From positions 62,001 to 126,000 of the IMG/VR virus record IMGVR_UViG_3300020195_000009: 64,000 nt of DNA. One strand, written 5' to 3'. How positions within the stretch are numbered: position 1 is the stretch's first letter; the number at the start of each line of letters is the position of its first letter. This document shows, in pieces, positions 1-64,000 of this stretch. Both the position numbers and the translations under genes were made by a program. The notes beneath the pieces were generated by a model. That model searched no databases. It saw only the letters and a program-made list of their open reading frames with translations, and had not been told where the DNA came from.

Positions 1-1326
1 AACGGCGGGGCGACCTGGAAGCCTCTTCTTGCTGGCGTTACCCGCCAGCTTGTCAAAGGCAGAGTCGATGAGGCCCTGAACGGCCGTGTTGCTGGTGAAC
101 CCAAGAGCTGCCCGAAGAGCTGTCTTGTAAGCGCTCGCTTCAACCGGATCCGACACCCCATCATTGTTGGTGTCATCGATCTGAATGAGAGTGAGGAAAC
201 TCTGAGCCCGGTGAACGAAGTCGAGCAAGAAGTACAATCGCTCAGCTTCGGATGAGAACGGGTCTACAGACACGTCACGTGTCGTAGAGCCTGGAACCAA
301 GCTGATTTCTTGGTTCACCCGCTGGATGGCCGTGATGAAATCAGCCGTGACGTTGAACTGGGTTCGACCAGGGAGGTCGCGGATAGCCGTGTCAATGGTG
401 AGTGGAGCCCCAAGAACCTCTTGGGAGAAGGGGCTCTCAATCTCGATACTCGTTGAGCTATCAAAGTAGACGCCAGTTACAACGTAGAAGATGGGGTCTG
501 CGTCCGAGACGTTGTTAAATTGATCCTCATTCAAGATCCCAGCCCCACCCGATCGGATATGCCGGAAGGTGATGAACTTGGTGAGAGTCCTGTCTTGAAG
601 AGTCGCGCTGAACTTGAGGTCGTTAGTGAATTCGATCGCGGAGTATTTCCGGTCCAGTCGAACCCCTAACTCATTCCCGAAAGAGTCTTCCTCACTAACG
701 CGAACACGAACGAAATCCCTGCTTTCAGTCGCCCATACAACCGAGTCAGCTCCAATTTCAAAGAGGTCTTCCTCGAATACATCGGAGGAGGCGGTAACGA
801 TATTCTCGTTGATCCTGTAATACCCGCTCGTACCCCCAGGGGTAACAGAGGCGTAAAAGTTAAATCCAACAAAGTTGTTCCCGGTGGGCCCACCCGCCGA
901 CCCAAGCACATCGCGAGGGATCGCCGCAAGAATGTCCACAGCATCACGGCGACGATGTACTCGAATCCCAGATGGTGGGTCGACCGTAGCGATGTCCGCC
1001 GCTCGAACCTTGGTGACTTTGACGGATGATGCCCCGCTCACTCCTCCAATGATGTCGATCGTTCGGATGAGGATGGTGTTGACGCCAGGCTCCAGAATGA
1101 GCCCCGTCGGGTAGCTGTCTGGGTTCGGGATCGTAAAGGCTGGGAGATCAAATTTCACCAACGTGGGGTCAGAGACGAACGCACCCCCGTTGACCGAAAT
1201 TTGAATGTCCGCCGTGCTGACGTCTACCAGACCCTCGATGAAGATGGCCTCCTGGTTCGTTGTGAACGTCAATGTCTGAGTGAACCCAGACCCATCTCTC
1301 AGTGCTATTTGCGGTGCGAAGGCCAT
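1..1326 (-). CDS. Baseplate J/gp6-like wedge protein, 5' part (runs off the left edge)
   Basis: Not in the ORF track. ATG at 1326 lies 1 nt after the upstream stop and the frame is open to the window edge: MAFAPQIALRDGSG...SLVPGSTTRDVSVDPFSSEAERLYF...AFDKLAGNASKKRLPGRPAV. The 'PGS..RD' and 'D.LA.N....R' pattern and the position after a gp25-like gene fit baseplate J. Confidence 0.75.
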   Translation of the reverse strand, partial: MAFAPQIALRDGSGFTQTLTFTTNQEAIFIEGLVDVSTADIQISVNGGAFVSDPTLVKFDLPAFTIPNPDSYPTGLILEPGVNTILIRTIDIIGGVSGASSVKVTKVRAADIATVDPPSGIRVHRRRDAVDILAAIPRDVLGSAGGPTGNNFVGFNFYASVTPGGTSGYYRINENIVTASSDVFEEDLFEIGADSVVWATESRDFVRVRVSEEDSFGNELGVRLDRKYSAIEFTNDLKFSATLQDRTLTKFITFRHIRSGGAGILNEDQFNNVSDADPIFYVVTGVYFDSSTSIEIESPFSQEVLGAPLTIDTAIRDLPGRTQFNVTADFITAIQRVNQEISLVPGSTTRDVSVDPFSSEAERLYFLLDFVHRAQSFLTLIQIDDTNNDGVSDPVEASAYKTALRAALGFTSNTAVQGLIDSAFDKLAGNASKKRLPGRPAV

Positions 1327-1327
1327 G

Positions 1328-2467
1328 TCAGCTCACTAGAGTGAAGTCACGGAGGGTTTGCCGGAACACGCCCTCTAGCTGCGTGGAACCAAGAAGGTCT
1401 TCAGGTTGGGGCAAACGGATCCCTCTTGTTAGTTGAAGAGCCTGTAGAGAACGGCTCTGCACCTCTAGGTTGACGAAGATCACGGTCGGGTCTTGCTGGC
1501 TCTGGTCCAGCGTCACTGAGACCAACCTAAAGGGAAATTCTCCATCCTCCACGAACTGGCCGACTGCTTCTTCTTGTTGCCGCTTGATCGATTGCCAGCG
1601 ACCAAAGGTCGTGTAGATGTCCGAAGTGATGGCGTTCTGGACGATCCCCCTAGCAGACAACTTCTGCCCGATCTGTTCCACAATGGTGGCCCCGTACCAC
1701 GGATGAAAAGGGTTGGACCCTCGAACTGTATAGAAGACCTTCTGGAGTTCCTGGATGAGGAGAGCTTCTTGTCGGACCTCAGCTACCGACCCGTTCGTCC
1801 CATAACGCCAGTCGTTCTCCACCCCAACCCCACCGCACCGTCGGCACTCCTGCCGGACGGTCGTGTAGTTGATCTCTGCGTAATCATTGAAACCACGGAG
1901 GGGGGAGTCGAAGATAATCTGACGGACGGGACGATCCAGCTCCGTGTTGGGATCGTTCACAAGCGTCCAACCTGGAGCAACCTCCTGCCCTCGAAACACA
2001 CGGTTCGCTTTGACTCCTATCGTTGAAGTCAACGTACTGGAAGGATCGATGAAGACCGTCGCATCGCGTCCTGAAAGCTCGGAACGAAGTCTAAGAAAAT
2101 TCCGATCAGCAAAGAATCGAACGCCTGGAAGTAGGGCGGTTAATTGATCTGCAACCCGAGAGACCGGCATCCTTACGCTGGTAGGAAGAACCGCAGTCTG
2201 AAGAGGGCCACCGTTGATCCGAACATGCAACAGGTTGTTGACCCCTGCCGTGATGGTGAAAGGGCCTTCTTTCGTCCCACCCGATTGAGCCGGAATGTGA
2301 ATCCCGGATGATGGGATGGTCAGCTCGCCGTTTAGGCGAACGACAACCGAGTTAGCAGAAGAGATCGGCCGTATGGGGATGACCGTCTGTCCATCCGTTT
2401 GAACAAGCAAGAACTCTTCGGCCACGAGATGGGGGCAGAGTTGGTCGATTTGACGATCGAAACTCAT
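1328..2467 (-). CDS. Baseplate wedge protein with C-terminal gp25/GPW-like domain and a CxxC-G-G zinc motif
   Basis: C-terminal 'LIQELQKVFYTVRGSNPFHPWYGATI' matches the gp25 pattern (T..G.R.F.P.YG); 'CRRCGGVG' lies upstream; adjacent to baseplate J. Confidence 0.75.
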   Translation of the reverse strand: MSFDRQIDQLCPHLVAEEFLLVQTDGQTVIPIRPISSANSVVVRLNGELTIPSSGIHIPAQSGGTKEGPFTITAGVNNLLHVRINGGPLQTAVLPTSVRMPVSRVADQLTALLPGVRFFADRNFLRLRSELSGRDATVFIDPSSTLTSTIGVKANRVFRGQEVAPGWTLVNDPNTELDRPVRQIIFDSPLRGFNDYAEINYTTVRQECRRCGGVGVENDWRYGTNGSVAEVRQEALLIQELQKVFYTVRGSNPFHPWYGATIVEQIGQKLSARGIVQNAITSDIYTTFGRWQSIKRQQEEAVGQFVEDGEFPFRLVSVTLDQSQQDPTVIFVNLEVQSRSLQALQLTRGIRLPQPEDLLGSTQLEGVFRQTLRDFTLVS

Positions 2468-3225
2468 GCCGTAGAGCCCCCCTCGCCGGAGATGACGGCA
2501 CCCTCACCACCACGTTCGACTACGAGACCATCCGGGTTGGCACGATCCGGCCCGGGATCGAGACCAGCCTGAGGGGCATACGTCAGCTTAGCAAATTCAT
2601 CGTTGCCCTTGTCGTCACTAACCGCTCGATAGTTACGGTCAGCAAAGAGAAGGCCGACCTCTGTGACGATATTCTCCAGAGATCCGTCCGTTTCGGCCGA
2701 AGCTTGGAGAGTTTGAAGAGCATCAATCTCAGATTGGAGTTGGTCTCCGTAGTCGAGCATCCGACGAATCTTGCGCTCAAGAGCTGCTCTTCGATCAAGC
2801 ATGTGGGACACCCCAGACTTGAGCTGACCCACAAGTTTAGACGTGGGTGCATCCGCCAAGCCGATCCCAGGAATAGGCTCTCCGTTGGACATGACCTTAG
2901 GGGCAGACACTTCCGTTCCCTTTGGAAGGAAGACCGCTTGGTCTTCCTTCGCTCGGGTCTGAAGCTCATGGAACGGATCGCCCCCCATGGCTTCATAAGC
3001 CCCCATGAGCTTGCCGATGTAGGTCGGGGAACCCCCTTCTGATCCAGTTGAGTAGGCCGTCGGGCGACCCGCAGAATCGAAGGTGAACCGCAGGAAACCT
3101 ACACGCGTCTGTTCGTTGACGAGATGCTTGATCCTAGGGTCCACATGGGCGGCCTGGTCTCGGACAAAGGCCACCAGCCGGTCAAACTGACTCCGGTTAA
3201 AAGTGCCGAGAAAGTCGAAAGCCAT
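2464..3225 (-). CDS. Hypothetical protein (baseplate region, coiled-coil)
   Basis: 253-aa ORF with 4-nt stop/start overlap with the next gene. Confidence 0.7.
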   Translation of the reverse strand: MAFDFLGTFNRSQFDRLVAFVRDQAAHVDPRIKHLVNEQTRVGFLRFTFDSAGRPTAYSTGSEGGSPTYIGKLMGAYEAMGGDPFHELQTRAKEDQAVFLPKGTEVSAPKVMSNGEPIPGIGLADAPTSKLVGQLKSGVSHMLDRRAALERKIRRMLDYGDQLQSEIDALQTLQASAETDGSLENIVTEVGLLFADRNYRAVSDDKGNDEFAKLTYAPQAGLDPGPDRANPDGLVVERGGEGAVISGEGGSTA

Positions 3226-3261
3226 GGGTAGGGACCTAGGGACCTACCATGAACCCTGGTA

Positions 3262-5436
3262 TCAAAAGATGATGCTAAACGCAGTGCTGAATGCGTCGAT
3301 GTTGGGGCCGGCATATGCCAAAGCGATACCCGCCGAATAACCACCGGGCCCAGACGGAGGCCTCGTGCCCCCTGCGTTGTCGATAGCCTCCACCCACCCT
3401 GGGATGCCCTTGTCCGTAGCTGGGACAGACAAGAAGAAGAACCCAGCCGAGAAACTATCGAGATAGTTGAGGATGTCGATGAGGAACTTCACGAACCTCT
3501 CCAGAACATCGATTTTTCGTATGAGTAGGTCGATAAAGGCGGCGATTTCATCGATAATGCTCTTGAAAGCAGCCAAGAGGGCGTCGATTCGAGCGAGAAG
3601 CTCGTAGATGAACTGCCCCGAGAAAGGGATGATGTCTCGGAGTAGGCTGATTGAGACCCAATCGGGTGGGACACCTCCGAGCGTGAACGACTTGATGAAT
3701 TGAACCGCAGCGACGATGTTGAGTCGCGTACCCAAATCAGAAAACGCTATTGCGTACGTCTTGTAGACCTTGGGGTCATACGTCTCTGGGAAGCCGTCTT
3801 GGATTGTGATGAATTTGGTGACGAGCTTCTCGATGGAGGTGACATCCTGATCACTGGCGAGGTAACCATCCCCCTTGATCGGCTTCGGGAGTGACCCTTG
3901 GTACAAATCCCGCAACGGAATCAACATCCCGCTGTTCTCCAAGAGAGACCCTGCAACCGCGTTCGTCAGCCGAGAGGCATGGGCCTTCACACTGATGAAG
4001 TTGTGGGTAACGTCTGGGTATTTTCCCGTTACGGGATCCGGCGTGGGAGACGCATTTGTAGCTGTAGCGCCCGGATCAGGGGCCGCACCAAAGAGGGCCC
4101 CAAACTCCAACTTGGGGAAGAGTCGACCCAATGGGCCAGCTAGGTTAGTTAGCAGGCCTTTCCCGACGTCAGCAACATGCGTGTCATCTGCTGCTGGAGA
4201 CCCGTCCTCATTGAAGGTGGCCCCTGCTGGCACCTCAAGATGGAACCCGAGCGCAAAGGCAGCTCGGAAGGTGGCGTTCAGGACCGCGATGACATCGAAG
4301 TCAGCGGGGATGTTCGGGACACGACCCGTGATGATGCCTGAAGGTCGCCCCATGATGACGGGGTCGTTGGGGTCCGTAGCGGGCCACGTTTGGATGAGTT
4401 CCCCCGAAGGCTTGTTAACGATGGGCGCGGGGAGCGTCATCGTCCCGCTTGAGCCCACATCTAAAGACCCACTAAAGGCTCGGATCCGGTAGTAGTAGGT
4501 CTTGTCCTTGGTCACATCCGTGTCGATATACCGGAACTTACCGAGCTGCCCAAGGAGGAACGTTGCCGTTTGCGTAGACGGGTCGATGATGATGTACTTC
4601 TCGAAGACGCGGAAGTAGTCGCCAGACTCATCTCGTAGACGCTTGGATCGTTTGATGCGCTTACCCTTCTTGTCCTCGAAGCTAGTCTCCTCCGGCTTGA
4701 GGACATTTTCCGGCCCCCCGCTATGCCCGGTCCTCTCGATGAGCCACTTTTGAGGGATGAACTCACTTGCGATCGTAGGTAGAAGGTCAGTGTATCCAGG
4801 ATCGGGTGGAAACTGATTCGTCGCAAGAGTCCACTCAACCGCGAGCCCTTCCAACTTGACCCCGAAGACACTAGCTATTGAGAGGATGGGGTCTGGGCTG
4901 GACTTACCTGGCTTCGTCCCAGCGGGAAACACCTTCACATTCGCCGGGGCCGTGTACTGCGGTGAGATCAACTCCTTACCGAAAAAGCGGAGCAGGATCT
5001 TGATGAGACGGAGCATCCCGAAGACAGTCCCTGCGTCCGCAACGATGAGGACAAAACCGCTACTGTTGATGCCAGCCGCAGGTTGGGGCCGGAAAGGATC
5101 CTTACTGTCAAAGAGAGACGCCTTGAAGCGTTCCGTGAAGGCCTGGTAACCTCCTTTGAATCGGTCGAACCCAGGATCAACAAGAGGGTTGGGTATATCG
5201 AAGTACCCGAATAACCCGGTCCTCTTGAGAGACTCAAAAAGCTGCAATATAAGCTTTAGTAGGGCTTCAAGCAACGCTCGCAGCGGGTTCCCGAAGTCGA
5301 TTAGGAACGCTTTAATTGTCTCCAGGATTGCCTTGATGATCTCCAAAAAGACAAGCAGGGTCTCAAGGATGCCCCTGACAGACTCCAGGAGATCCTTCCC
5401 AGGGATCTTTATTTCAAAGGCTTTCCAATCAGACAT
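3262..5436 (-). CDS. Putative virion structural protein with amphipathic helical termini and a central FN3-like motif
   Basis: 724 aa; 'YIDTDVTKDKTYYYRIRA' is FN3-like; long Leu/Ile-rich amphipathic helices at both ends. Confidence 0.6.
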   Translation of the reverse strand: MSDWKAFEIKIPGKDLLESVRGILETLLVFLEIIKAILETIKAFLIDFGNPLRALLEALLKLILQLFESLKRTGLFGYFDIPNPLVDPGFDRFKGGYQAFTERFKASLFDSKDPFRPQPAAGINSSGFVLIVADAGTVFGMLRLIKILLRFFGKELISPQYTAPANVKVFPAGTKPGKSSPDPILSIASVFGVKLEGLAVEWTLATNQFPPDPGYTDLLPTIASEFIPQKWLIERTGHSGGPENVLKPEETSFEDKKGKRIKRSKRLRDESGDYFRVFEKYIIIDPSTQTATFLLGQLGKFRYIDTDVTKDKTYYYRIRAFSGSLDVGSSGTMTLPAPIVNKPSGELIQTWPATDPNDPVIMGRPSGIITGRVPNIPADFDVIAVLNATFRAAFALGFHLEVPAGATFNEDGSPAADDTHVADVGKGLLTNLAGPLGRLFPKLEFGALFGAAPDPGATATNASPTPDPVTGKYPDVTHNFISVKAHASRLTNAVAGSLLENSGMLIPLRDLYQGSLPKPIKGDGYLASDQDVTSIEKLVTKFITIQDGFPETYDPKVYKTYAIAFSDLGTRLNIVAAVQFIKSFTLGGVPPDWVSISLLRDIIPFSGQFIYELLARIDALLAAFKSIIDEIAAFIDLLIRKIDVLERFVKFLIDILNYLDSFSAGFFFLSVPATDKGIPGWVEAIDNAGGTRPPSGPGGYSAGIALAYAGPNIDAFSTAFSIIF

Positions 5437-5446
5437 GACCTAAAAA

Positions 5447-5644
5447 TCAACCTCCGTAGGTCAAGCGGTCCAGCTTGCGTCGAAGCATGGCCAACTCCTC
5501 TTCGGTGGCCTCTATGGTCTTGTGGACAAGTTCCTTCATCCGCCCGGTGATGGCGAACTCCGTCTTGTACTCCCACTGAGCTTGAGGTTCCTCTTTGGCG
5601 GGCTCCGCCTTGATCTCTTCCACCGGATTTGTTTCGTCAGGCAT
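5447..5644 (-). CDS. Small coiled-coil hypothetical protein
   Basis: 65 aa, fills the gap between two genes with tight spacing and a GGAG RBS. Confidence 0.65.
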   Translation of the reverse strand: MPDETNPVEEIKAEPAKEEPQAQWEYKTEFAITGRMKELVHKTIEATEEELAMLRRKLDRLTYGG

Positions 5645-5647
5645 GCG

Positions 5648-8600
5648 CTACTCCACTGCTTGCAGTTTGATGAGTTGGTCCAGCACCTTTTGCTGCGACT
5701 TGATCCGCTCAGCAACAGCTCTCAATTGCTTGACGAGGATACCCTTCTCCAGGTTGATCCTAGCGTCAATCCATACCATCCGCTTGTCGTAGAGGCGATC
5801 TCCGGAGGACACGAGCTTCTCCACCGCTGCAATCCCCGTTGTATCAAGGTAGGCCCCTCTAGTCAGAACCGTAGTCTCTCGTGAAACCAAGTCCGTCAGT
5901 AAGAACCCACGAGCAAAGTACGAGGGGTCTACAGTGCTAGGAGGAACCAGGACGTCAACGGCCGTGGTGAGCAACGTCTGCCAACTTAAGATCGACTGCA
6001 AGTAGGTCTGGGCCTCCTGGCGGACGGCAAACAGCTCTTTCAAGGCCTGGGCACTGACTCCGAATACTTGGACGATGCGGAAGGTGAGAGCCTGAGGGAA
6101 GCTTGGGAAGCCTGGGGAATCGCTGATCTTCAAGGTGAGAGAATCCACAACCTCCCCGACCGTGTAGATGCCCTCGTTGGTTTGACTTGGGGGGATGTAC
6201 ACGAGGTCCCCAGCAACCACTTCCGAAGTGATGAAATTGACCCCAATTCCAACAAGAGTGTCGGCTGCCGTAGCGTTGCCGCTAGCGAGAGCCGGACTCA
6301 GCCGATCCGTGAAGACAGCAGAGAAGAAGTTGTCGATGGAGTTCAACTCGCTGGTCGGGTTGGAGCTGAGGATCGCAATTTGGGAGGTCAGGCTCCCCGT
6401 TGCCCCACTGAGGTTGCTATACGTGTTGAGGTTGTTGACGACTCGGTAGGTCGCTGGGGTAGTTGTATCGGAGAAGGCCGCTGTCAGGGTGAGTTGGGTA
6501 GCCGAATCAACGGAGGCCACCTGCCTCCGTTCAAGCTTGGCGGGATGCACTGCTTGAGTCAGGACAACCGTGTGCCCTGCTTGGACGCCGTTTACAGCAA
6601 AGTTTGCAAAAAGGTCCGTAACGATAGGACCCACTATCGAAGAGAAAGTACCCGTCTGAAGATCGGTGGCTGTAGTGATGAGGAAATTGAACCCCGAGTC
6701 CGTGATCGAGAACGGTACGTCCACCGTGACCGTCGTAGGTGTCGCTACAGACACGCGACGAAACTGAGTTAGCCCGTTGAGGCCATCGAGGATGCGCACC
6801 AAGTCCCCGATTTGAGGAAGAGGCGCTACGAAAGAGGCCGTGAGAATGGTGGCCGTCCCATCCAGAGATCCAACCCCAACAAACGGAGGAGTCGTGTTGG
6901 TTGCGATCGAACCTCCCGCACCGAGGTAAGTAAGCTCAGTTGAGAGTAGGTTCGGCTTGGCTCCTGGTTCTGTGGTGGGGGCGGTCTCTCGGGTGTAATT
7001 TGGGTTGAGGAGCGGGAGCCTTTGGTCGCCGCTATCATCGAACGGCTGGCCTTGGAGAGCTGGGACCTTGAATGGAGCCACCAAGGAGTTGTTGTAGGTG
7101 ACGATGGATTGGAGCAGCTCCTCTGAGGCTGGATTTTGAACCCGCAACTCGGAGATGACAGCGGGGACAGACCCATCAAACGGAGGGTAGGGTTTGATGT
7201 ACGTTAAGAACCCATTATCGGCATCCAAACCCACGTCAAATCCGATGCGGTAGCTCTTCTGGTACGAGGTATCCGCTCCAGCAAGATGAACCGTTGACCC
7301 AAGAGGGACCGCACCAGGAAGCACGGGAGCAAGAGTCAGGGATGTTGGCCCCCCAACCGTGATTGTTGCAGGAGAGCCCTCCGTGACGATGTAAGCGCCC
7401 GCAGGATCCCGAACCACGACCTTCATCCCAGTCACAAAAGCTGGCCGTAAAGGTCCAGGCTGCGTTTCTACGGCCGCCGTCGTGTCGACTTGCAAGGTGG
7501 CCGCACCCGTTGATGCAGCGGCCGTCACACGTGCTCGTGGGACTCGACGGAAAGCTGTTGGGGATGTGCTCGTGACCTTCTTGGCGGAGAGATCGAGCAT
7601 TTGGTCCCCGGTCGCCGCACTCGTGTCACTCCCAGCAATCGTGTAACTGAAACTGGTCCTAGCCGTAGGGTAAAACCGACTCTTGGCGTTCGCTTCGTAG
7701 GCCTTGAGGTAGGTTCCAAGGTACTTGAAAGGTAGGAGCGGAGGTGTGAAGTCAATGGGGAACGGGGAGATCCGGAAGAAGTCGTCGATCTGGTTGGTCG
7801 CGAGGGAGAAGTCGCTGACAATCGAACCCGTCGTCCCGTCGAACTTGAACCTCCCGTCGTAGTCCCCCACTACCCGACCATCCATATTTTGCAGGAGGTC
7901 GTCGATGAAGTTGATGTTGTCGTTGTAGAACTTGAGGACAGCCCGAGCGACAAGGTCCTCGTTCGCCAGCCGCCCCTCAGGGAAGTAGACCGACTCCCCA
8001 CCCCTCTCGAAGAGCTTGGCGGTTCCGGCGTTTTCAAGTCGTGGCCCCCCTGAGGGTCCCGACTGCGAGTCGTCATTGTACTTCTGGGCAAGCTCACCAC
8101 GGAAGTTGGTGAGGGTCTCGACCCTGAAGTAGAACGAATCCGGGGAGTAAGTCGTGAAGCTTGCGGAGAGTCTTTGGTTCTCTATCCCGTTGGTTGCGTT
8201 AGGAGAGATCGCCGCCGTGTAGGACGCACGCAACTGACCTGAGTTGATAATCTCGTGCTTCGAGTAGAGGATTGAGAATTCCTCGCTCGGCAACAAGGAC
8301 TCAGCGAAAATAAGAGTCCCTGCATCGTCGATCGTGAAGTCCGTAGGGGTGGTGAGAATCTCACCGGGGGCACCTTCGACTTGACGGAAGACGCGGATCG
8401 CATCCTTCAACTCCGTGAAGGGCGGGAGAAGGGCGGGAGAAGCACTGGTCTTCACTGTCGTCGTTGACGACTCGAAGACCGGCCGAACGGATCGACTCAA
8501 CGTATGCGTCCCGACGGTATACTGACGTGCGGTCGATTGAGTCAGTACAATCTCCGTGCGATTCAAGTTCACATCAAATGTTGACCCGGTGACGAGATAG

Positions 8601-11600
8601 AAGTCGTTGATGACCGGAGAGCCACCCGTCACATAAAGAGCGACGCCCGCAACGTAGAGCCCCGTCTTGTCCCCAAATAGCTTGAACTTGTTCATCCCAC
8701 GCGGGATGGTGTCGAAGGGATCTGGCTCCAGCACGAAGTAGGCAGGTAGGAACGGAAGAGAGGTCAAACGGACCGGCCCTGAGGAGACGAACAGCTTGGG
8801 TTGAGAGAACCCATCCCTGAAGACCGCTGGAGCTAGGATCGTAACTGTCGTCTCGTTGGTGCCAGCATTGTACGTAGATCCGGCGAGCATGTACGCTTGC
8901 TCATCCACAATCCGAAGCAGGTGGTCCGCCGGGAAGACGGATGTTTGATCTCCTTTCGCCTTGAAACTGGACCCCCCCTCCGTGATTGTGACCTGAAGGA
9001 GGTTGATCGGGGGGAGAAGAACGGTTGTGGTGTTCTCACCCCCGATAGCGTTGAAGACGTTGTAGTCGATGTAGACCCGCTCCGAAGGTTGGACGATGGC
9101 ACCATGGGGCAGAGCGTCCGAGATCGCCATATCCCCTCCTGGTGTCGGCAGAACATCAGGTAGAAACGTAAGCGTAGAACTCGACGGGTTGATTGAAATC
9201 TGAGTCTCATCTTGAGGTCGACCCCCTCGGAATACGGCTGGGGAAGGGTTGATAGCAATCTCTCGACCCAAGGGGTTGAAGGACATCACCGATGTCGGGA
9301 TGGGGTGACTTACGACCTCTTTCCGGACCAAGAAGGTAGCTCGCTCTTCAATGATCGTAACGGGCGGATCTTCTTGAAGAGAAGTGTAGGTCAGAAATAG
9401 CTCGTCCATCGCGAGCAAACGCTCGATGGTTTGGATGAACCCAAGGCGAGGTTCGATCCTGTACTCTACCCCCTGAATGAGCTTCAAGGCTCCATAGATC
9501 GTACCGCCAGGTCCTACATCGATGGAGCTGAAATTCAGGTTCCCCGTGTCTTGGCTAACCTCTACAGCCCCTTGAACCATGAAGCCTGGAACCGTGAAGG
9601 ACCCGTCGTTGGTCACAACCGTAGGCGTAGAGAGAAACGTCAAACCCAGTCGGAAGCGAGAGCGCCCGATGAGGCCGGGGTTGATGTTGAGCCTTGGGGA
9701 ATTGGTGATCGCCCCCAACGCTCTAATTTTCTCGACTTTGGTGTTGGGGTCGACAAGAAGTGCCTCTTGGAAGAATCTGTCCGCAAGGATCTCTTTTCCT
9801 CGACGGATTTCGTAGGCGATCCCTGTATCGACGGAGGGAGCCGGCGGGTTGAAGGTGAAGGTGGAAACCCCCACGGTATCAACCATATAAACACCCTTAC
9901 TTGGCCCTGAGAGCACAAAGAGAAGGTCCCCAAGGAGGACCCCTGCCCCGGCGAAGTCCGCCCCAACCTGGCTAACGGAAGTCAACGTGAAGATGGCCGC
10001 ACCCGTCCCCTCAAGGATGAGCGCACCGTCTGTTTGGATGAACGTGACAAGCCCAGAGAGGGGCTCCAGGAGGGCGTCCAGGTTGAGCGTCAGAGGTACA
10101 AACCCAAGTCCCTGATCCAACTCCAAGATGATGTTGGGGGCATTGACCAAGGGATCCGTCAACGGGACCGCTCCAGTACTTACTGGAATGGGAATGACGA
10201 GATTGTTTCGGCGAATAGCGAAGTTGAACTGCTTTTTGTCAAAGTCGAGAGTGTAACCGAAGCCCGAGGGTGGGGTTGGACCATCGAGTCGAGGAAGAGG
10301 TCCCGTGAAGGTCCCTGTTCCTTGCTCGATGTCGAAGGTCATCGGGTAGGCCGGATCATCAATGGGGTTGACCGGCATGAAAATGAATGGCATCCCCACG
10401 ATAGGGTCGGCCCAAGATGCCCCCGTGGTGGGGAAGAACGCCGAGATGTCCTTCGCATCCGGGTCCTGAGCTGCGGGGTCGATAGGTGTTCGGAAGAACC
10501 GTAGGGAGATGCCTCGTTCGATCGGTAGGTCTCCGAAGATGACCTCGGCTGCCCGAGTACCGTAGGTAGCCACATCAGGGGCGGAGAACTGAACCGCTCC
10601 GCTTGGATCGACCTGAACCTGTCCCGACTTCCCAAGAGTGTCGAATGCAGCCACCCGAACGAAGTCGGGAAACTGAACGATGTCTTTCTCGATCTTGTAG
10701 GTTGCGCCTGTAACGGAAGGGAAAGGGGGGGCTACCGTTACCTGAGTCTCGGATGGTACGTCGGTGATCATCCTGTGGCTTCCGGCGTAAAGACCTCCGG
10801 TAAGCACCACGATATCCCCTGCTTTGACCTCATTCGTCAGGAAGGCTGCACCTCCATCGTTCATCGTGGTGGTGCTTGGAAACGTCCCCGTGCCCGTCAG
10901 GAGAGTCGGAACAGCCCTGAACACGAGATCGGCCCCGTCACTCGGGAGACCGATGATAGAGCTTGGAGCTGCCACGGTCCCAAGGGTCTGTCTAGGGAGT
11001 GTCTTGCTTCGCTCGAACAAGACCCCGTCGTAATACACGGGCTCTCCGTTGTTGTTAGTCAGGTCGGTCGCGTTGAACTTGACCCTCCCCGTGTCCCGAG
11101 CCCACTCGAACGTCCCTTGAATCGGGTTCAAAGAGAATGCAACTTCAGTGGCCACATCGATGGGCGTCAAGTAGAGCCCAAACCCAAACCGAAGGTTCGG
11201 CTTCTGGTAGTTGATACCTAACCCAAGACCAGGGATTGGGGTCAGGAGGATGGTATCTGTACCCGCGATCCCAAGCTGCCCCGAAGATTCCTTGGGAGTG
11301 AAGAACGCTTGACGCTGGAAGAAGACGTCTTGATCGTCGTAGGTTGAAAGGTCCGACACGTTCCAGTTGAGGTTGCCGGTATCAAGACTCAACTCCACCG
11401 AACCCACGGGAGGCCCGGCGAAGGCCCCGTCATTAACCACCGTAACGATAGGGAAGGTGGTCCCACTACCCGAAGACCCTACCGCAAGCCGGTAGGGAGC
11501 CACCCCCAGGGGGAAGTTAGGCTTCTGGACCTTCAGTCTCGTCGTGTTTGCATCCGGCCCGAGGGTACCTACTTCGGCACGAACCGATCCTCGCAAGGGG

Positions 11601-11866
11601 ACGAAACGCGCCTCTGCCCCATCGAAGTCGAAGCGAGCGAAGCCGTCTTCGTTCTTCGTCCACCCGAACTCAGCGTTTGCTAGGTCCCCGTCAACAAGAG
11701 CGAGGGTTAGATACTCAACACGACCTGGATTCGACTCATCTGTTCCGAAAACCGCGTTGTACGACCCAGGGTCGGAGATGAGGTTGTCAGGAGTCGACGT
11801 AAACGTGGAGTTTGCGGACCCCACACGCGGCTTCTCAATGACATACCCCTTCAAAGAAAAACCCAT
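5648..11866 (-). CDS. Very large baseplate/tail-fibre-associated structural protein
   Basis: 2072 aa, beta-rich (T/G/V/P), with several repeats of the type 'F...GV..GD.V....G...G.Y.V..V.S.T.LT'; located between spike and wedge genes. Confidence 0.7.
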   Translation of the reverse strand: MGFSLKGYVIEKPRVGSANSTFTSTPDNLISDPGSYNAVFGTDESNPGRVEYLTLALVDGDLANAEFGWTKNEDGFARFDFDGAEARFVPLRGSVRAEVGTLGPDANTTRLKVQKPNFPLGVAPYRLAVGSSGSGTTFPIVTVVNDGAFAGPPVGSVELSLDTGNLNWNVSDLSTYDDQDVFFQRQAFFTPKESSGQLGIAGTDTILLTPIPGLGLGINYQKPNLRFGFGLYLTPIDVATEVAFSLNPIQGTFEWARDTGRVKFNATDLTNNNGEPVYYDGVLFERSKTLPRQTLGTVAAPSSIIGLPSDGADLVFRAVPTLLTGTGTFPSTTTMNDGGAAFLTNEVKAGDIVVLTGGLYAGSHRMITDVPSETQVTVAPPFPSVTGATYKIEKDIVQFPDFVRVAAFDTLGKSGQVQVDPSGAVQFSAPDVATYGTRAAEVIFGDLPIERGISLRFFRTPIDPAAQDPDAKDISAFFPTTGASWADPIVGMPFIFMPVNPIDDPAYPMTFDIEQGTGTFTGPLPRLDGPTPPSGFGYTLDFDKKQFNFAIRRNNLVIPIPVSTGAVPLTDPLVNAPNIILELDQGLGFVPLTLNLDALLEPLSGLVTFIQTDGALILEGTGAAIFTLTSVSQVGADFAGAGVLLGDLLFVLSGPSKGVYMVDTVGVSTFTFNPPAPSVDTGIAYEIRRGKEILADRFFQEALLVDPNTKVEKIRALGAITNSPRLNINPGLIGRSRFRLGLTFLSTPTVVTNDGSFTVPGFMVQGAVEVSQDTGNLNFSSIDVGPGGTIYGALKLIQGVEYRIEPRLGFIQTIERLLAMDELFLTYTSLQEDPPVTIIEERATFLVRKEVVSHPIPTSVMSFNPLGREIAINPSPAVFRGGRPQDETQISINPSSSTLTFLPDVLPTPGGDMAISDALPHGAIVQPSERVYIDYNVFNAIGGENTTTVLLPPINLLQVTITEGGSSFKAKGDQTSVFPADHLLRIVDEQAYMLAGSTYNAGTNETTVTILAPAVFRDGFSQPKLFVSSGPVRLTSLPFLPAYFVLEPDPFDTIPRGMNKFKLFGDKTGLYVAGVALYVTGGSPVINDFYLVTGSTFDVNLNRTEIVLTQSTARQYTVGTHTLSRSVRPVFESSTTTVKTSASPALLPPFTELKDAIRVFRQVEGAPGEILTTPTDFTIDDAGTLIFAESLLPSEEFSILYSKHEIINSGQLRASYTAAISPNATNGIENQRLSASFTTYSPDSFYFRVETLTNFRGELAQKYNDDSQSGPSGGPRLENAGTAKLFERGGESVYFPEGRLANEDLVARAVLKFYNDNINFIDDLLQNMDGRVVGDYDGRFKFDGTTGSIVSDFSLATNQIDDFFRISPFPIDFTPPLLPFKYLGTYLKAYEANAKSRFYPTARTSFSYTIAGSDTSAATGDQMLDLSAKKVTSTSPTAFRRVPRARVTAAASTGAATLQVDTTAAVETQPGPLRPAFVTGMKVVVRDPAGAYIVTEGSPATITVGGPTSLTLAPVLPGAVPLGSTVHLAGADTSYQKSYRIGFDVGLDADNGFLTYIKPYPPFDGSVPAVISELRVQNPASEELLQSIVTYNNSLVAPFKVPALQGQPFDDSGDQRLPLLNPNYTRETAPTTEPGAKPNLLSTELTYLGAGGSIATNTTPPFVGVGSLDGTATILTASFVAPLPQIGDLVRILDGLNGLTQFRRVSVATPTTVTVDVPFSITDSGFNFLITTATDLQTGTFSSIVGPIVTDLFANFAVNGVQAGHTVVLTQAVHPAKLERRQVASVDSATQLTLTAAFSDTTTPATYRVVNNLNTYSNLSGATGSLTSQIAILSSNPTSELNSIDNFFSAVFTDRLSPALASGNATAADTLVGIGVNFITSEVVAGDLVYIPPSQTNEGIYTVGEVVDSLTLKISDSPGFPSFPQALTFRIVQVFGVSAQALKELFAVRQEAQTYLQSILSWQTLLTTAVDVLVPPSTVDPSYFARGFLLTDLVSRETTVLTRGAYLDTTGIAAVEKLVSSGDRLYDKRMVWIDARINLEKGILVKQLRAVAERIKSQQKVLDQLIKLQAVE

Positions 11867-11894
11867 GTCAGTCCTCGACTTGGCTCCACTGTTA

Positions 11895-12464
11895 TCAGAG
11901 GATCGTCCCCACGCCTACACCAGCGGCGGGGTTGGGCCCAGGAGCACCCACAATAGGACTAGGAAGTTGGAGAGCTGTGAAAACGATGTCCAGAGCGCTT
12001 CCAATGGCGGTAGCCATCTTGATCGAACCAGGGTTGGTCATCCCCTGAGTGGCAAAACCTGCGATCATTGCAGGTACCGCCGATGCGGACTTGAAGGTGC
12101 AAACGCAGGCGCCGACCCCCACAGTCGGGTGCGCCGTGACCACGGATGCCTGGAGGAACGCCAGGTTTAGACCCGTTGCCAGCCCCATAATCGTCAGAGG
12201 GGCCATCACCCCAAGGATATTTTGAGCCGCGAAACCGAAAGTTAGGGCAGGGATGAATAGCTGAAATGGGACCAAAAGAGGAACCGTCCCTACACCCGTG
12301 CCCGAGAACCCTGTATCCGCAGTAAGAACCGTGAGGGTGTGCGCCCACGTGTTGATCCCCGCTGAGACACCGGAGGCGAGCTTGATCGCACCTGGTCCGA
12401 TGTGTAGGACGCCCGCTAGCTGGATAGCGAGAATCGCTGTTGCACCTGGAATCGTAAGCGGCAT
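11895..12464 (-). CDS. Hydrophobic Gly/Ala-rich structural protein (spike-associated)
   Basis: 189 aa with internal helical repeats ('KLASGVSAGI', 'GLATGL', 'KMATAIGSAL'); would directly follow the spike gene if the HNH insertion were removed. Confidence 0.65.
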   Translation of the reverse strand: MPLTIPGATAILAIQLAGVLHIGPGAIKLASGVSAGINTWAHTLTVLTADTGFSGTGVGTVPLLVPFQLFIPALTFGFAAQNILGVMAPLTIMGLATGLNLAFLQASVVTAHPTVGVGACVCTFKSASAVPAMIAGFATQGMTNPGSIKMATAIGSALDIVFTALQLPSPIVGAPGPNPAAGVGVGTIL

Positions 12465-12467
12465 AAT

Positions 12468-12512
12468 TCAAATACTTCGGATGACAGCGCATCCCTGGAG
12501 AGGGAGACCTGT
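12468..12512 (-). pseudogene. Displaced duplicate of the spike gene 3' end (TGLPLQGCAVIRSI*), within a 39-aa mini-ORF 12468..12587
   Basis: The last 12 residues (LPLQGCAVIRSI) plus TGA are identical to the spike C-terminus ending at 13426, but with different synonymous codons. Confidence 0.85.
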
Positions 12513-12588
12513 GGAAATCGCGGCCGACATCAAGGGTACGGGGGCCACGGACACTGGGGCCATAAGATTGACAGGTGTGAGGGGCATT

Positions 12589-13407
12589 TCAGGTCGTACT
12601 TTGGGGAACTGGAGCCGCAGACTCCAAGTAGTCAGCGAGACGACGGAACGCTCCGGCATCCATACAGTTCTGCTTCATCGTGTTCGCCAGGTGACTGATG
12701 ACCGCGATATTACCTGGGACGTACCCGAGGGTCGGGTTGATGCGGTCGAGAGTCATCGAGCGTTGACCTACCTTACCTACACCTCGTTCAAAAGGTTCTT
12801 TGGTGATGGGACACTGCCCATCCAAAGGGATGATCTTCACAATGTCCTCAAGGGTGATCGTGAAAGGTAACCCGAATCGACGGGCTCTCTGACGAGCACA
12901 CTTTAGGAGCAGCTTCCCTGGGTAGTTCTGATAATACTCCCGTTCTTTGCGACGAACCTGGTCTCCGTTTTCAAGACGATACTGCCTGGCAACCTCTCTA
13001 AGTTTTTCAGCGTTATCAGCGTAATACTTGTTGTTGTACTCCTTGTACTCTTCGCGATTAGCTTCTCGGTGAGCCTGTTTAGCGATGTGAGTCTTCTCAG
13101 CATTCGCCTCATGCCAAGCCTTCTTTTGGACTCTAATCCGCTCCTTGTTGGCCTCCCGATACACCCTCAGCTGTTCCTTCTTCTCCTCTGGAGTCTGTTG
13201 AATTGCCTTCGTCCGTTGCTCGTAGGCAGTGGCTCCAAACTTGGCGATCCACCAACGTCGGAGGGTTAGCCGGACGATGCCGAAGCGTTGAGCAACTGAA
13301 GTGAAAGTTTCTCGGGTGTGGAACGCTTCGTAGGTCTCTTCAGGACGGACAGGAGAGGGGGGCATGACTCTGATTGCTAACACATCCCTTGAACGATTGC
13401 CAATCAC
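12589..13407 (-). CDS. Free-standing HNH-type homing endonuclease
   Basis: C-terminal 'CPITKEPF...SMTLDRINPTLGYVPGNIAVISHLANTMK' is the phage HNH-like nuclease pattern (LDRI....GY...N...I....N..K), preceded by charged helical 'YREANKE' repeats and an N-terminal HTH-like segment. Real start may be the ATG at 13365. Confidence 0.85.
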   Translation of the reverse strand: MIGNRSRDVLAIRVMPPSPVRPEETYEAFHTRETFTSVAQRFGIVRLTLRRWWIAKFGATAYEQRTKAIQQTPEEKKEQLRVYREANKERIRVQKKAWHEANAEKTHIAKQAHREANREEYKEYNNKYYADNAEKLREVARQYRLENGDQVRRKEREYYQNYPGKLLLKCARQRARRFGLPFTITLEDIVKIIPLDGQCPITKEPFERGVGKVGQRSMTLDRINPTLGYVPGNIAVISHLANTMKQNCMDAGAFRRLADYLESAAPVPQSTT

Positions 13408-13425
13408 ACTCTAAGTGTTTGATAT

Positions 13426-15609
13426 TCAAATACTTCTTATCACGGCGCACCCTTGCAATGGAAGAGACGTTATCCAATCCAAACTCGGCGAACCAGGGGG
13501 GTGCATCGGCAAACCACGGCAAACACCGAGGACTGCGGGGGGTCCCCCCAAGAGGACTTGAATGGACGTCAACGAGATCGCGATGGCGGCCGTGATGTTT
13601 ACTGCAAGGCCTGCTGTGATGGCAATGGCTCCAGCGGCGGCAGCCATCGAGATAGCTCCGGCTGCCGTGGTCATCGAGATGGCTCCGGCTCCTGTTGAAA
13701 TCGAGATGGCTCCGGCTCCAACCGTGATGGAGTAGGCACCCGCAGCGCAGTTCCAAGCCACGGCCCCTGCCGCAACGGTGTACGTCATCGCCCCGGCAAG
13801 AAGGGTCGTGAGATGAGCCCCGGCCAGCGTGGTGCTGATCTTACCCCCTAGTGCAATCGTCTCCATGTACTGGAGGGCAAAGGTGTTCTGAGTCTTCCCT
13901 GAGATGAAGTTGCTCAGCTCCCCAGCGGTGAGCGCATACCCGTTGAGGGCGTTGATGTTGACCTTGCTGGCTTGAAGAGAATAACCCCCTGAAACCTTCT
14001 TGGTGTAAGCACCGTTGACGGTCTGAGTGTCGTTTCCAGAGATCGTCGTCTCATCGTTGCCCGTGATGCTCGCACTGCGGGCGATGTCATCCTCATCCAT
14101 GACCCCGTGGTAGCTGTTTTGAACCGAGCTTCGGAAGTGGGTCTTGATCGCCTGACCTGTTGAACTCGATCCGCAATCTAGGAAGATGCCGCCTTCACAT
14201 GTCAGGTGGATGGATAGTTTGTCGGGAGTGGCCGCTCCGATGCGAGCCTTGAGGCCGCCCTCCAGGTTGATCTCAGCCGAGACGTTCTTCGTAGGGTAGT
14301 TCTCGACGCTAGAACCTGGGATGTTGACGAAGAGCTTACCCTGCTTGCTTACGGCTACCGCAAATTTGCTCTTTGACGCACTCCTGGGGGGGTTCATCTG
14401 GAAGAGGTAAGCCGCAGCCATGTTGAGGGCCTCATCCACGCCAACACTAGGGGGACGAGCGGCCTCGTCCATTCGGAACCCGCTTGGGTTCCCTATCTGA
14501 TCGAAGTCCTCGAAGAGAACCGGCTTGAGGATACGCCCGTACTGACGTTGACCAAGGGTTGAGAAGGAGTCGTTACCGATGACCGTCCCAAAGACCTGCT
14601 CGATGTAAACCTTGGGGCGGTCCATCGAGAAGCCGTCGATCTCCTCCAGTACCTCTTGACGGAGATCCGTATCGTGCCGGATCTCCAAACGGCGTTCCGT
14701 GAAAGCACGTCCCGAACCACCCGTGAGGGCATCCTCAAAGTTGGTGGCTGCATTACCAGAGGGATAGTAGACCTGTCTTCCGTTGGAGTACGTGAGAGGT
14801 GGGAACTCCTCGTTGTCGTTGATGCGATCGAGGACCTTGCCGGTCTCTGTGTTCAAGTACGTGTTGGGTGGGATCCCTGCGTCAGCAAGCTCATCCCGTC
14901 CAAAGTAGCGTTGCTCGACCGTTCGGACAGTTTTACCGAAGGTCCCGTCCTTTTCCTTTTGGAAGATGTCGAGCGGAAGATTCATCTCCCCTCGTCGGGC
15001 GGCCCCAGAAAACAAGTAGCAGGCCGAGTCGGACTCGACTCGATGAATCGCTTGGGAGATCAGCGTCCGATCAACCGCTCGAAGCTCAATGAGGTCTCCT
15101 GCTTGGTTGCAAAACTTGACGTCGGAGGAGAGGTGCATCTCCGATCCAGACGAACTCATCCCCATGATGTCGCCGGGACGACCCATCATCCGCTTGAATC
15201 GGATGGTCTTCCCGTAGAGTTTGTCGATATCCGCTGACTCCTCGGCCGTAACCGCACCTGGGTCTACGGGAGAATGAGGATCAAACCGAAGCCCAAGCTT
15301 GTTCCCAGTGGGGATGTAGCCGACGATCACAGCATCGTAGAGCTGCTTTTGACGGCGTCGGTATGCGACGATGACAAGAGAATTGACCTCCGGGATCCCG
15401 CCCAAGAAGCTGCGGGGACCGCACATGGCTTGGGTGAGGTCTACCTCGAACCGCTCCTCCGATCCGGTGACCATCCGAAGATCCGCCTTCATGTTGATCT
15501 CATCCACTCGCGTGATGAGGGCGATCTTTGTACCGGAGAACGGAGCATTATCCCCGCTGATGAACTCCTTTCCTGGGATCTTACCGACGGGTTGCTTAGG
15601 GAAGCCCAT
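13426..15609 (-). CDS. Baseplate central spike (gp5/gpV/VgrG-like)
   Basis: N-terminal OB-fold-like segment ('GGIPEVNSLVIVAY'), C-terminal beta-helix repeats ('GNDETTISGNDTQTVNG', 9-aa 'GAISISTGA' repeats); follows the hub gene. Confidence 0.8.
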   Translation of the reverse strand: MGFPKQPVGKIPGKEFISGDNAPFSGTKIALITRVDEINMKADLRMVTGSEERFEVDLTQAMCGPRSFLGGIPEVNSLVIVAYRRRQKQLYDAVIVGYIPTGNKLGLRFDPHSPVDPGAVTAEESADIDKLYGKTIRFKRMMGRPGDIMGMSSSGSEMHLSSDVKFCNQAGDLIELRAVDRTLISQAIHRVESDSACYLFSGAARRGEMNLPLDIFQKEKDGTFGKTVRTVEQRYFGRDELADAGIPPNTYLNTETGKVLDRINDNEEFPPLTYSNGRQVYYPSGNAATNFEDALTGGSGRAFTERRLEIRHDTDLRQEVLEEIDGFSMDRPKVYIEQVFGTVIGNDSFSTLGQRQYGRILKPVLFEDFDQIGNPSGFRMDEAARPPSVGVDEALNMAAAYLFQMNPPRSASKSKFAVAVSKQGKLFVNIPGSSVENYPTKNVSAEINLEGGLKARIGAATPDKLSIHLTCEGGIFLDCGSSSTGQAIKTHFRSSVQNSYHGVMDEDDIARSASITGNDETTISGNDTQTVNGAYTKKVSGGYSLQASKVNINALNGYALTAGELSNFISGKTQNTFALQYMETIALGGKISTTLAGAHLTTLLAGAMTYTVAAGAVAWNCAAGAYSITVGAGAISISTGAGAISMTTAAGAISMAAAAGAIAITAGLAVNITAAIAISLTSIQVLLGGPPAVLGVCRGLPMHPPGSPSLDWITSLPLQGCAVIRSI

Positions 15610-15611
15610 GG

Positions 15612-18600
15612 TTAACCTAACTGCGCCATCTCTGCCTGCTTATGGGCGAGGTCTTGTTGCGCTTGAGCGATCTGTTTCCTAAGGCTTTCCGCCGAGTCGG
15701 TGTTTCCGATGGTGGTGTTACCCGGCGTGTTGCTGGAGCTGCCAAAGGTGGAGCGGCCCTTCAAAAGAAGGGTGTTCTCCCTCTCAACAGCGGTGAGACG
15801 CTTGTTGAGTCGATCAATTAGACCCGCGAGGTTGGTGATCTCCTGTGCCAACCCGGCCTTCTTCGCGTTCTTCTTTATGTTATCGCCGAAACTGGAAAAG
15901 GCTTTTTTGAGATCCGACGCGGCCGAGCTTCCCTGTTGAGCTGTTGCAATCGGGTCCCCAAGGCCCGAACGGTTCATCGATCCGTACGGAGGGGCAAAGT
16001 CAGATTGGCCGGAGTCTCCCTCTCGACCCGTAAAGAGGTCCGGTAGAGGTTTTTGGAGACCCGAATCCTGACCTGTCGCATCCCCACGCAACGACTTCTC
16101 GTACGGTTGGTGGACATCATCGAGCGTCTTGTAGAGGTTCCAAAGGAACTCATCCACCCTGTCCTTGATGTTCGCGAACTTGAGGGCTGGATCTTGGGGT
16201 TTGTTGAAGTTTGGAGTCTCCCCTGTCTCCCCGTGGACGTCTTGGCCGAACAGCTCACTCGTGTCCGGACTTGCCGCACTGATGATGTTGCGAAACTGAT
16301 ACCCCACATTGATAAAGGCTAGGTCTGCTCTCCCGATCTGACAGTCGCAGTCGGGATCTCCAGGGGCATCCGCAGACCGGATGGACATCTCCGTAAGAGT
16401 CAACGCTCTTGAGAACTGGCTCGCTTCCACACTGGCTGCATTACCCTTGTAACCAGGGGAACCCAAAGGAACTACGTCGATGAACTTCTCTTCCGTAGCC
16501 GAGAATTGAGCCGGCCTGTCCCCGACAGTACCGCCAGGGGTCAAGACCGCCGCTGTTTGATAATCCTCTGGGAGCATCCTCGCTAGAGCATCTGCGGGGT
16601 TAGCGTAAGCTGAGGTGATGGAGGTCAGACCTTGCGACTGAGCGTTGAGCATCGCGAACAGGTTGCCACTCAACGCCGTTTGAAGGTCGACCCCCTCCCC
16701 ACCCTTCAACCTCTTGTTCGCCTTACCTGGCTCACCCTCGTTGAGAACAAGAGAGCCGTCACGAAGGGCAACCCCACGACCATACCGGAAGTGGCCGACC
16801 ACCTCGAACCCCCTTGCATCAGACACGGGGCGAACCATCGCATTACCGTTAGGGATCGGGCTTTTTTCTATGCCCGTGGCGGTGATGTTTGAACTTGGAA
16901 TGAGGGCGAACTGAGTGATGTCCCCTGACACATCGTGGGCGTACACATAGACGCCAGCTGAGTTGATCCCGTATTGGTAACGGTTCTCACTGTGCTTCTT
17001 CTGGTGAGCGACGAGCTTCTCATCTGCTCTTGCAAGGCCCTCCTTTACTTTAGCCTCCTGTTGAGTCTTGTTGACCTTAGGCGCTTCCTTCACCTTGACG
17101 AATTTGTTAGTCCCTGGCTCCTTCTGTCCGTCGTTGGCCTTATCAAACGTAGCTTGGTCCATAGGGCGGGCGTAGACCATCACGACGTTAGGGTACCCAA
17201 CGATCTTACCGTTCTTAGGGTGCCTTAGGATGAGCGGCTCGTAAGGCTCTGTAGTCTTCCTATCCTCTGGGTTCACATTGATTGGAGGAACGGTTGCGGC
17301 ATCCCCCATTTCAAGAGTGAACGCCTTTTGTGCAAGCCCTTTGATAGTGGGGGGACCCGGATTGACGTTATCCTTCTTCGCAGGTGGGGGTTTCGGTGGG
17401 GACCCTTTGGCCTTCCCTGAGGCTGCGAGTTTGTCAAACTTAGCCTTCGCAACTTGAAAGGCCCTATCAGACAAATCGCCGGTCGTCTTGAGGGTAGCCA
17501 TCCCTTTGATGCCAATGAACTTCTGGCGTCGGGCCGTCAAAGACAAGGTGGTTGTCGCTCGACCCCCAAAGGAGATGTTGTGGCTGATTCCTTTCAAGTA
17601 CCAAACTTGGTCCTTGGGGGCAACATAGACTGGGAACCCGAGACGTAATTCAGGGCGCAACGGGATATTGATGGTTGCTTGGTGTCGCCTGGAATTCAAG
17701 CGGTCCATGATGTCCATCCCGTGGTAGTACATCATCGTTGGATCCGACATCCACTCGCTGTTGTACGAATGGGGACGCCACCCGTACTTCCGAAGCAGGT
17801 GGTAATCAGTTACGGATGACGTCGGGGTCGACTCTTCCCCAAGTCCATAGTCGATGTTACCTCCGAAATTGCCTTGCATTGTCATCTGTGTGACAACCTC
17901 AGCTTCCGAATCTGAGAAGTTCCAGTCGATGATGTCGATGTCTTGGATCCAGGACACGGGCTTGTTGGCGATGATGTCCAAATTGTAGAAGGGGGGCTTG
18001 AAGACGATGTCCCCCGTAACGTCCATAAAGAACTCGAACCCAAGAGCTTCTTTACAGGTGTTGGCGATCTCTAGCTTGGTTTGGTACTCGGCCTGCCAGA
18101 AATTAACCTGACCCGCTTGACTGAACTGAGTCTTGAAAGCGGTTACACCAGGATCGGTAGGATCAAATATGAGCTGCGAGGCATTGGAGCCCCCGTTCGC
18201 ATTTCTGACCGCTGTTGAGGCGACGTGTGGGTTACTTTGGGTAAACTTACCCTTGTCATACGCTTGCGCAAGCGAGTCTCCTCGGACAGCAATCCCATTC
18301 ACCCCATAAAGAAGCAAACTGGACCTAATTCGAGAGAACCGGCTCGACCAGTACTGCATGACATCCCCCAAGACGGCAGTAAACGTCTTGGTTTGTTCGG
18401 TCTCTTTTCGTAGCGTGATGAGCGAGCCAGTCCCTAGGATCACATCACCAAACGCCATCTGCGCCAGGGTCATGATAGTGTCGTAAGGGTTCGTACCGAA
18501 GAGCACGTTACCGAAAATGCTACGACCCGATTGCCCGGCCGGGGCTGTAAATGCCGGGTTGATGTTCATCCGGCAGATTTCCCACCACTTGAGGATGTCT

Positions 18601-19010
18601 GCGCAGTTGATAGTTACCGTGTGCTCCCCAGCCGAGTAGCTGTCACTCACCTCGGTGACAATACCCCAGAAGATCGGGTAGTACTGAGGGATGCCTTCGA
18701 GGAGGTAGTACCCCTTGGCGAAAATCTCGATCTCCATCATCGGGGAGATCATGGGTACCCCGTCGAAGTAGAAGTCTTCGATTTCATGCCGAGGGACCGA
18801 CATGGTGACGTTAGCCGAGCCAGGCACGCTATCGACACTCAAGTCCACTTGAATTTGAGTGATGTATTTGGAGAAGTCGAACTTGCGCTTGCAACTAGGG
18901 CAGCCAATGACATCCTGCTCGCCGTTGAGGTAGACGATAGCATCAGGAGCCGTAACAACCGTCGGTCGGAAGTTCGGTTGAAAGGTTCCTTGAAACGGTC
19001 CACGAGCCAT
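15612..19010 (-). CDS. Baseplate hub protein (gp27/gpD-like) with C-terminal extension
   Basis: 'KLEIANTCKEALGFEFFMDVTGDIVFKPP' and 'INIPLRPELRLGFPVYV...YLKGISHNI...TTTLSLT' are typical hub motifs; located between tube initiators and spike. Confidence 0.8.
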   Translation of the reverse strand: MARGPFQGTFQPNFRPTVVTAPDAIVYLNGEQDVIGCPSCKRKFDFSKYITQIQVDLSVDSVPGSANVTMSVPRHEIEDFYFDGVPMISPMMEIEIFAKGYYLLEGIPQYYPIFWGIVTEVSDSYSAGEHTVTINCADILKWWEICRMNINPAFTAPAGQSGRSIFGNVLFGTNPYDTIMTLAQMAFGDVILGTGSLITLRKETEQTKTFTAVLGDVMQYWSSRFSRIRSSLLLYGVNGIAVRGDSLAQAYDKGKFTQSNPHVASTAVRNANGGSNASQLIFDPTDPGVTAFKTQFSQAGQVNFWQAEYQTKLEIANTCKEALGFEFFMDVTGDIVFKPPFYNLDIIANKPVSWIQDIDIIDWNFSDSEAEVVTQMTMQGNFGGNIDYGLGEESTPTSSVTDYHLLRKYGWRPHSYNSEWMSDPTMMYYHGMDIMDRLNSRRHQATINIPLRPELRLGFPVYVAPKDQVWYLKGISHNISFGGRATTTLSLTARRQKFIGIKGMATLKTTGDLSDRAFQVAKAKFDKLAASGKAKGSPPKPPPAKKDNVNPGPPTIKGLAQKAFTLEMGDAATVPPINVNPEDRKTTEPYEPLILRHPKNGKIVGYPNVVMVYARPMDQATFDKANDGQKEPGTNKFVKVKEAPKVNKTQQEAKVKEGLARADEKLVAHQKKHSENRYQYGINSAGVYVYAHDVSGDITQFALIPSSNITATGIEKSPIPNGNAMVRPVSDARGFEVVGHFRYGRGVALRDGSLVLNEGEPGKANKRLKGGEGVDLQTALSGNLFAMLNAQSQGLTSITSAYANPADALARMLPEDYQTAAVLTPGGTVGDRPAQFSATEEKFIDVVPLGSPGYKGNAASVEASQFSRALTLTEMSIRSADAPGDPDCDCQIGRADLAFINVGYQFRNIISAASPDTSELFGQDVHGETGETPNFNKPQDPALKFANIKDRVDEFLWNLYKTLDDVHQPYEKSLRGDATGQDSGLQKPLPDLFTGREGDSGQSDFAPPYGSMNRSGLGDPIATAQQGSSAASDLKKAFSSFGDNIKKNAKKAGLAQEITNLAGLIDRLNKRLTAVERENTLLLKGRSTFGSSSNTPGNTTIGNTDSAESLRKQIAQAQQDLAHKQAEMAQLG

Positions 19011-19013
19011 CGA

Positions 19014-21092
19014 TCAACCCCCTCCAAGGGTGGGAAGAGCATTCCCTTCCGCTACAGCGTTCCGTTCTGGATTCCCAAGAGCAGGAATGGCATTCCCTGC
19101 CACTACGGCATCCAGTTCTGCTTGAGCCCCTGGCGGTAGGGCAACGGGACCGCCCCCTGTAGAAGTCGAATCTGAGCGAGTCGGATTTGCGGATTGGATG
19201 AATCTTTGCTCGGCCTGCTGCTGATCTGTTTTGGATACCTGGCTTTGGGTGTCGGGTCGGTCGAGGAGGAATGTGGCTCTCACGGTGAATGTGAAGCTGT
19301 ACTCCAACGAGTACGGTTTGTCATCGGACTCCGTGATGTTGAAGTTGTCGAACGACCCGATGTACATAGTGTTGTCGTAGTAAATGTAGATCGAACCCAC
19401 CATGGAGATTCGATTCCACTCTGTTCCATCAAATCGTGGACGAGTATCACCTTCCGTGATGATGCTGGCGTTGTTTCGGTAGAGGAGCCACAAGGACAAG
19501 AAGTTGTGGTACGCCGCTGAGAAGTTACGAGCGACACGGGTGAGCCCAGGCCCTTCTCCTTCCGCATCATCACGAGGGTTGTTGGCGTCTATCGCAAAGA
19601 ATCCCGCCACACGACCGGAGGCTTCGAGCTTGTCCTGCCCATCCCCCCAATGTTCGATGATAGGTCCGTTCCTAGTCCAGTTCCCATCGGCGATGATTTT
19701 CTCGCTACTGACTTTGAAACTGGAGGGATTGACGAGCATCCGCAAGGGCGGAGTGTTCTTCATCGTGTTGATGGCTTCGATCGTGGCGTTGATCTCCGCC
19801 TGCTGACCCGTCAGGAACTTCTCACCCAACGCTACCTGCTTGTCACGAAGGCCATTATCGAAGGTCTTCGACTCCTCTTGCTTCGACTTGGAAGCGTTGG
19901 CGCTTCCCTTAGTCTGCCACTCCCCGTTGGCATTTTCGGAAGGTGAGATGACTTTCTTGGGGGCTGGGACTCCACCTCCTGCACGCGCAACCGCAGCATC
20001 AATCTTCGATCGGATAGCAGCGGAGGGTTTACCTCGAACATACTTCTCTAAGTCGTTAATTTCTACGTAACCCTTACCTCCAGCTAGGCTGGCGTTTAGA
20101 TCGATTGCCCTTTGTTGACCCTCTGGGTCATTAAATTTGTCCCCAGGGTGGTCTGCAAGCCAAGCCGCTTGGCGAGCTTTGCCTGCGTACATCGAGCCGT
20201 CTGGGTTGCTATGATTACCGAAGTTCCTAGCGTAGATTTGTAGCGCGTTCTTACCCGCAACGTTCTGACCTCGCATGAACCTCTCAACGAACGGGAGTTG
20301 TTCCTGAGCTGACAAGTCCTGGTAGGTCGTCCACTGCTCAGGCGTCATATACCCGCCCTGCACTTTTCCGTTTTTCACCGTACCCACGGCTGTGGAACGC
20401 ACAAATTGGTTCAACCCCTGTGCGATAACCTTCCCCTTTTGTATGTTTTGAGCATGAGGGTCAAACCCACTCTCACCGTCAATGACCCCCGCCATGGCGT
20501 AGGGGCTGACTTTGAGTCTATTGCACATACCAACATAATCGTTCCAGAATACGTCGGGTAGATTGGGCCCAGGCCTTTGACTTGCATTACCAAACGTCCC
20601 ATCTTCGTTTGGAATGCGACCAGGACCCCCTGTTGCTGTGGCCCCACCCCCAGCTCCTCTAAGGTCAATGTCCTCAGGGGCACCAACAACCGCACCCACG
20701 GATCCCGAACGATCAAGAAGACGGCCCGTGATGTTCGACGCTGGAGGGATGAGCCCTACCGCAAAGAGCTTGGGGTTTGGTTTGACTTGCGTGACAGGGA
20801 TGAAATCTTGACTGATCGCGTCATCAATGTGAGAGAAGTTCGAGTAGAAGTGAAGTTGAGCGTAGATGTCCGGCCCGTAGTAATCCGCAGCGGATTCGAC
20901 CTGCTCCAGGACTCGATTGTTCCTTGACTCCGCAGGGCGAGGCGCAAAGGCAGCGTTAGGGTTCGACCTAGGAGTAACGGCTCCGCTATTCACTGTCCGA
21001 GGCGGTTGACCTGTCGTAGTGAAGGCATCGACCTTCTCGACGATCGTACCTACAGCTCCTTTGAGAAAACTGGTCTCTCTCTCCTCTGCCAT
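19014..21092 (-). CDS. Lytic transglycosylase (SLT/lysozyme-like) fused to a tail-tube-initiator-like domain
   Basis: 'GVIDGESGFDPHAQN...AQGLNQF' matches SLT motifs I and II with a catalytic Glu; the C-terminal domain 'VNPSSF...EHWGDGQDKL' is paralogous to 21096..21992. Confidence 0.8.
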   Translation of the reverse strand: MAEERETSFLKGAVGTIVEKVDAFTTTGQPPRTVNSGAVTPRSNPNAAFAPRPAESRNNRVLEQVESAADYYGPDIYAQLHFYSNFSHIDDAISQDFIPVTQVKPNPKLFAVGLIPPASNITGRLLDRSGSVGAVVGAPEDIDLRGAGGGATATGGPGRIPNEDGTFGNASQRPGPNLPDVFWNDYVGMCNRLKVSPYAMAGVIDGESGFDPHAQNIQKGKVIAQGLNQFVRSTAVGTVKNGKVQGGYMTPEQWTTYQDLSAQEQLPFVERFMRGQNVAGKNALQIYARNFGNHSNPDGSMYAGKARQAAWLADHPGDKFNDPEGQQRAIDLNASLAGGKGYVEINDLEKYVRGKPSAAIRSKIDAAVARAGGGVPAPKKVISPSENANGEWQTKGSANASKSKQEESKTFDNGLRDKQVALGEKFLTGQQAEINATIEAINTMKNTPPLRMLVNPSSFKVSSEKIIADGNWTRNGPIIEHWGDGQDKLEASGRVAGFFAIDANNPRDDAEGEGPGLTRVARNFSAAYHNFLSLWLLYRNNASIITEGDTRPRFDGTEWNRISMVGSIYIYYDNTMYIGSFDNFNITESDDKPYSLEYSFTFTVRATFLLDRPDTQSQVSKTDQQQAEQRFIQSANPTRSDSTSTGGGPVALPPGAQAELDAVVAGNAIPALGNPERNAVAEGNALPTLGGG

Positions 21093-21095
21093 GGG

Positions 21096-21992
21096 TCACC
21101 TCTTCCTTGTGGGTAGAGGTTTCTTGGTGAAGAGATCGTGGATCTCGACATCCCTATCAGGTGGGCTCACAACAGGCTGACCTGCGTTGGCCGCCTCTGC
21201 TTTCGCATGCTGAGCCAAGAACTCTTGAGATTTGGCCTGATTCTCCAACTGCAAGTTAGCCTCAATGGCTTCCGCTTTTTGCGCTTGGGCTTCCGCTTTT
21301 TGCGCTTGGGTTTGACCCGGAGTGGCACTCGCCTGCTCAGGGATCTTAAGCGTCTTGAGCTGGTTCTGAGACTGGAACCCTGCGGATCTAACCTTGTAAC
21401 GATCCGCGTTGACCGGGATCTGGTAGATCATTTTGACGACCTTGAAGACCCATGAAAGCTTGAAAACGAACGGAGCTTCGTCCGTCTCTTCCACGGAGAA
21501 TGATCGGAAGTGACCGAGGTAGGTGCCACGGTCGTACATGATCATGATTTGACCTTGGAGGACAATCGCACCGAAGGGGTCGTAAACGCTCCCATTGTTT
21601 CGGTACAAGTCGTAGAGGTCTCTGTACCGATCCCACGCAATGGTCCGTTGTCGAAGAACCGAAGAGAGCCCTGTGGCCAAGTTAATGAAGGCGCCAGTCG
21701 ACTGTTCGACCGAGATTTCACCGAGGTCATCTCCCCAGTGCTGCTCAACGAACCCCCCACGCGTCTGGATGCGTTCGATCTTCTTGTTGAAGGTTTCGGC
21801 AAAGCTCTGCGGGTTTACATGCGTGATGAGGGCGTGAGGTAGCATCGCCCTGAACTCCTCGTTCGGACTTGTTACTTGAAAGGCGAGAGGGATGAACCCG
21901 TCCCGCTTCTCAGCTCCATGCCGGTAGATGGCCTCTCCCGGAGCCGAGAGGGGTTCAAACTGCGATGGGTTCGCCGACCTAATGTATGGCAT
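21096..21992 (-). CDS. Tail tube initiator / baseplate tube-like protein (gp48/gp54-like)
   Basis: 'VNPQSF...IQTRGGFVEQHWGDDLGEI...YLGHFRSFSVEETDEAPFVFKLSWVF'; immediately after the tape measure. Confidence 0.7.
   Translation of the reverse strand: MPYIRSANPSQFEPLSAPGEAIYRHGAEKRDGFIPLAFQVTSPNEEFRAMLPHALITHVNPQSFAETFNKKIERIQTRGGFVEQHWGDDLGEISVEQSTGAFINLATGLSSVLRQRTIAWDRYRDLYDLYRNNGSVYDPFGAIVLQGQIMIMYDRGTYLGHFRSFSVEETDEAPFVFKLSWVFKVVKMIYQIPVNADRYKVRSAGFQSQNQLKTLKIPEQASATPGQTQAQKAEAQAQKAEAIEANLQLENQAKSQEFLAQHAKAEAANAGQPVVSPPDRDVEIHDLFTKKPLPTRKR
21267..21308. repeat. 21-bp perfect tandem duplication (QAQKAEA x2)
   Basis: ggcttccgctttttgcgcttg repeated twice, in frame. Confidence 0.9.
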
Positions 21993-24900
21993 TTAGGTCA
22001 ACTTCTCTCTTCGCTTGTATTCGTAGATCCCCTCCGCAATCTTGACCTTGAGGAAGTTGGCGAGGTCCTGTCCTCCGATGCCATTCACGGTGAGGTTGAT
22101 GCTGCCACCCCCACCGCCACCAGCTCCAGCGGGAGTGATCTTCTCACCAGGTCCGATCGAGGCAAGACCTTCACCGGGAGGTAACTGTTTGATGTTGGCG
22201 ATGCCGCCACTGACAGAGGTGACGATACCCCCGGTTGCATTCTTCCGGATAGGATCGTCAGACCACGCCTTACCCATCGCCTTGACTTCACTAGGCCCAC
22301 TCTTTTCAATCTGGTCTAGAAGCTTCTTGGGATCCGATGTCGAGTACATAGCGTACTCGAAGAGGCCTTTGCGGATGGCAGCCAGAGACCCTTCTTCAAT
22401 CGCTTTCTTGAAGTGATTCTCGATGGTCATCGTCTTGTCGATCTTGATCCCCTTGACCCGCATCGCGTTCCAGAGGTCTTGAAGGCTCTTGACGACCTCA
22501 ATACCGCCATCCGCGATAGTTTCGGCAACAACCTTGTCCTCGGTTTTTGCTGGGGCGGTTGGCCCAGCAGCAGTTGGTCCAGCAGCCGGAGCTACTGGAG
22601 CAGGAGCCGGTCCAACGACAGCCACGGGCATAGGAGCCGCTCCTGGGGTGCCAGGAGTACCAGGTGCCGGGGCTGCGGATGGAGCGGGAGCACCTGGAGT
22701 GGGGGCGGCTCCGCCTACTTTTTGACCAGCCGCAGCCGCCTGCATCTTGATTAGTTGCTCATCCTGAGCGGCCCAACCGGACTTAACCATCGTCTTCTTG
22801 TAATCCTCATCCCCCATGCTTGCGCGTAGGTCTTTGAAGTAGGCCTCTTCTTTCTTATCTTGTAACTCCTTGGTTTTCCTTTGAATTTCAAGGCTGCCTG
22901 CTCCTGCTACAGCTTTGAACCCCTCCTTGCTCTCATGGGAAAAGGCACCACGTTCCAGTTTGACCTCTGCGGCGATCTTGGCGGCTTCTTCGGGAGTAAC
23001 CGAAGTAATCTCGGTGATCTTGCCCAATGTACCCGCCGACCGGGCGGCTTCTTTGAGCTGGTCTCGTGTCAGATTGGATTGTAGCGATTGAAAGACAGCG
23101 TCTTGTTGCTTCTTCTCCTCGTTCGTCTTGGCGTCCATCTCGATAACACCAACGATCTTCTTCCAACCTGGACTCTCAAGGATATTACCCTTGACCTTTT
23201 GACGGTCACCTCCCGACTTGTTTACAGCGTCGATCAAGTCGTTATTTCGAGTCTTAGCTGTCTGGATCTCCAGCTTGGCCATCTGTCTAGCTTCGTTGTC
23301 ACCCCCAAACAACTTAGAGCTAAGGATGCCTTCGAGCCCGTCCCACAGCGAGACCAGGACCTTGTAGAGCCAGTTGAAGAGGGCGTCGATCACGATGTCC
23401 ATCTTGTCGAGGGCCGACTGAGCGAGCTTTCCAGACTCGTGTGCAGCCTTCATTTGCTCCGCGGCTTCTTTAGCCTGGTCCTCAGCCGACTTGTCCAAGC
23501 TCTTGTAAATCTTGTTTGTACTGGCCTTGTCCACATCCTCCGCGCTGTGCATCCCAGCAGCTTGCACCTGCTCCATCTTCTCCCGCTCATCCTTGCTGAG
23601 CACTTCGTTCTTTTTCCCCGCCTTCTCAAACAGCTTCTTGAGCTTCTTCTTCTGGTCTTCGATGCTATCGAAGAACGCCATGGTCTGGAGTTGCTCCTCT
23701 TGGGAGTAACCCGTCGCTTGTTCGTTGGCGGTGACCCCTAGATCCGACATGTCTTTGAGGGTCTTACCTCCACCAAATCTGAGCATGGTAGCTTTCATCG
23801 CATCGGCGACGCCGGCTGGACCCATATCCGCCATCGCAGAGGCCGTTCCGAGAGGACCCCCACGATCGAGCGACTTCTGACGTTGGGTAAGACGCATTAA
23901 CGCTTCTCGCTCCGCCCCCCCAACCTCACCCGATTCGATAGCCTTCTTCGCCTCGTCTTTAGTCTTCAGACCTTTCTTGCTCATGACCTCTCGAAGGAGA
24001 TCATCCATCTTATCCGTGACGTCTTCTTGGGCTGCTTTTGTGACCCCACCCCCTCCAATCAGAGAGGTCTTGAGTCGGTCCTGCATGCTCTTCCCCTTGA
24101 AGCCTTGAGTGAGCGTCTGCATGAATTTAGCCGCTGTTCTCGGGCTCATCGTCTTACCCATGAGAGCCAAGGTCTTCGTCACGTCTTTCAACCGCATCCC
24201 GTAGAGAGACAGATCCGTAGACACCCCTCGGATGATGTTGAAGAATTTACCGACACCGATCCCCGACTCAACGGCGGCTGTCGTCATACGAGAGTACTCC
24301 ATAGCCATGCCCGTGGCGCCCATTTTCAACTCGGACATCAACTCCCCTTGGAGGGAGCCGATTTCATCGAGCGATACGCCAAACTGCCTAGAATAAGCTA
24401 CAGCCAAACTTGTAAGGCCGGTGTATTTGGTCATCCCCTGAGAGAGAGTCGCAAGAGACTTCTGCCCGGCCGCTGCTGCGGCCTCAGATTCATTCTTGGC
24501 TTCTTCTTGCGATTTACGAAGGGTGTGGGTCGTCATCCCTTCTTTCTTCATGGCATCAATGACGGCGTAGTGGTCCTTGGCCGTCGTTCCCATATCAAAG
24601 TGCATCTTTATAGCAGCAAGACCCTCCGCAGAATCCAAAGTCCCACTGATTTGGTCTTTGATCGTTTGCAACTGGTCCGACAAAATACCAGCGGCGGCAA
24701 CCGGCTTATTGAAATTGGCACCCATGACCGACATGCTGTCCGCAAAGCCATCCGCGAGAGCACCACCTTGCATCAACTCCTTGTTAAGTTGCTTTGCGGT
24801 TGACTCCACGTCGATCATCATCTTGACAATGCCAGCAAATATGCCGGACGCCGCAGACAGGAGAGGGCCCATCTTGGCCAACGTGCCAATTAGGGGAGCC

Positions 24901-25538
24901 ATTTTCCCCAGGATGCTGCCCAGCATCTCCATGCCCTTGCCACCCATCCCGCCCATCTCACCACCCTTCTTTTGAAGGGCCGCTCCACCTTTGGCAGCTC
25001 CAGCACCACCATACCCACCGATAGCCTTCAGGATGCCGGAGCCGAGCTTGCCTCCACCCTTGAGAAGACCAGAGATGTCCTTCGCTTTGAACGAGGCGAA
25101 GCCCTCTTCCAGACCCCCCTTGAGGTCTTCCCCGATGGACTTCTTGAACGCCGTGAGGTCTATCTTCTTGTTGAGGATCTCACCAATCTCATCCGAAGCC
25201 TCTTGAGCGTTCTTGATAGACGCTAGTTTCAACGCCTCGAATTCTTTGATCTGTTCTTGGATCGATTCCCGCTGCACCTCCGTGGAGGCGGCGGCCAGGT
25301 CCTCTCGGTTCTTCAGGATCTCCCGTTCGCTTCGGACGACCTCTGCTCGGAAGTGATTGACCGCCTTCTCCGCCTCCGCAAACTGCTTGGTGTGACCCCC
25401 GCTGAGGGCCTTCCCAAGAGCCCCGACTTGCTGCGAGGACTTCCGAACGCTTTGGTCAAAACCCCTAAGAGCCTTATGGAGATTGCGAGTCTCCATATCG
25501 ATATTGAAGGCAACCCTTACGTCTTCACTCGAAGCCAT
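21993..25538 (-). CDS. Tail tape measure protein
   Basis: 1181 aa, helical and A/K/G/M-rich, after tube and chaperones; typical C-terminus 'ATGGIV...GEKITP..GGGGGSINLTVN'. Confidence 0.85.
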   Translation of the reverse strand: MASSEDVRVAFNIDMETRNLHKALRGFDQSVRKSSQQVGALGKALSGGHTKQFAEAEKAVNHFRAEVVRSEREILKNREDLAAASTEVQRESIQEQIKEFEALKLASIKNAQEASDEIGEILNKKIDLTAFKKSIGEDLKGGLEEGFASFKAKDISGLLKGGGKLGSGILKAIGGYGGAGAAKGGAALQKKGGEMGGMGGKGMEMLGSILGKMAPLIGTLAKMGPLLSAASGIFAGIVKMMIDVESTAKQLNKELMQGGALADGFADSMSVMGANFNKPVAAAGILSDQLQTIKDQISGTLDSAEGLAAIKMHFDMGTTAKDHYAVIDAMKKEGMTTHTLRKSQEEAKNESEAAAAAGQKSLATLSQGMTKYTGLTSLAVAYSRQFGVSLDEIGSLQGELMSELKMGATGMAMEYSRMTTAAVESGIGVGKFFNIIRGVSTDLSLYGMRLKDVTKTLALMGKTMSPRTAAKFMQTLTQGFKGKSMQDRLKTSLIGGGGVTKAAQEDVTDKMDDLLREVMSKKGLKTKDEAKKAIESGEVGGAEREALMRLTQRQKSLDRGGPLGTASAMADMGPAGVADAMKATMLRFGGGKTLKDMSDLGVTANEQATGYSQEEQLQTMAFFDSIEDQKKKLKKLFEKAGKKNEVLSKDEREKMEQVQAAGMHSAEDVDKASTNKIYKSLDKSAEDQAKEAAEQMKAAHESGKLAQSALDKMDIVIDALFNWLYKVLVSLWDGLEGILSSKLFGGDNEARQMAKLEIQTAKTRNNDLIDAVNKSGGDRQKVKGNILESPGWKKIVGVIEMDAKTNEEKKQQDAVFQSLQSNLTRDQLKEAARSAGTLGKITEITSVTPEEAAKIAAEVKLERGAFSHESKEGFKAVAGAGSLEIQRKTKELQDKKEEAYFKDLRASMGDEDYKKTMVKSGWAAQDEQLIKMQAAAAGQKVGGAAPTPGAPAPSAAPAPGTPGTPGAAPMPVAVVGPAPAPVAPAAGPTAAGPTAPAKTEDKVVAETIADGGIEVVKSLQDLWNAMRVKGIKIDKTMTIENHFKKAIEEGSLAAIRKGLFEYAMYSTSDPKKLLDQIEKSGPSEVKAMGKAWSDDPIRKNATGGIVTSVSGGIANIKQLPPGEGLASIGPGEKITPAGAGGGGGGSINLTVNGIGGQDLANFLKVKIAEGIYEYKRREKLT

Positions 25539-25541
25539 CTG

Positions 25542-26840
25542 TCATCTCCGAAAGGGGGTGGTTCGAGGTCGCGAAGGGGGGAGAGGGTGGATATCCGAGG
25601 TGTCCCGGTCAGTGGTCCCAACGTTGGACTTCACACCTGGAGACGACTGATAAGTGTCATCGGAATCCATGTATTTCTGAAGGAAGGCCTCCATCCTCGG
25701 CTCCATCATCTCCGGGTAGACCATCTTGCCTGCAACTCCCTGCGCTTCAAGTTGCCTACGTCGAAGAATGCGCTGTTGAACCTCCTCACGGGAGAGACCC
25801 GCCAGCTCCGTGGTGGCAGATCGCATGGGGTCTCGTTCACGGTCTTTAGAGACCTGATGGATTTTCTGTTGACGTTCTTGAATCGTAGCTCGGATACGAG
25901 CCTCTTCCCGAGTGACAACCTCGTCGTGCCAGTCCTTCTCTCCACGAAGATCCCGCTCCAATTGAGAAGCCAGCTCCTCGACGGTTCGAGCTACGATCTT
26001 TACGGTCCGGCCCTTCTTCTCATCTTCAGGATCTTCACCGAGAAGAATTTGACGGAGGATTTTGTCTTTTCGCTCAAGACGGTTCTCTTTCTCCTTCTTT
26101 CGTCGTTCTTGGTCCTGATTGTGGACCTTCCTGATCTCCTTCCCTCCAACGAAGCATCCGCCGATAAACTTGGCGTAGTCCCACTCTCGTTCCGCTTGGT
26201 CTCGGGTATCCTCGTAGCTGTTGAGTGCTCTCCAAACGAGCTGGGCGAAGTTCATCCCCAACGACTCCGTCCCTTGGACTCCTGTACAACCAGAGGACAT
26301 GAGATCGAGCCCCTTGAGCTGAGCCCATCGGAATCGCGAGGAGACCTCCATTTGGTAAGCCTCCGTCAAAGTGATTGCGTTCGTCGCCTTGCGGTTCACC
26401 TGACTCAAGTAACGGATGATCTTGGACTTGGCTGACATGGGGAGTGCCTCGAAGGTCTCCACAAGCTTCGGGATCCACTTGGCCTGCTCAAGCAAGATGT
26501 TTTGCCCATCAATCATAAAAACGCCGTGGGCAAGGAAGGTGCTGTAGTACCTCTCAAGAGATCGCCGATCTCGACTTTCCATACCCCCCGTTACCCACTG
26601 GAGGTTGTCAAACTCGTTGTGGTTCAACGATTTGAAGACAAACGGAACGTCGTTGATCTCACCTGGTAGAGTCAGGAAGCCCTTGAATAGGAGACGCTCG
26701 ACATCTCGATAGACCTCGGGGTTGACCTCCGGGTCCTTAGGGGCATCAATCCGAATACCCCCCTCATCAAGACCAGAAAGGGCTTCTTCTTCCCCCTCAA
26801 CCACTCGGTTGATGGCGTCGTTGAGATCCCTAGAAGACAC
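25542..26840 (-). CDS. Putative tail assembly chaperone 2
   Basis: Directly precedes the tape measure; 'FVFKSLNHNEF' resembles the upstream protein's 'IVLQSLRPDEY'; GTG start. Confidence 0.6.
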   Translation of the reverse strand: MSSRDLNDAINRVVEGEEEALSGLDEGGIRIDAPKDPEVNPEVYRDVERLLFKGFLTLPGEINDVPFVFKSLNHNEFDNLQWVTGGMESRDRRSLERYYSTFLAHGVFMIDGQNILLEQAKWIPKLVETFEALPMSAKSKIIRYLSQVNRKATNAITLTEAYQMEVSSRFRWAQLKGLDLMSSGCTGVQGTESLGMNFAQLVWRALNSYEDTRDQAEREWDYAKFIGGCFVGGKEIRKVHNQDQERRKKEKENRLERKDKILRQILLGEDPEDEKKGRTVKIVARTVEELASQLERDLRGEKDWHDEVVTREEARIRATIQERQQKIHQVSKDRERDPMRSATTELAGLSREEVQQRILRRRQLEAQGVAGKMVYPEMMEPRMEAFLQKYMDSDDTYQSSPGVKSNVGTTDRDTSDIHPLPPSRPRTTPFRR

Positions 26841-26849
26841 TCACGCCTC

Positions 26850-28013
26850 CTAGAACTGCTGGGGCCTACGAAACCTCGCGTTTATACCAGCCACGGGCGG
26901 CTGCTCGAAGATCCTCTCCGCCTCGGTAGGGTTGACCCTTTCGATGGGCCTTGAAAGCTCCATCGGGGTCCGTTCCATACCGGGCGTAGCGGCGACGATC
27001 TGCGTCCCCCCCTGGACGGCTGGTGGAAGTTGCGTCCCTCCTTGGATGGGTGAGGTTGGCTCGAAGGACTCCCCCTCCATCGCAGCGATCTGAGCCGACT
27101 TCTTCAACACGGCTTGGTTGGCTGGAAGCACTGGATTGGCCTGCATCGCCGGGGATGGGGTAGGCACGGGGACCTCGACCTGACGCTGGTTGAGGGGTTG
27201 CCTTGCCTGCATGATCTCATCAGGAGTCGGCTGGTCCTCCTGAGGTAGCGGTTTAGCGACCCTGGGAGCCGCCTCAACAGGCCTTTGAGCAGGTCGAGCC
27301 CTTGGGGTTGGGGCCGTGGCTGCCGCATCAGAGGTCGGTTCTGGAGCCGCCTCAGGGACGGCGGTTCCTGCGGGAGGCTCGGGCTCCGCAATCTTGGAGA
27401 GCTTCTCGTTGGCAGCCTCCAACTCTACCTTAGAGGTCTGGGTGATGTATCCCAAGTCTTCTCGGATCTTTACCGAGATTTCAACAGGGACATGCCCCTC
27501 AAGCTCCTTGGCTTCCGAAAGGAGGCGGCGGTACTTCTCCTCGGGGGTTTCATCAGGGACCGTAAACTTGACCCCTTCCCCAGCCTCCTTTTCAGCCTTG
27601 GCGATGACGTCGTTGAACTTGCGGAAGGCTACGTCTATAGCCTCACGACCCCAAGACCCAAGGACATAATCACGCACAAAGGCGTGTCTCTCAACCTTCA
27701 CTGTCTTAACGACAAGCTTCTTGGTCTTCTCGTCTACATCCTCAACGTCCACTTCAACGAAATCGACCTGACGGAGATCGACTTCGTTGAACTCGCAGAC
27801 GGCACGGCATAGGTGCTCCCGCTTGAAAGCGTTGAGGTAACCTACGCCCTCGGGGACCTCATCGATCTCCGCGTGTATCGTCTCGTACTCATCTGGACGA
27901 AGGCTTTGGAGGACTATGGAGCACCCACTGATGGTGAGTGGCTCCTCAGACCTGCCAACGTTCTGAGCCTTCTTGAGCGCCTCTGTGATCTTCTTCGCTG
28001 AAAGGGTTGCCAT
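26850..28013 (-). CDS. Putative tail assembly chaperone 1 with Pro-rich disordered C-terminus
   Basis: Between tube and tape measure; acidic N-terminal domain. Confidence 0.6.
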   Translation of the reverse strand: MATLSAKKITEALKKAQNVGRSEEPLTISGCSIVLQSLRPDEYETIHAEIDEVPEGVGYLNAFKREHLCRAVCEFNEVDLRQVDFVEVDVEDVDEKTKKLVVKTVKVERHAFVRDYVLGSWGREAIDVAFRKFNDVIAKAEKEAGEGVKFTVPDETPEEKYRRLLSEAKELEGHVPVEISVKIREDLGYITQTSKVELEAANEKLSKIAEPEPPAGTAVPEAAPEPTSDAAATAPTPRARPAQRPVEAAPRVAKPLPQEDQPTPDEIMQARQPLNQRQVEVPVPTPSPAMQANPVLPANQAVLKKSAQIAAMEGESFEPTSPIQGGTQLPPAVQGGTQIVAATPGMERTPMELSRPIERVNPTEAERIFEQPPVAGINARFRRPQQF

Positions 28014-28188
28014 TCTCTCGCACCTTGGTTTGGGGTGAGGAGAAGGACGGAGCGGTTTGGGAGGCGGTATACATCTTCATCTTGGATTCGGGAGGGGGAG
28101 ACAATTTGGATCCAATCTGATTTATCTACATTTACATCCGTGGCCGCTTGTCCAGTCTCGTTTCTATGTTGCTGGATTACGCCCCATG

Positions 28189-28917
28189 TCAAAGGGCTCC
28201 AGCAGTCTGGTTCGGAGAGGTTCCACCGGAGAAGCGGAGCGAGTAGCCGGCACCTGCGGAGCCGTTGGCTCCGATCGGCGCAAGGCCAGAGTCGATCCAC
28301 TCCCCGTAGTTGGAGAACCCGTCGATGACGTCGGTGACCGTGACAGAGCTGTTCTCCGCTACCATGGCCGCATCCGACGTGAACGAGGCGCTGTAGCTGT
28401 TGAGCCAGCACCCCTCGTAGAACGTGAACAGAGCCTTGATCGCGTTCGTGGCGAGGTTGGCGACGGCCGTGGGTTGTTGAACCGCCTGCTTGGGCGAGAT
28501 CGGAACACCGGCGATGTCATCCCGGCTGCTGATCTCGGAGAAGACAAGCTCTTGCTTGAGATCGAACGGCCAGCGGTGATGCTTGAGGGAGCGGACGAGG
28601 CCCTCCACGCCACCCTTGTAGCCGAGCACCTGCATAATGTTCACCGTGTACAGGAGCGTCCTGTTCAAGGTGAGGGTCATCGGCTCGGTCACACCCGGCA
28701 CCAGTTCGGCAACCTGGTCACCGAAGCCAACACCACGGACCGGATCGATCGTTCGGGATTCATCAAACCCGAACTCCGACACGACGCCGATCTGCTGAAA
28801 CTTCTGTTTGCCAGTCATGTACCCGTAAATCTTGGTCTTTTGACTGACAGCTACACGTGTGTTGGGAGCCGTTCCCATGCGGTAGATGTAAGTGTCGTTT
28901 TCGCGAGGAGATCCCAT
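28189..28917 (-). CDS. Tail tube protein
   Basis: 'IGVVSEF...SRTIDPVRGVGFGDQVAELVPG..EPMTLTLNRTLLY...FYEGCWLNSYSASFTSDAAMVAENSSVTVTDV' is the myovirus tube pattern. Confidence 0.85.
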   Translation of the reverse strand: MGSPRENDTYIYRMGTAPNTRVAVSQKTKIYGYMTGKQKFQQIGVVSEFGFDESRTIDPVRGVGFGDQVAELVPGVTEPMTLTLNRTLLYTVNIMQVLGYKGGVEGLVRSLKHHRWPFDLKQELVFSEISSRDDIAGVPISPKQAVQQPTAVANLATNAIKALFTFYEGCWLNSYSASFTSDAAMVAENSSVTVTDVIDGFSNYGEWIDSGLAPIGANGSAGAGYSLRFSGGTSPNQTAGAL

Positions 28918-28920
28918 GAC

Positions 28921-30474
28921 TTACGTGCTCCCTTTCCCGTCTTGAATGAGACTCTGCTTTGCGGCCCCGAAGTGGGCTTGAATCTTCTCGGCCTTGGAGG
29001 CCAGATCCAAGAGCTGAGGTTGAAGGTCATCGTCGGTCAGGGCCTTCAACTGAAGCATCTCAGCGAGCTTGCTGGAGATGATGTGAAGGTCCATCGTGGC
29101 AACCTTGGTGTTCGTTCGAGGGCTGGTCTCGACGGCCTGAAGAGCAGCCTCAACCTTCGTCAACACGGACGTAGCGAGGGCCTCGTTGAGCGTGGCTGTC
29201 TTGAAGGTGTCTTCTTCCACCTTTGCTTCTTCGCTTGCCGAGAAGTTGGTTGTGGGGCGCCCGCTAGACAGCGTCAGGAAGGCCTTACGGACCCGAATGA
29301 GATAGCCGATGTCCGGGAGGTCAAAGGCGGTCCCAACTCGACCAAGGCCATTCAAAACCCCAAGGAGGCTGAAGAAGACCTTGCCCGTCTTCCCGCTCGT
29401 GTAGGCGGCTTGCGCCTTACGAGCGGCTGCCATGATTTCATCCAAACCTTCGAGGACCATCGCGTCCCCGAACTTGGGGGCGGGATCGAGCCCACCAGGC
29501 ATGGGAACTTCCATCTCTGGTTCGCCGGCAGCCGACTTGAACTTGTCCTTGTTCTTGTCGTTCTGCTTCTTCCACTCATCCGCGTCCTCTTTGGACATGT
29601 TCTCGGTGGGGTCGGCCGGCTTACCCTCCTCGAAGCGGGATTCCTTCTCCTCGCTCTCTTTGCTTTCAGCCCCGGCTGCCTTGAAAGAGAGAACAGCTGA
29701 GGGCGCACTTGCCATGATTTCACCTTCGTCGGCCACCTTGATGTGGCTGTAGTTACCTTCTTCAATGAGAACCTTCTCGTGATCGGCGATGTCCTTCGCG
29801 AGAGCCTCACGGAGCGGCTTCGGGAAGAGCGTCTTAGCCTCTCCTCCGAACTCCTTGGCGTACATCTTGGCGCCTTCATCGACCCAGTACATCCAGAGCT
29901 TGGGGGAAAGGTTGTGGTCGTACTTCCCCGACTTCATCTTGCGAAGGATGTTCTTGAGGATGCCCTCCTTTTGAGAGACGAGACGACCCTCGTTGTCCAT
30001 GTACAGCTCAAGCTCAGTCTTGGCATCCTCGTCGACTGCGCCTTCTTTGGCGATAGGATCTACGGACAACCCGTGAGCAAGTTGCTGGAGGGCCCGTACT
30101 TGAGTAGGCGAGGCAGCATTGGTGATGCCTGCTACCAAAGTCTCCAATGCTGCCAACTTGAACTCGAACGGGTTCATCGTGCTTGCGCCTCTGGGAAGGG
30201 GTCGTGAAACCACAGGGATAAGACGATTCTCATGCACCGCCCATCGGGACCTTTTGGGGCGCAAAAGGTCCTCCATCTCCGTGAGATCCACAGAGAGTTT
30301 CGCCTCCCCTTTGGCGAGGAAAGCATCGAGAACTTTGCGAGCGATGGCCCCGCTCGAAACCAAGCTGGTTACGAACTTCAAAACGGAGACGGACCCGAGC
30401 GTGAAGGTCCTTCCGTCCGGTAGATTCACAAAATCCCGGAAGCCGTCTGTGCCCACTGTCACGAGCATCCCCAT
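28921..30474 (-). CDS. Modular hypothetical protein (candidate internal head protein)
   Basis: 517 aa made of short, unrelated-looking charged modules separated by K-x-A type motifs. Confidence 0.65.
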   Translation of the reverse strand: MGMLVTVGTDGFRDFVNLPDGRTFTLGSVSVLKFVTSLVSSGAIARKVLDAFLAKGEAKLSVDLTEMEDLLRPKRSRWAVHENRLIPVVSRPLPRGASTMNPFEFKLAALETLVAGITNAASPTQVRALQQLAHGLSVDPIAKEGAVDEDAKTELELYMDNEGRLVSQKEGILKNILRKMKSGKYDHNLSPKLWMYWVDEGAKMYAKEFGGEAKTLFPKPLREALAKDIADHEKVLIEEGNYSHIKVADEGEIMASAPSAVLSFKAAGAESKESEEKESRFEEGKPADPTENMSKEDADEWKKQNDKNKDKFKSAAGEPEMEVPMPGGLDPAPKFGDAMVLEGLDEIMAAARKAQAAYTSGKTGKVFFSLLGVLNGLGRVGTAFDLPDIGYLIRVRKAFLTLSSGRPTTNFSASEEAKVEEDTFKTATLNEALATSVLTKVEAALQAVETSPRTNTKVATMDLHIISSKLAEMLQLKALTDDDLQPQLLDLASKAEKIQAHFGAAKQSLIQDGKGST

Positions 30475-30499
30475 GCACTAGGGAACCCTGACAACAAGA

Positions 30500-31375
30500 T
30501 TAGACTCTCAGGAAGACTCCCAACATGTGTGCGACGAGAACCAGGCTCCCGTCCGAGGGTCCGAACAGGTAGTGCCCCTCAACCCTCCAGTTTGCCTCAC
30601 CCCCAGAGAGACGCTCTAGCTCGTTGAGGTGGTAGGCCGCCTGGTTGAGGTCAAAGGCTACCTTGTCACTCTTTCGAGAAGCGATCACGTGGCGGAAGTC
30701 TCGATCCTCCGGTCCAATGAGGACACCACGCAAGAACCCCTGACGGTACAAGCCCCCCCAAGCATCCAAGGAAGGTCTCTTTGCTTCGGCGAAAACGAAC
30801 CCGTTAGTTCCCACCTCAATGATCCTAGGCTTCGTCATCAACGGCCCCACGTTGGGCAGGTTACCGTCGATCACATACTCCCGAATCCACTGAGTAGCCG
30901 ACGCAATGCGCTCCCCCATCTCTTGTTTGGAGACTCCGGTGGGGAAGAAGTCCATCATCCCTTGTAGGAATCTGGCGAGATCGGCATCGACGTGACCCAA
31001 GAAGGGGAGTCCCTTCCGATGAATCAGATCCACGACCGTGACAAGACCGGGGGTAGACGGGTGAATCGCTAGGTCCCGGTGAAGGAACAGAGCCACCGCC
31101 ATGAGGGTGTCGATCCCCTTGATCGACTTCGTTGCGAACGTAAGCGGGAAGGCCGATCCCTCCAGAAGATCCTCGTAGAAGCGGGTCAATGCTCCGGGTT
31201 CGCGAGGTGAAAACTCTTCCCCGTGGTGCTCGTAGGCGAAGTTGGAAGGCTCTTCAACCTGAACCCTTGAGGCGCCGGTCTCAAAAGAGATGGCCTTTTC
31301 AACCAAGACCGGGGCGGTTGAATCAACCAAGACCTGGAAGTGGATCTCAGCCTTTTGTAGCTCCGCCGATGGCAC
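30500..31375 (-). CDS. Hypothetical protein, weak DHH-phosphoesterase-like motif
   Basis: 291 aa; 'AYEHHG' and 'GIDTL' loosely resemble DHH-fold metal-binding motifs; function not established. Confidence 0.5.
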   Translation of the reverse strand: MPSAELQKAEIHFQVLVDSTAPVLVEKAISFETGASRVQVEEPSNFAYEHHGEEFSPREPGALTRFYEDLLEGSAFPLTFATKSIKGIDTLMAVALFLHRDLAIHPSTPGLVTVVDLIHRKGLPFLGHVDADLARFLQGMMDFFPTGVSKQEMGERIASATQWIREYVIDGNLPNVGPLMTKPRIIEVGTNGFVFAEAKRPSLDAWGGLYRQGFLRGVLIGPEDRDFRHVIASRKSDKVAFDLNQAAYHLNELERLSGGEANWRVEGHYLFGPSDGSLVLVAHMLGVFLRV

Positions 31376-31383
31376 GGCTAGAA

Positions 31384-32187
31384 CTACACCGTTCGGTCGT
31401 ACGTGTACCCCGGTTCAATGACGGCCGACTTTTGACAGCCTCCGCAGCAAGGCTGCCCGTCTGCCCGTACCCCTGTACCCCCACAAGCACAAGGCTCGCT
31501 TGCCGTTCGAGTCCGGCCGATCGTCGACACCGTGATGAATGATCCGGTAGCGTTGTCTCGACCCCTCCAGACGATCTCCCCGACCGTCAGGACTTGAGCC
31601 TGCCCACTTTGGCGTTTTGCCAAGACCCTGTCTCCAGGCTTCACATCGCCTTGGATACGAAGACCCCAATCACCGGATTTGAGCTTGGTGAAGGTGGCAT
31701 TGGCCTCTGGGGCGCTTCGCTCAGGCTCGGGTGTTGGCTCTGGCTCTGGATCTCGATCTCGTTGCTCGGGCTCTGGATCGCGTTCTGGCGTAGGTTCGGA
31801 CCGAACCGGGACTCCGGTTGCTTGTGCCTCAAAGACCGCTTCTTTCTCCTCGTACAGCTCAATGAAGTCCTCGACCCGGTCTTGGAGATTGTTCTTCCAA
31901 CCCTGGGTACGTTTGACGATGGGGGCCTTACCCTTCGTCAGAGGCCAAGACCGGCCTCCCTTCCTAGCAAGGAGCTGAATGCGGATAGCATCGGAACCAA
32001 CGTCTGCTCCCGTGTCTCGGCCTGCTCCGATCGAGGTCCAAATGCGGATGATGACGTTCTCGCTCAACGCAAGGTCATAGTAGACCTCACGGCGTTCAGT
32101 TCCCTGCTTAGGGCGAAGTGCTCGCCAGCTACGCAGGATGAACTTCGCCATCTCTTCGAGGGTTACCTCGGTGAATTGAGCGGCCAT
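31384..32187 (-). CDS. Two-domain hypothetical protein with Pro/Glu linker and Cys-rich tail
   Basis: Probable start is the ATG at 32187 (MAAQFTEV), just after the helicase stop, rather than 32343; 'PERDPEPE' repeats; C-terminal 'PCACGG...PCCGGC'. Confidence 0.7.
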   Translation of the reverse strand: MAAQFTEVTLEEMAKFILRSWRALRPKQGTERREVYYDLALSENVIIRIWTSIGAGRDTGADVGSDAIRIQLLARKGGRSWPLTKGKAPIVKRTQGWKNNLQDRVEDFIELYEEKEAVFEAQATGVPVRSEPTPERDPEPEQRDRDPEPEPTPEPERSAPEANATFTKLKSGDWGLRIQGDVKPGDRVLAKRQSGQAQVLTVGEIVWRGRDNATGSFITVSTIGRTRTASEPCACGGTGVRADGQPCCGGCQKSAVIEPGYTYDRTV

Positions 32188-32197
32188 ACCCTGTTTC

Positions 32198-35100
32198 TCA
32201 CGAAGCATTGGACGTCTCCCAGGGGTGTTCCCCGTAAAGATCCATCCCTTCCAGAACGCTTGGATCCGATGACGCTTCCTTGAGGGGGGGCTCTGGCTCC
32301 GTAGGTACTGGAGTGGTTGCCTCTTGCTTGGGTACGTTCTCACCTACAGCCAAGCCGGCCTCCATGACGAACGAACTCACTCCGGCCACCTTACCTCCAA
32401 CTTCCTTAGGGCAAATCACCCGGAGATTCTTGGCTGCTCGGGTCAAGGCCACGTAGGCCAAGCGCCGCTCATCCTCCCAGCGCTCCGCTTCCTTTACCGG
32501 ATCCGGCGGGGGTTCACCAGGTTTTGGCTTGAACTCCATGGGGAACTTACCCTTCGGCATCTGAACGAAGGTGGTTTTCCACTGTGCGCCTTTTGTGGAG
32601 TGGACCGTCCCGAGAAAGACGCCGGGGGGTTTTTGACGCTTCTCCGGGGGAAGAGCGGATTGCTCCTTGTTCCACTTGTCCACGTCCGTCCGAAGGTCCC
32701 TCATCTTGGATGTGTACCGGGCCATTTTGGCCGCGAACCCTTGGGGGGTCGTAGGGGGCGTGATGGCGTCATCTTCGTCCGTTGGATCCGCTTGGGCCAA
32801 CTTGTAAAGGAACGCGACATTCCCAAGACCCTTGGTCTCGTCTTCCTCCTCGTCCTCATCTACAGGCTCTTCATCACCGATAGCATTCCGCAGATTTGCT
32901 TGAAGGCTCGCTCGGAAGGTCTGTTCCCTGAAGACACCGCCTTCTATCGTTACGCCTTCCAACCCCAAGATGTCGTCAAACAACGCCTTCGTGGAATACT
33001 CAGGGTCACTAGACCTCGCCTTGATCTCACCCAGAGCGAGCGCCAGGTCTTGAATCTTCTCCTCAAACTTGAACCCTTTGCCGGTTCGGGTAAGTCGAGC
33101 CAGAGAACTAGCGAGCAACCGGACGAACGTGATGTCTTGGAGGGCCTCGATGGGGTTGATGGACTTGATGGTCTGCCCAACCGTCCTTGCGTAGGTAGAA
33201 AGAGCCTGCTCTACAGCCTCAGGGGCCTTCTTCGGATCCGACAAGAAGAAACGGTTGGGGTTGTTGATGGTCTGCCCCAACGCTTGCTGCATCTTATCGA
33301 AGTCGGAGCCAGTCACAAGCTGGACATAACCTAGAACCGCCTTGGTCTCAGGTGAGCCCAAGAAGGAGCCGGCCCCACGGCGGGCGTAGGGCACCCCTCG
33401 GATAATGCAAGACGTTTCGTAAGCATGCAGCTCCTTGTTCGTACGACACAAGACAGCATGGTCCGTGTAGGACTCCCCGAGGACTTGGTTCTGCTTGATC
33501 TCCTCGATAGCCGTGAGGGCGCCATCCACCTCATCATCGGCAACCCGAACATGAACGCTCCCTACTCCGCGCTTTCGACCAGGAGCCGACACTTGAGGGA
33601 TCGGGACATTCCCATCGTTGTTTGAGATGAGTTGATTTGCTGCATCAACGATCTCCGGCTCACACCGATAGTTAGTGCGGATCACACGAGTCTTCCACCC
33701 CTCCTTTTGGAAGAGTTCCTTGAAGAGAGAGGCTTTGGCACCCTGGAACGAGTTAATCGCCTGCTTGTCATCTCCGACAATCCAGCACGACTTCCCATCC
33801 TCACCATCCGTGATGTGACCAGAGATCATGTCGATGATGTCAGCCATCAACGTGTTTCGGTCTTGGGCTTCATCCACGATGATGTGGTCGAACATCCCCT
33901 GAACCTTGGCCTGGACGGCTGGATTTCGCTTCAGGATGTCCCTGAAGATTTTGAGCATGTCAGTGAAGTCCCCAAGACGCTCCGCCTTGGAACCATGCTT
34001 AGCCATGAAGCTCTCGTAGGCCTTTGACGGACAAGGAGGCTTCCAACCCTTACCGTTGGTCCCCTTGAGACCCTCGTAGATTTCGTACCATTTGGCTTGG
34101 GCAGCCTCTTCGGAGCTTGTCGCTTGCTCTGCGGCCATCGCAGGGGAGATGTCGTTACCCGACCATTTCGCCTTGCTCATGACGGCGTTCTTCAACTTGG
34201 GCGGGGGCTCCGTCTTACCGTAGCAATCTTCCCAAATCTTCTGAACAGCATAGGCTACGTTGTTACCGCCCTCTACGAACCCGGCCCCAAGGGCCGCCTT
34301 CTCCACGGGGGTGCCGAACTCCGTGATGAAGCGTCGGAACAGGGAGTGCATCGTTCCAACAGACATCTGTTGGAGGGCGTCTCCACCGGCTGCTCGGCCG
34401 ATCTTTTCCTTCAGTTCCGTGGCGGCCTGAGTATTGAAACTGGTGACCATGATACGACTCGGGTTGACCCGACGATCACGTACCAAATAGGCAACACGAG
34501 CCACCAACGTTGTCGACTTTCCGGCTCCGGCGCCAGCAAAGACCCCAACCCGTCCATCCGTGAGAGCCGCTGCCCGTTGCTCATCATCAAGCCCGCGAAG
34601 GGGCTCTGGGATGTTCTGAGAGTTGGAGGGATCGCTGGTAGCTGCCGCTGCCGCTGCCACCGCAATACCAACGACCTGAGACTTCGTAAGGGGTTCATCT
34701 AGCTCCCCCGCTCGGTCCATCGACTGACGAGCCGCTGCGGTAGCCTCATCCTGAACCTTCAAGAGCTGCTGGGTCTGAGCCTCTTGGGCTTGCTTCGACG
34801 CATCCGCTCCAGAGGATGCCATTTGGTCGATGTTTTGCTCCAGGAGCTTACCCTTCTGGTCTTGAGCTTCCTTGGAGCCAGCCTCGACAACATTGGCTGG
34901 GAGCTGACCTGAGACGGCTGTTTTCGCCGCTAGTTCAATCCAACCAGCAAGACGCATGTTACGGAAGGTGAGCTTAGCGAAGAGGTCGAGCGCAGCATCC
35001 GCGTTGTCCATCTGAGCGGCGGTCATCGCCTCTCGGACCTGCTTCAAAGCCCTATTGGACTGGAAGACGCCCCGCATGGTGGCGGCACCTCCCCGTGAGA

Positions 35101-35482
35101 GCAACGTACGCAAACCAAGAGCCCGACGACCCACACCTTGGGGGTTTGTTGCCTTCACTTGAAGGTACTTCAGAAGCATGCGCTTGTGGGTCTCAGTAGC
35201 GAGATGCTCCTGAATGAACCCACGGATGCTTTCCAGCTCGGAATCTGCGTTACGAAGGAGCCTGAGCCCCTTCGCAATCACCTCATCGAGGGGGTCTTCT
35301 TGGCTCGTAGCCTCTTCGACGTACCGAATGTAGGTGTCGATGGCGAGGAGGAAAATCACGTACTCGGCGACTTGAAGCTCACCGATCGGCTCGTCATCCC
35401 CATCAACGTCTTCAACCGCCTCGACAGTTCGGGCGGGACGGGTTGCTTCCAAAGCCTGGCGAACTGCCTGTCGGACATCCAT
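32198..35482 (-). CDS. UvrD/Rep/PcrA-family SF1 helicase with ~290-aa N-terminal extension
   Basis: Q motif 'LDDEQRAA', Walker A 'AGAGAGKST', Walker B 'IIVDEAQD', 'VGDDKQAINSFQGA', 'TNYRC', 'TVHSTKGAQW', 'ERRLAYVALTRA'. Confidence 0.95.
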   Translation of the reverse strand: MDVRQAVRQALEATRPARTVEAVEDVDGDDEPIGELQVAEYVIFLLAIDTYIRYVEEATSQEDPLDEVIAKGLRLLRNADSELESIRGFIQEHLATETHKRMLLKYLQVKATNPQGVGRRALGLRTLLSRGGAATMRGVFQSNRALKQVREAMTAAQMDNADAALDLFAKLTFRNMRLAGWIELAAKTAVSGQLPANVVEAGSKEAQDQKGKLLEQNIDQMASSGADASKQAQEAQTQQLLKVQDEATAAARQSMDRAGELDEPLTKSQVVGIAVAAAAAATSDPSNSQNIPEPLRGLDDEQRAAALTDGRVGVFAGAGAGKSTTLVARVAYLVRDRRVNPSRIMVTSFNTQAATELKEKIGRAAGGDALQQMSVGTMHSLFRRFITEFGTPVEKAALGAGFVEGGNNVAYAVQKIWEDCYGKTEPPPKLKNAVMSKAKWSGNDISPAMAAEQATSSEEAAQAKWYEIYEGLKGTNGKGWKPPCPSKAYESFMAKHGSKAERLGDFTDMLKIFRDILKRNPAVQAKVQGMFDHIIVDEAQDRNTLMADIIDMISGHITDGEDGKSCWIVGDDKQAINSFQGAKASLFKELFQKEGWKTRVIRTNYRCEPEIVDAANQLISNNDGNVPIPQVSAPGRKRGVGSVHVRVADDEVDGALTAIEEIKQNQVLGESYTDHAVLCRTNKELHAYETSCIIRGVPYARRGAGSFLGSPETKAVLGYVQLVTGSDFDKMQQALGQTINNPNRFFLSDPKKAPEAVEQALSTYARTVGQTIKSINPIEALQDITFVRLLASSLARLTRTGKGFKFEEKIQDLALALGEIKARSSDPEYSTKALFDDILGLEGVTIEGGVFREQTFRASLQANLRNAIGDEEPVDEDEEEDETKGLGNVAFLYKLAQADPTDEDDAITPPTTPQGFAAKMARYTSKMRDLRTDVDKWNKEQSALPPEKRQKPPGVFLGTVHSTKGAQWKTTFVQMPKGKFPMEFKPKPGEPPPDPVKEAERWEDERRLAYVALTRAAKNLRVICPKEVGGKVAGVSSFVMEAGLAVGENVPKQEATTPVPTEPEPPLKEASSDPSVLEGMDLYGEHPWETSNAS

Positions 35483-35519
35483 GCTGGTAACCCGTTCGGA
35501 TAAGAAGTTCAGGTGTGGG

Positions 35520-35858
35520 TTACACCGTTTCCCCGAGGGACCGCAGCATCACCTTCATCGCCGAGAAAACGGAGCCAGCCGAGTTCTTGAAGTTCTCCAA
35601 CTGGGGCTTGTATTTCCCCGGATCGCTCTTGTACTTAGAGAGCGAGGACCTCATCTGCTTGACCTCGTCTTCGGTACTATCCAAGAGCCGGTCCAGCTTG
35701 GGGAGGTTGACTTCACCTTCGACGGCACCGACCCGGTCCGCAAGCTCCCGAAGTTCCTCAGCCACCCGCTCACGGCTTGGGTTGGGGCTCTCGGCGTACG
35801 AAAGAACCCGACGCAACTCGACTTGCAGGTCACGGGAAGTAGCGAGCTTCTTCATCAC
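35520..35858 (-). CDS. Hypothetical protein
   Basis: 112-aa helical ORF, MKKLATSRDLQVELRRVL... Confidence 0.65.
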   Translation of the reverse strand: MMKKLATSRDLQVELRRVLSYAESPNPSRERVAEELRELADRVGAVEGEVNLPKLDRLLDSTEDEVKQMRSSLSKYKSDPGKYKPQLENFKNSAGSVFSAMKVMLRSLGETV

Positions 35859-35880
35859 GAGAGCGGGCTTACAAGTTACT

Positions 35881-35928
35881 TAACGCCTGACGGTATCGGG
35901 AGCTTACCTCACCGATGCCGTCAGGTTA
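35881..35928. other. Long imperfect inverted repeat downstream of the sheath gene
   Basis: CCTGACGGTATCGG...CCGATGCCGTCAGG arms (14 bp, one G-T pair); no U-tract. Confidence 0.65.
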
Positions 35929-35949
35929 TACCAGCCCGTTTACCCGCTG

Positions 35950-38900
35950 CTAGATTCTAGCTCTGAGGTTGAATGTGAGCACAAGGTAGAGGAGCGGGAA
36001 GATCGGCTGGTAGAAGGCCTCTGCCCTCAAGATGGTCGGGTCCTCCGTGTCGACCTGAGCCGAGATGCCCGTGAAGGCCGCCACGATCTCCTGCTGGATG
36101 AGCTGCTTGAAGAGTGAGGTCATCGAGACCTCGACTTCATTGACTCGGGAGGACAGGATCTTGGTGCCGACGAAGGCATCGAGAACCGCCCTGGAGTTGA
36201 TCGACACGAAGTCGGCGATCTGGGTGACCGTCGGAAGCCTCGTGAGCACCGACGTCATGTTCGTGGTGAGACCCTGGCGAACCCGAACGATCGGGTCGAG
36301 GTCTTCCAGGAGAGTCACACCAGCCGTTGCCGTCTGGTTCAGCTCCACCGCATCGAGGATACGTGGGATTCGGGTGAACCCCTGAACCCTTCGACGGGTG
36401 TAAGGAGTCGCCACGTCAATCGCAGGGCTGCATACGGCACCTGCAACGGCCGCCGCGAAGAACGATCCGTCCACCAAGGTCTCGAAGGTCTCCCCCAGCT
36501 CGTTGGAGAGGGTGATGACCGAAGAGTCCGGGTAGAAGGCAACCATTCGCTGGCTGACAAGACCCCGAGCGACCGTTTGGGCCGTCGTGGGAGTCGTCCC
36601 ACTTGCGAACCCGATGAATCCCATCCGTTCCGACTGGTTGCGGATGTTGCTCTGGATCTCGCAGTGTTGGGTGAGGAACGAGTAGACCGCCGTGTCCGTG
36701 GCGAGCGGGATGATGACGTCTGGCTTGATGTTGCCAGGTAGCGGGGTCCCTAGCGCTTGGATCGCGTCGATGAACGACTGAGCCGAGGCTTGATTCGTAT
36801 TCGGAACCTTGAGGACCTGCTTGACTCCAACGAGGACGGCCCCATTGAGAATTGTCAGGAAGGCTCCGAGCGTGACCCGATTCTCAGCCGAGAGTGTCCC
36901 GAAGTTGGCCTGGATCGTCTTGAACTGACGGAAGATCCGGGTGGAAAAGTCCTGCTTCAAGAAGCGGTACGAGATGAAGTAGAAGTCCCCGTTCTTGGGC
37001 TCCACTCCACTCGGGTTGAACGTCTGAAGCGTTGCCGTATCGTTGATCCCGACATTCACCGTGTTGGTAACGATGGTCTCCAACCCAGGAATCGAGAGGT
37101 ACGGTACGGACGGGTTGACGTTCCACGTTGGAGAGACATCCATCGTGAAGAAGCCGCCCGTGTTGTACGATCCATCTGCGCTCGGAAGAACCGTGAACCG
37201 AAGGCCAGACCTGACGTCCGTGTACGTCTGACCAGGGATACCCGTACCCGCCGACCCGATGGGGTTGTTCGAGGTGACGACAAAGTTGTCGTAGACGCCT
37301 TCTCCACTGTCCCCATCCGTACCTGGAACAATCTGCGTTCCAGTCAGGACGTTGAAAGCCGAGTTGGTTCCCGTCACGAAGGCGATTGCAGACGTTGTAC
37401 CCAGCACGACGGACTCGATGGTGAGGTACGTCTGAGCGTCGATGACCGATGGGTAGGTCACGGCACCCGTCGCACTGGGCGTCGGAGGGGACCAGGTGGA
37501 AACCGCAAAGCCTATGGTATCCATGAGGCGATCGACAACCTCTTGGACTGACACTCGGGTCTGGCTTGCGAAGTCGCCTTCGTTGAAGCCGAAAATCGCA
37601 TTGGCCGAGCCGTTGAGGATGAGGACAGCGCTCTGGTCGCTGTTGGTGTTCGAGGTGATGCGAATCTTGTTGAGGTTTGCACCCGTTCCAACGCTGGCCG
37701 TTCCTTGAGAGGAGATGGCCGCGTTGATATCGATCACAACCAGAGCTGCCGTTGTCGACGCTGGGTTGACGATGGCAGTGAAGTCGATCCCGTTGACCCG
37801 GACCTTGAACTCATCACTCACCCCACTCACGACAGAGAAGGGTTGAGCGAGAGTACCGAGAATCGTAGCCGCCTTGTTGACGGCTCCGGTTGTACCGTCT
37901 GCCCGCTGGAAGGTCGTGAACCCCAGCGTCGTCTCCGCAGTACCCTGACGGATAGCGGAGTAAGACGTGTGGTCGAACCCTGCCGGAAGGGCGGTTGGGA
38001 CTGCGTAGCTCCGAAGCACGAAGAACGTGCTGGAAGCACCCGGCCCAGGGATCGGCGTGAACATGTTGTTCGGGGCCGTCCCAAGGAACGTGGCGTTCGC
38101 ATCGATGACTGCATTGACTGCGGTTGCAATCGCAGCCGGAGTGATCGCCGGACCTGCTGGAAGCGTGACGGTGAGATCGACACCGTCGATGGTGATCTCC
38201 AACAAGTCGTTGACGGCTGCTGTGATGAGAACGCCACCACCGCTGAGGGGGACAGCTTGGCTGACGAGATAGCCGCGAGTAGCGACATTCAAGTTGGTAG
38301 CGAGCGTTGATCCGCCGTTGAGAACCGTTCGCCAGGTTGCCGACGAAGGACCATAGAAGGAGAACGGTTGGGCTCCCTTGTTCGTGTACACGGCATTCGT
38401 AGCCGCACTCACTCCGAAGGTGACCGTGACGGTCTCAGAAACCGGCGTACCCCCAAAGTGGAAGACATCCGGGATCTGCTCCACCCCACGAGGCCACTGG
38501 ACCGTGTCCACAAGGCCGCCGCCCTTCGACCCGAACCGGACTTGAAGAACGTTCGAGTTGAAGAGGGAACTGAAAACCTCGAACTGACCCGTTCCGATGG
38601 GACCGGGAGTCTTGTTGGTGAGGATGTACGTGTCGTCCGCGATGCGGTTGTAATAGAAGGTGGCGAACGCCTTATAGTCAGGCGGGACCGCATCCTTCAA
38701 GGTGATCTTGCGGGATACCCCATCGACAGCCAAGACCTTGGCGACTGGACGATTGAGGGCGTCCCGGAGGTTTCGACCCACACGGACCACAACGAGGTCC
38801 GGGCGGTTGGAGATGAGGTCTTGGCGCTGGTTGGTAGCCGCAAAGAACAGATCCAACCCAAGGACCGTGTCACGACCGTTGCCGGTCGTCGGGTTCGTGG

Positions 38901-40248
38901 GGAGGAGGAACTCCGTCGTGGAGGTCCTAGCTGGGACAACCGAGTTGTCGATGAACCGAGCACACTCCGCAAGCCAGAGCTTGTCGTCCACCAAGGTGGG
39001 ACCGATCTGACTGTCATCAAACAGCTCAGCGCCAGGGGTGCGCAACGTCGAAGAGACGGCGTAGCTGGTACCCCAATGGATGATCGACACGTCCGGGGAC
39101 GGGTTCGACACCACGAAGTCCTGGTTTTGAATGAAGTCTGCACGACCGGGAGAGATGCCGGCCCGGATCACGTTGGTGACCAGAGTGTTGGGGAGGTAGT
39201 CGAACGTATCCTGCCAGGTGTTGGCGAAGTACGTGATGAGGACTTCCGAGCCAGGAGCAGGAGCCGTGGGCAACGTAACCGTGCCGTTCGTCCCATCGAC
39301 GGAAGCCGGAATCACCTGGACTCCGTTGACCTTGGCGACAACCTTGCTCGGGTCCGTCGTTGTAAGGCCAGCGCTGGTCCCATCTACAATGGGGCGCTGG
39401 AAGACCTTGTAGGTAGCGTTACGGGCCGTCTTTTGACCGTTGACCAGACCAAGGATACCGTTCGCGTTGCCATCCCCAATTTCAATTGAGGTAGCCGCGT
39501 TGAACTGAAGATGCAGAGTGCCGTCGTTGGCCGTGAAGACACTCGTAGTGAGACCGACGATCGCGGCTGCATCGATCTGGGTCTTGAGGGACGATGCGGT
39601 TGCCGCAGGGGCAACCGTGAACGTAACCGATACCTCGGCTCCCCCGTTCACCTTGATCCTGAAGTTGTCGTTCGCCCCAGCGGTGATGTTGAACGTCTGG
39701 TAGCCGGGAGTGACGATTTCTGCCGTCGTCGTCGTCACCTGGTCGGACAAGTCGTCCGTGAAGGCCGTGTCGCCCCGGTGGAAGAAGTAGGTGCAACGAA
39801 CGACGTCCGTTGGTTGCGGAGGGACTTGGAGGATGACTTCTCCGGTTGAGCCTCGGACGGCTCCAACCGCCACCGGGATCCCGTTGACCGTCACGGTCAC
39901 GGATCGGACGTCGTTGGTCGTTCGACCGAATCCTTGCCCATCTACGATGGGGAAATTCCGAATCTTGAACCGCGTCCGAGTCCCATCATTCACCCCAAGA
40001 ATGGGGTTGGCCGGGTTGGAGTCATCGACAATCCAACGGACCGTGATGTCCTCGTTGACGATCTGCTGGTCAAGAGTCGATGACGAACCTCTCACCATCT
40101 CCAGGTCGAGCTGCTCCAGCTCTTCCTGACCCACACCAATGACGGTGGGGATGCGAAGGCCTGCGATGAGCGCAGCCACATTCGCTTCCGTCAAAGTACG
40201 AGAGTAAACGCCAGGAGGAACGTACGTAGTGAAGGGGCCCAACGCCAT
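35950..40248 (-). CDS. Contractile tail sheath protein with large insertion domains
   Basis: N-terminal 'YVPPGVYSRT'; C-terminal 'VRVRQGLTT...RLPTVTQIADFV...AFVGTK...YQPIFPLLYLVLTF' are sheath signatures. Confidence 0.92.
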   Translation of the reverse strand: MALGPFTTYVPPGVYSRTLTEANVAALIAGLRIPTVIGVGQEELEQLDLEMVRGSSSTLDQQIVNEDITVRWIVDDSNPANPILGVNDGTRTRFKIRNFPIVDGQGFGRTTNDVRSVTVTVNGIPVAVGAVRGSTGEVILQVPPQPTDVVRCTYFFHRGDTAFTDDLSDQVTTTTAEIVTPGYQTFNITAGANDNFRIKVNGGAEVSVTFTVAPAATASSLKTQIDAAAIVGLTTSVFTANDGTLHLQFNAATSIEIGDGNANGILGLVNGQKTARNATYKVFQRPIVDGTSAGLTTTDPSKVVAKVNGVQVIPASVDGTNGTVTLPTAPAPGSEVLITYFANTWQDTFDYLPNTLVTNVIRAGISPGRADFIQNQDFVVSNPSPDVSIIHWGTSYAVSSTLRTPGAELFDDSQIGPTLVDDKLWLAECARFIDNSVVPARTSTTEFLLPTNPTTGNGRDTVLGLDLFFAATNQRQDLISNRPDLVVVRVGRNLRDALNRPVAKVLAVDGVSRKITLKDAVPPDYKAFATFYYNRIADDTYILTNKTPGPIGTGQFEVFSSLFNSNVLQVRFGSKGGGLVDTVQWPRGVEQIPDVFHFGGTPVSETVTVTFGVSAATNAVYTNKGAQPFSFYGPSSATWRTVLNGGSTLATNLNVATRGYLVSQAVPLSGGGVLITAAVNDLLEITIDGVDLTVTLPAGPAITPAAIATAVNAVIDANATFLGTAPNNMFTPIPGPGASSTFFVLRSYAVPTALPAGFDHTSYSAIRQGTAETTLGFTTFQRADGTTGAVNKAATILGTLAQPFSVVSGVSDEFKVRVNGIDFTAIVNPASTTAALVVIDINAAISSQGTASVGTGANLNKIRITSNTNSDQSAVLILNGSANAIFGFNEGDFASQTRVSVQEVVDRLMDTIGFAVSTWSPPTPSATGAVTYPSVIDAQTYLTIESVVLGTTSAIAFVTGTNSAFNVLTGTQIVPGTDGDSGEGVYDNFVVTSNNPIGSAGTGIPGQTYTDVRSGLRFTVLPSADGSYNTGGFFTMDVSPTWNVNPSVPYLSIPGLETIVTNTVNVGINDTATLQTFNPSGVEPKNGDFYFISYRFLKQDFSTRIFRQFKTIQANFGTLSAENRVTLGAFLTILNGAVLVGVKQVLKVPNTNQASAQSFIDAIQALGTPLPGNIKPDVIIPLATDTAVYSFLTQHCEIQSNIRNQSERMGFIGFASGTTPTTAQTVARGLVSQRMVAFYPDSSVITLSNELGETFETLVDGSFFAAAVAGAVCSPAIDVATPYTRRRVQGFTRIPRILDAVELNQTATAGVTLLEDLDPIVRVRQGLTTNMTSVLTRLPTVTQIADFVSINSRAVLDAFVGTKILSSRVNEVEVSMTSLFKQLIQQEIVAAFTGISAQVDTEDPTILRAEAFYQPIFPLLYLVLTFNLRARI

Positions 40249-40422
40249 CTGAATTTCTCCTCAGTGTCAGGGATCGCTCAATTGGATTCGATCTTCATTT
40301 TCGATAGAAAGATGAGCGTTCTGGATCTGATTCGATTGGATCTTCATCTTCCGGTAGAACCGGGTGGCGTTTCTTCGTCAAGGTTACAATACAAGGGGAT
40401 TACCGAAGACTGAAATTTACCC

Positions 40423-40857
40423 TCAGGGCTTGGGTACGATGGGTTGGTTCTCCATCGTAACGGCGTAATCGACGAGATTTTCGCGAGCTGTCTTACCCCC
40501 AGGGCTCATCGCATCGTACTCAACAAAGCCATCCCCGTCGGAGCGGAGTAGGGCGCCGGACCCACCTTGCTCTCGGACTTGCTTCTTGACCTTCTCTCGC
40601 TCTCGGTACTCCGACCAACGTTCTTCCGCACTACGACCCACGATCTTGTCCGCCGTAGGGTAGTCATGGTCGTGGACGCCTGAGTTCGCTGCCGCTCCGT
40701 TCCCAGCCGAGAAGGCATGGGAGAAACCGTTACCCATAAAAAGGCGAGGAGCCTCCTCTTTACAGGCAGGACATGGATGTGTGGGGTGATCCCCCATTTT
40801 CAACGTTCGCTCAAACCTGGTCGAGCAACTCTGGCAATCAAAGTCGTACTTCGGCAC
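40423..40857 (-). CDS. FmdB-family zinc-ribbon protein
   Basis: 'MPKYDFDCQSCSTRFE...PCPAC' matches the CxxC-CxxC FmdB pattern; GTG start with GGAGG RBS. Confidence 0.85.
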   Translation of the reverse strand: MPKYDFDCQSCSTRFERTLKMGDHPTHPCPACKEEAPRLFMGNGFSHAFSAGNGAAANSGVHDHDYPTADKIVGRSAEERWSEYREREKVKKQVREQGGSGALLRSDGDGFVEYDAMSPGGKTARENLVDYAVTMENQPIVPKP

Positions 40858-40880
40858 GTCAGGCCTCCATCTATCTTCAT

Positions 40881-42077
40881 TTATGCGATTCGTTCGTAGA
40901 AGTTATTGCGTCCCACGATGACAGGCACCGTGGCAAAGAAGAGCCCAGCAGGAGAGGGCTCATCCAGTCTTGTGGGTCTCCCACGCCGATCTGTGGTCAC
41001 GGCAGCTTCGGCGGCTTTTGTCGCAGTCACCGCCTTGCTGATTGTGAATGGGAGAGGGATGTGAATCTCCCAGTCCGCTTGAAGCTGCAACGACAAGGAG
41101 GCGTTGTAGAAGTAGAGGTCTCCCGTCTCATCGTAGGTCTCCTCTGCCTCGCCACCCATTGACACATCGATGATCTCGATTCCCTCAAAGGAGAGGGACG
41201 CTCGTTTCTCCCCCCAAAGGGACATGACGAGAAAGTCCGCAATCTCCTCCATTTGGATGGGGTCTTGAGAGATGACATCAAGGTCAAACGAGGCTTCAAA
41301 CCGCCCACCAAAGGCGTTGGCCGCATCCACCCGATCGTCGTAAACAACGATCGCCATCTTGTCCCCGGGCTTGCCTCGTTTACCGAAGGCCATGACCACC
41401 CCTGGAAGGGTGGTCCAGTCCGCAGTGTTCCAGCGCCACTCAATAGGACCGATAGAAGGGGCCGCGTAACGATAATCTGCGGTCAAGATAGAGTTGGGTT
41501 GCAACCTGGTCTTGATCTTGATGGCCCCAGTCGCGTAGTTGACCTCAAAGTCCCTACCTTCAATGAGAAGAATTTGACGGTCTTCCCAAATGCGAACCGT
41601 TCCCGCAACGGGTTTTTGCGAAAACTGGGCCTCGGTTTCGATACCCGACCGAACCTTGAGTAGAGGCTCATCCGTCGCTGTCAAAAGAGGGTCGATGACG
41701 AACGTTCCCAGCGTCCCTTCCATGGTGGGGGCCGTCAAGCATTCGATGTAGTAGACCCCAGAGGCCGTTGGCATCCGGTCATCGTTTTTCCGAACGCAGG
41801 GGAGGTCTTCCTTGGCCCATTCGAGAAGGTAGGCCGGGGAGTCCAGGTACGCGAGCATCACGTGACTTGCGACCACACCCACAAAGTTCTCACTGGATAG
41901 CTGGACCTTGTTGGCGCTGGATCCCTTGACGACGATTCCGAACTGGGGACGCTCATCAAAGGCATATTTATTCTGAATCCACGGTACGATCTTCTGGTAA
42001 ACGGGGTGACGGGAGAAGCTGTCTTGTAGCTCAAGGATGAGACGCCTCTTGAGGCTACTAATCAAATAGTAGTACAT
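40881..42077 (-). CDS. Putative tail terminator/tail completion protein
   Basis: Located just before the sheath; 'FEASFDLDVISQDPIQMEEIADFL...YFYNASLSLQLQADW' fits the terminator fold pattern. Confidence 0.6.
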   Translation of the reverse strand: MYYYLISSLKRRLILELQDSFSRHPVYQKIVPWIQNKYAFDERPQFGIVVKGSSANKVQLSSENFVGVVASHVMLAYLDSPAYLLEWAKEDLPCVRKNDDRMPTASGVYYIECLTAPTMEGTLGTFVIDPLLTATDEPLLKVRSGIETEAQFSQKPVAGTVRIWEDRQILLIEGRDFEVNYATGAIKIKTRLQPNSILTADYRYAAPSIGPIEWRWNTADWTTLPGVVMAFGKRGKPGDKMAIVVYDDRVDAANAFGGRFEASFDLDVISQDPIQMEEIADFLVMSLWGEKRASLSFEGIEIIDVSMGGEAEETYDETGDLYFYNASLSLQLQADWEIHIPLPFTISKAVTATKAAEAAVTTDRRGRPTRLDEPSPAGLFFATVPVIVGRNNFYERIA

Positions 42078-42196
42078 CAGGCCGCTCCCGACAGTAACTG
42101 GGGCAGGGCCGGCTGCTTTTGACGAGCCTTAGCGCACGGGCTGCAATGCCCGGACTTGTCCCGTTCCATCGATCCACACTTCCTACAGGGCCGCAT
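42077..42196 (-). CDS. 39-aa CxxC...CxxC zinc-finger mini-protein (probable homing-endonuclease N-terminal remnant)
   Basis: Not in the ORF track: MRPCRKCGSMERDKSGHCSPCAKARQKQPALPQLLSGAA*; its TGA overlaps the next ATG (TGATG). Confidence 0.65.
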   Translation of the reverse strand: MRPCRKCGSMERDKSGHCSPCAKARQKQPALPQLLSGAA

Positions 42197-42205
42197 TGTA
42201 GCCTA

Positions 42206-43246
42206 TCACCCGTCGTGTTCCTGCGTAGCGAGCACGAGGAGACCTTCGGCAACCGCCGTCATCGGGTCTTTCGCCTGACGAATCTCAGAGATTTCGATAG
42301 GGAAACCCTTCTTCTTGATGGCCATGAACTCCTCTTTGAATAGGTCCATGAACCCTTCGGCTAGAGAGGTCCCACCGCTGACCACGAAGGGGACGGCATC
42401 AGGGAGGGTGACCTTCCCCTGCTCCCGCCTGAACTGAATCGCGATCTTCTCCAGGCAATAGGAGATGAGGCTTCGGATGTAGAGAGCGATGGCTTCCGCG
42501 TCCCGGTTACCCTTTCCAGGGTTGGCGAGGTTGAAGCCGCCCTTCTCCTTGGTCGAGCACATCCGAGTCGCCGTTGAACCGACGGCCTTGGCGGCATGAA
42601 GGTCGATCCAATCACCCCCACGAGCGATGGAGAAGTCCATCCCCATCATCGTCTGGTAGGAAAGGGCAACGTTGCACATGCCCGAGCCGAACGAGACAGC
42701 CAGCCCGGAAAACTGCTCTTCCGCACATTGGCTGTAGATGATGGCCATCGCCTCGTTCATCGGGTGCGGGGTATATCGATGCTCCGTGATGATCTGCTTG
42801 AAGACCTCACGGTGATAGGCCACGTCCTGATCGGGGACGTCGATGGGTTCGGCCGGCACGCTGTAGTAGCAGTGCTCGCCAACCTCAAGGGCTTCTCCAA
42901 GAACTTGGAGAACCATCATCGAGAGGATCTCTTGCGACTCCAGCTCACCGGGGGCGATGAGGCCCTTTGCTAAGGGCCGGCGAACTTCCCTCTTGAAGAG
43001 GTTCGCCATGTTGAGGGCACTGTCCCCGATGACGATGAGCTGTCCGTCCTTCTCGACGTAATTCACCTTGGACATCTTGAGCGCCTTCTTGGCGTCGATC
43101 TCAAGGTCGATGAAAGCGTCTCGGACCCTCTTCGTTTTCACGTCCGTCCCGTACTGCCGGGCGGACACGAGGTTCATGGTGCCTACGTCTAGCCCGACCC
43201 CCAGCACAGCATTCGATTCATTTGCCATATTCATATCCTTTTTCAT
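42206..43246 (-). CDS. Actin-fold ATPase (MreB/ParM/FtsA superfamily)
   Basis: Phosphate-1 'GLDVGTMN', connect-1 'MNEAMA', phosphate-2 'VSFGSGMCN', 'GGDWID', adenosine 'VVSGGTS', connect-2 'DPMTAVAEG'. Start may be the ATG at 43228. Confidence 0.9.
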   Translation of the reverse strand: MKKDMNMANESNAVLGVGLDVGTMNLVSARQYGTDVKTKRVRDAFIDLEIDAKKALKMSKVNYVEKDGQLIVIGDSALNMANLFKREVRRPLAKGLIAPGELESQEILSMMVLQVLGEALEVGEHCYYSVPAEPIDVPDQDVAYHREVFKQIITEHRYTPHPMNEAMAIIYSQCAEEQFSGLAVSFGSGMCNVALSYQTMMGMDFSIARGGDWIDLHAAKAVGSTATRMCSTKEKGGFNLANPGKGNRDAEAIALYIRSLISYCLEKIAIQFRREQGKVTLPDAVPFVVSGGTSLAEGFMDLFKEEFMAIKKKGFPIEISEIRQAKDPMTAVAEGLLVLATQEHDG

Positions 43247-43273
43247 CTGGTTTTAGCGGGGTGAACCCGAAAG

Positions 43274-43978
43274 CTAACGACGTTTCCAGAGATCAGCCGC
43301 CGTCTTAGGTGCCGGCTTCCCTCTTTGGAGGAGCAAGTAAACGTGCTCCTCGTGCTTGTCCTCAATCCCAGCAAGGAGGTTATCTGTACCACGTGAGAGC
43401 CGGTCGACTTGCTCCAAAGAGGCAACCATCTGCTTCACGCAGTCCAAGAACCATCGTTCCGCTTTAAGAGAGGTCGCGATGAACGAGTCGGGGTTCTCAC
43501 CTTCCCCGAAGGTCTCCCCGTCCCCACAGAGGGCCTCCACTACCAGAGCCACTTGCTTGGCTTGGGCACCTGGATGGATCATAGACAGCGGGCTGCCTTG
43601 ACCTACCGCCCGCTCCGCAACTTGGTCGATCTCTCCAACTACATCGTTGTAGAGGCGATCAAAGAGCAAGTGGTCCGCGTAGAAAACACCACCATACGTG
43701 AGCCAGTGGTGGCTTTGGTGGACCATTGCAAGCGACCGAAGGAGCGTCAGGATGGCGGGAAGAACCGCCTCGGGGGCTGCAATTGTGGCCTCAAGGACCC
43801 CCGCTACCACTTCTCGAACCGAAGCTACTCGACCCTTAAGCTCAGGGAGGTAGGGCGGTCCTTGCGTGTACGGGTCGTAAGATGAGGGATCCTGCCAAAT
43901 CGAATGGGAGGCATCCTCGGAAGGTGTTACGGGAGCAAATGGGTAAGCCCCAACCTTTTTCCACGCAAGAGGGTTCAC
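43274..43978 (-). CDS. Dps/ferritin-like protein with N-terminal extension
   Basis: 'HQSHHWLTYGGVFYADHLLFDRLY....EIDQVAER' matches the Dps signature H-W...G..F...H..F...Y......D..AER. Confidence 0.85.
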   Translation of the reverse strand: MNPLAWKKVGAYPFAPVTPSEDASHSIWQDPSSYDPYTQGPPYLPELKGRVASVREVVAGVLEATIAAPEAVLPAILTLLRSLAMVHQSHHWLTYGGVFYADHLLFDRLYNDVVGEIDQVAERAVGQGSPLSMIHPGAQAKQVALVVEALCGDGETFGEGENPDSFIATSLKAERWFLDCVKQMVASLEQVDRLSRGTDNLLAGIEDKHEEHVYLLLQRGKPAPKTAADLWKRR

Positions 43979-44709
43979 TTGAACCTCTGCTCCATCTGCT
44001 TGGCGACGAGCGCTGCCTTTTCGGCGAGAGTCTTGATCTCAGGCATCACAAGAGCGAGCACCAAGGTGGGGTCTTCGGTTCGCCCCACGCCAACCTTTTT
44101 CAGGCGAGCAGACCTCTGAGCCGCCTCTTTGAGGCCTTTGACGACCTCTCCGAACTGATCCGTCAAAACCTTGAGGGCTGGGTGGCTCTCCCCTTGGTCA
44201 AGGATCTCCGCAGCCATTTCCCACTGCTCTTCGGAGCCTGAGACAATCGCTACTTTCCCCCCTTTAGGGGGTAGCCTTGACGGGGTGGCTTCCTTGTTCT
44301 TCAGTTCCTTACCAACATCATTCAGAGTCGATTTATCGGCCTTGGGGGTGAAGCTCTTGCCGGAATAGGGACTCTTGAGCGTCCCCGTCATCTTCTTCGG
44401 GAGGAAGAACTCCTTGCCGTCCCCATCGACATACTTGAAGAGAGCGCCTTTGACTTTGGCACCCTCTTCCTTCAGTTCCTTGCCAACATCACCCATCGAT
44501 GAGCGTTCTGGCTTCCCCGTGAAGCTCTTGCCGGAATAGGGACTCTTGAGCGGACCTATTTTCTTCTCCGGTAGGTAGAAATCCCCACCCTCTTCATCCG
44601 TGTACTTCCAAAGCACGGCGGCCGAAGTCTTCTCGATGAGATTGGCGGTACGATCGAGAAGGGCCTGCTTGGGATCGGTTGTGAGCATGGATCGTCTCCG
44701 TAAACCCAC
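43975..44709 (-). CDS. Hypothetical protein with a duplicated 57-aa domain
   Basis: Two copies of '(W/F)KY.D..G..F.LP.K..G.LKSPYSGKSFT.K...S...DVGKELK'; probable start is the ATG at 44688. Confidence 0.75.
   Translation of the reverse strand: MGLRRRSMLTTDPKQALLDRTANLIEKTSAAVLWKYTDEEGGDFYLPEKKIGPLKSPYSGKSFTGKPERSSMGDVGKELKEEGAKVKGALFKYVDGDGKEFFLPKKMTGTLKSPYSGKSFTPKADKSTLNDVGKELKNKEATPSRLPPKGGKVAIVSGSEEQWEMAAEILDQGESHPALKVLTDQFGEVVKGLKEAAQRSARLKKVGVGRTEDPTLVLALVMPEIKTLAEKAALVAKQMEQRFK
44348..44552. repeat. 34-bp identical direct repeat, 171-bp period
   Basis: gtgaagctcttgccggaatagggactcttgagcg at 44348-44381 and 44519-44552. Confidence 0.9.
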
Positions 44710-44742
44710 CCCGCATAAGAACTTTCAGACGTACTGAGCCTT

Positions 44743-45411
44743 TCATTGACCGCCCTGCTGAGACTTCAACCGACGAAGAGCATTCTTCGCCTGTGAGACC
44801 CCACCGGCTTCCGCAGTGGTCTCCTGAACCGCGATTCGAGAAGCATCAACCCCGTCCGGCTTGATTTGAGAGGGTATGAAGTTGGGAGCAGCCTCTTCTT
44901 GGAACTCAGGCAAACTAGCCCTGGAGCCTTGAACGACGGTCTGCATCACGGTCGGTCGGTCCTTCAGGAGAGTGAGCATCTGGTTCAACTTCTCGTCGGT
45001 CGAATTGGCAGCTTGAGCTTCTTGCTCCAAGCGGACCTTTTCTGCTTTCACGGCCGCCAGCTCGGTTTGTAGTCTTACGTTCTCTTCTTGAAGCTTAGCC
45101 TGGTCTCCCTTGAGAACCTGGTTCTCATCCGTGAGCCCGTTGGTCCGGCTTTGAAGGGCGTGGGCCAAGTCATTGGCGAACCGCTCCTCTTCCACTGCTG
45201 GGGCTCGGGGGGATTTCTTGTTGAAGAGTAGGCTGTTGATGTTGAGCTGAAAGATGATCCCTTGGGAAAGGGCTCGATGGAGGTCGATCGACCGGACGAC
45301 AAGGTCAGCCGGGACTGTAACCGCATGACCCTTGGGGACCGAGAAAGCGATGTCCTCGATGATAAAATCCGAAGTCACCCCGCAAACGACCATATCACCC
45401 GTGTTCGTCAT
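44743..45411 (-). CDS. Coiled-coil protein
   Basis: 222 aa; central heptad region 'LTDENQVLKGDQAKLQEENVRLQTELAAVKAEKVRLEQE'. Confidence 0.7.
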   Translation of the reverse strand: MTNTGDMVVCGVTSDFIIEDIAFSVPKGHAVTVPADLVVRSIDLHRALSQGIIFQLNINSLLFNKKSPRAPAVEEERFANDLAHALQSRTNGLTDENQVLKGDQAKLQEENVRLQTELAAVKAEKVRLEQEAQAANSTDEKLNQMLTLLKDRPTVMQTVVQGSRASLPEFQEEAAPNFIPSQIKPDGVDASRIAVQETTAEAGGVSQAKNALRRLKSQQGGQ

Positions 45412-45899
45412 CTGGATGCACCTCTGGCCGCTCGTGAGGCAGCCGCTTGAATCTCCTTGACTACACGCTGACGAATCAACTCTTTAGCTTCAACCTTGGC
45501 CTTCTCAACGAAATCAAACGGCCCTCGGCCTGGGTGGATCCACTTCCCATCCTTCATGGACCGGGCCGAAGCAGTACGAAAGATCAACTCCCCCGTTTCC
45601 GTGATGATCGGGATCGGACGTCTGGCTTTCACAAGCCACGTCATCTGACCCTTCTTTTGGCCCCGGAGCATCATGGCGAAGGCTGGGTGGTTCGACATGA
45701 TTGTCAAGGACGAGGGGCCAACTTGAACGGAAATGGCCTTAGAAAAGGACTTCTTAGCTCGATCAGAGAAGGTCGACTGGAGGAGCTTCTTGCGGACCCG
45801 ATACAGGATCTCCCCCTTCATCAACTGAAGGGCTCGACTAGGGGAATCGGAGATCCCCTTAATTAAAGGCTTGCCGTAGATCGAGGAGATGCGATCCAT
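45408..45899 (-). CDS. Putative neck/tail-completion protein
   Basis: Basic 163-aa protein with 'WIHPG..P..F', a motif common in phage head-tail completion proteins; adjacent to a neck gene. Confidence 0.55.
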   Translation of the reverse strand: MDRISSIYGKPLIKGISDSPSRALQLMKGEILYRVRKKLLQSTFSDRAKKSFSKAISVQVGPSSLTIMSNHPAFAMMLRGQKKGQMTWLVKARRPIPIITETGELIFRTASARSMKDGKWIHPGRGPFDFVEKAKVEAKELIRQRVVKEIQAAASRAARGASR

Positions 45900-45908
45900 T
45901 AGGAGACC

Positions 45909-47324
45909 CTACACGAACCGAGAAACGGCATGGGCAACCTCCAACAAGGAATACCCCACCAAAAATAGAATGCCGTAGTTAGTGTTCTCCCAAGCTTTAG
46001 TTCGGCCGCGAAGCTCACGCTCATTCCCGATGCCGGGCTTCTCCGTGATGTCCCGACCAGCCTCCAACTCAGGCCCCGTGGGGCCGAACTGGGTAGCAGC
46101 AAACTTGATAGGATCTCCGGCTAGAACCTTGTACCGGATGTCCTTGTCGTCAAAGCTGCCGATGGAAAAGTGCTGCTGGAGAAGGTTGCCTCTGTTTGAG
46201 GGCATTCGGACCGGACCGATCGAGTAGCGGTCCCCATTGATCTTCAGGATGAAGTCTCGCTGGGACAGGAGCGGAGTCGGACCCGTCCAAACCTCATACG
46301 TGTGGACCGTGGTTCGCCCATGTTCCGTTTGTCGGATCGCCGTCTCGGCGTCATCAGGAGCAACGATGATCTCGTAGGGTCCTTCGTAACCCCCGACGAT
46401 CATCGTACCGAAACAAGACAAGCAATCCGCCTGAGCTTGCTTGTGATGGAACGATACACAAGGGCACGGAATGCCGACGTTCTTCCGAAGAAAGACGCTG
46501 ACTCGTTCGCCGCCTTGTTGGAGAATCCAACGGTTCCTACGGATGGCCTCCCGCCAGATGTAGTCGAGCTTCTCCGTCTCGAACGTGTTGGTAGCCGCTG
46601 CATGCTCCAGGGGGGTTTCAACGAGGTCCTGGGGGGTCACTAGCGAAAGGTTGCACCCTGTCGGTACCCCAACCGTGGTTACACGGTAGAAGATGCGTTG
46701 GTTCAAGTCCGTTTTGAGGAAGGACCGTGGGTACCGATAGGTGCAGGTCACTCGACTTTGCTGGGTTGGGACGATTGGAGGAATCGTCTGCTGGCGGCCA
46801 ACATCCGTGTAGGTATTAGAGTCTATTTCGATCTCACCCGTGTTGCCGGAGACCTTGAGGACCCGAACCTGAACCCCATCCACGTAGACCCACACATCAC
46901 GAGTGTTGTTCGTTGGGATGTTTCGAGACCCTTCGGCAACAAGGGGTGTGTGAAGAGTCCTGAAGACGTACCGAGGAGCATCCATCCCACTTGCAGAGCA
47001 ATCACCAAAGAGGGTGAACTTGTCCGAGACGTCCTCTTCTACGATCAGCTCGTTGTCCGTCTGGTCTCTCCAGAACGTAGAGCCAATAGGTAGGTCCGTG
47101 ATTCGCTCGTAAGGTCCGAACTCGGAGTCAAACGAGCGGTACACGTTGACCCCAAGCAAGTGGAACCTACTGTTCAACGTGAGGATCGCGGGATCATCCC
47201 ATCGAAGGTCGATGACCCCTCGTGTCCCATCGAGCATGAACAGGTTGAGCGGGGGAGCCGGCCACGGAAGCTTCGTCAGCTCCAGTAGTTGTGGCGTCCT
47301 ATCTCGCTGCCCAACATCAGCCAC
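45909..47324 (-). CDS. Neck/head-closure protein with zinc motif
   Basis: 'GGERVSVFLRK..G.PCPC......QADCLSCFGT..VGGY' is the large-myovirus neck pattern; FN3-like N-terminus; GTG start. Confidence 0.7.
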   Translation of the reverse strand: MADVGQRDRTPQLLELTKLPWPAPPLNLFMLDGTRGVIDLRWDDPAILTLNSRFHLLGVNVYRSFDSEFGPYERITDLPIGSTFWRDQTDNELIVEEDVSDKFTLFGDCSASGMDAPRYVFRTLHTPLVAEGSRNIPTNNTRDVWVYVDGVQVRVLKVSGNTGEIEIDSNTYTDVGRQQTIPPIVPTQQSRVTCTYRYPRSFLKTDLNQRIFYRVTTVGVPTGCNLSLVTPQDLVETPLEHAAATNTFETEKLDYIWREAIRRNRWILQQGGERVSVFLRKNVGIPCPCVSFHHKQAQADCLSCFGTMIVGGYEGPYEIIVAPDDAETAIRQTEHGRTTVHTYEVWTGPTPLLSQRDFILKINGDRYSIGPVRMPSNRGNLLQQHFSIGSFDDKDIRYKVLAGDPIKFAATQFGPTGPELEAGRDITEKPGIGNERELRGRTKAWENTNYGILFLVGYSLLEVAHAVSRFV

Positions 47325-47408
47325 GACCGCACCCCCTCCCTTGAAGATAACGGTCGAGAGCCAGGTCCGCCATGGTGCCTCACCAGAGGCACCTGATAGA
47401 GGGATCCG

Positions 47409-47774
47409 TCAGGAGGCTTTAGGGGCCCCGTTTTCCTGAGCTTGAGCTTTTTCAGCTTCCTTCTTGGCCAGCATGTCCGGAGTGACGCCATGGATGGGGT
47501 TCATCTTGCCCGTCTTGCCGTCGATTTCGACCGGGAAGTTGGGCGGGAGACCACGGGACAGAAGAAGACCCTCAAACAGCTTTTGCCGCTCTGCATCGAC
47601 GTTGGCTGCTGCCCGAAGCACGCGAACTCGCTCTTGTTCCAAGTCGAGAAGCCGCTCTGCGCACTGCATACGGGCTTGCTGGAGCTGTCCGAACTTCCCC
47701 AGTAGCTCCGGCTCAACCGGATCATCGAGGGTCAGCTTCTTGGCTTCGGGGTTGGCAGGGGTGCTCATCTTCAT
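47409..47774 (-). CDS. Hypothetical coiled-coil protein
   Basis: 121-aa ORF with its own upstream leader. Confidence 0.7.
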   Translation of the reverse strand: MKMSTPANPEAKKLTLDDPVEPELLGKFGQLQQARMQCAERLLDLEQERVRVLRAAANVDAERQKLFEGLLLSRGLPPNFPVEIDGKTGKMNPIHGVTPDMLAKKEAEKAQAQENGAPKAS

Positions 47775-47829
47775 CTTCTCCGAGTCTTGATTTATGATGG
47801 CCCTTGATGGGACGCACCGGGGGTTAGCG

Positions 47830-47840
47830 ATAAAAGGATC
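47830..47840 (-). promoter_or_regulatory. Candidate late promoter motif GATCCTTTTAT
   Basis: Same 12-mer (GGATCCTTTTAT) as at 55713-55724; intergenic, upstream of a gene start. Confidence 0.55.
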
Positions 47841-47884
47841 CTGGTTTCAACAGTCAGAGGTTTCCTGACCCTACACCGCTACCA

Positions 47885-48775
47885 TTAAACGCCCATGAAT
47901 TTTCGCGGGGACAGGACTCCCCTCCCGACATAGGGGCCGAAGGAGCTTCGGATCCCTGCTCCGTACTTAGGCTGCTGCAAACCCTTGACGAACTTAACCG
48001 TGGCCTTGGCTCGCTCAAGCTGCTTGTCGAACAGGTCGCTAGCCCCTGACTTGAGGGATTCGTACTTGCTCGACTTGTCGATCGTCAAAGAAATTCCACC
48101 GATCGAGTAGTCGAACTCATCCGCCACCCAATTGATCTGAAGGGCTTGGAGGGCGTAGATCATCGCTCCGGTGAGGAGGAGGGTCTTCCACTCTGGGCGA
48201 TACTGCGCCATTTGCTCGATGTTACCAAAGGGGGTACGAGGAGGCGTGGCGATGACCATGTCCAGGGATCGATCTAAGTACTCCAGCAACTCAACGTCTT
48301 CCCAGATGTAGCCAAAAACCCTGCTGAATTGGTTGACTGTCTCCTCGTGGGCGGGGGGCCTGAATTTGTAGAACTTGTCCGGGTTTTGGTCCCTGAGCAG
48401 CATCCGAAGACGGTTGATGAGTTCGATTTCAAGCGGGGAGTAACATACGGGCATCGCTGTCTCGCGATCACGTACGTTGAACTCCTGCACCACGGTTTGA
48501 AGAGGCCCGCCAACGATCTCACGCATAACCCAACGGATTCGGTAATCTCCGAGGTTAGCATCCAGAGGAATGATGAGGCTGGCGTAGTATTCTCCAACCG
48601 TTGGGTTCAACGGGTTCCTCTTGGGGGTACCTACGAGCACTTCGAGGCCGGTCGTGAAGTCGTAGATGGCGTAGTAAATTTCAGCCGCGTTGATAGGGTG
48701 CCCTGACGAGTTGGTCAGGAAGAGGTTGAGGTCGTCTCGGCCTAGCTGTTGTCCTCGAAGGAAGCCTACACCCAT
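47885..48775 (-). CDS. Head-tail adaptor (neck 1) with N-terminal Ig-like domain
   Basis: 'LINRLRMLLRD...YIWEDVELLEYL...FDYSIGGISLTIDKSSKY' resembles gp15/gp6-type adaptors. Confidence 0.65.
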   Translation of the reverse strand: MGVGFLRGQQLGRDDLNLFLTNSSGHPINAAEIYYAIYDFTTGLEVLVGTPKRNPLNPTVGEYYASLIIPLDANLGDYRIRWVMREIVGGPLQTVVQEFNVRDRETAMPVCYSPLEIELINRLRMLLRDQNPDKFYKFRPPAHEETVNQFSRVFGYIWEDVELLEYLDRSLDMVIATPPRTPFGNIEQMAQYRPEWKTLLLTGAMIYALQALQINWVADEFDYSIGGISLTIDKSSKYESLKSGASDLFDKQLERAKATVKFVKGLQQPKYGAGIRSSFGPYVGRGVLSPRKFMGV

Positions 48776-48776
48776 G

Positions 48777-49265
48777 TCACCACCCGTACTTTCCGCAACC
48801 GGATGGGGTCAAGCACTTCCATTGGCAACTACCCACGGGGTTCAAGTTGGTGCAGCCACAACCCCCAGAGGAGCAACCACAACCAAGTCTCTGGTATGTG
48901 ACACCAGGGAGGTATTGAGCCGTATCGAAGACCTTGAACCCGAAGCGGTCGGAAGCGAACGGAGAGCCGAATGACTCCTGAAACTTCCACTCTACGAACC
49001 AATCCCCTGGTTGACCGCACTGACCAGCAACCCCCGAGACGTAGTACTCCCCGATGTCAGCGTTCACGGGGGTCCGGTCACAAGGGCCAACCCGCATCGG
49101 TGCGCAAGCCCCCTTGGAGTAACGGAAGAGCGTGAATGTGACCTTAAAGGGGCTGACGGGGTTACCTGCTGTGTCCGTGATGAAGATGGGGAGGTCCCCT
49201 CTTTGGAATACATACCCCCACTTGAAGATCCCAGGGCTGACGGATCTAGCAATCATTCTTCTCAC
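48777..49265 (-). CDS. Ig-like protein paralogous to the neck-1 N-terminus, Cys-rich tail
   Basis: 'DLPIFITDTAGNPV...VG...RTPVNADIGEYY' aligns with 'DLNLFLTNSSGHPI...VG...RNPLNPTVGEYY'. Confidence 0.7.
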   Translation of the reverse strand: MRRMIARSVSPGIFKWGYVFQRGDLPIFITDTAGNPVSPFKVTFTLFRYSKGACAPMRVGPCDRTPVNADIGEYYVSGVAGQCGQPGDWFVEWKFQESFGSPFASDRFGFKVFDTAQYLPGVTYQRLGCGCSSGGCGCTNLNPVGSCQWKCLTPSGCGKYGW

Positions 49266-49656
49266 CCGGCCCGATAAAAGAAGCCTTCATCCCGCTTCCA
49301 AGGGCCACCCCACCCGAAACAACGTCGTAATCCTGAGCTAGGATCTGAGATCCAACAGGGTAAGTGACGAGAAGACGCCAGTAACCCACGGCGTTGGGGC
49401 GCCAACGAACGCTGTAGGGGCCGTTTGGACCGGGAATCTCGTGCCAGTAGACCTTCCCAGAGACGACCTGCGGGTCCAAGATCCCAACACCAGATACGAG
49501 CGCCCAAGTGAGCAGAGAGTTGTTGAAGAAGACCTGAAACACGACCTGACTGATCGTCAACCCGGCCTGTCGAGTGAACCCGTCAAGTTGAAAGAAGTCC
49601 GCCTGGTCGTAGACAACCTGGTTGGACTGTACCAGTCTGCCTCGGGTTGTGGCCAT
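49246..49656 (-). CDS. Putative structural protein (paralogue of 50216..50761)
   Basis: Shared 'WALVSGVGI.D.QV..GKVYW.E...Y.VR..PN.VG.WRL..TYP'. Confidence 0.75.
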   Translation of the reverse strand: MATTRGRLVQSNQVVYDQADFFQLDGFTRQAGLTISQVVFQVFFNNSLLTWALVSGVGILDPQVVSGKVYWHEIPGPNGPYSVRWRPNAVGYWRLLVTYPVGSQILAQDYDVVSGGVALGSGMKASFIGPGEKNDC

Positions 49657-49664
49657 CCATTACC

Positions 49665-50219
49665 TCACCCTCGCCAACTGTCATCGAGGACGAAGTTTGG
49701 GTCCTTGATCACGCTGTAGAGGCCCTTAACGTAGGATTCGAGGTCCTGCGTATACCCGTAGGTGTTTGCAGCCGCGTGGAGCTTCTGGGTTGCCGGAGCA
49801 CTCTTCGCTTTCAGGTGGTCGATCTTGTTCGACTTCAACTGGCGAATGCCCCTCTCCATCATCTCCAGCGTCGCCCCTCGGGCGTCTGCATCATCCCCCT
49901 CGGAGTCTTCAACGAGGGTAATGTACGACTTCAAGAGACCCTCGGCCGCCTTTACGGCTTTATCGCTGTTCTCGAATAGTTTGTCGTAAGCTCGGTCGAA
50001 CTTCTTTGCCGCAGAGCTGTCGGCGTTCTCGACCTTCTTCTTCAACGACTCCAGCTCAGAAAACAGCTTCTTGTTCTCTGCGAATCGAGCTTCCGATTGA
50101 TCCGCAGCCTTCCCGGCTGGAGCGTGGTTGACACCCCTCGATCCTTGCCGCCCCAGGAACCTGGAAGCCACACGGCGATGGAGGAGGGCATCTTGAAACG
50201 CTCGAAGGGGCTCAGTCAC
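49665..50219 (-). CDS. Hypothetical helical protein (candidate internal head protein)
   Basis: 184 aa; N-terminal 'LHRRVASRFL'. Confidence 0.7.
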   Translation of the reverse strand: MTEPLRAFQDALLHRRVASRFLGRQGSRGVNHAPAGKAADQSEARFAENKKLFSELESLKKKVENADSSAAKKFDRAYDKLFENSDKAVKAAEGLLKSYITLVEDSEGDDADARGATLEMMERGIRQLKSNKIDHLKAKSAPATQKLHAAANTYGYTQDLESYVKGLYSVIKDPNFVLDDSWRG

Positions 50220-50761
50220 GGGGTTCTCCGAATGAAAGAAGACCGGAGACCGAGAACACCAGGAGCCCCAGCTTGAGGGACCACGTCGTAAGAGAGTGAA
50301 ACAGCCTGATCAAACGCAGGGTAGGTAAGGATCAAACGCCAGGGGCCAACCATGTTAGGGAAGAATCGAACATTGTAAAAGCCCGTAGAAAACTCCGTCC
50401 AATAGACCTTGCCCGCTGTGACTTGGATGTCTGGGATCCCTACCCCAGACACCAAGGCCCACGAAAGCTGGTTGGCCCCCGCGTAGATCCGAAGAACCAG
50501 ATTGCCAGGTAGGACATCTTGCGAACGAGTCTTGCCGTCCACCAAGAAGAGATCGACTTGGTCAAGGACCGGCCGTCCCGATTGAACCACCCGTAAAGGG
50601 GGTGAATGTCGAACAGGCGCAGCAAAGCCCGTGACCACGGTGAGGTTGGCCCCCATCGTGGCTGATCCAGCGATTCCGGCTGTAGCCTTGAGTTGAACTT
50701 GACCGTCGGCTGTAAGCGTAGAACCGCTGGATAGATCCGCGTCGATGTTGACGATGGGCAC
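50216..50761 (-). CDS. Putative structural protein (paralogue of 49246..49656)
   Basis: Shared motif as above, plus N-terminal 'A.L...S.LTA' repeats like those of 51235 and 51909. Confidence 0.75.
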   Translation of the reverse strand: MPIVNIDADLSSGSTLTADGQVQLKATAGIAGSATMGANLTVVTGFAAPVRHSPPLRVVQSGRPVLDQVDLFLVDGKTRSQDVLPGNLVLRIYAGANQLSWALVSGVGIPDIQVTAGKVYWTEFSTGFYNVRFFPNMVGPWRLILTYPAFDQAVSLSYDVVPQAGAPGVLGLRSSFIRRTP

Positions 50762-50787
50762 AGGTGTCTTTTACGGAAGGTGACCTA

Positions 50788-51186
50788 TTACCCTTCGGAG
50801 ACCGTAAGTGCTCCGATGGCAAACGACACCTGGTCGCCCGTACCGACGGTCTTGGGGGTGCCAAGGACTCCCTTGTAGAGCATGTTCCCTACGGTCAGGG
50901 CATCCAGGATGGCCGTATGGGTGATCGTCCCCCAGGGGGCCGTCGCTACCGGGAAGGTAACAGCGACACCGTTCGAGACCGAACCCGCCGAGATCGTTCC
51001 CCAGGAGATGGACTGACGGGCATACGACCCACCAGAAACCTCAGCCGCCTGCGAGCCCGTATCCGTGGGATCGGCCGTGAAGAGACCGGAGTACACGGTT
51101 GCTGGGAACGTGTAGGTGAACTGAGCGTTGTTCTTGAGGACTCGGTCGAGAACGCGGTCCTCCAGGAAATCGGTCTTTGCGGTCAT
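50788..51186 (-). CDS. Phage tail/fibre-associated structural protein
   Basis: 'TVYSGLFTADPTDTG...EVSGGSYARQ...VTFPVATAPWGTITH.AI.DA...GNML..G.L...K.V..GD...F..GAL' is a widespread phage minor structural family pattern. Confidence 0.8.
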   Translation of the reverse strand: MTAKTDFLEDRVLDRVLKNNAQFTYTFPATVYSGLFTADPTDTGSQAAEVSGGSYARQSISWGTISAGSVSNGVAVTFPVATAPWGTITHTAILDALTVGNMLYKGVLGTPKTVGTGDQVSFAIGALTVSEG

Positions 51187-51234
51187 CTGAGCATCTCCTC
51201 TTTACGTGGGCTTTGTCTCGGAGTACCGAGCAAA

Positions 51235-51891
51235 TTACTTAGGTTTGAAAGGTTTTCTGGGCGGATTGAGATCAATCATCCCGTTGTTGGCTGACGGGGT
51301 CTTGTTCTTTGACTTGCCACTACCCGTCGCATCAATGAATTGTTGAAGCGTAGTTGCCCCGTTGACCGAGGGCATGGGAGACGGTGCTCCAGGGTGTGGT
51401 GTCCAGGTAATGTCCGCTTGGAAGAAGGTTCCACCGGCTTGAAGATTCGCAAGGATCAACCGGGTAACAAGAAGGTCACCGACTGTGAACCCAGACCCAG
51501 AAGCCGCCAAGGTAGCAGTCAGGAACGCAATCAACGAGGTGTTGAGGTCTGCACTTCCAACAAGGGAGGCACCCAAGGCGAAGGCGGCCTTTACATCCGA
51601 GGAGAATGAGGTGTCTCCTGCAAAGGCAGCTTGAAGAGCAAGAGTTGCAAGGAGATTTGAAGCGTAGGAAGCGTCCCCTGAGAGGGTAGAGTTCACAAGG
51701 AACGCAAGTCCTGCGTCTCCAGACTGGGAAGCACCACCAGAGATTGTAGAGCCCACAGGGAGCGCTAATCCTGCGTCTCCAGACTGGGAAGCACCACCAG
51801 AGATTGTGACACCCAACGGGTAGTTGGCCGTCGCATCTACGGTTTGCGTAGATGACCCATCCAGTGTCGCGTCTACGGCATGATCCGTCAT
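51235..51891 (-). CDS. Repeat-rich fibre-like protein (20-aa repeats)
   Basis: 'TISGGASQSGDAGLA' repeats; C-terminus shared with 51909..53102. Confidence 0.7.
   Translation of the reverse strand: MTDHAVDATLDGSSTQTVDATANYPLGVTISGGASQSGDAGLALPVGSTISGGASQSGDAGLAFLVNSTLSGDASYASNLLATLALQAAFAGDTSFSSDVKAAFALGASLVGSADLNTSLIAFLTATLAASGSGFTVGDLLVTRLILANLQAGGTFFQADITWTPHPGAPSPMPSVNGATTLQQFIDATGSGKSKNKTPSANNGMIDLNPPRKPFKPK
51709..51807. repeat. 39-bp identical direct repeat, 60-bp period
   Basis: tcctgcgtctccagactgggaagcaccaccagagattgt at 51709-51747 and 51769-51807. Confidence 0.9.
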
Positions 51892-51908
51892 GTAAACCTA
51901 GCTCCGCT

Positions 51909-53102
51909 TCATCCCTCGAAGGAGGTTTTCCGAGGTGGGTTCAAAACGATCGTCACCGCATGTTCCGTCGGAGGCTTCAACCGTTCCTTACTCAAGCCCA
52001 AAGAATCAATGAATTGTTGAAGGGCAAAGGCATTGTTGAGCGTTGGTTTCGGTGTGGGGGCCGCAGGGTGGGGGGTCCAAAGGACCCCCGCCGCTACCTC
52101 GGATTGACCAACCATAGTTGAGGTGACGAAACGGACACATAGAGGGACCGCAGTAATGTCTGAAATACCAGTCAGAATGGCGTCAATTAGATCCGTGAGT
52201 TGAGGAGCTGTGACCGTAGAGTCACCCGCCAATGTAGTTGTCTCGGCGTAGTTGACGGACATGGCCGAGATGAAGTCCGAATCTCCGTTCAACACAGCAT
52301 TGATGGTAAAGGTCAACAAAACATCAGAGAGAACGGAGCCGCTCCCACTAAATATGGATGTAAGGGCGTATATAGCAGTCATGCCAGCGACCACGGATGC
52401 GGCTGCATCGGCATCTGCGAGACCCAAATTAAACTGATCGTAAAGAACGGGGACGTAGAAGTCACCTTCCCCGCTCATCGAGGAAATCGCAGCTAGCTTG
52501 AGGACGATCTCTGAGGTTACAGAGGCGTCCGCAAACAGCGATGTGGTTGTCCTGTAGTGAACCGTCCCGTTAGCCGAAACATCACCAGAACCAGACAAGG
52601 TGGCTTCTGGGAGTAGGATCTTGGTAAGAGTTTGGGTGACCGTACCTCCACCACTCAAAGAGGCATCGACCAAGATTGCAAGCACAGCGCTGGCTGTAAC
52701 CGAAGCCCCCCCGGCTGGGCTTGAGGTTACGAAGAACCCGAGACCGATCGAACCTGAAAGGGTGGCTCCTCCTGGTACAGAAGCAGTAATCGCAAAGTTT
52801 TGACCCAGCGAGGAAGTAACGGTACTTCCACCTGAAAGAGCCGCTGTGATCAGGTCCGTGAGTTGAGGGGCAGTGAGAGTGACCCCACCTGATAGCGAAG
52901 CGGTTACCCCGTAAACAATGGAGAGGTCTGCAAAAAGGGTAGAAGAACCTGCAAAGGAGGCGTCTGCCGCGTAGGCTACCCCTGCATCCGCTGTTTGGGT
53001 TGCCCCCCCTGAGAGAGTGGCGTCGACATCAATCGGGGCGGTCCCAAGTTCGAGATCGCCTAGTAAGGCATCTCCAAGAACGCCAGTGTCCCTATCGGCC
53101 AT
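51909..53102 (-). CDS. Repeat-rich fibre-like protein (~20-aa repeats)
   Basis: Repeated 'A.LSGG.T.TA'; C-terminus 'WTPHP.AP.P.P..N.A..LQQFID..G...LNPPRK' shared with the neighbouring gene. Confidence 0.7.
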   Translation of the reverse strand: MADRDTGVLGDALLGDLELGTAPIDVDATLSGGATQTADAGVAYAADASFAGSSTLFADLSIVYGVTASLSGGVTLTAPQLTDLITAALSGGSTVTSSLGQNFAITASVPGGATLSGSIGLGFFVTSSPAGGASVTASAVLAILVDASLSGGGTVTQTLTKILLPEATLSGSGDVSANGTVHYRTTTSLFADASVTSEIVLKLAAISSMSGEGDFYVPVLYDQFNLGLADADAAASVVAGMTAIYALTSIFSGSGSVLSDVLLTFTINAVLNGDSDFISAMSVNYAETTTLAGDSTVTAPQLTDLIDAILTGISDITAVPLCVRFVTSTMVGQSEVAAGVLWTPHPAAPTPKPTLNNAFALQQFIDSLGLSKERLKPPTEHAVTIVLNPPRKTSFEG

Positions 53103-53152
53103 CGCTCAGGCCCTCAGGGTTCGTGAGCGTGGTCGTTTCCGTCGGCATGGCC

Positions 53153-53173
53153 CCTACCCCTAGAAGGGGTAGG
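53153..53173. other. Perfect 9-bp hairpin in a gene leader
   Basis: CCTACCCCT-AGA-AGGGGTAGG. Confidence 0.7.
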
Positions 53174-53182
53174 CAAGCATTA

Positions 53183-53453
53183 TCAGGGGGTAGATGGCGC
53201 CGAACGAGAGCCCCATCTCTCAAGGTATTCAACGGCAGACCGCAACACCTTCAAGTCGTCCTTCGCGTACCCGAGGACGAGATTGCAGTTCCGGTGGATG
53301 AGGCCCCTCACACACTTACCGCTCTGCTCTGTCCCTAGCTACACACTCGGAGACGTGGCACTTCTTGCACTGAGACCAGAGCTTCCCCGTCTTCTTGTAG
53401 ACGTAGAACTCGGACTCGGCCTTCTCAATCTGACACTTGGTACATCGCCTCAT
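53183..53453 (-). pseudogene. Internally deleted endonuclease VII-family homing endonuclease
   Basis: Frame 1 (53453..53316): MRRCTKCQIEKAESEFY...CKKC zinc finger. Frame 2 (ending 53183): GKCVRGLIHRNCNLVLGYAKDDLKVLRSAVEYL, the EndoVII C-terminus. The central CAIC...DHDH segment is absent. Confidence 0.85.
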
Positions 53454-53494
53454 GCGACGAGCTTACACCGCCCATCCCATGTGACAAACGTTTA

Positions 53495-53782
53495 TCACCC
53501 CATATGGCAGATACTCTTCAATGATTTTATGGCGTTCGCATACGGCTGCGCCGCTACCTTGGCGGTGTTGTTGAACCAGCCGGTCTTCAACTCGTTGATG
53601 TCGGCGATAGCGGTGTCGAAGACGAAATAGACTCGGTTGTTCTCCCGGTCCGTTCGGGTCATCTCGACTCCAGCCGTCTGGAGGTACGCCGCGAAATAGA
53701 GATCGGGGGTCCGAAAGTCCTTCGGACTTGTTGTCGTCTTCGCTGACATTTCAGCCTCATCTGATCTGGTTCTTACGTTCAT
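53495..53782 (-). CDS. DUF5659-like small phage protein
   Basis: 'FRTPDLYFAAYL...G.......RVYFVF' pattern; probable start is the ATG near 53749 (MSAK). Confidence 0.7.
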   Translation of the reverse strand: MNVRTRSDEAEMSAKTTTSPKDFRTPDLYFAAYLQTAGVEMTRTDRENNRVYFVFDTAIADINELKTGWFNNTAKVAAQPYANAIKSLKSICHMG

Positions 53783-53831
53783 GTGCGAGATTCAATCTGG
53801 GTATGGGATCTGGATTTACATCATATATTTG

Positions 53832-53859
53832 AGGGGCTCCGGGTCAAACCGGAGCCCCT
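53832..53859. other. 11-bp GC-rich hairpin between genes
   Basis: AGGGGCTCCGG-gtcaaa-CCGGAGCCCCT; no clear U-tract. Confidence 0.7.
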
Positions 53860-53871
53860 ACGAGCCAAGCA

Positions 53872-54651
53872 TCACGTCAGGGCGACGGCCGCCGAAAGCA
53901 TGTCGTTCACCTGAACCCGAGCGAAGGTCGTCGTGTTGGCGATGCCTGGAACGAGAGCTGCCGGGATGTTGATGATGGTACCAGCCACGTTGATCGAGCC
54001 TCCACCGGCAACGATCTGAGCCTGAGTGAGCCTCTTGGTCCCATAGGAGGGCGTTCCGGTGCCCGTAAGGACAACCGTGAAGGTGAAGAGCCCGTACGGA
54101 CCGAGATCCGTTCCGGTGATCCGTAGGTCACCCGCTCCTGGGGTATCCTTGTCCGCCGTCGTGATGACGGGAGCCGCGAAGGCGAACGGGGTTGAACCAT
54201 CATCTTGAACGATCGAGATGGCGGCTCCGTTGGCGAGGGCTGGTTCCCGACGTGGATCCGGGTTGAAAGTGGCGGCTCGATAACCCGCCAGGTTGCCGAA
54301 GAGGTAGCTCTTCTTGACCGCATCCGTCTCCACGAACTGCGGAGCCAAGAGTTCTTGAAGGGCAGCAACTTGCGTTGCTGTAGCTCCTCCAAGACCCGCT
54401 ACACCCGTGATGGTGGCCGAAGCCACGTTCACGGGACCACCAACCGGAACGGTCGCCGTGATGAGCGTCGCCGCTACGGTCACGAGACCCTGAGCCTTCA
54501 AGTACGTCTGGATGTTGGTCGCGTTGGGGCGTCCAACATACCGAGCGTTACCACGAGACGCTTCAGTCGAAGAGTTCGACTGCGACTTGGGCTCCACATC
54601 GGCGATGAAGAGTGCCTTACTGATGTCCCCACGAATGACTCCGACGCGCAT
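53872..54651 (-). CDS. Putative virion decoration protein with C-terminal Ig/IPT-like domain
   Basis: C-terminal domain 'AAP...TAD..TPGAGD...TGT...AQI..GGG......IPAALVPG' shared with 55039..55668. Confidence 0.7.
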   Translation of the reverse strand: MRVGVIRGDISKALFIADVEPKSQSNSSTEASRGNARYVGRPNATNIQTYLKAQGLVTVAATLITATVPVGGPVNVASATITGVAGLGGATATQVAALQELLAPQFVETDAVKKSYLFGNLAGYRAATFNPDPRREPALANGAAISIVQDDGSTPFAFAAPVITTADKDTPGAGDLRITGTDLGPYGLFTFTVVLTGTGTPSYGTKRLTQAQIVAGGGSINVAGTIINIPAALVPGIANTTTFARVQVNDMLSAAVALT

Positions 54652-54668
54652 TTGAACTCCTCCTGACC

Positions 54669-55031
54669 CTAGACGGGCTCTAGTTTACCTCTCGCCTCGT
54701 CGATCTTCAGAAAGCGAAGGATCTCTCCATACGCCGTGTAGAACTCCGAGACAGCCTGACCGAAGGCCAGATGATTCGCACGCCGAACGAAGTGAGCCCG
54801 CTTGAGGATGAGCCCCATCTTCCTCATGAGCCGAAGAAGACGCTCCGCCCGATCGAGCGTTTGAAGCTCGTTTTCCGCTTCTTTGAGGCGGTTGTACCGG
54901 CGGACCATGTCGTTCATCAATTCTTTCGTTTGCAGCTCAAAAAAGAGGTTTTGAGGGCGCCACTTGTTGTCGATCCTTTGGAATGAACCAAGTTCCTGAT
55001 CGATCAAATCTCGAAGGATAGGCGCCCCCAC
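54669..55031 (-). CDS. Hypothetical protein
   Basis: 120-aa helical ORF filling the gap between two genes. Confidence 0.6.
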   Translation of the reverse strand: MGAPILRDLIDQELGSFQRIDNKWRPQNLFFELQTKELMNDMVRRYNRLKEAENELQTLDRAERLLRLMRKMGLILKRAHFVRRANHLAFGQAVSEFYTAYGEILRFLKIDEARGKLEPV

Positions 55032-55038
55032 GTTAGGC

Positions 55039-55668
55039 TCACGTCAGGACCACAACAGCCGTGAGCTGGTTGTCGGCCTTCACTTGAGCGAACGAGGTCA
55101 CCAGAGCCAACCCTGGGACCAAAGCAGCCGGGATGAAGATGGAGGTTGCCGCCACCGTTCCACCCCCAGTGATGATCTGAGCTGCGGTCCGGGTGATAGC
55201 ACCCGTCCCCGTGAAGAAGACGGTCGTGATGTCGGGAGCGAGCGACGTGAAGTTCGTCCCCGTCAAGGTCACATCCCCGGCTCCGGGCGTACCAAGATCC
55301 GCAGTTGCCAGCGTGGGGGCTGCAACGTCGGCGGCTACGAACGAGGTGACGGTGAGGTGCCCAGCCGTTTGAAGACCTTTGATGGTCCCCCTCGCCTGAG
55401 ACATCAGGACCCGATCGCTCTCAGCGACGTCGATGTACCCAGCGACGGTGATATCCCCAATCTTTCGACGGGGGATGTAGCACCTCTGCTTGTCGAAGTT
55501 CACCCCAGGGGACTGGCTGTGATCAGTCCCCAATTGGGAATTCCCATCCCGCTGGTAGCGCTTGGGGGCTCCGACGAGCCGCTTGGCAGTCTTGTTGGCC
55601 AGCCGGTCATCGATATCGTTGATCAGCAAGGCGCCTTGCGCAACCTGGGTGTGGGTCAGCCTCAGCAT
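55039..55668 (-). CDS. Putative virion decoration protein with C-terminal Ig/IPT-like domain
   Basis: C-terminal domain paralogous to 53872..54651; AGGAG RBS. Confidence 0.7.
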   Translation of the reverse strand: MLRLTHTQVAQGALLINDIDDRLANKTAKRLVGAPKRYQRDGNSQLGTDHSQSPGVNFDKQRCYIPRRKIGDITVAGYIDVAESDRVLMSQARGTIKGLQTAGHLTVTSFVAADVAAPTLATADLGTPGAGDVTLTGTNFTSLAPDITTVFFTGTGAITRTAAQIITGGGTVAATSIFIPAALVPGLALVTSFAQVKADNQLTAVVVLT

Positions 55669-55712
55669 TTCGTCTGCGCTCCTACGAGGAAGGGTTCATC
55701 GAAGGAGCGAGC

Positions 55713-55723
55713 ATAAAAGGATC
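55713..55723 (-). promoter_or_regulatory. Candidate late promoter motif GATCCTTTTAT
   Basis: Identical intergenic copy at 47830-47840; variants at 47396, 11894 and 3261; lies immediately downstream of a terminator. Confidence 0.55.
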
Positions 55724-55731
55724 CGCCGGGC

Positions 55732-55774
55732 TAAAAACGAAAGGGGGTCCTGGTTTAGAACCAGGACCCCCTTT
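55732..55774 (-). terminator. Rho-independent terminator after the lipase gene
   Basis: Minus strand: AAAGGGGGTCCTGGTT-CTA-AACCAGGACCCCCTTT followed by CGTTTTT. Confidence 0.85.
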
Positions 55775-55794
55775 AGGTTGGATCATTTCAGGCT

Positions 55795-56736
55795 TCAGTC
55801 CGTGTTGACCTTGCAGTAGGCGTCGTTGATCGCCGTGGTGTTCGTCGGGATCACGAGGTGTAGGACGTTCGACAGCTTGCAGGAGTCCGCATCCGGGTCG
55901 AGGGTGTAGTTGCCGGACCCAGAGCAGTTCAGGTCGTCACCTTGCTGCGTTTGAGGGTTCAAGATGAAGTAACCCCCACACCACGGGGGCACCGTCTTGT
56001 CTCCCGTGCTCACCGTCGCCGAATAGTGAACCGGACCCAGGGTTGTTGACCCTGGCGTCATGTCGTTGGATCCGTCGCCCTGGGGAGCCACCCCGTTCAA
56101 CTTGTGGAGGAACGCGCTGTCCGGACAGACCTCTGGGTTCACCCCGGTACAGGCGCCGGCCAGAGTGCAGTTCGTGATCCCGTTGTGGGTTGGGGCCATG
56201 ACCACGAGGTCATTCACTTGTCGAGGGGAGGCTAGGAACTGCGTGTAGTACCTTGCGACGACCCCGCCTTGACTGTGCGTCACGATGTCGACCATAGGGC
56301 ACACGGTCCCGCCGTCACCGTCAGAAGTGCAGGGCACCTTCTCGTCGATGTACCTCTTGAGGCACTTGGCGTAGCTCTCGTTGACGTACGTGGCGCCCGT
56401 TCCGTCTGGCGCCGCGAGCATCGAGCAGAACCCGTTGCTACCGCAGTATGCGGCCATGGAGATCCGGAACAGGTTCACGTTCTCCGTGTACCCCTTCGCC
56501 GACCAGTTGGAAACGAGGGTGTCCCATCGAGCGCCGGAGTCGTTCCGTCCATGCACGAGGATGACCGGGTGTTGAGGAGTGACGTTCGAGCACGTCTGAC
56601 AGGTCGTGAGTCCAGAGGAGACCTTTCTCAAGGACTTCGCGTTGGGATCGTCCACCTGTTGCTGCGTTCCGCAGCTCGCACACCCGACAATGAACATAAG
56701 TAGCGCTACGGCCACCCAAACGATCTTTTTCAACAT
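55795..56736 (-). CDS. Secreted lipoprotein lipase/esterase (alpha/beta hydrolase)
   Basis: True start at 56736 (MLKKIVWVAVALLMFIVGC, signal peptide with lipobox Cys); oxyanion 'LVHG', nucleophile elbow 'THSQGG', 'GDKTVP' Asp and C-terminal His; Cys-rich. Confidence 0.88.
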   Translation of the reverse strand: MLKKIVWVAVALLMFIVGCASCGTQQQVDDPNAKSLRKVSSGLTTCQTCSNVTPQHPVILVHGRNDSGARWDTLVSNWSAKGYTENVNLFRISMAAYCGSNGFCSMLAAPDGTGATYVNESYAKCLKRYIDEKVPCTSDGDGGTVCPMVDIVTHSQGGVVARYYTQFLASPRQVNDLVVMAPTHNGITNCTLAGACTGVNPEVCPDSAFLHKLNGVAPQGDGSNDMTPGSTTLGPVHYSATVSTGDKTVPPWCGGYFILNPQTQQGDDLNCSGSGNYTLDPDADSCKLSNVLHLVIPTNTTAINDAYCKVNTD

Positions 56737-56743
56737 GGTCTTT

Positions 56744-58153
56744 TTACTCCTCCGTCCAGTACACGCCCATCCTAAAAGTAGAAGTGTTGGTTGCGATCTG
56801 CCGGAGGTACAGACCTTGACCTTCTCGTAGAATGATAGGCTTTGTACGGTCCACCAAAGACCCGTCATGGACGGTGTGGGAATGGGCGTCCGTTGACCCC
56901 TGTGCCGTGTTGATCTGCTCTACCCACGTGTACATCTTCGGAGTTGTAGCGTGGTCCGTGATGCCGGTAGGGGCAGACCGAACGACCGCCTGTGCCCCGG
57001 GATCATCCTGATCATACTTAGCAGCGGTGACTGTCGAGCCGGTCGTGATGGCTGTTGCCAACCGCATCTCGAACGGAATGATGACCGTTGCTCCGGAAGA
57101 CGACGGAACTGCGGCCCATACCTCAAAGACGCGGACGATCTTCCCCGAACCACTTGGGTTGAAGATCGAGATCATGTCCTTGCTGTTGGCACCCGCAAGA
57201 GCCGCCTCGGCTATGTAGGTAGCTCTCTCGACTCCAGCTATAGCGAGCGCGTCCTGGTCGCTCGCAAATGTAACAGGGATAGAGGTCGACTTCGTCTTCT
57301 GCCCAATGGTCGGGACCGTTGAGCCGAGCCAAGCTCCAATGTTGGTGTCGAGACGGCCACCTACAAGAGCCGCCGGAAGCTGCCCCGCGGTGTTCGTGTT
57401 GTAGAAGGAGGTGCCATCGCTCAACCGATTCGACCACGGGGCGTTGGCCGCTGCTCCAGCTCCTTGAGCTGCGGTAACGATGTCTACGTTGGTGAGGGCT
57501 CGGATCGCCGTGGGGTCCTTGGCGACCCCACCGTGGTAAATTTGAACGTCGAGACCTTGGTGATCGGCACCTTGAGCCGTCGAAGTGACATCGGCGGCGG
57601 TCGTGGCGCCCTTCGCACCGCCTCGCACGATGGCCTTTTGAGTTCCATCCGTGAGGGTGGCGTCGAGGGCGAGCCCGTTGGTGGTTCCTATGTTAGCGGT
57701 GACGGTACCGTCAACCGTGAGGGATCCACCGTTGTCCGTGACCGGAAGAGCGCTTTGATCCGACGCAAAGGTGACCGGCGTGGAGGCGGCCATCGCCTTC
57801 TGGCCGAGCGTGTTGATCCGAGCCGTGAAGGTGGCTTCGGCCAACCGAGAGGCGAGGGTCGTCTCCGTTGCCGCCCCAGTAGGAAGGGGGAGCGAGGCAA
57901 CACTGACCGGAAGGTCGGTCCCACCCGCAACGCCTTGAATCGAGAGGACACCGCCCGCAGGCGTGCCGGCTACCCCGGCCCCAACAACAACCTGACGCCC
58001 CGTGGTGTCCACGAGGATGAACTGAGCGTTCCCCGAACCGTCGACCCCTACGGAGATGAACCCACGTGTATTGCCCGTCGTAACGAACGCGTCTTTGACG
58101 GCTAGTTCGACGCTATCCGTCGTGAACAGGATGGAGACGAGGGACTTTGCCAT
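56744..58153 (-). CDS. Putative fibre/appendage protein
   Basis: G/A/T-rich, repeated 'GQK....S.PVTFASDQ.AL', C-terminal beta-sandwich-like domain. Confidence 0.65.
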   Translation of the reverse strand: MAKSLVSILFTTDSVELAVKDAFVTTGNTRGFISVGVDGSGNAQFILVDTTGRQVVVGAGVAGTPAGGVLSIQGVAGGTDLPVSVASLPLPTGAATETTLASRLAEATFTARINTLGQKAMAASTPVTFASDQSALPVTDNGGSLTVDGTVTANIGTTNGLALDATLTDGTQKAIVRGGAKGATTAADVTSTAQGADHQGLDVQIYHGGVAKDPTAIRALTNVDIVTAAQGAGAAANAPWSNRLSDGTSFYNTNTAGQLPAALVGGRLDTNIGAWLGSTVPTIGQKTKSTSIPVTFASDQDALAIAGVERATYIAEAALAGANSKDMISIFNPSGSGKIVRVFEVWAAVPSSSGATVIIPFEMRLATAITTGSTVTAAKYDQDDPGAQAVVRSAPTGITDHATTPKMYTWVEQINTAQGSTDAHSHTVHDGSLVDRTKPIILREGQGLYLRQIATNTSTFRMGVYWTEE

Positions 58154-58154
58154 G

Positions 58155-58649
58155 TCACGCTATCGTGCGGGTTCGACTCGTCTCGAAGATGCCCGAGTAC
58201 GAGATCGTATCTGTCACGGTCGCGAGAACAGTAGATCCGTCAACGTCATAAACTTTCCACTCGTCGGTGTTGACGGTCTTGTTCGCGTTGTAGGTGATCG
58301 TCTCTTCAACGATCTTGTCGACCTTGGTGTTGTCCACCCACCAGATGATGGAAGTCGGGAACGGGTCGGCCGTGGGGAGGGTCTCTTGGTACGCCCCGGA
58401 GGCGAACCCCTCGAAGGGGCCGCCTTCCTCCGCAAGATGAATGAGCTGGCGAAGGGTCTTGTGATCGTCCGCCGTAATCCCAGTGCTAGCAGACCTTGGG
58501 TTGAAGGTCCCGACGGTATCCCGCATCCAAAAACTGGTGCCGTCGAATGTAACCCCACCAGCTACCGATGGGATTGAAGCCCCCCCGCTTAGACGAAGTT
58601 CTTCATCTTCTTCGAGAGGGCCAGGGCGACGGTCTGGAGTCCGGGGCAC
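58155..58649 (-). CDS. Putative structural protein
   Basis: 164 aa, beta-rich C-terminus 'VTDTISYSGIFETSRTR'. Confidence 0.65.
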   Translation of the reverse strand: MPRTPDRRPGPLEEDEELRLSGGASIPSVAGGVTFDGTSFWMRDTVGTFNPRSASTGITADDHKTLRQLIHLAEEGGPFEGFASGAYQETLPTADPFPTSIIWWVDNTKVDKIVEETITYNANKTVNTDEWKVYDVDGSTVLATVTDTISYSGIFETSRTRTIA

Positions 58650-59347
58650 TACGCCCTCTTAGGGCTCTTCTTAGAGGTCCCCTTCTTAGGGGGGGCCGTC
58701 ATCTGAGCTTCAGTTGCAGGGGTCTCAGTTGGGGTGAGGGCTTGTTCAAGCCCTGGGACACCCTCAAACGGAGCAGACCCGTTCGCATGACCATTTGCAG
58801 CCCCATTCGGAACTACAGAGGTGACCTCAGCAGCAGAGGCAGCCTCCTCAGCCAAGCGACGCTCCTTGATCGACATCCCAGGTCGGATACCCGGTACAGG
58901 TCTCGGCCCCCCTAAGGCGGGGCCGAGACCTGAAGCCTCTTCAACAATGGCGCCTTCACTCAACGCCTTTTTGAAGTTGGCGACCTTCGTGGCCTCATCT
59001 TCTTGAAACTTCTTCACAATCTTGACCGACATCTCCATCGCTTGAACGCGACCGGAATGGATCAGCCTGTTGTTCTCCGCTTGCTTGGCAAGATTGGCGG
59101 AAACTTGAGATGCTCGAACGAGGTATTTCTTGATGTCCCCTGCGACTTCGAGGCCAAACTTCCCCTCTGCGATGTCCTTGTCAACATGAGTCAAAAGCGC
59201 CTCGACAGCTTGAGCGGCTTGGAGGAAAGCTTGGGTCGCCCCTTCAAACCGAAGGACATCTTTCTGGACGGACTCCAACGTATCATCGAGGCGGCACCCG
59301 AGTTCGTGTGCCACCCCGATCTTCAACTCCGACTTGTCGAGATTCAT
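58649..59347 (-). CDS. Hypothetical coiled-coil protein (possible fibre chaperone)
   Basis: 232 aa; helical N-terminus, disordered C-terminus. Confidence 0.65.
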   Translation of the reverse strand: MNLDKSELKIGVAHELGCRLDDTLESVQKDVLRFEGATQAFLQAAQAVEALLTHVDKDIAEGKFGLEVAGDIKKYLVRASQVSANLAKQAENNRLIHSGRVQAMEMSVKIVKKFQEDEATKVANFKKALSEGAIVEEASGLGPALGGPRPVPGIRPGMSIKERRLAEEAASAAEVTSVVPNGAANGHANGSAPFEGVPGLEQALTPTETPATEAQMTAPPKKGTSKKSPKRA

Positions 59348-59381
59348 GTGGGTCCTTTTACATTTGATTTAGAAGTTCAGA

Positions 59382-61316
59382 TCAGGCGTACGGAACGACG
59401 CAGAGCACATCCGGGGTTGCGCCCGTAGACTTCACCGTAAACTCGAACTTGAGCTGCCCGTTGACCAGCGACGTACCAGGGTAGTAGTCGTGGTTTGCGG
59501 AAGCATCCGCTCCACCACGAAGCAGCTCCCCGTTGAGGAACACATCGTAGGACGTGATAAAGTTACCACCAGAGAAGTTGGGGAGCTGTGTATCGAGGTT
59601 GGTGCCTCCACCAACTCCACCGACATCCGTATCAGATCCAGTCGTAGCTGTGACGTTGGCGTAAACCTTGGTTCCACGCTGGGCCGCGTTAGCGGACAAA
59701 TAGATGGCTCGAAGAAGCGAAACCTCTCCGAACGCCGTCTCGAAGTCGTTCCACTCCGCTGTCGTATCCGACAGCTTGATACCGTCCGTCTGAGCCCACG
59801 TCGAACCCGTCTGGTTCGAGTCGTCGAGATACATCTCGCTGAATGCAAGGATCCTCAGATCACCTGCCGTAGTCTCGATCACACCGTCCGAGCTACCCAC
59901 TCGAATCGGTCTGGTTCCAGACGTGTTCGCACGAAGACCCGTAGCGAAGTCGTTGACGATCGCATCGTTGTTGAACGTGTCTACATCGGTGCCGAACTGG
60001 ATCTCGCTGGTGCCTCCCGTGCTTCCTTCCAAAAGGCGGAGAAGGTTGGCGTTAGCGAGGTCTCGGATGATCCAGGTAAGCCCGGCCGAGTTCAGGTCCA
60101 ACGTGGCGTTGTTGCCAAGCTCGACGGCCGTTGTACCCTGGTTGTCGTAAGCCCGCTGCCGGGTGACATCCACACTTGCCGCATGGTCCACGAAAGTCGC
60201 CGACATGAGCCAGCAATCCTCGGGGAGATCGTCGAACTTGATTCGGCGAACATAGGCGTAGTTGATGAACTTCGCCTGAATGTCCGCTACCGGACAGGCT
60301 TCGAGGTCATCCAACGCAACGTTCATCCGGACGAAGCTGATCTTGACTCTGTTTCCAGCCGAGGTGTCGTTGAAGGCGGCGCCGTCGGTGCCCGTGCTCT
60401 CGTACTGGAGGAGTCCGAAGACGTCTCGACCGCTGGACTGAATCTTCTGTCCCGTCGTAACGTCTCGAATCTCCAAAAGGTTCTTGGGGTTGATGGCATC
60501 CGGCCCGGCAATTTCAACCAGCTCGTGGACGTTGAAACCTGCACCAGAGAAGGCGGAGTACTGAACCACCGCACCGTCCTGAGTCAGCGCTACAGCTGCA
60601 ACCAAGGTCGGGGCCTGAAGTGCGTATACGGTCAGAAGCTTCCAGTTCTGACCCGTGGCACCACCGCTCATGCCGGTCACAACGAATCCGGCGCCCACCA
60701 CCGTTTCGGTGATGGCAACGTTACCCGCCGTCCCCCCAGTGTCGTTGATCAGGTTGACCAACGCCGATCCACCGCTGTACGCAGTGACGTTCAACGTAGG
60801 AGCGGCGTTGACAGCCGCGATGATGGTGTCTCGGATGGTGTCGGCCGAGTCACCTCCCGTAAAGACAAGCGCTCGGAGCGTAGCGGTGTTGACGACAGAG
60901 GCGTTGCTGTCGAACTCGAACGTGACCGCAGGATTCACGCCGTCGCTGAGGACGAAGTTCTCACCGTCTACGATGAGAGACCCTGCGATGGTCGTGATGG
61001 TGCCTCTGGCCTGAGCATCCACGGGGATGTCAGTGAGGCTGGTCACTCGACAGAGGGTCTTCTGCTCCTCCAGCTCATCCAAGTCGAAGTTGAGGTCACG
61101 GATACCACGCTTCTTCCCGTTGATGGTTGGGATGTCGTCGTACCAATTGCCAGCCCCGTCATCCCAGATGGCTCGTTTCATCTGCGAACGAAGGCCGTTC
61201 AGATCGAATTCGATCTCGACGCCCGCTGTCTCCAGGGTCGAACCCGCCGCGACGGTATCGTCATACAGATCCGAGTTCTTGATCTGAGTGTCTTGGCGAA
61301 TGAATGTTCTGGACAT
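59382..61316 (-). CDS. Putative virion structural/fibre protein
   Basis: 644 aa, acidic and beta-rich; 'DVFLNGELLRGG...DYY' end motif; GAGGAG RBS. Confidence 0.7.
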   Translation of the reverse strand: MSRTFIRQDTQIKNSDLYDDTVAAGSTLETAGVEIEFDLNGLRSQMKRAIWDDGAGNWYDDIPTINGKKRGIRDLNFDLDELEEQKTLCRVTSLTDIPVDAQARGTITTIAGSLIVDGENFVLSDGVNPAVTFEFDSNASVVNTATLRALVFTGGDSADTIRDTIIAAVNAAPTLNVTAYSGGSALVNLINDTGGTAGNVAITETVVGAGFVVTGMSGGATGQNWKLLTVYALQAPTLVAAVALTQDGAVVQYSAFSGAGFNVHELVEIAGPDAINPKNLLEIRDVTTGQKIQSSGRDVFGLLQYESTGTDGAAFNDTSAGNRVKISFVRMNVALDDLEACPVADIQAKFINYAYVRRIKFDDLPEDCWLMSATFVDHAASVDVTRQRAYDNQGTTAVELGNNATLDLNSAGLTWIIRDLANANLLRLLEGSTGGTSEIQFGTDVDTFNNDAIVNDFATGLRANTSGTRPIRVGSSDGVIETTAGDLRILAFSEMYLDDSNQTGSTWAQTDGIKLSDTTAEWNDFETAFGEVSLLRAIYLSANAAQRGTKVYANVTATTGSDTDVGGVGGGTNLDTQLPNFSGGNFITSYDVFLNGELLRGGADASANHDYYPGTSLVNGQLKFEFTVKSTGATPDVLCVVPYA

Positions 61317-61375
61317 GGGAACTCCTCTTTGGCCGCTGCTTCCTTAAAAAGGAAACATAAGAACCTTCTCAAAGC

Positions 61376-61699
61376 TCAAGGGGTAGTGATGATGTAGTCC
61401 GCGATGAGCTTGTCACCCGGCCTCATGGGTACCCCCATGGTGATTGTATCAAAACCAGTCCCAACCCCACCACTTTCCGAAACCGTGTAGTCATCAAGCA
61501 GGGTTTGTCTGACGCCGTTGTAGTAAACCTGGATTGAAAGGAAAGGGAGATTGTGAACGAAGTTCTCAGAGGAGGGGGTTGTGTAGACGAGGTTGACCCC
61601 ATCCTTTGCACCCAACAACCCCTGCCCCGTCCTGTACCGACCAACAGCTATGAAGAGCTGCTGTGCGGTCTGGAGGTTGAGGAAGTTGATTAGATACAC
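61376..61699 (-). CDS. Small structural protein (fibre-base type beta domain)
   Basis: 'G.KDGVN..YT...QVYYNGVRQ....DYT.......IT......GDKLIADY'. Confidence 0.7.
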   Translation of the reverse strand: MYLINFLNLQTAQQLFIAVGRYRTGQGLLGAKDGVNLVYTTPSSENFVHNLPFLSIQVYYNGVRQTLLDDYTVSESGGVGTGFDTITMGVPMRPGDKLIADYIITTP

Positions 61700-61733
61700 G
61701 CACGTCTCCCACCGCTTTCAACGAACCGGAGGT

Positions 61734-62387
61734 TTATCGCGGGTTGGCGAAGGTGAACGATGTCGTGAACTGAACAGCGCCTCCCGTGGATCGAACAAAC
61801 ATCGTTGAAACAAGTCCGAAAAACCCAGTGAGTTCCTTCCCAAATGGGATCAGCATCTCCGGCCCACCCGGATCGAAAGCGACGTACAGAGGGTTCGCCC
61901 CATCGAGATTGAGGATGCGAACATTCTCCATAGCTCTTGGTAGATCGAGCTGGAGAGCGTCTGCGATCCCAGTCCCGGTCGGAGCACTCGCCGTGAACCC
62001 CGATTGCAACGGCCCGGTGAACGGGGGGAGCACCAAGGTTGCCGCCCCCGGTGCCGGAGTGACCATTTCGGCGCTTGCCCCATCGATGTAAACAAGCTTG
62101 ATCCAAAACGCATCCGTATCCGACAGGGAGAAGTTGGAAGGCTTGAAAATCATCCGAACGTTCTCGCCCGGTTGAATCACATGCTGAGGGCCCGCTACCT
62201 CAGGGTCCACCTTTCCTGTTCTGGGGACGGTCATCACCGTGGTCGCGAAAAGACCCCCTGGGTTGTTGGCGACATCCGCCTTGAGCCGGTACTGTTCAAC
62301 CAGCTCCGATGCAGGTCGGATCGGAGTGATGAGATCGATCAGGCCGGGTTTGCGACGAAGGATTGAGAACAGGCGGGGGGCTGTCAT
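61734..62387 (-). CDS. Putative structural protein
   Basis: 217-aa beta-rich ORF, tightly coupled to the upstream gene. Confidence 0.65.
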   Translation of the reverse strand: MTAPRLFSILRRKPGLIDLITPIRPASELVEQYRLKADVANNPGGLFATTVMTVPRTGKVDPEVAGPQHVIQPGENVRMIFKPSNFSLSDTDAFWIKLVYIDGASAEMVTPAPGAATLVLPPFTGPLQSGFTASAPTGTGIADALQLDLPRAMENVRILNLDGANPLYVAFDPGGPEMLIPFGKELTGFFGLVSTMFVRSTGGAVQFTTSFTFANPR

Positions 62388-62388
62388 G

Positions 62389-62793
62389 TCACTTCGACCC
62401 GGCTACAAGATGATCATAGGTTGCAGCCGCCTCGTTACCCTTCTCGGTACGGGCCAGCTCTTGGGCCTCCCTCCAGGAGCCGGTCTCAACCCCCTCGTAG
62501 TTTGCCTGAAGGTTGGCTTTGAAGACGTGGTCCTTCTCTTTTTTGGCCAGCATGTCCCGCCGCTTCGCCCGGTAGGCGTTCTCTTTGATGGACTTGCTAG
62601 CCCACCCCCCAGACTCACCCTCCTTGAGAATGAACCCTAGGTTACCGGGGGCGAAGCCAATTTGAGCTGGAAGGCCGCAGGTCTTGCAGGCGAGGGCTTT
62701 GGTGCCAGCTTTTACTTGGTCGTACTCCGAGTACGACAGGCGTTGGTCGTGGGTTTCACCGCATTCAAGGCATTCGATTTGGTACGTCGGCAC
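62389..62793 (-). CDS. FmdB-family zinc-ribbon protein
   Basis: 'MPTYQIECLECGE...ACKTCG...FILK....GGW'; GTG start with GGGAG RBS. Confidence 0.85.
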   Translation of the reverse strand: MPTYQIECLECGETHDQRLSYSEYDQVKAGTKALACKTCGLPAQIGFAPGNLGFILKEGESGGWASKSIKENAYRAKRRDMLAKKEKDHVFKANLQANYEGVETGSWREAQELARTEKGNEAAATYDHLVAGSK

Positions 62794-62806
62794 GGTCGAT
62801 CTCCCT

Positions 62807-63706
62807 TCATTTCATTTTCATTTCACGCTGAATAGCGTGGCGGAAAGCATCCTCTGCGGCGGTCTTCTTCTTGGGGATCTCCCACTTACGAACATGACCA
62901 ATGACAGCCGATACGTGTTTGCAAACCCGATTGATCCTCTCGGGGTCTTTAATGTTCGGAGTTGAAGCCGTACCCACGGGCTTACCGTCTATGTACGCCT
63001 CACCCTTCGCATGGAACTCGGAACCCAACCATCTCCAAGCATGGCAGGAGCATGAGAAGTGGGCGTCCATCTTGGTCAAGGCTTTCACTACCCCTTTGCG
63101 GGTTGCCTTAAGCTTGACCATCTTGGGGCCGTTACCGCAGTTGACAGAGAAGATCCAACGAAGATTGCCAACATCCACTCGTTTGACGGAAACAGCGCAA
63201 GTTTTGGATCGGTCGACGACCTTGGGGTTCAACCCCTCTTCAATCTCGGGAAACCGGGCAGCAATCCGCACCAAACCCTCAAGTGGTACCAAGACCTCAT
63301 GGGCCGTCCGTAGCAACCAGAGCTGCGTCACAGACTCAACGAGGTGGGCGTTGTGACGGTTGGGGATCTTGTCCCGGTACGGGTAACGGGTCTTGGAATA
63401 GTCGTTGTCGGGTCGTTCACCAAGCCCGTTGTAGCTAGGTTGGGCTTTCGAGTGGTCGATCTCGTCCGCCCGCCCTTGGTCCTTCAACAGATCGTCGGCG
63501 TTGTCGACATGGTAGATCGACTGGTTGTTCATGGAAGGCTCTCGGGGAGGCTCGCCGGGTGGCTTTGCAAACGTAGAGGACCCAGGGATAGCGGGGTCCA
63601 AAGACAAGCCCTTCCCCGCCGGGTCACCACTGGGGAGCTTGGACTCCGAAAGTGCCGACCCACCCGCTGTGCCGTAAGGCGGGCGAATAACAAGCGGCTG
63701 GATCAT
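62807..63706 (-). CDS. SWIM-type zinc-finger protein with disordered N-terminus
   Basis: 'FSCSCHAW...RVCKHV' is the CxC...CxH SWIM motif. Confidence 0.8.
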   Translation of the reverse strand: MIQPLVIRPPYGTAGGSALSESKLPSGDPAGKGLSLDPAIPGSSTFAKPPGEPPREPSMNNQSIYHVDNADDLLKDQGRADEIDHSKAQPSYNGLGERPDNDYSKTRYPYRDKIPNRHNAHLVESVTQLWLLRTAHEVLVPLEGLVRIAARFPEIEEGLNPKVVDRSKTCAVSVKRVDVGNLRWIFSVNCGNGPKMVKLKATRKGVVKALTKMDAHFSCSCHAWRWLGSEFHAKGEAYIDGKPVGTASTPNIKDPERINRVCKHVSAVIGHVRKWEIPKKKTAAEDAFRHAIQREMKMK

Positions 63707-64000
63707 GGGGAGGCTGCCTTCCCCCGCGCTCTCTTCTCGGCCTTGTATATCCGATTCTGTTCTCGCCGTCTTGCTTTACGTGCCCGCTCCTCAGGGGGGA
63801 GATGAGCGTCTCTGGCGATTGCATTCGCAGCAACCGTTTCCCAAGCCTTGCGCAACCCCTCGGCGTTAGCCTTCTGCCACTCAGGATCAGCATGCTGCTT
63901 ACGAAGCTGCTCTAGGTTCTGCTTTCGCCACTCAGGATTGGCGAGCTTTGCTTGAGCACCCCTTGAACAAGCGTCCCTGTACTCAAGGTCAGCCGCTCTC
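63703..64000 (-). CDS. C-terminal part of a probable homing-endonuclease-like DNA-binding protein (runs off the right edge)
   Basis: Open frame ...ADLEYRDACS...ANPEWRKQN...ADPEWQKAN...RRREQNRIYKAEKRARGKAASP*; '(D/N)PEW' helical repeats; stop overlaps the next ATG (ATGA). Confidence 0.55.
   Translation of the reverse strand, partial: RAADLEYRDACSRGAQAKLANPEWRKQNLEQLRKQHADPEWQKANAEGLRKAWETVAANAIARDAHLPPEERARKARRREQNRIYKAEKRARGKAASP

Follow-up and report, generated by a model that had tools for sequence, protein, structure and literature searches.

Why would a huge phage keep an actin gene among its neck and tail genes? We examined this question in a 64-kb stretch of DNA (referred to here as the window), which is part of a 286-kb IMG/VR huge-phage record. 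A sequence-only reading of the window had described an actin-fold ATPase with all five ASKHA motifs but with Ser in place of Asp in phosphate 2. It placed this gene between neck genes and the tail terminator and sheath, together with a co-oriented coiled-coil protein, a duplicated-domain protein and a Dps-like protein. It had proposed that these genes form an actin-based system that scaffolds or transports heads or tails, with the coiled-coil protein as candidate adaptor, possibly a functional analogue of the PhuZ spindle. Our analysis confirmed what was observed in the sequence. The proposed interpretation was supported only in part: the actin, its linkage and the choice of adaptor gained support, whereas no evidence shows that heads or tails are the cargo. 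Taken together, the results point to an undescribed phage actin cytoskeleton acting late in infection.

The volactin-family gene and its genomic context

We initially verified that all four ORFs exist at the coordinates given below, all on the minus strand. To identify the actin (42206-43246, 346 aa), we compared its translation with Pfam. It matched PF25216 Volactin at E 8e-71, with 239.5 bits against a cut-off of 35, over 319 of 321 profile positions (3 to 321). A search of the whole genome gave the same result, and the scan at E<=0.01 returned only Volactin, with no match to MreB_Mbl. No PDB sequence hit was found. The AF2 model had a pLDDT of 96 and a pTM of 0.93, and its best solved folds were the MamK filament (VIA Z 27.3), followed by MreB/Mbl (about 25) and F-actin (about 24.5). 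The protein is 39 to 40% identical to haloarchaeal volactin-family genes. In an alignment of 101 family members, the nucleotide-binding residues D20, G22, T23, E165, G187, G189, D212, D215, G291 and G292 were invariant. The phosphate-2 Ser (S185, in V-S-F-G-S-G) is real, and it was likewise invariant in all 101 phage, bacterial and archaeal sequences, whereas four of five MreB sequences have Asp there and the fifth is gapped. This residue is therefore a family signature and not a peculiarity of this gene.

The fold alone does not single out filament formers, as DnaK and FtsA also matched the model at Z about 23.6. We therefore considered a non-filamentous actin-fold ATPase, working as an assembly chaperone or platform for the tail or neck in the manner of Hsp70 or PilM/FtsA-type platform proteins, with the coiled-coil protein as its co-factor or client. 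The position of the gene directly before the tail terminator in every locus is in line with this idea. However, the founder of the sequence family polymerises (PMC10869688), the top structural matches are the filament-forming MamK, MreB and actin, and the protein has only 346 aa and no Hsp70 substrate-binding domain. We regard this reading as improbable.

To determine whether the gene was taken from a host MreB, we built a tree of the family. All volactin-type sequences were separated from five MreB sequences by a long branch with support 100, and the phage actins formed one clade inside the volactin family (SH-aLRT 99). Homologues nested within host MreB and lacking conserved linkage to neck genes had been named in advance as an outcome that would count against the sequence-only reading. 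Neither was found. Of 37 loci collected from the actin side, 35 showed the linkage to the neck and tail genes, and all 69 loci collected from the tail-terminator side had the actin directly upstream. More than 2,500 homologues were detected. The best 120 are 66 to 100% identical, and many lie on contigs of 200 to 570 kb. In most of the 37 loci, the actin was the most conserved gene of the block. Many homologues carry inteins, at three or more sites in the ATP-binding motifs, although the copy in the window has none. These insertions indicate that the motifs are constrained sites of a highly conserved gene, and they add a new class of intein host protein.

The flanking genes were identified mainly by homology to the cultured myovirus Tunturiibacter phage Tunturi_5, which has the same neck and tail gene order without the cassette. 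On the upstream side, 47885-48775 encodes a head-tail connector-like (neck) protein, homologous to gp319 (E 6e-33), for which Atlas look-alikes were Mu Gp36, T4 gp13, the SU10 adaptor and the gp6-like connector. The product of 45909-47324 is a homologue of gp322, the minor tail protein, and of Bacillus phage G gp175 (tblastn and BLASTP, E 2e-22 to 1e-28). A conserved 163-aa protein (45408-45899) lies at the position of gp323 and was present in 33 of 37 loci, including a distant one. Directly downstream of the actin is the tail terminator-like gene 40881-42077, a homologue of gp324 whose Atlas look-alikes were SP10_terminator and Phage_tail_terminator_9. The gap between the two genes is 128 nt here, with a median of 23 nt in relatives. 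It is followed by a 144-aa FmdB-type zinc-ribbon protein (40423-40857; Pfam Zn_ribbon_8, E 4e-10), found in 35 of 37 loci between the terminator and the sheath, and by a 1,432-aa tail sheath-like protein (35950-40248), which matched gp326 by BLASTP at E 1e-52 in both its N- and C-terminal parts. The Tunturi_5 annotations are structure-based predictions (Phold; PMC11924767), and the neck and tail labels rest on one cultured relative plus look-alike searches and not on virion proteomics. All these genes are on the minus strand, but the whole window is on one strand, so co-orientation alone is weak evidence for an operon, and no promoter or terminator signal stood out. The genes are nevertheless tightly spaced. 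Stop and start codons overlap by 4 nt at 45408-45411, where the stop of the 163-aa gene overlaps the start codon of the coiled-coil gene (ATGA), and at 43975-43978, and the other gaps between 45909 and 42206 are 9 to 33 nt.

Partner genes and a candidate adaptor

We next examined the three genes that precede the actin. The first, 44743-45411, encodes the 222-aa coiled-coil protein. Its AF2 model shows an N-terminal alpha/beta domain (residues 1 to 62), a predicted 80-residue helix (73 to 151), a disordered linker carrying the motif A-P-x-F-I-P-S-x-I-K-P (about 175 to 186) and a C-terminal helix of the type A-L-R-K-L-R-K (204 to 220). The second, 43975-44709, encodes the duplicated-domain protein and contains a 151-nt direct repeat (44286-44436 and 44457-44607, 72% identical). 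Alignment of its homologues suggested that the probable true start is the ATG at 44688 and not the GTG at 44709. The protein has two copies of a Cys-less zinc-ribbon-like module of about 50 aa (W-K-Y-x-D-x-x-G-x-x-F-Y-L ... K-S-P-Y-S-G-K-x-F), followed by a helical C-terminal part. Homologues carry one or two modules, a few keep Cys in the first knuckle, and one locus encodes the module and the Dps-like domain in a single ORF. The third gene, 43274-43978, encodes a 234-aa protein, and the earlier Dps-like assignment proved correct. A family profile hit solved Dps proteins at E 6e-11 over the whole four-helix bundle, and the protein corresponds to PHROG 3636/858. H90, H91, W92, D102, H103, D118 and E122 were invariant, with the ferroxidase-type residues H91, H103, D118 and E122 invariant in 21 homologues. 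A 70-aa N-terminal extension carries the conserved motif W-x-D-P-x-x-Y-D-P-x-x-x-G-P-P-Y-L-P. Dodecamer assembly, iron oxidation and DNA binding were not assayed. The Dps-like and repeat proteins often end in a shared short W-K motif that could be a targeting signal.

To establish which partner belongs with the actin, we compared the cassette across phage clades. The Dps-like and repeat genes are absent from the most distant phage clade and are accessories of an inner clade, to which the window belongs. The coiled-coil protein is the one partner that is kept: an HMM of the inner-clade proteins found the ORF directly upstream of the actin in the distant clade at E 1e-8 to 1e-20. The gene lies upstream of the actin in 90 of 114 phage loci, directly upstream in the outer clade and with the two accessory genes between them in the inner clade. 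There is one such protein per locus, with the tail at the C terminus in 86 of 90.

The tail motif (P-x-F-I-P-S, then the A-L-R-K-L-R-K helix) also recurs at the end of the gene directly upstream of volactin-family genes in bacteria and haloarchaea. We searched 6,810 ORFs with an HMM built only from the phage tails, and all eight sub-threshold hits (E 0.011 to 0.98) were the ORF immediately upstream of a cellular volactin gene. The link to the haloarchaeal partners rests on a short helix with weak individual E-values, and genomic position, not score, carries that argument. Furthermore, the motif F-[IVL]-P-[STNPD] was present upstream of the actin in 9 of the 12 loci of the clade sister to the phages, against 0.67% of background ORFs. 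These results lend real support to the earlier guess that the coiled-coil protein is the adaptor.

Possible functions of the cassette

According to our preferred model, the locus encodes a phage actin cytoskeleton module whose conserved core is two genes, a volactin-family actin and a dimeric coiled-coil adaptor. Some of this rests directly on the analysis: the complete and strongly conserved nucleotide-binding site and the MreB/MamK/actin-like fold, membership in the family whose founder, Haloferax volactin, forms dynamically unstable, ParM-like filaments in vivo (PMC10869688), the tight and partly overlapping order of the gene pair inside the neck-to-tail block of a whole clade of huge phages, and an adaptor tail conserved from phages to the partners of bacterial and archaeal volactins while the N-terminal part differs between lineages. 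The remainder is our inference. The actin would polymerise with ATP, the adaptor tail would dock on the filament as the C-terminal helix of ParR docks on ParM, the coiled coil would make the adaptor bivalent, and the phage-specific N-terminal domain would bind a phage cargo. Polymerisation, ATP hydrolysis, adaptor-actin contact and expression timing were not measured here (no RNA run was listed), nothing identifies the cargo, and the adaptor's N-terminal domain gave no informative structural match that would suggest a ligand. Because the genes are embedded among neck and tail genes and are presumably made with them, the most likely job is to position or gather virion assembly intermediates (filled heads, tails or their junction) late in infection. 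That would be a functional analogue of the PhuZ spindle and of the 'bouquet' organisation of nucleus-forming jumbo phages. In the inner clade, the Dps-family protein and the small zinc-ribbon-like repeat protein were added between the two core genes and probably act as cargo, hub or regulator of the same system. We hold this model tentatively, as the best of several readings.

The Dps-family partner, and volactin-family members that carry an N-terminal ParB HTH, point towards DNA rather than virion parts. We therefore examined whether the cassette could be a DNA-positioning system of the ParMRC/AlpAC type without a fixed centromere. In this view, the adaptor's N-terminal domain, the Dps-family protein or both would bind phage DNA, and growing filaments would spread or centre the replicating genomes or bring DNA to procapsids. 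The known phage and plasmid actins ParM and AlpC move DNA through an adaptor, haloarchaeal salactin aids DNA partitioning and the dynamics of volactin resemble those of ParM (PMC10869688), and Dps proteins are DNA-binding. On the other hand, no centromere-like repeat array was found in 40000-49000, in agreement with the sequence-only reading, the only repeats being the intragenic 151-nt duplication and chance-level short pairs. Moreover, the distant phage clade has the actin and adaptor without the Dps-like gene, and the module is fixed in the tail/neck block and not in a replication block. No DNA-binding family matched the adaptor, and its N-terminal domain, although modelled with a pLDDT of about 93, had no informative structural neighbour, which leaves undecided whether it is a sequence-specific DNA-binding protein of the RHH or HTH type. 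We consider this alternative unlikely, but it is the strongest of the rivals.

A less likely possibility is host takeover, in which the phage actin would remodel the shape, size or division of the infected cell, or anchor to the envelope, without carrying virion parts. Volactin acts in haloarchaeal cell-shape transitions, and its filaments span the cytoplasm and touch the membrane by their tips (PMC10869688). The partner proteins of Magnetococcales volactins have hydrophobic, membrane-like segments. The P-x-F-[IL] core of the tail resembles the FtsZ C-terminal peptide that binds FtsA, a resemblance that was not examined further. Conversely, the phage adaptor has no predicted membrane segment, and takeover genes are usually early and variable, whereas this pair is fixed in the late structural block and highly conserved. 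Least likely is that actin, adaptor and Dps-like protein are loaded into the particle and injected, to act at the start of the next infection, for example by organising the incoming huge genome. The genes lie in the structural block, huge phages package and eject many proteins, and the shared W-K ending could serve as a targeting signal. There is, however, no evidence of packaging, no proteome was available, and nothing like it is known for any actin.

A bolder reading, which we consider doubtful, is that the C-terminal tail (an acidic stretch, then P-x-F-I-P-S, about 20 variable residues and an A-L-R-K-L-R-K-G helix) is a universal filament-binding peptide of the volactin family. It would define a modular adaptor system shared by bacteria, haloarchaea and huge phages. 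The phage would have captured this two-gene module from a bacterium and re-aimed the adaptor's N-terminal domain at virion intermediates. That would give tailed phages an actin-driven assembly line, with a Dps dodecamer added later as a multivalent hub or DNA link.

Comparison with known systems

Phage cytoskeletons are known from a tubulin (PhuZ) in nucleus-forming jumbo phages and from a few ParM-like actins that move DNA. Here, a different actin family is a fixed, highly conserved part of the neck-tail gene block of an abundant and globally sampled clade of uncultured huge phages. No paper in the library searched mentions it, including a 2026 review of jumbo phage biology. If the filaments organise virion assembly, spatially ordered assembly in bacteria is not a speciality of the phage-nucleus lineage. 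The partner-tail motif also gives the volactin field a concrete candidate for the missing filament-binding factor, the binding factors of volactin being unknown (PMC10869688), and in Haloferax genetics and a volactin-GFP strain already exist.

MreB and MamK are the best structural matches (Z 25 to 27, about 290 aligned residues) and are similar in size, without large insertions. However, sequence identity is only 16 to 21%, Asp is replaced by Ser in phosphate 2, MreB and MamK lie across a long branch in the tree, and no MreC/MreD/RodZ or magnetosome genes are nearby. The best viral structural match was gp506 of Bacillus phage G, a distantly related huge phage (Foldseek E 1e-11). Phage G shares neck and tail homologues (gp165 and gp175) with this phage. 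The gp506 protein is 13% identical and gave no tblastn match at E<=1e-3. Its gene number places it far from gp165 and gp175, although its neighbourhood was not examined, and it is an actin-fold protein like the one studied here.

In the ParM/ParR/parC and prophage AlpC/AlpA systems (type II partition-like actins), as in this locus, an actin-fold ATPase is paired with a small adjacent adaptor gene, and the expected logic is a filament plus an adaptor that couples it to a cargo. AlpC is the precedent for a phage-borne actin. The actin subfamily is different, however, centromere repeats are absent, the adaptor is not a recognisable RHH or other DNA-binding protein, and the gene order is adaptor first and actin last, inside structural genes. 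The PhuZ/TubZ spindle is also a cytoskeletal polymer encoded by very large phages and is the proposed analogue for positioning and trafficking during assembly, but its tubulin fold is unrelated to actin. We found no tubulin (PF00091) in this record or in four related huge-phage records, two of which have terminal repeats, which is compatible with an actin system standing in for a PhuZ-type one. The presence of a phage nucleus (chimallin) was not examined. PhuZ is not encoded in the tail module, and no dedicated adaptor gene beside it is described.

Also among the closest known systems is volactin (VolA, HVO_2015) of Haloferax volcanii. It belongs to the same sequence family, has the same invariant motifs, including the phosphate-2 Ser, and is preceded by a co-directional gene that ends in a related L-[RK]-x-L-[RK]-G helix. 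Dynamic filaments have been shown only for Haloferax volactin in vivo (PMC10869688), whose known role is cell shape. The gene described here differs in that it is encoded by a phage and forms a separate clade, its partner is a 200-aa coiled-coil protein with a phage-specific N-terminal domain and not the 300-aa haloarchaeal protein, and its context is a tail/neck operon and not a cellular locus.

Genomic setting of the cassette

We initially examined the setting of the cassette. The window covers bases 62001-126000 of a 286,005-bp IMG/VR virus record that CheckV estimates to be 60% complete. All long ORFs lie on the minus strand, G+C is about 55-60% throughout, and no tRNA was found in the window. 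The locus is present in a microbial-mat metagenome, which is probably its source, and about half of its sampled 31-mers are present in a sediment metagenome. Only these two DNA metagenomes hold it, and no RNA run was listed for the locus. Three very large ORFs (5648-11866, 15612-19010, and 21993-25538; 2072, 1132, and 1181 aa) have no Pfam match and are presumably tail-fibre or baseplate giants. A 60-nt tandem repeat (51686-51807; 2 copies, 90% matches) lies inside ORF 51235-51891.

The observation made in the sequence-only reading held, as the four ORFs that it named are present. ORF 42206-43246(-), 346 aa, matches Pfam PF25216 "Volactin" at E 8e-71 (239.5 bits against a cut-off of 35) over essentially the whole model, and no other Pfam family passes E 0.01. 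PHROGs has no family for this protein, and a PDB sequence search gave no hit. To examine its fold, we built an AlphaFold2 model on 112 homologues, which has a mean pLDDT of 96 and a pTM of 0.93. Foldseek and VIA-align place the model with filament-forming actin-fold proteins, namely, the MamK filament at Z 27.3 (295 residues, rmsd 3.1, 21% identity), MreB/Mbl at about 25, and F-actin at about 24.5, followed by FtsA and DnaK at about 23.6. The nucleotide-binding and catalytic positions D20, G22, T23, E165, G187, G189, D212, D215, G291, and G292 are invariant in 101 family members from phages, bacteria, and archaea. The Ser in phosphate 2 (S185), which the sequence-only reading had pointed out, is also invariant in all 101, where MreB has Asp. 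It is therefore a hallmark of the family, which includes a protein known to polymerise.

We next analyzed the three companion genes. The 222-aa protein encoded by ORF 44743-45411 is modelled as a compact N-terminal alpha/beta domain (residues 1-62, pLDDT about 93), one 80-residue helix (residues 73-151), a disordered stretch, and a C-terminal helix (residues 204-220). Atlas and VIA structure searches with this protein returned only generic coiled coils or unnamed viral clusters, so the fold of the N-terminal domain stays unassigned. ORF 43975-44709 contains a 151-nt internal direct repeat encoding two copies of a module of about 50 aa that looks like a zinc ribbon without its cysteines. Homologues have one or two modules, a few of them keep Cys in the first knuckle, and the alignment suggests that the real start is the ATG at 44688. 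ORF 43274-43978 is a genuine Dps-family protein, since a profile of 21 homologues hits solved Dps proteins at E 6e-11 over the whole bundle. The His, His, Asp, and Glu positions of the ferroxidase site are invariant, and there is a conserved N-terminal proline-rich motif, W-x-D-P-x-x-Y-D-P-x-x-x-G-P-P-Y-L-P. In the window and in homologues from related loci (L003 to L037), the Dps-like and repeat proteins often end in a short shared C-terminal motif, (D)-P-x-W-K. In one of these loci, L037, the repeat module and the Dps-like domain lie in one ORF.

To identify the flanking genes, we searched GenBank phages with tblastn and found one cultured relative, Tunturiibacter phage Tunturi_5, a 309-kb myovirus of Acidobacteriota. 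Electron microscopy shows a contractile tail, and its annotation was made with Phold (PMC11924767). Tunturi_5 gp319 (head-tail connector) matches ORF 47885-48775, gp322 (minor tail protein) matches ORF 45909-47324, gp324 (tail terminator) matches ORF 40881-42077, and gp326 (tail sheath) matches ORF 35950-40248. The order is the same, but Tunturi_5 has nothing between gp323 and gp324, where the window has the four-gene cassette. Language-model and structure look-alikes independently point to tail-terminator families for 40881-42077 and to neck/adaptor families for 47885-48775. PHROGs gave only weak hits for the flanking genes, and neither the tail-terminator profile nor the sheath gave a usable PDB sequence hit. 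The major capsid protein and the protease homologues lie just outside the window. Bacillus phage G shares distant neck and tail homologues (gp165 and gp175) with this phage. It encodes an unrelated actin-fold protein, Gp506 (BFVD G3MAP7), which is the best viral structural match to our model at 13% identity. A 1094-aa UvrD/REP-type helicase (32198-35482; Pfam E 2e-41) is encoded directly downstream of the tail sheath gene, on the same strand and in the middle of structural genes, and a homologue lies downstream of the sheath in 15 of the 37 related loci.

Within the block the genes are tightly packed. Stop and start codons overlap by 4 nt at 45408-45411 and 43975-43978, and the other gaps from 45909 to 42206 are 9-33 nt. 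A promoter/terminator scan of 39500-49500 gave signals at or below shuffle expectation, and there is no centromere-like repeat array in 40000-49000. A pair of 22-nt direct repeats (40281-40302 and 40330-40351; 86% identical, 49 nt apart) lies in the 174-nt gap upstream of the sheath gene and may be a regulatory element.

The Volactin match at first suggested a haloarchaeal virus. This reading was rejected, as the record's relatives are bacterial-type huge phages, the nearest cultured relative infects Acidobacteriota, and a 692-aa protein in the window (19014-21092) carries an SLT lytic transglycosylase domain, which argues for a peptidoglycan-bearing bacterial host. A 357-aa protein (55795-56868) carries a lipase/esterase-type alpha/beta-hydrolase motif.

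Distribution and phylogeny of the actin

To determine how general the arrangement is, we searched for homologues of the actin. A word-indexed search found 2,581 proteins at E<=1e-5 among the 8,000 candidates scored. The best 120 are 66-100% identical, and many lie on contigs of 200-570 kb. An exhaustive search of 50% clusters found 1,043 clusters at E<=1e-3. In 37 IMG/VR loci found from the actin, the order connector, minor tail, 163-aa protein, cassette, terminator, zinc-ribbon protein, sheath is kept, and in most of these loci the actin is the most conserved gene of the block, at 55-99% identity. In some relatives (L005, L006, and other related loci), the distance from the start of the minor-tail homologue to the start of the next conserved gene is about 3 kb, against about 1.4 kb in loci L002 and L003 and 1.43 kb in the window. 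This suggests an insertion there, such as an extra gene or domain, an intein, or a homing endonuclease. Searching from the other side with a tail-terminator alignment, we found that all 69 loci with enough upstream sequence had the actin directly upstream, with a median gap of 23 nt. In addition, six MAG contigs of mixed taxonomic label carry the actin next to homologues of the same phage block, so they are almost certainly phage contigs.

About 18 of the 150 listed cluster representatives are 530-800 aa long because of inteins. Pfam finds Intein_splicing with LAGLIDADG or HNH endonuclease domains, and one is a mini-intein. The inteins, seen in homologues such as P0121, P0122, P0125, P0127, P0132, P0160, and P0223, sit at three or more sites, all within nucleotide-binding motifs: the phosphate-2 loop, just after G-M-x-N, and the G-G-D-W motif. 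The window's copy has none.

To place the phage actins, we built a tree from 101 volactin-type sequences with 5 MreB sequences as the outgroup. All phage-block-linked actins fall in one clade (SH-aLRT 99). Their sister is a bacterial and archaeal group (Magnetococcales, Desulfosarcina, Neomarinimicrobiota, a Clostridium MAG, and a Thermoplasmatales MAG), and next come Planctomycetota. The haloarchaeal volactins and two small mixed groups join at an unresolved base of the family, and MreB lies across a long branch with full support. The sequence-only reading had stated in advance that it would fall if the homologues were nested within host MreB with no conserved linkage to the neck genes. We examined both points, and neither the tree nor the linkage fulfils that condition. 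A copy of a host MreB was likewise rejected, both by the tree and by the Pfam search.

The coiled-coil protein and its C-terminal tail

We then asked which genes of the cassette form its conserved core. In the more distant phage clade (loci L038 and L040, LR745208, and others), the Dps-like and repeat genes are absent, yet a single gene of about 210 aa still sits directly upstream of the actin. An HMM built only from the inner-clade coiled-coil proteins recovers these genes at E 1e-8 to 1e-20. They share the N-terminal domain, the motif P-x-F-I-P-S, and a terminal helix of the type A-L-R-K-L-R-K. Positions P176, P180, and L212 of the 222-aa protein are invariant. There is one such protein per locus, with the tail at the C-terminus in 86 of 90, and the 286-kb record has only one such gene and only one actin. 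The conserved core is thus the actin plus the coiled-coil protein.

To examine if the tail is shared with partners of cellular volactins, we compared the genes directly upstream of cellular volactin-family genes. These differ in their N-terminal parts, with membrane-like segments in Magnetococcales, Cys-rich fingers in Desulfosarcina and Neomarinimicrobiota, and proteins of 300-550 aa in haloarchaea and Planctomycetota. Nevertheless, they end in a related tail, with the F-I-P-S motif and/or a terminal L-[RK]-x-L-[RK]-G helix, as in the bacterial and haloarchaeal loci L057 (7599-8012), L088 (7407-7805), L051 (3928-4302), L052 (6190-6738), L066 (7396-7953), L072 (6873-7829), and L075 (7047-7949). 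With an HMM of the last 60 alignment columns of the phage proteins alone, all eight sub-threshold hits among 6,810 ORFs were the ORF immediately upstream of an actin gene, in one Anaerolineae MAG and seven haloarchaeal genomes (E 0.011-0.98). Iteration then collected 41 loci, almost exclusively at that position. Moreover, the F-[IVL]-P-[STNPD] motif in the last 75 residues is present in the upstream ORF of 9 of the 12 loci of the clade sister to the phages, against 0.67% of background ORFs. The individual scores are weak, and orthologues are not independent. However, the positional specificity across several unrelated lineages is hard to explain by chance. Volactin-binding factors are stated to be unknown (PMC10869688), and these partners are candidates.

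We also tested whether N-terminally extended family members are natural adaptor-actin fusions that could stand in for a multimer prediction. The tail HMMs found nothing in them. Instead, the extensions are a second actin domain, a ParB HTH, or a Wzz/BY-kinase module. Volactin-family members (homologues P0151, P0173, P0126, and P0194, and ORF 2206-5196 of locus L132) occur as tandem actin genes or domains, as fusions to a ParB-type HTH, and as a fusion to a Wzz/GNVR/ParA-like (BY-kinase type) module, and the family seems to be used for several cellular jobs.

Possible function and known phage cytoskeletons

The analysis directly supports the family membership and fold of the actin, its intact active site, its fixed linkage to the neck/tail genes, a conserved partner with modular architecture, and the absence of a recognisable tubulin in five related records, two of which have terminal repeats. 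The steps beyond this are inferences. ATP-driven polymerisation is inferred by homology with volactin, which shows ParM-like dynamic instability (PMC10869688), and docking of the adaptor's tail on the filament is inferred by analogy with ParR and ParM. Dimerisation through the coiled coil and cargo binding by the phage-specific N-terminal domain are inferred as well. The cargo is inferred from gene position only, with virion intermediates as the leading candidate. The interpretation put forward in the sequence-only reading, that of an actin-based system that scaffolds or transports heads or tails with the coiled-coil protein as candidate adaptor, is partly supported. A DNA-linked role is the main rival, because of the Dps-family partner and because some relatives carry a ParB HTH. 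Host remodelling, a chaperone role, and virion packaging are less likely.

We found no paper describing a volactin-family actin in huge phages or an actin fixed in a tail/neck module, and a 2026 review of jumbo phages does not mention actin homologues. Phage actins (AlpC and ParM-like Alps) and phage tubulins (PhuZ) are known. Here, the phage actin belongs to the volactin family and is fixed in a tail/neck module of huge phages, and there is an additional and possibly more general finding, the adaptor tail.
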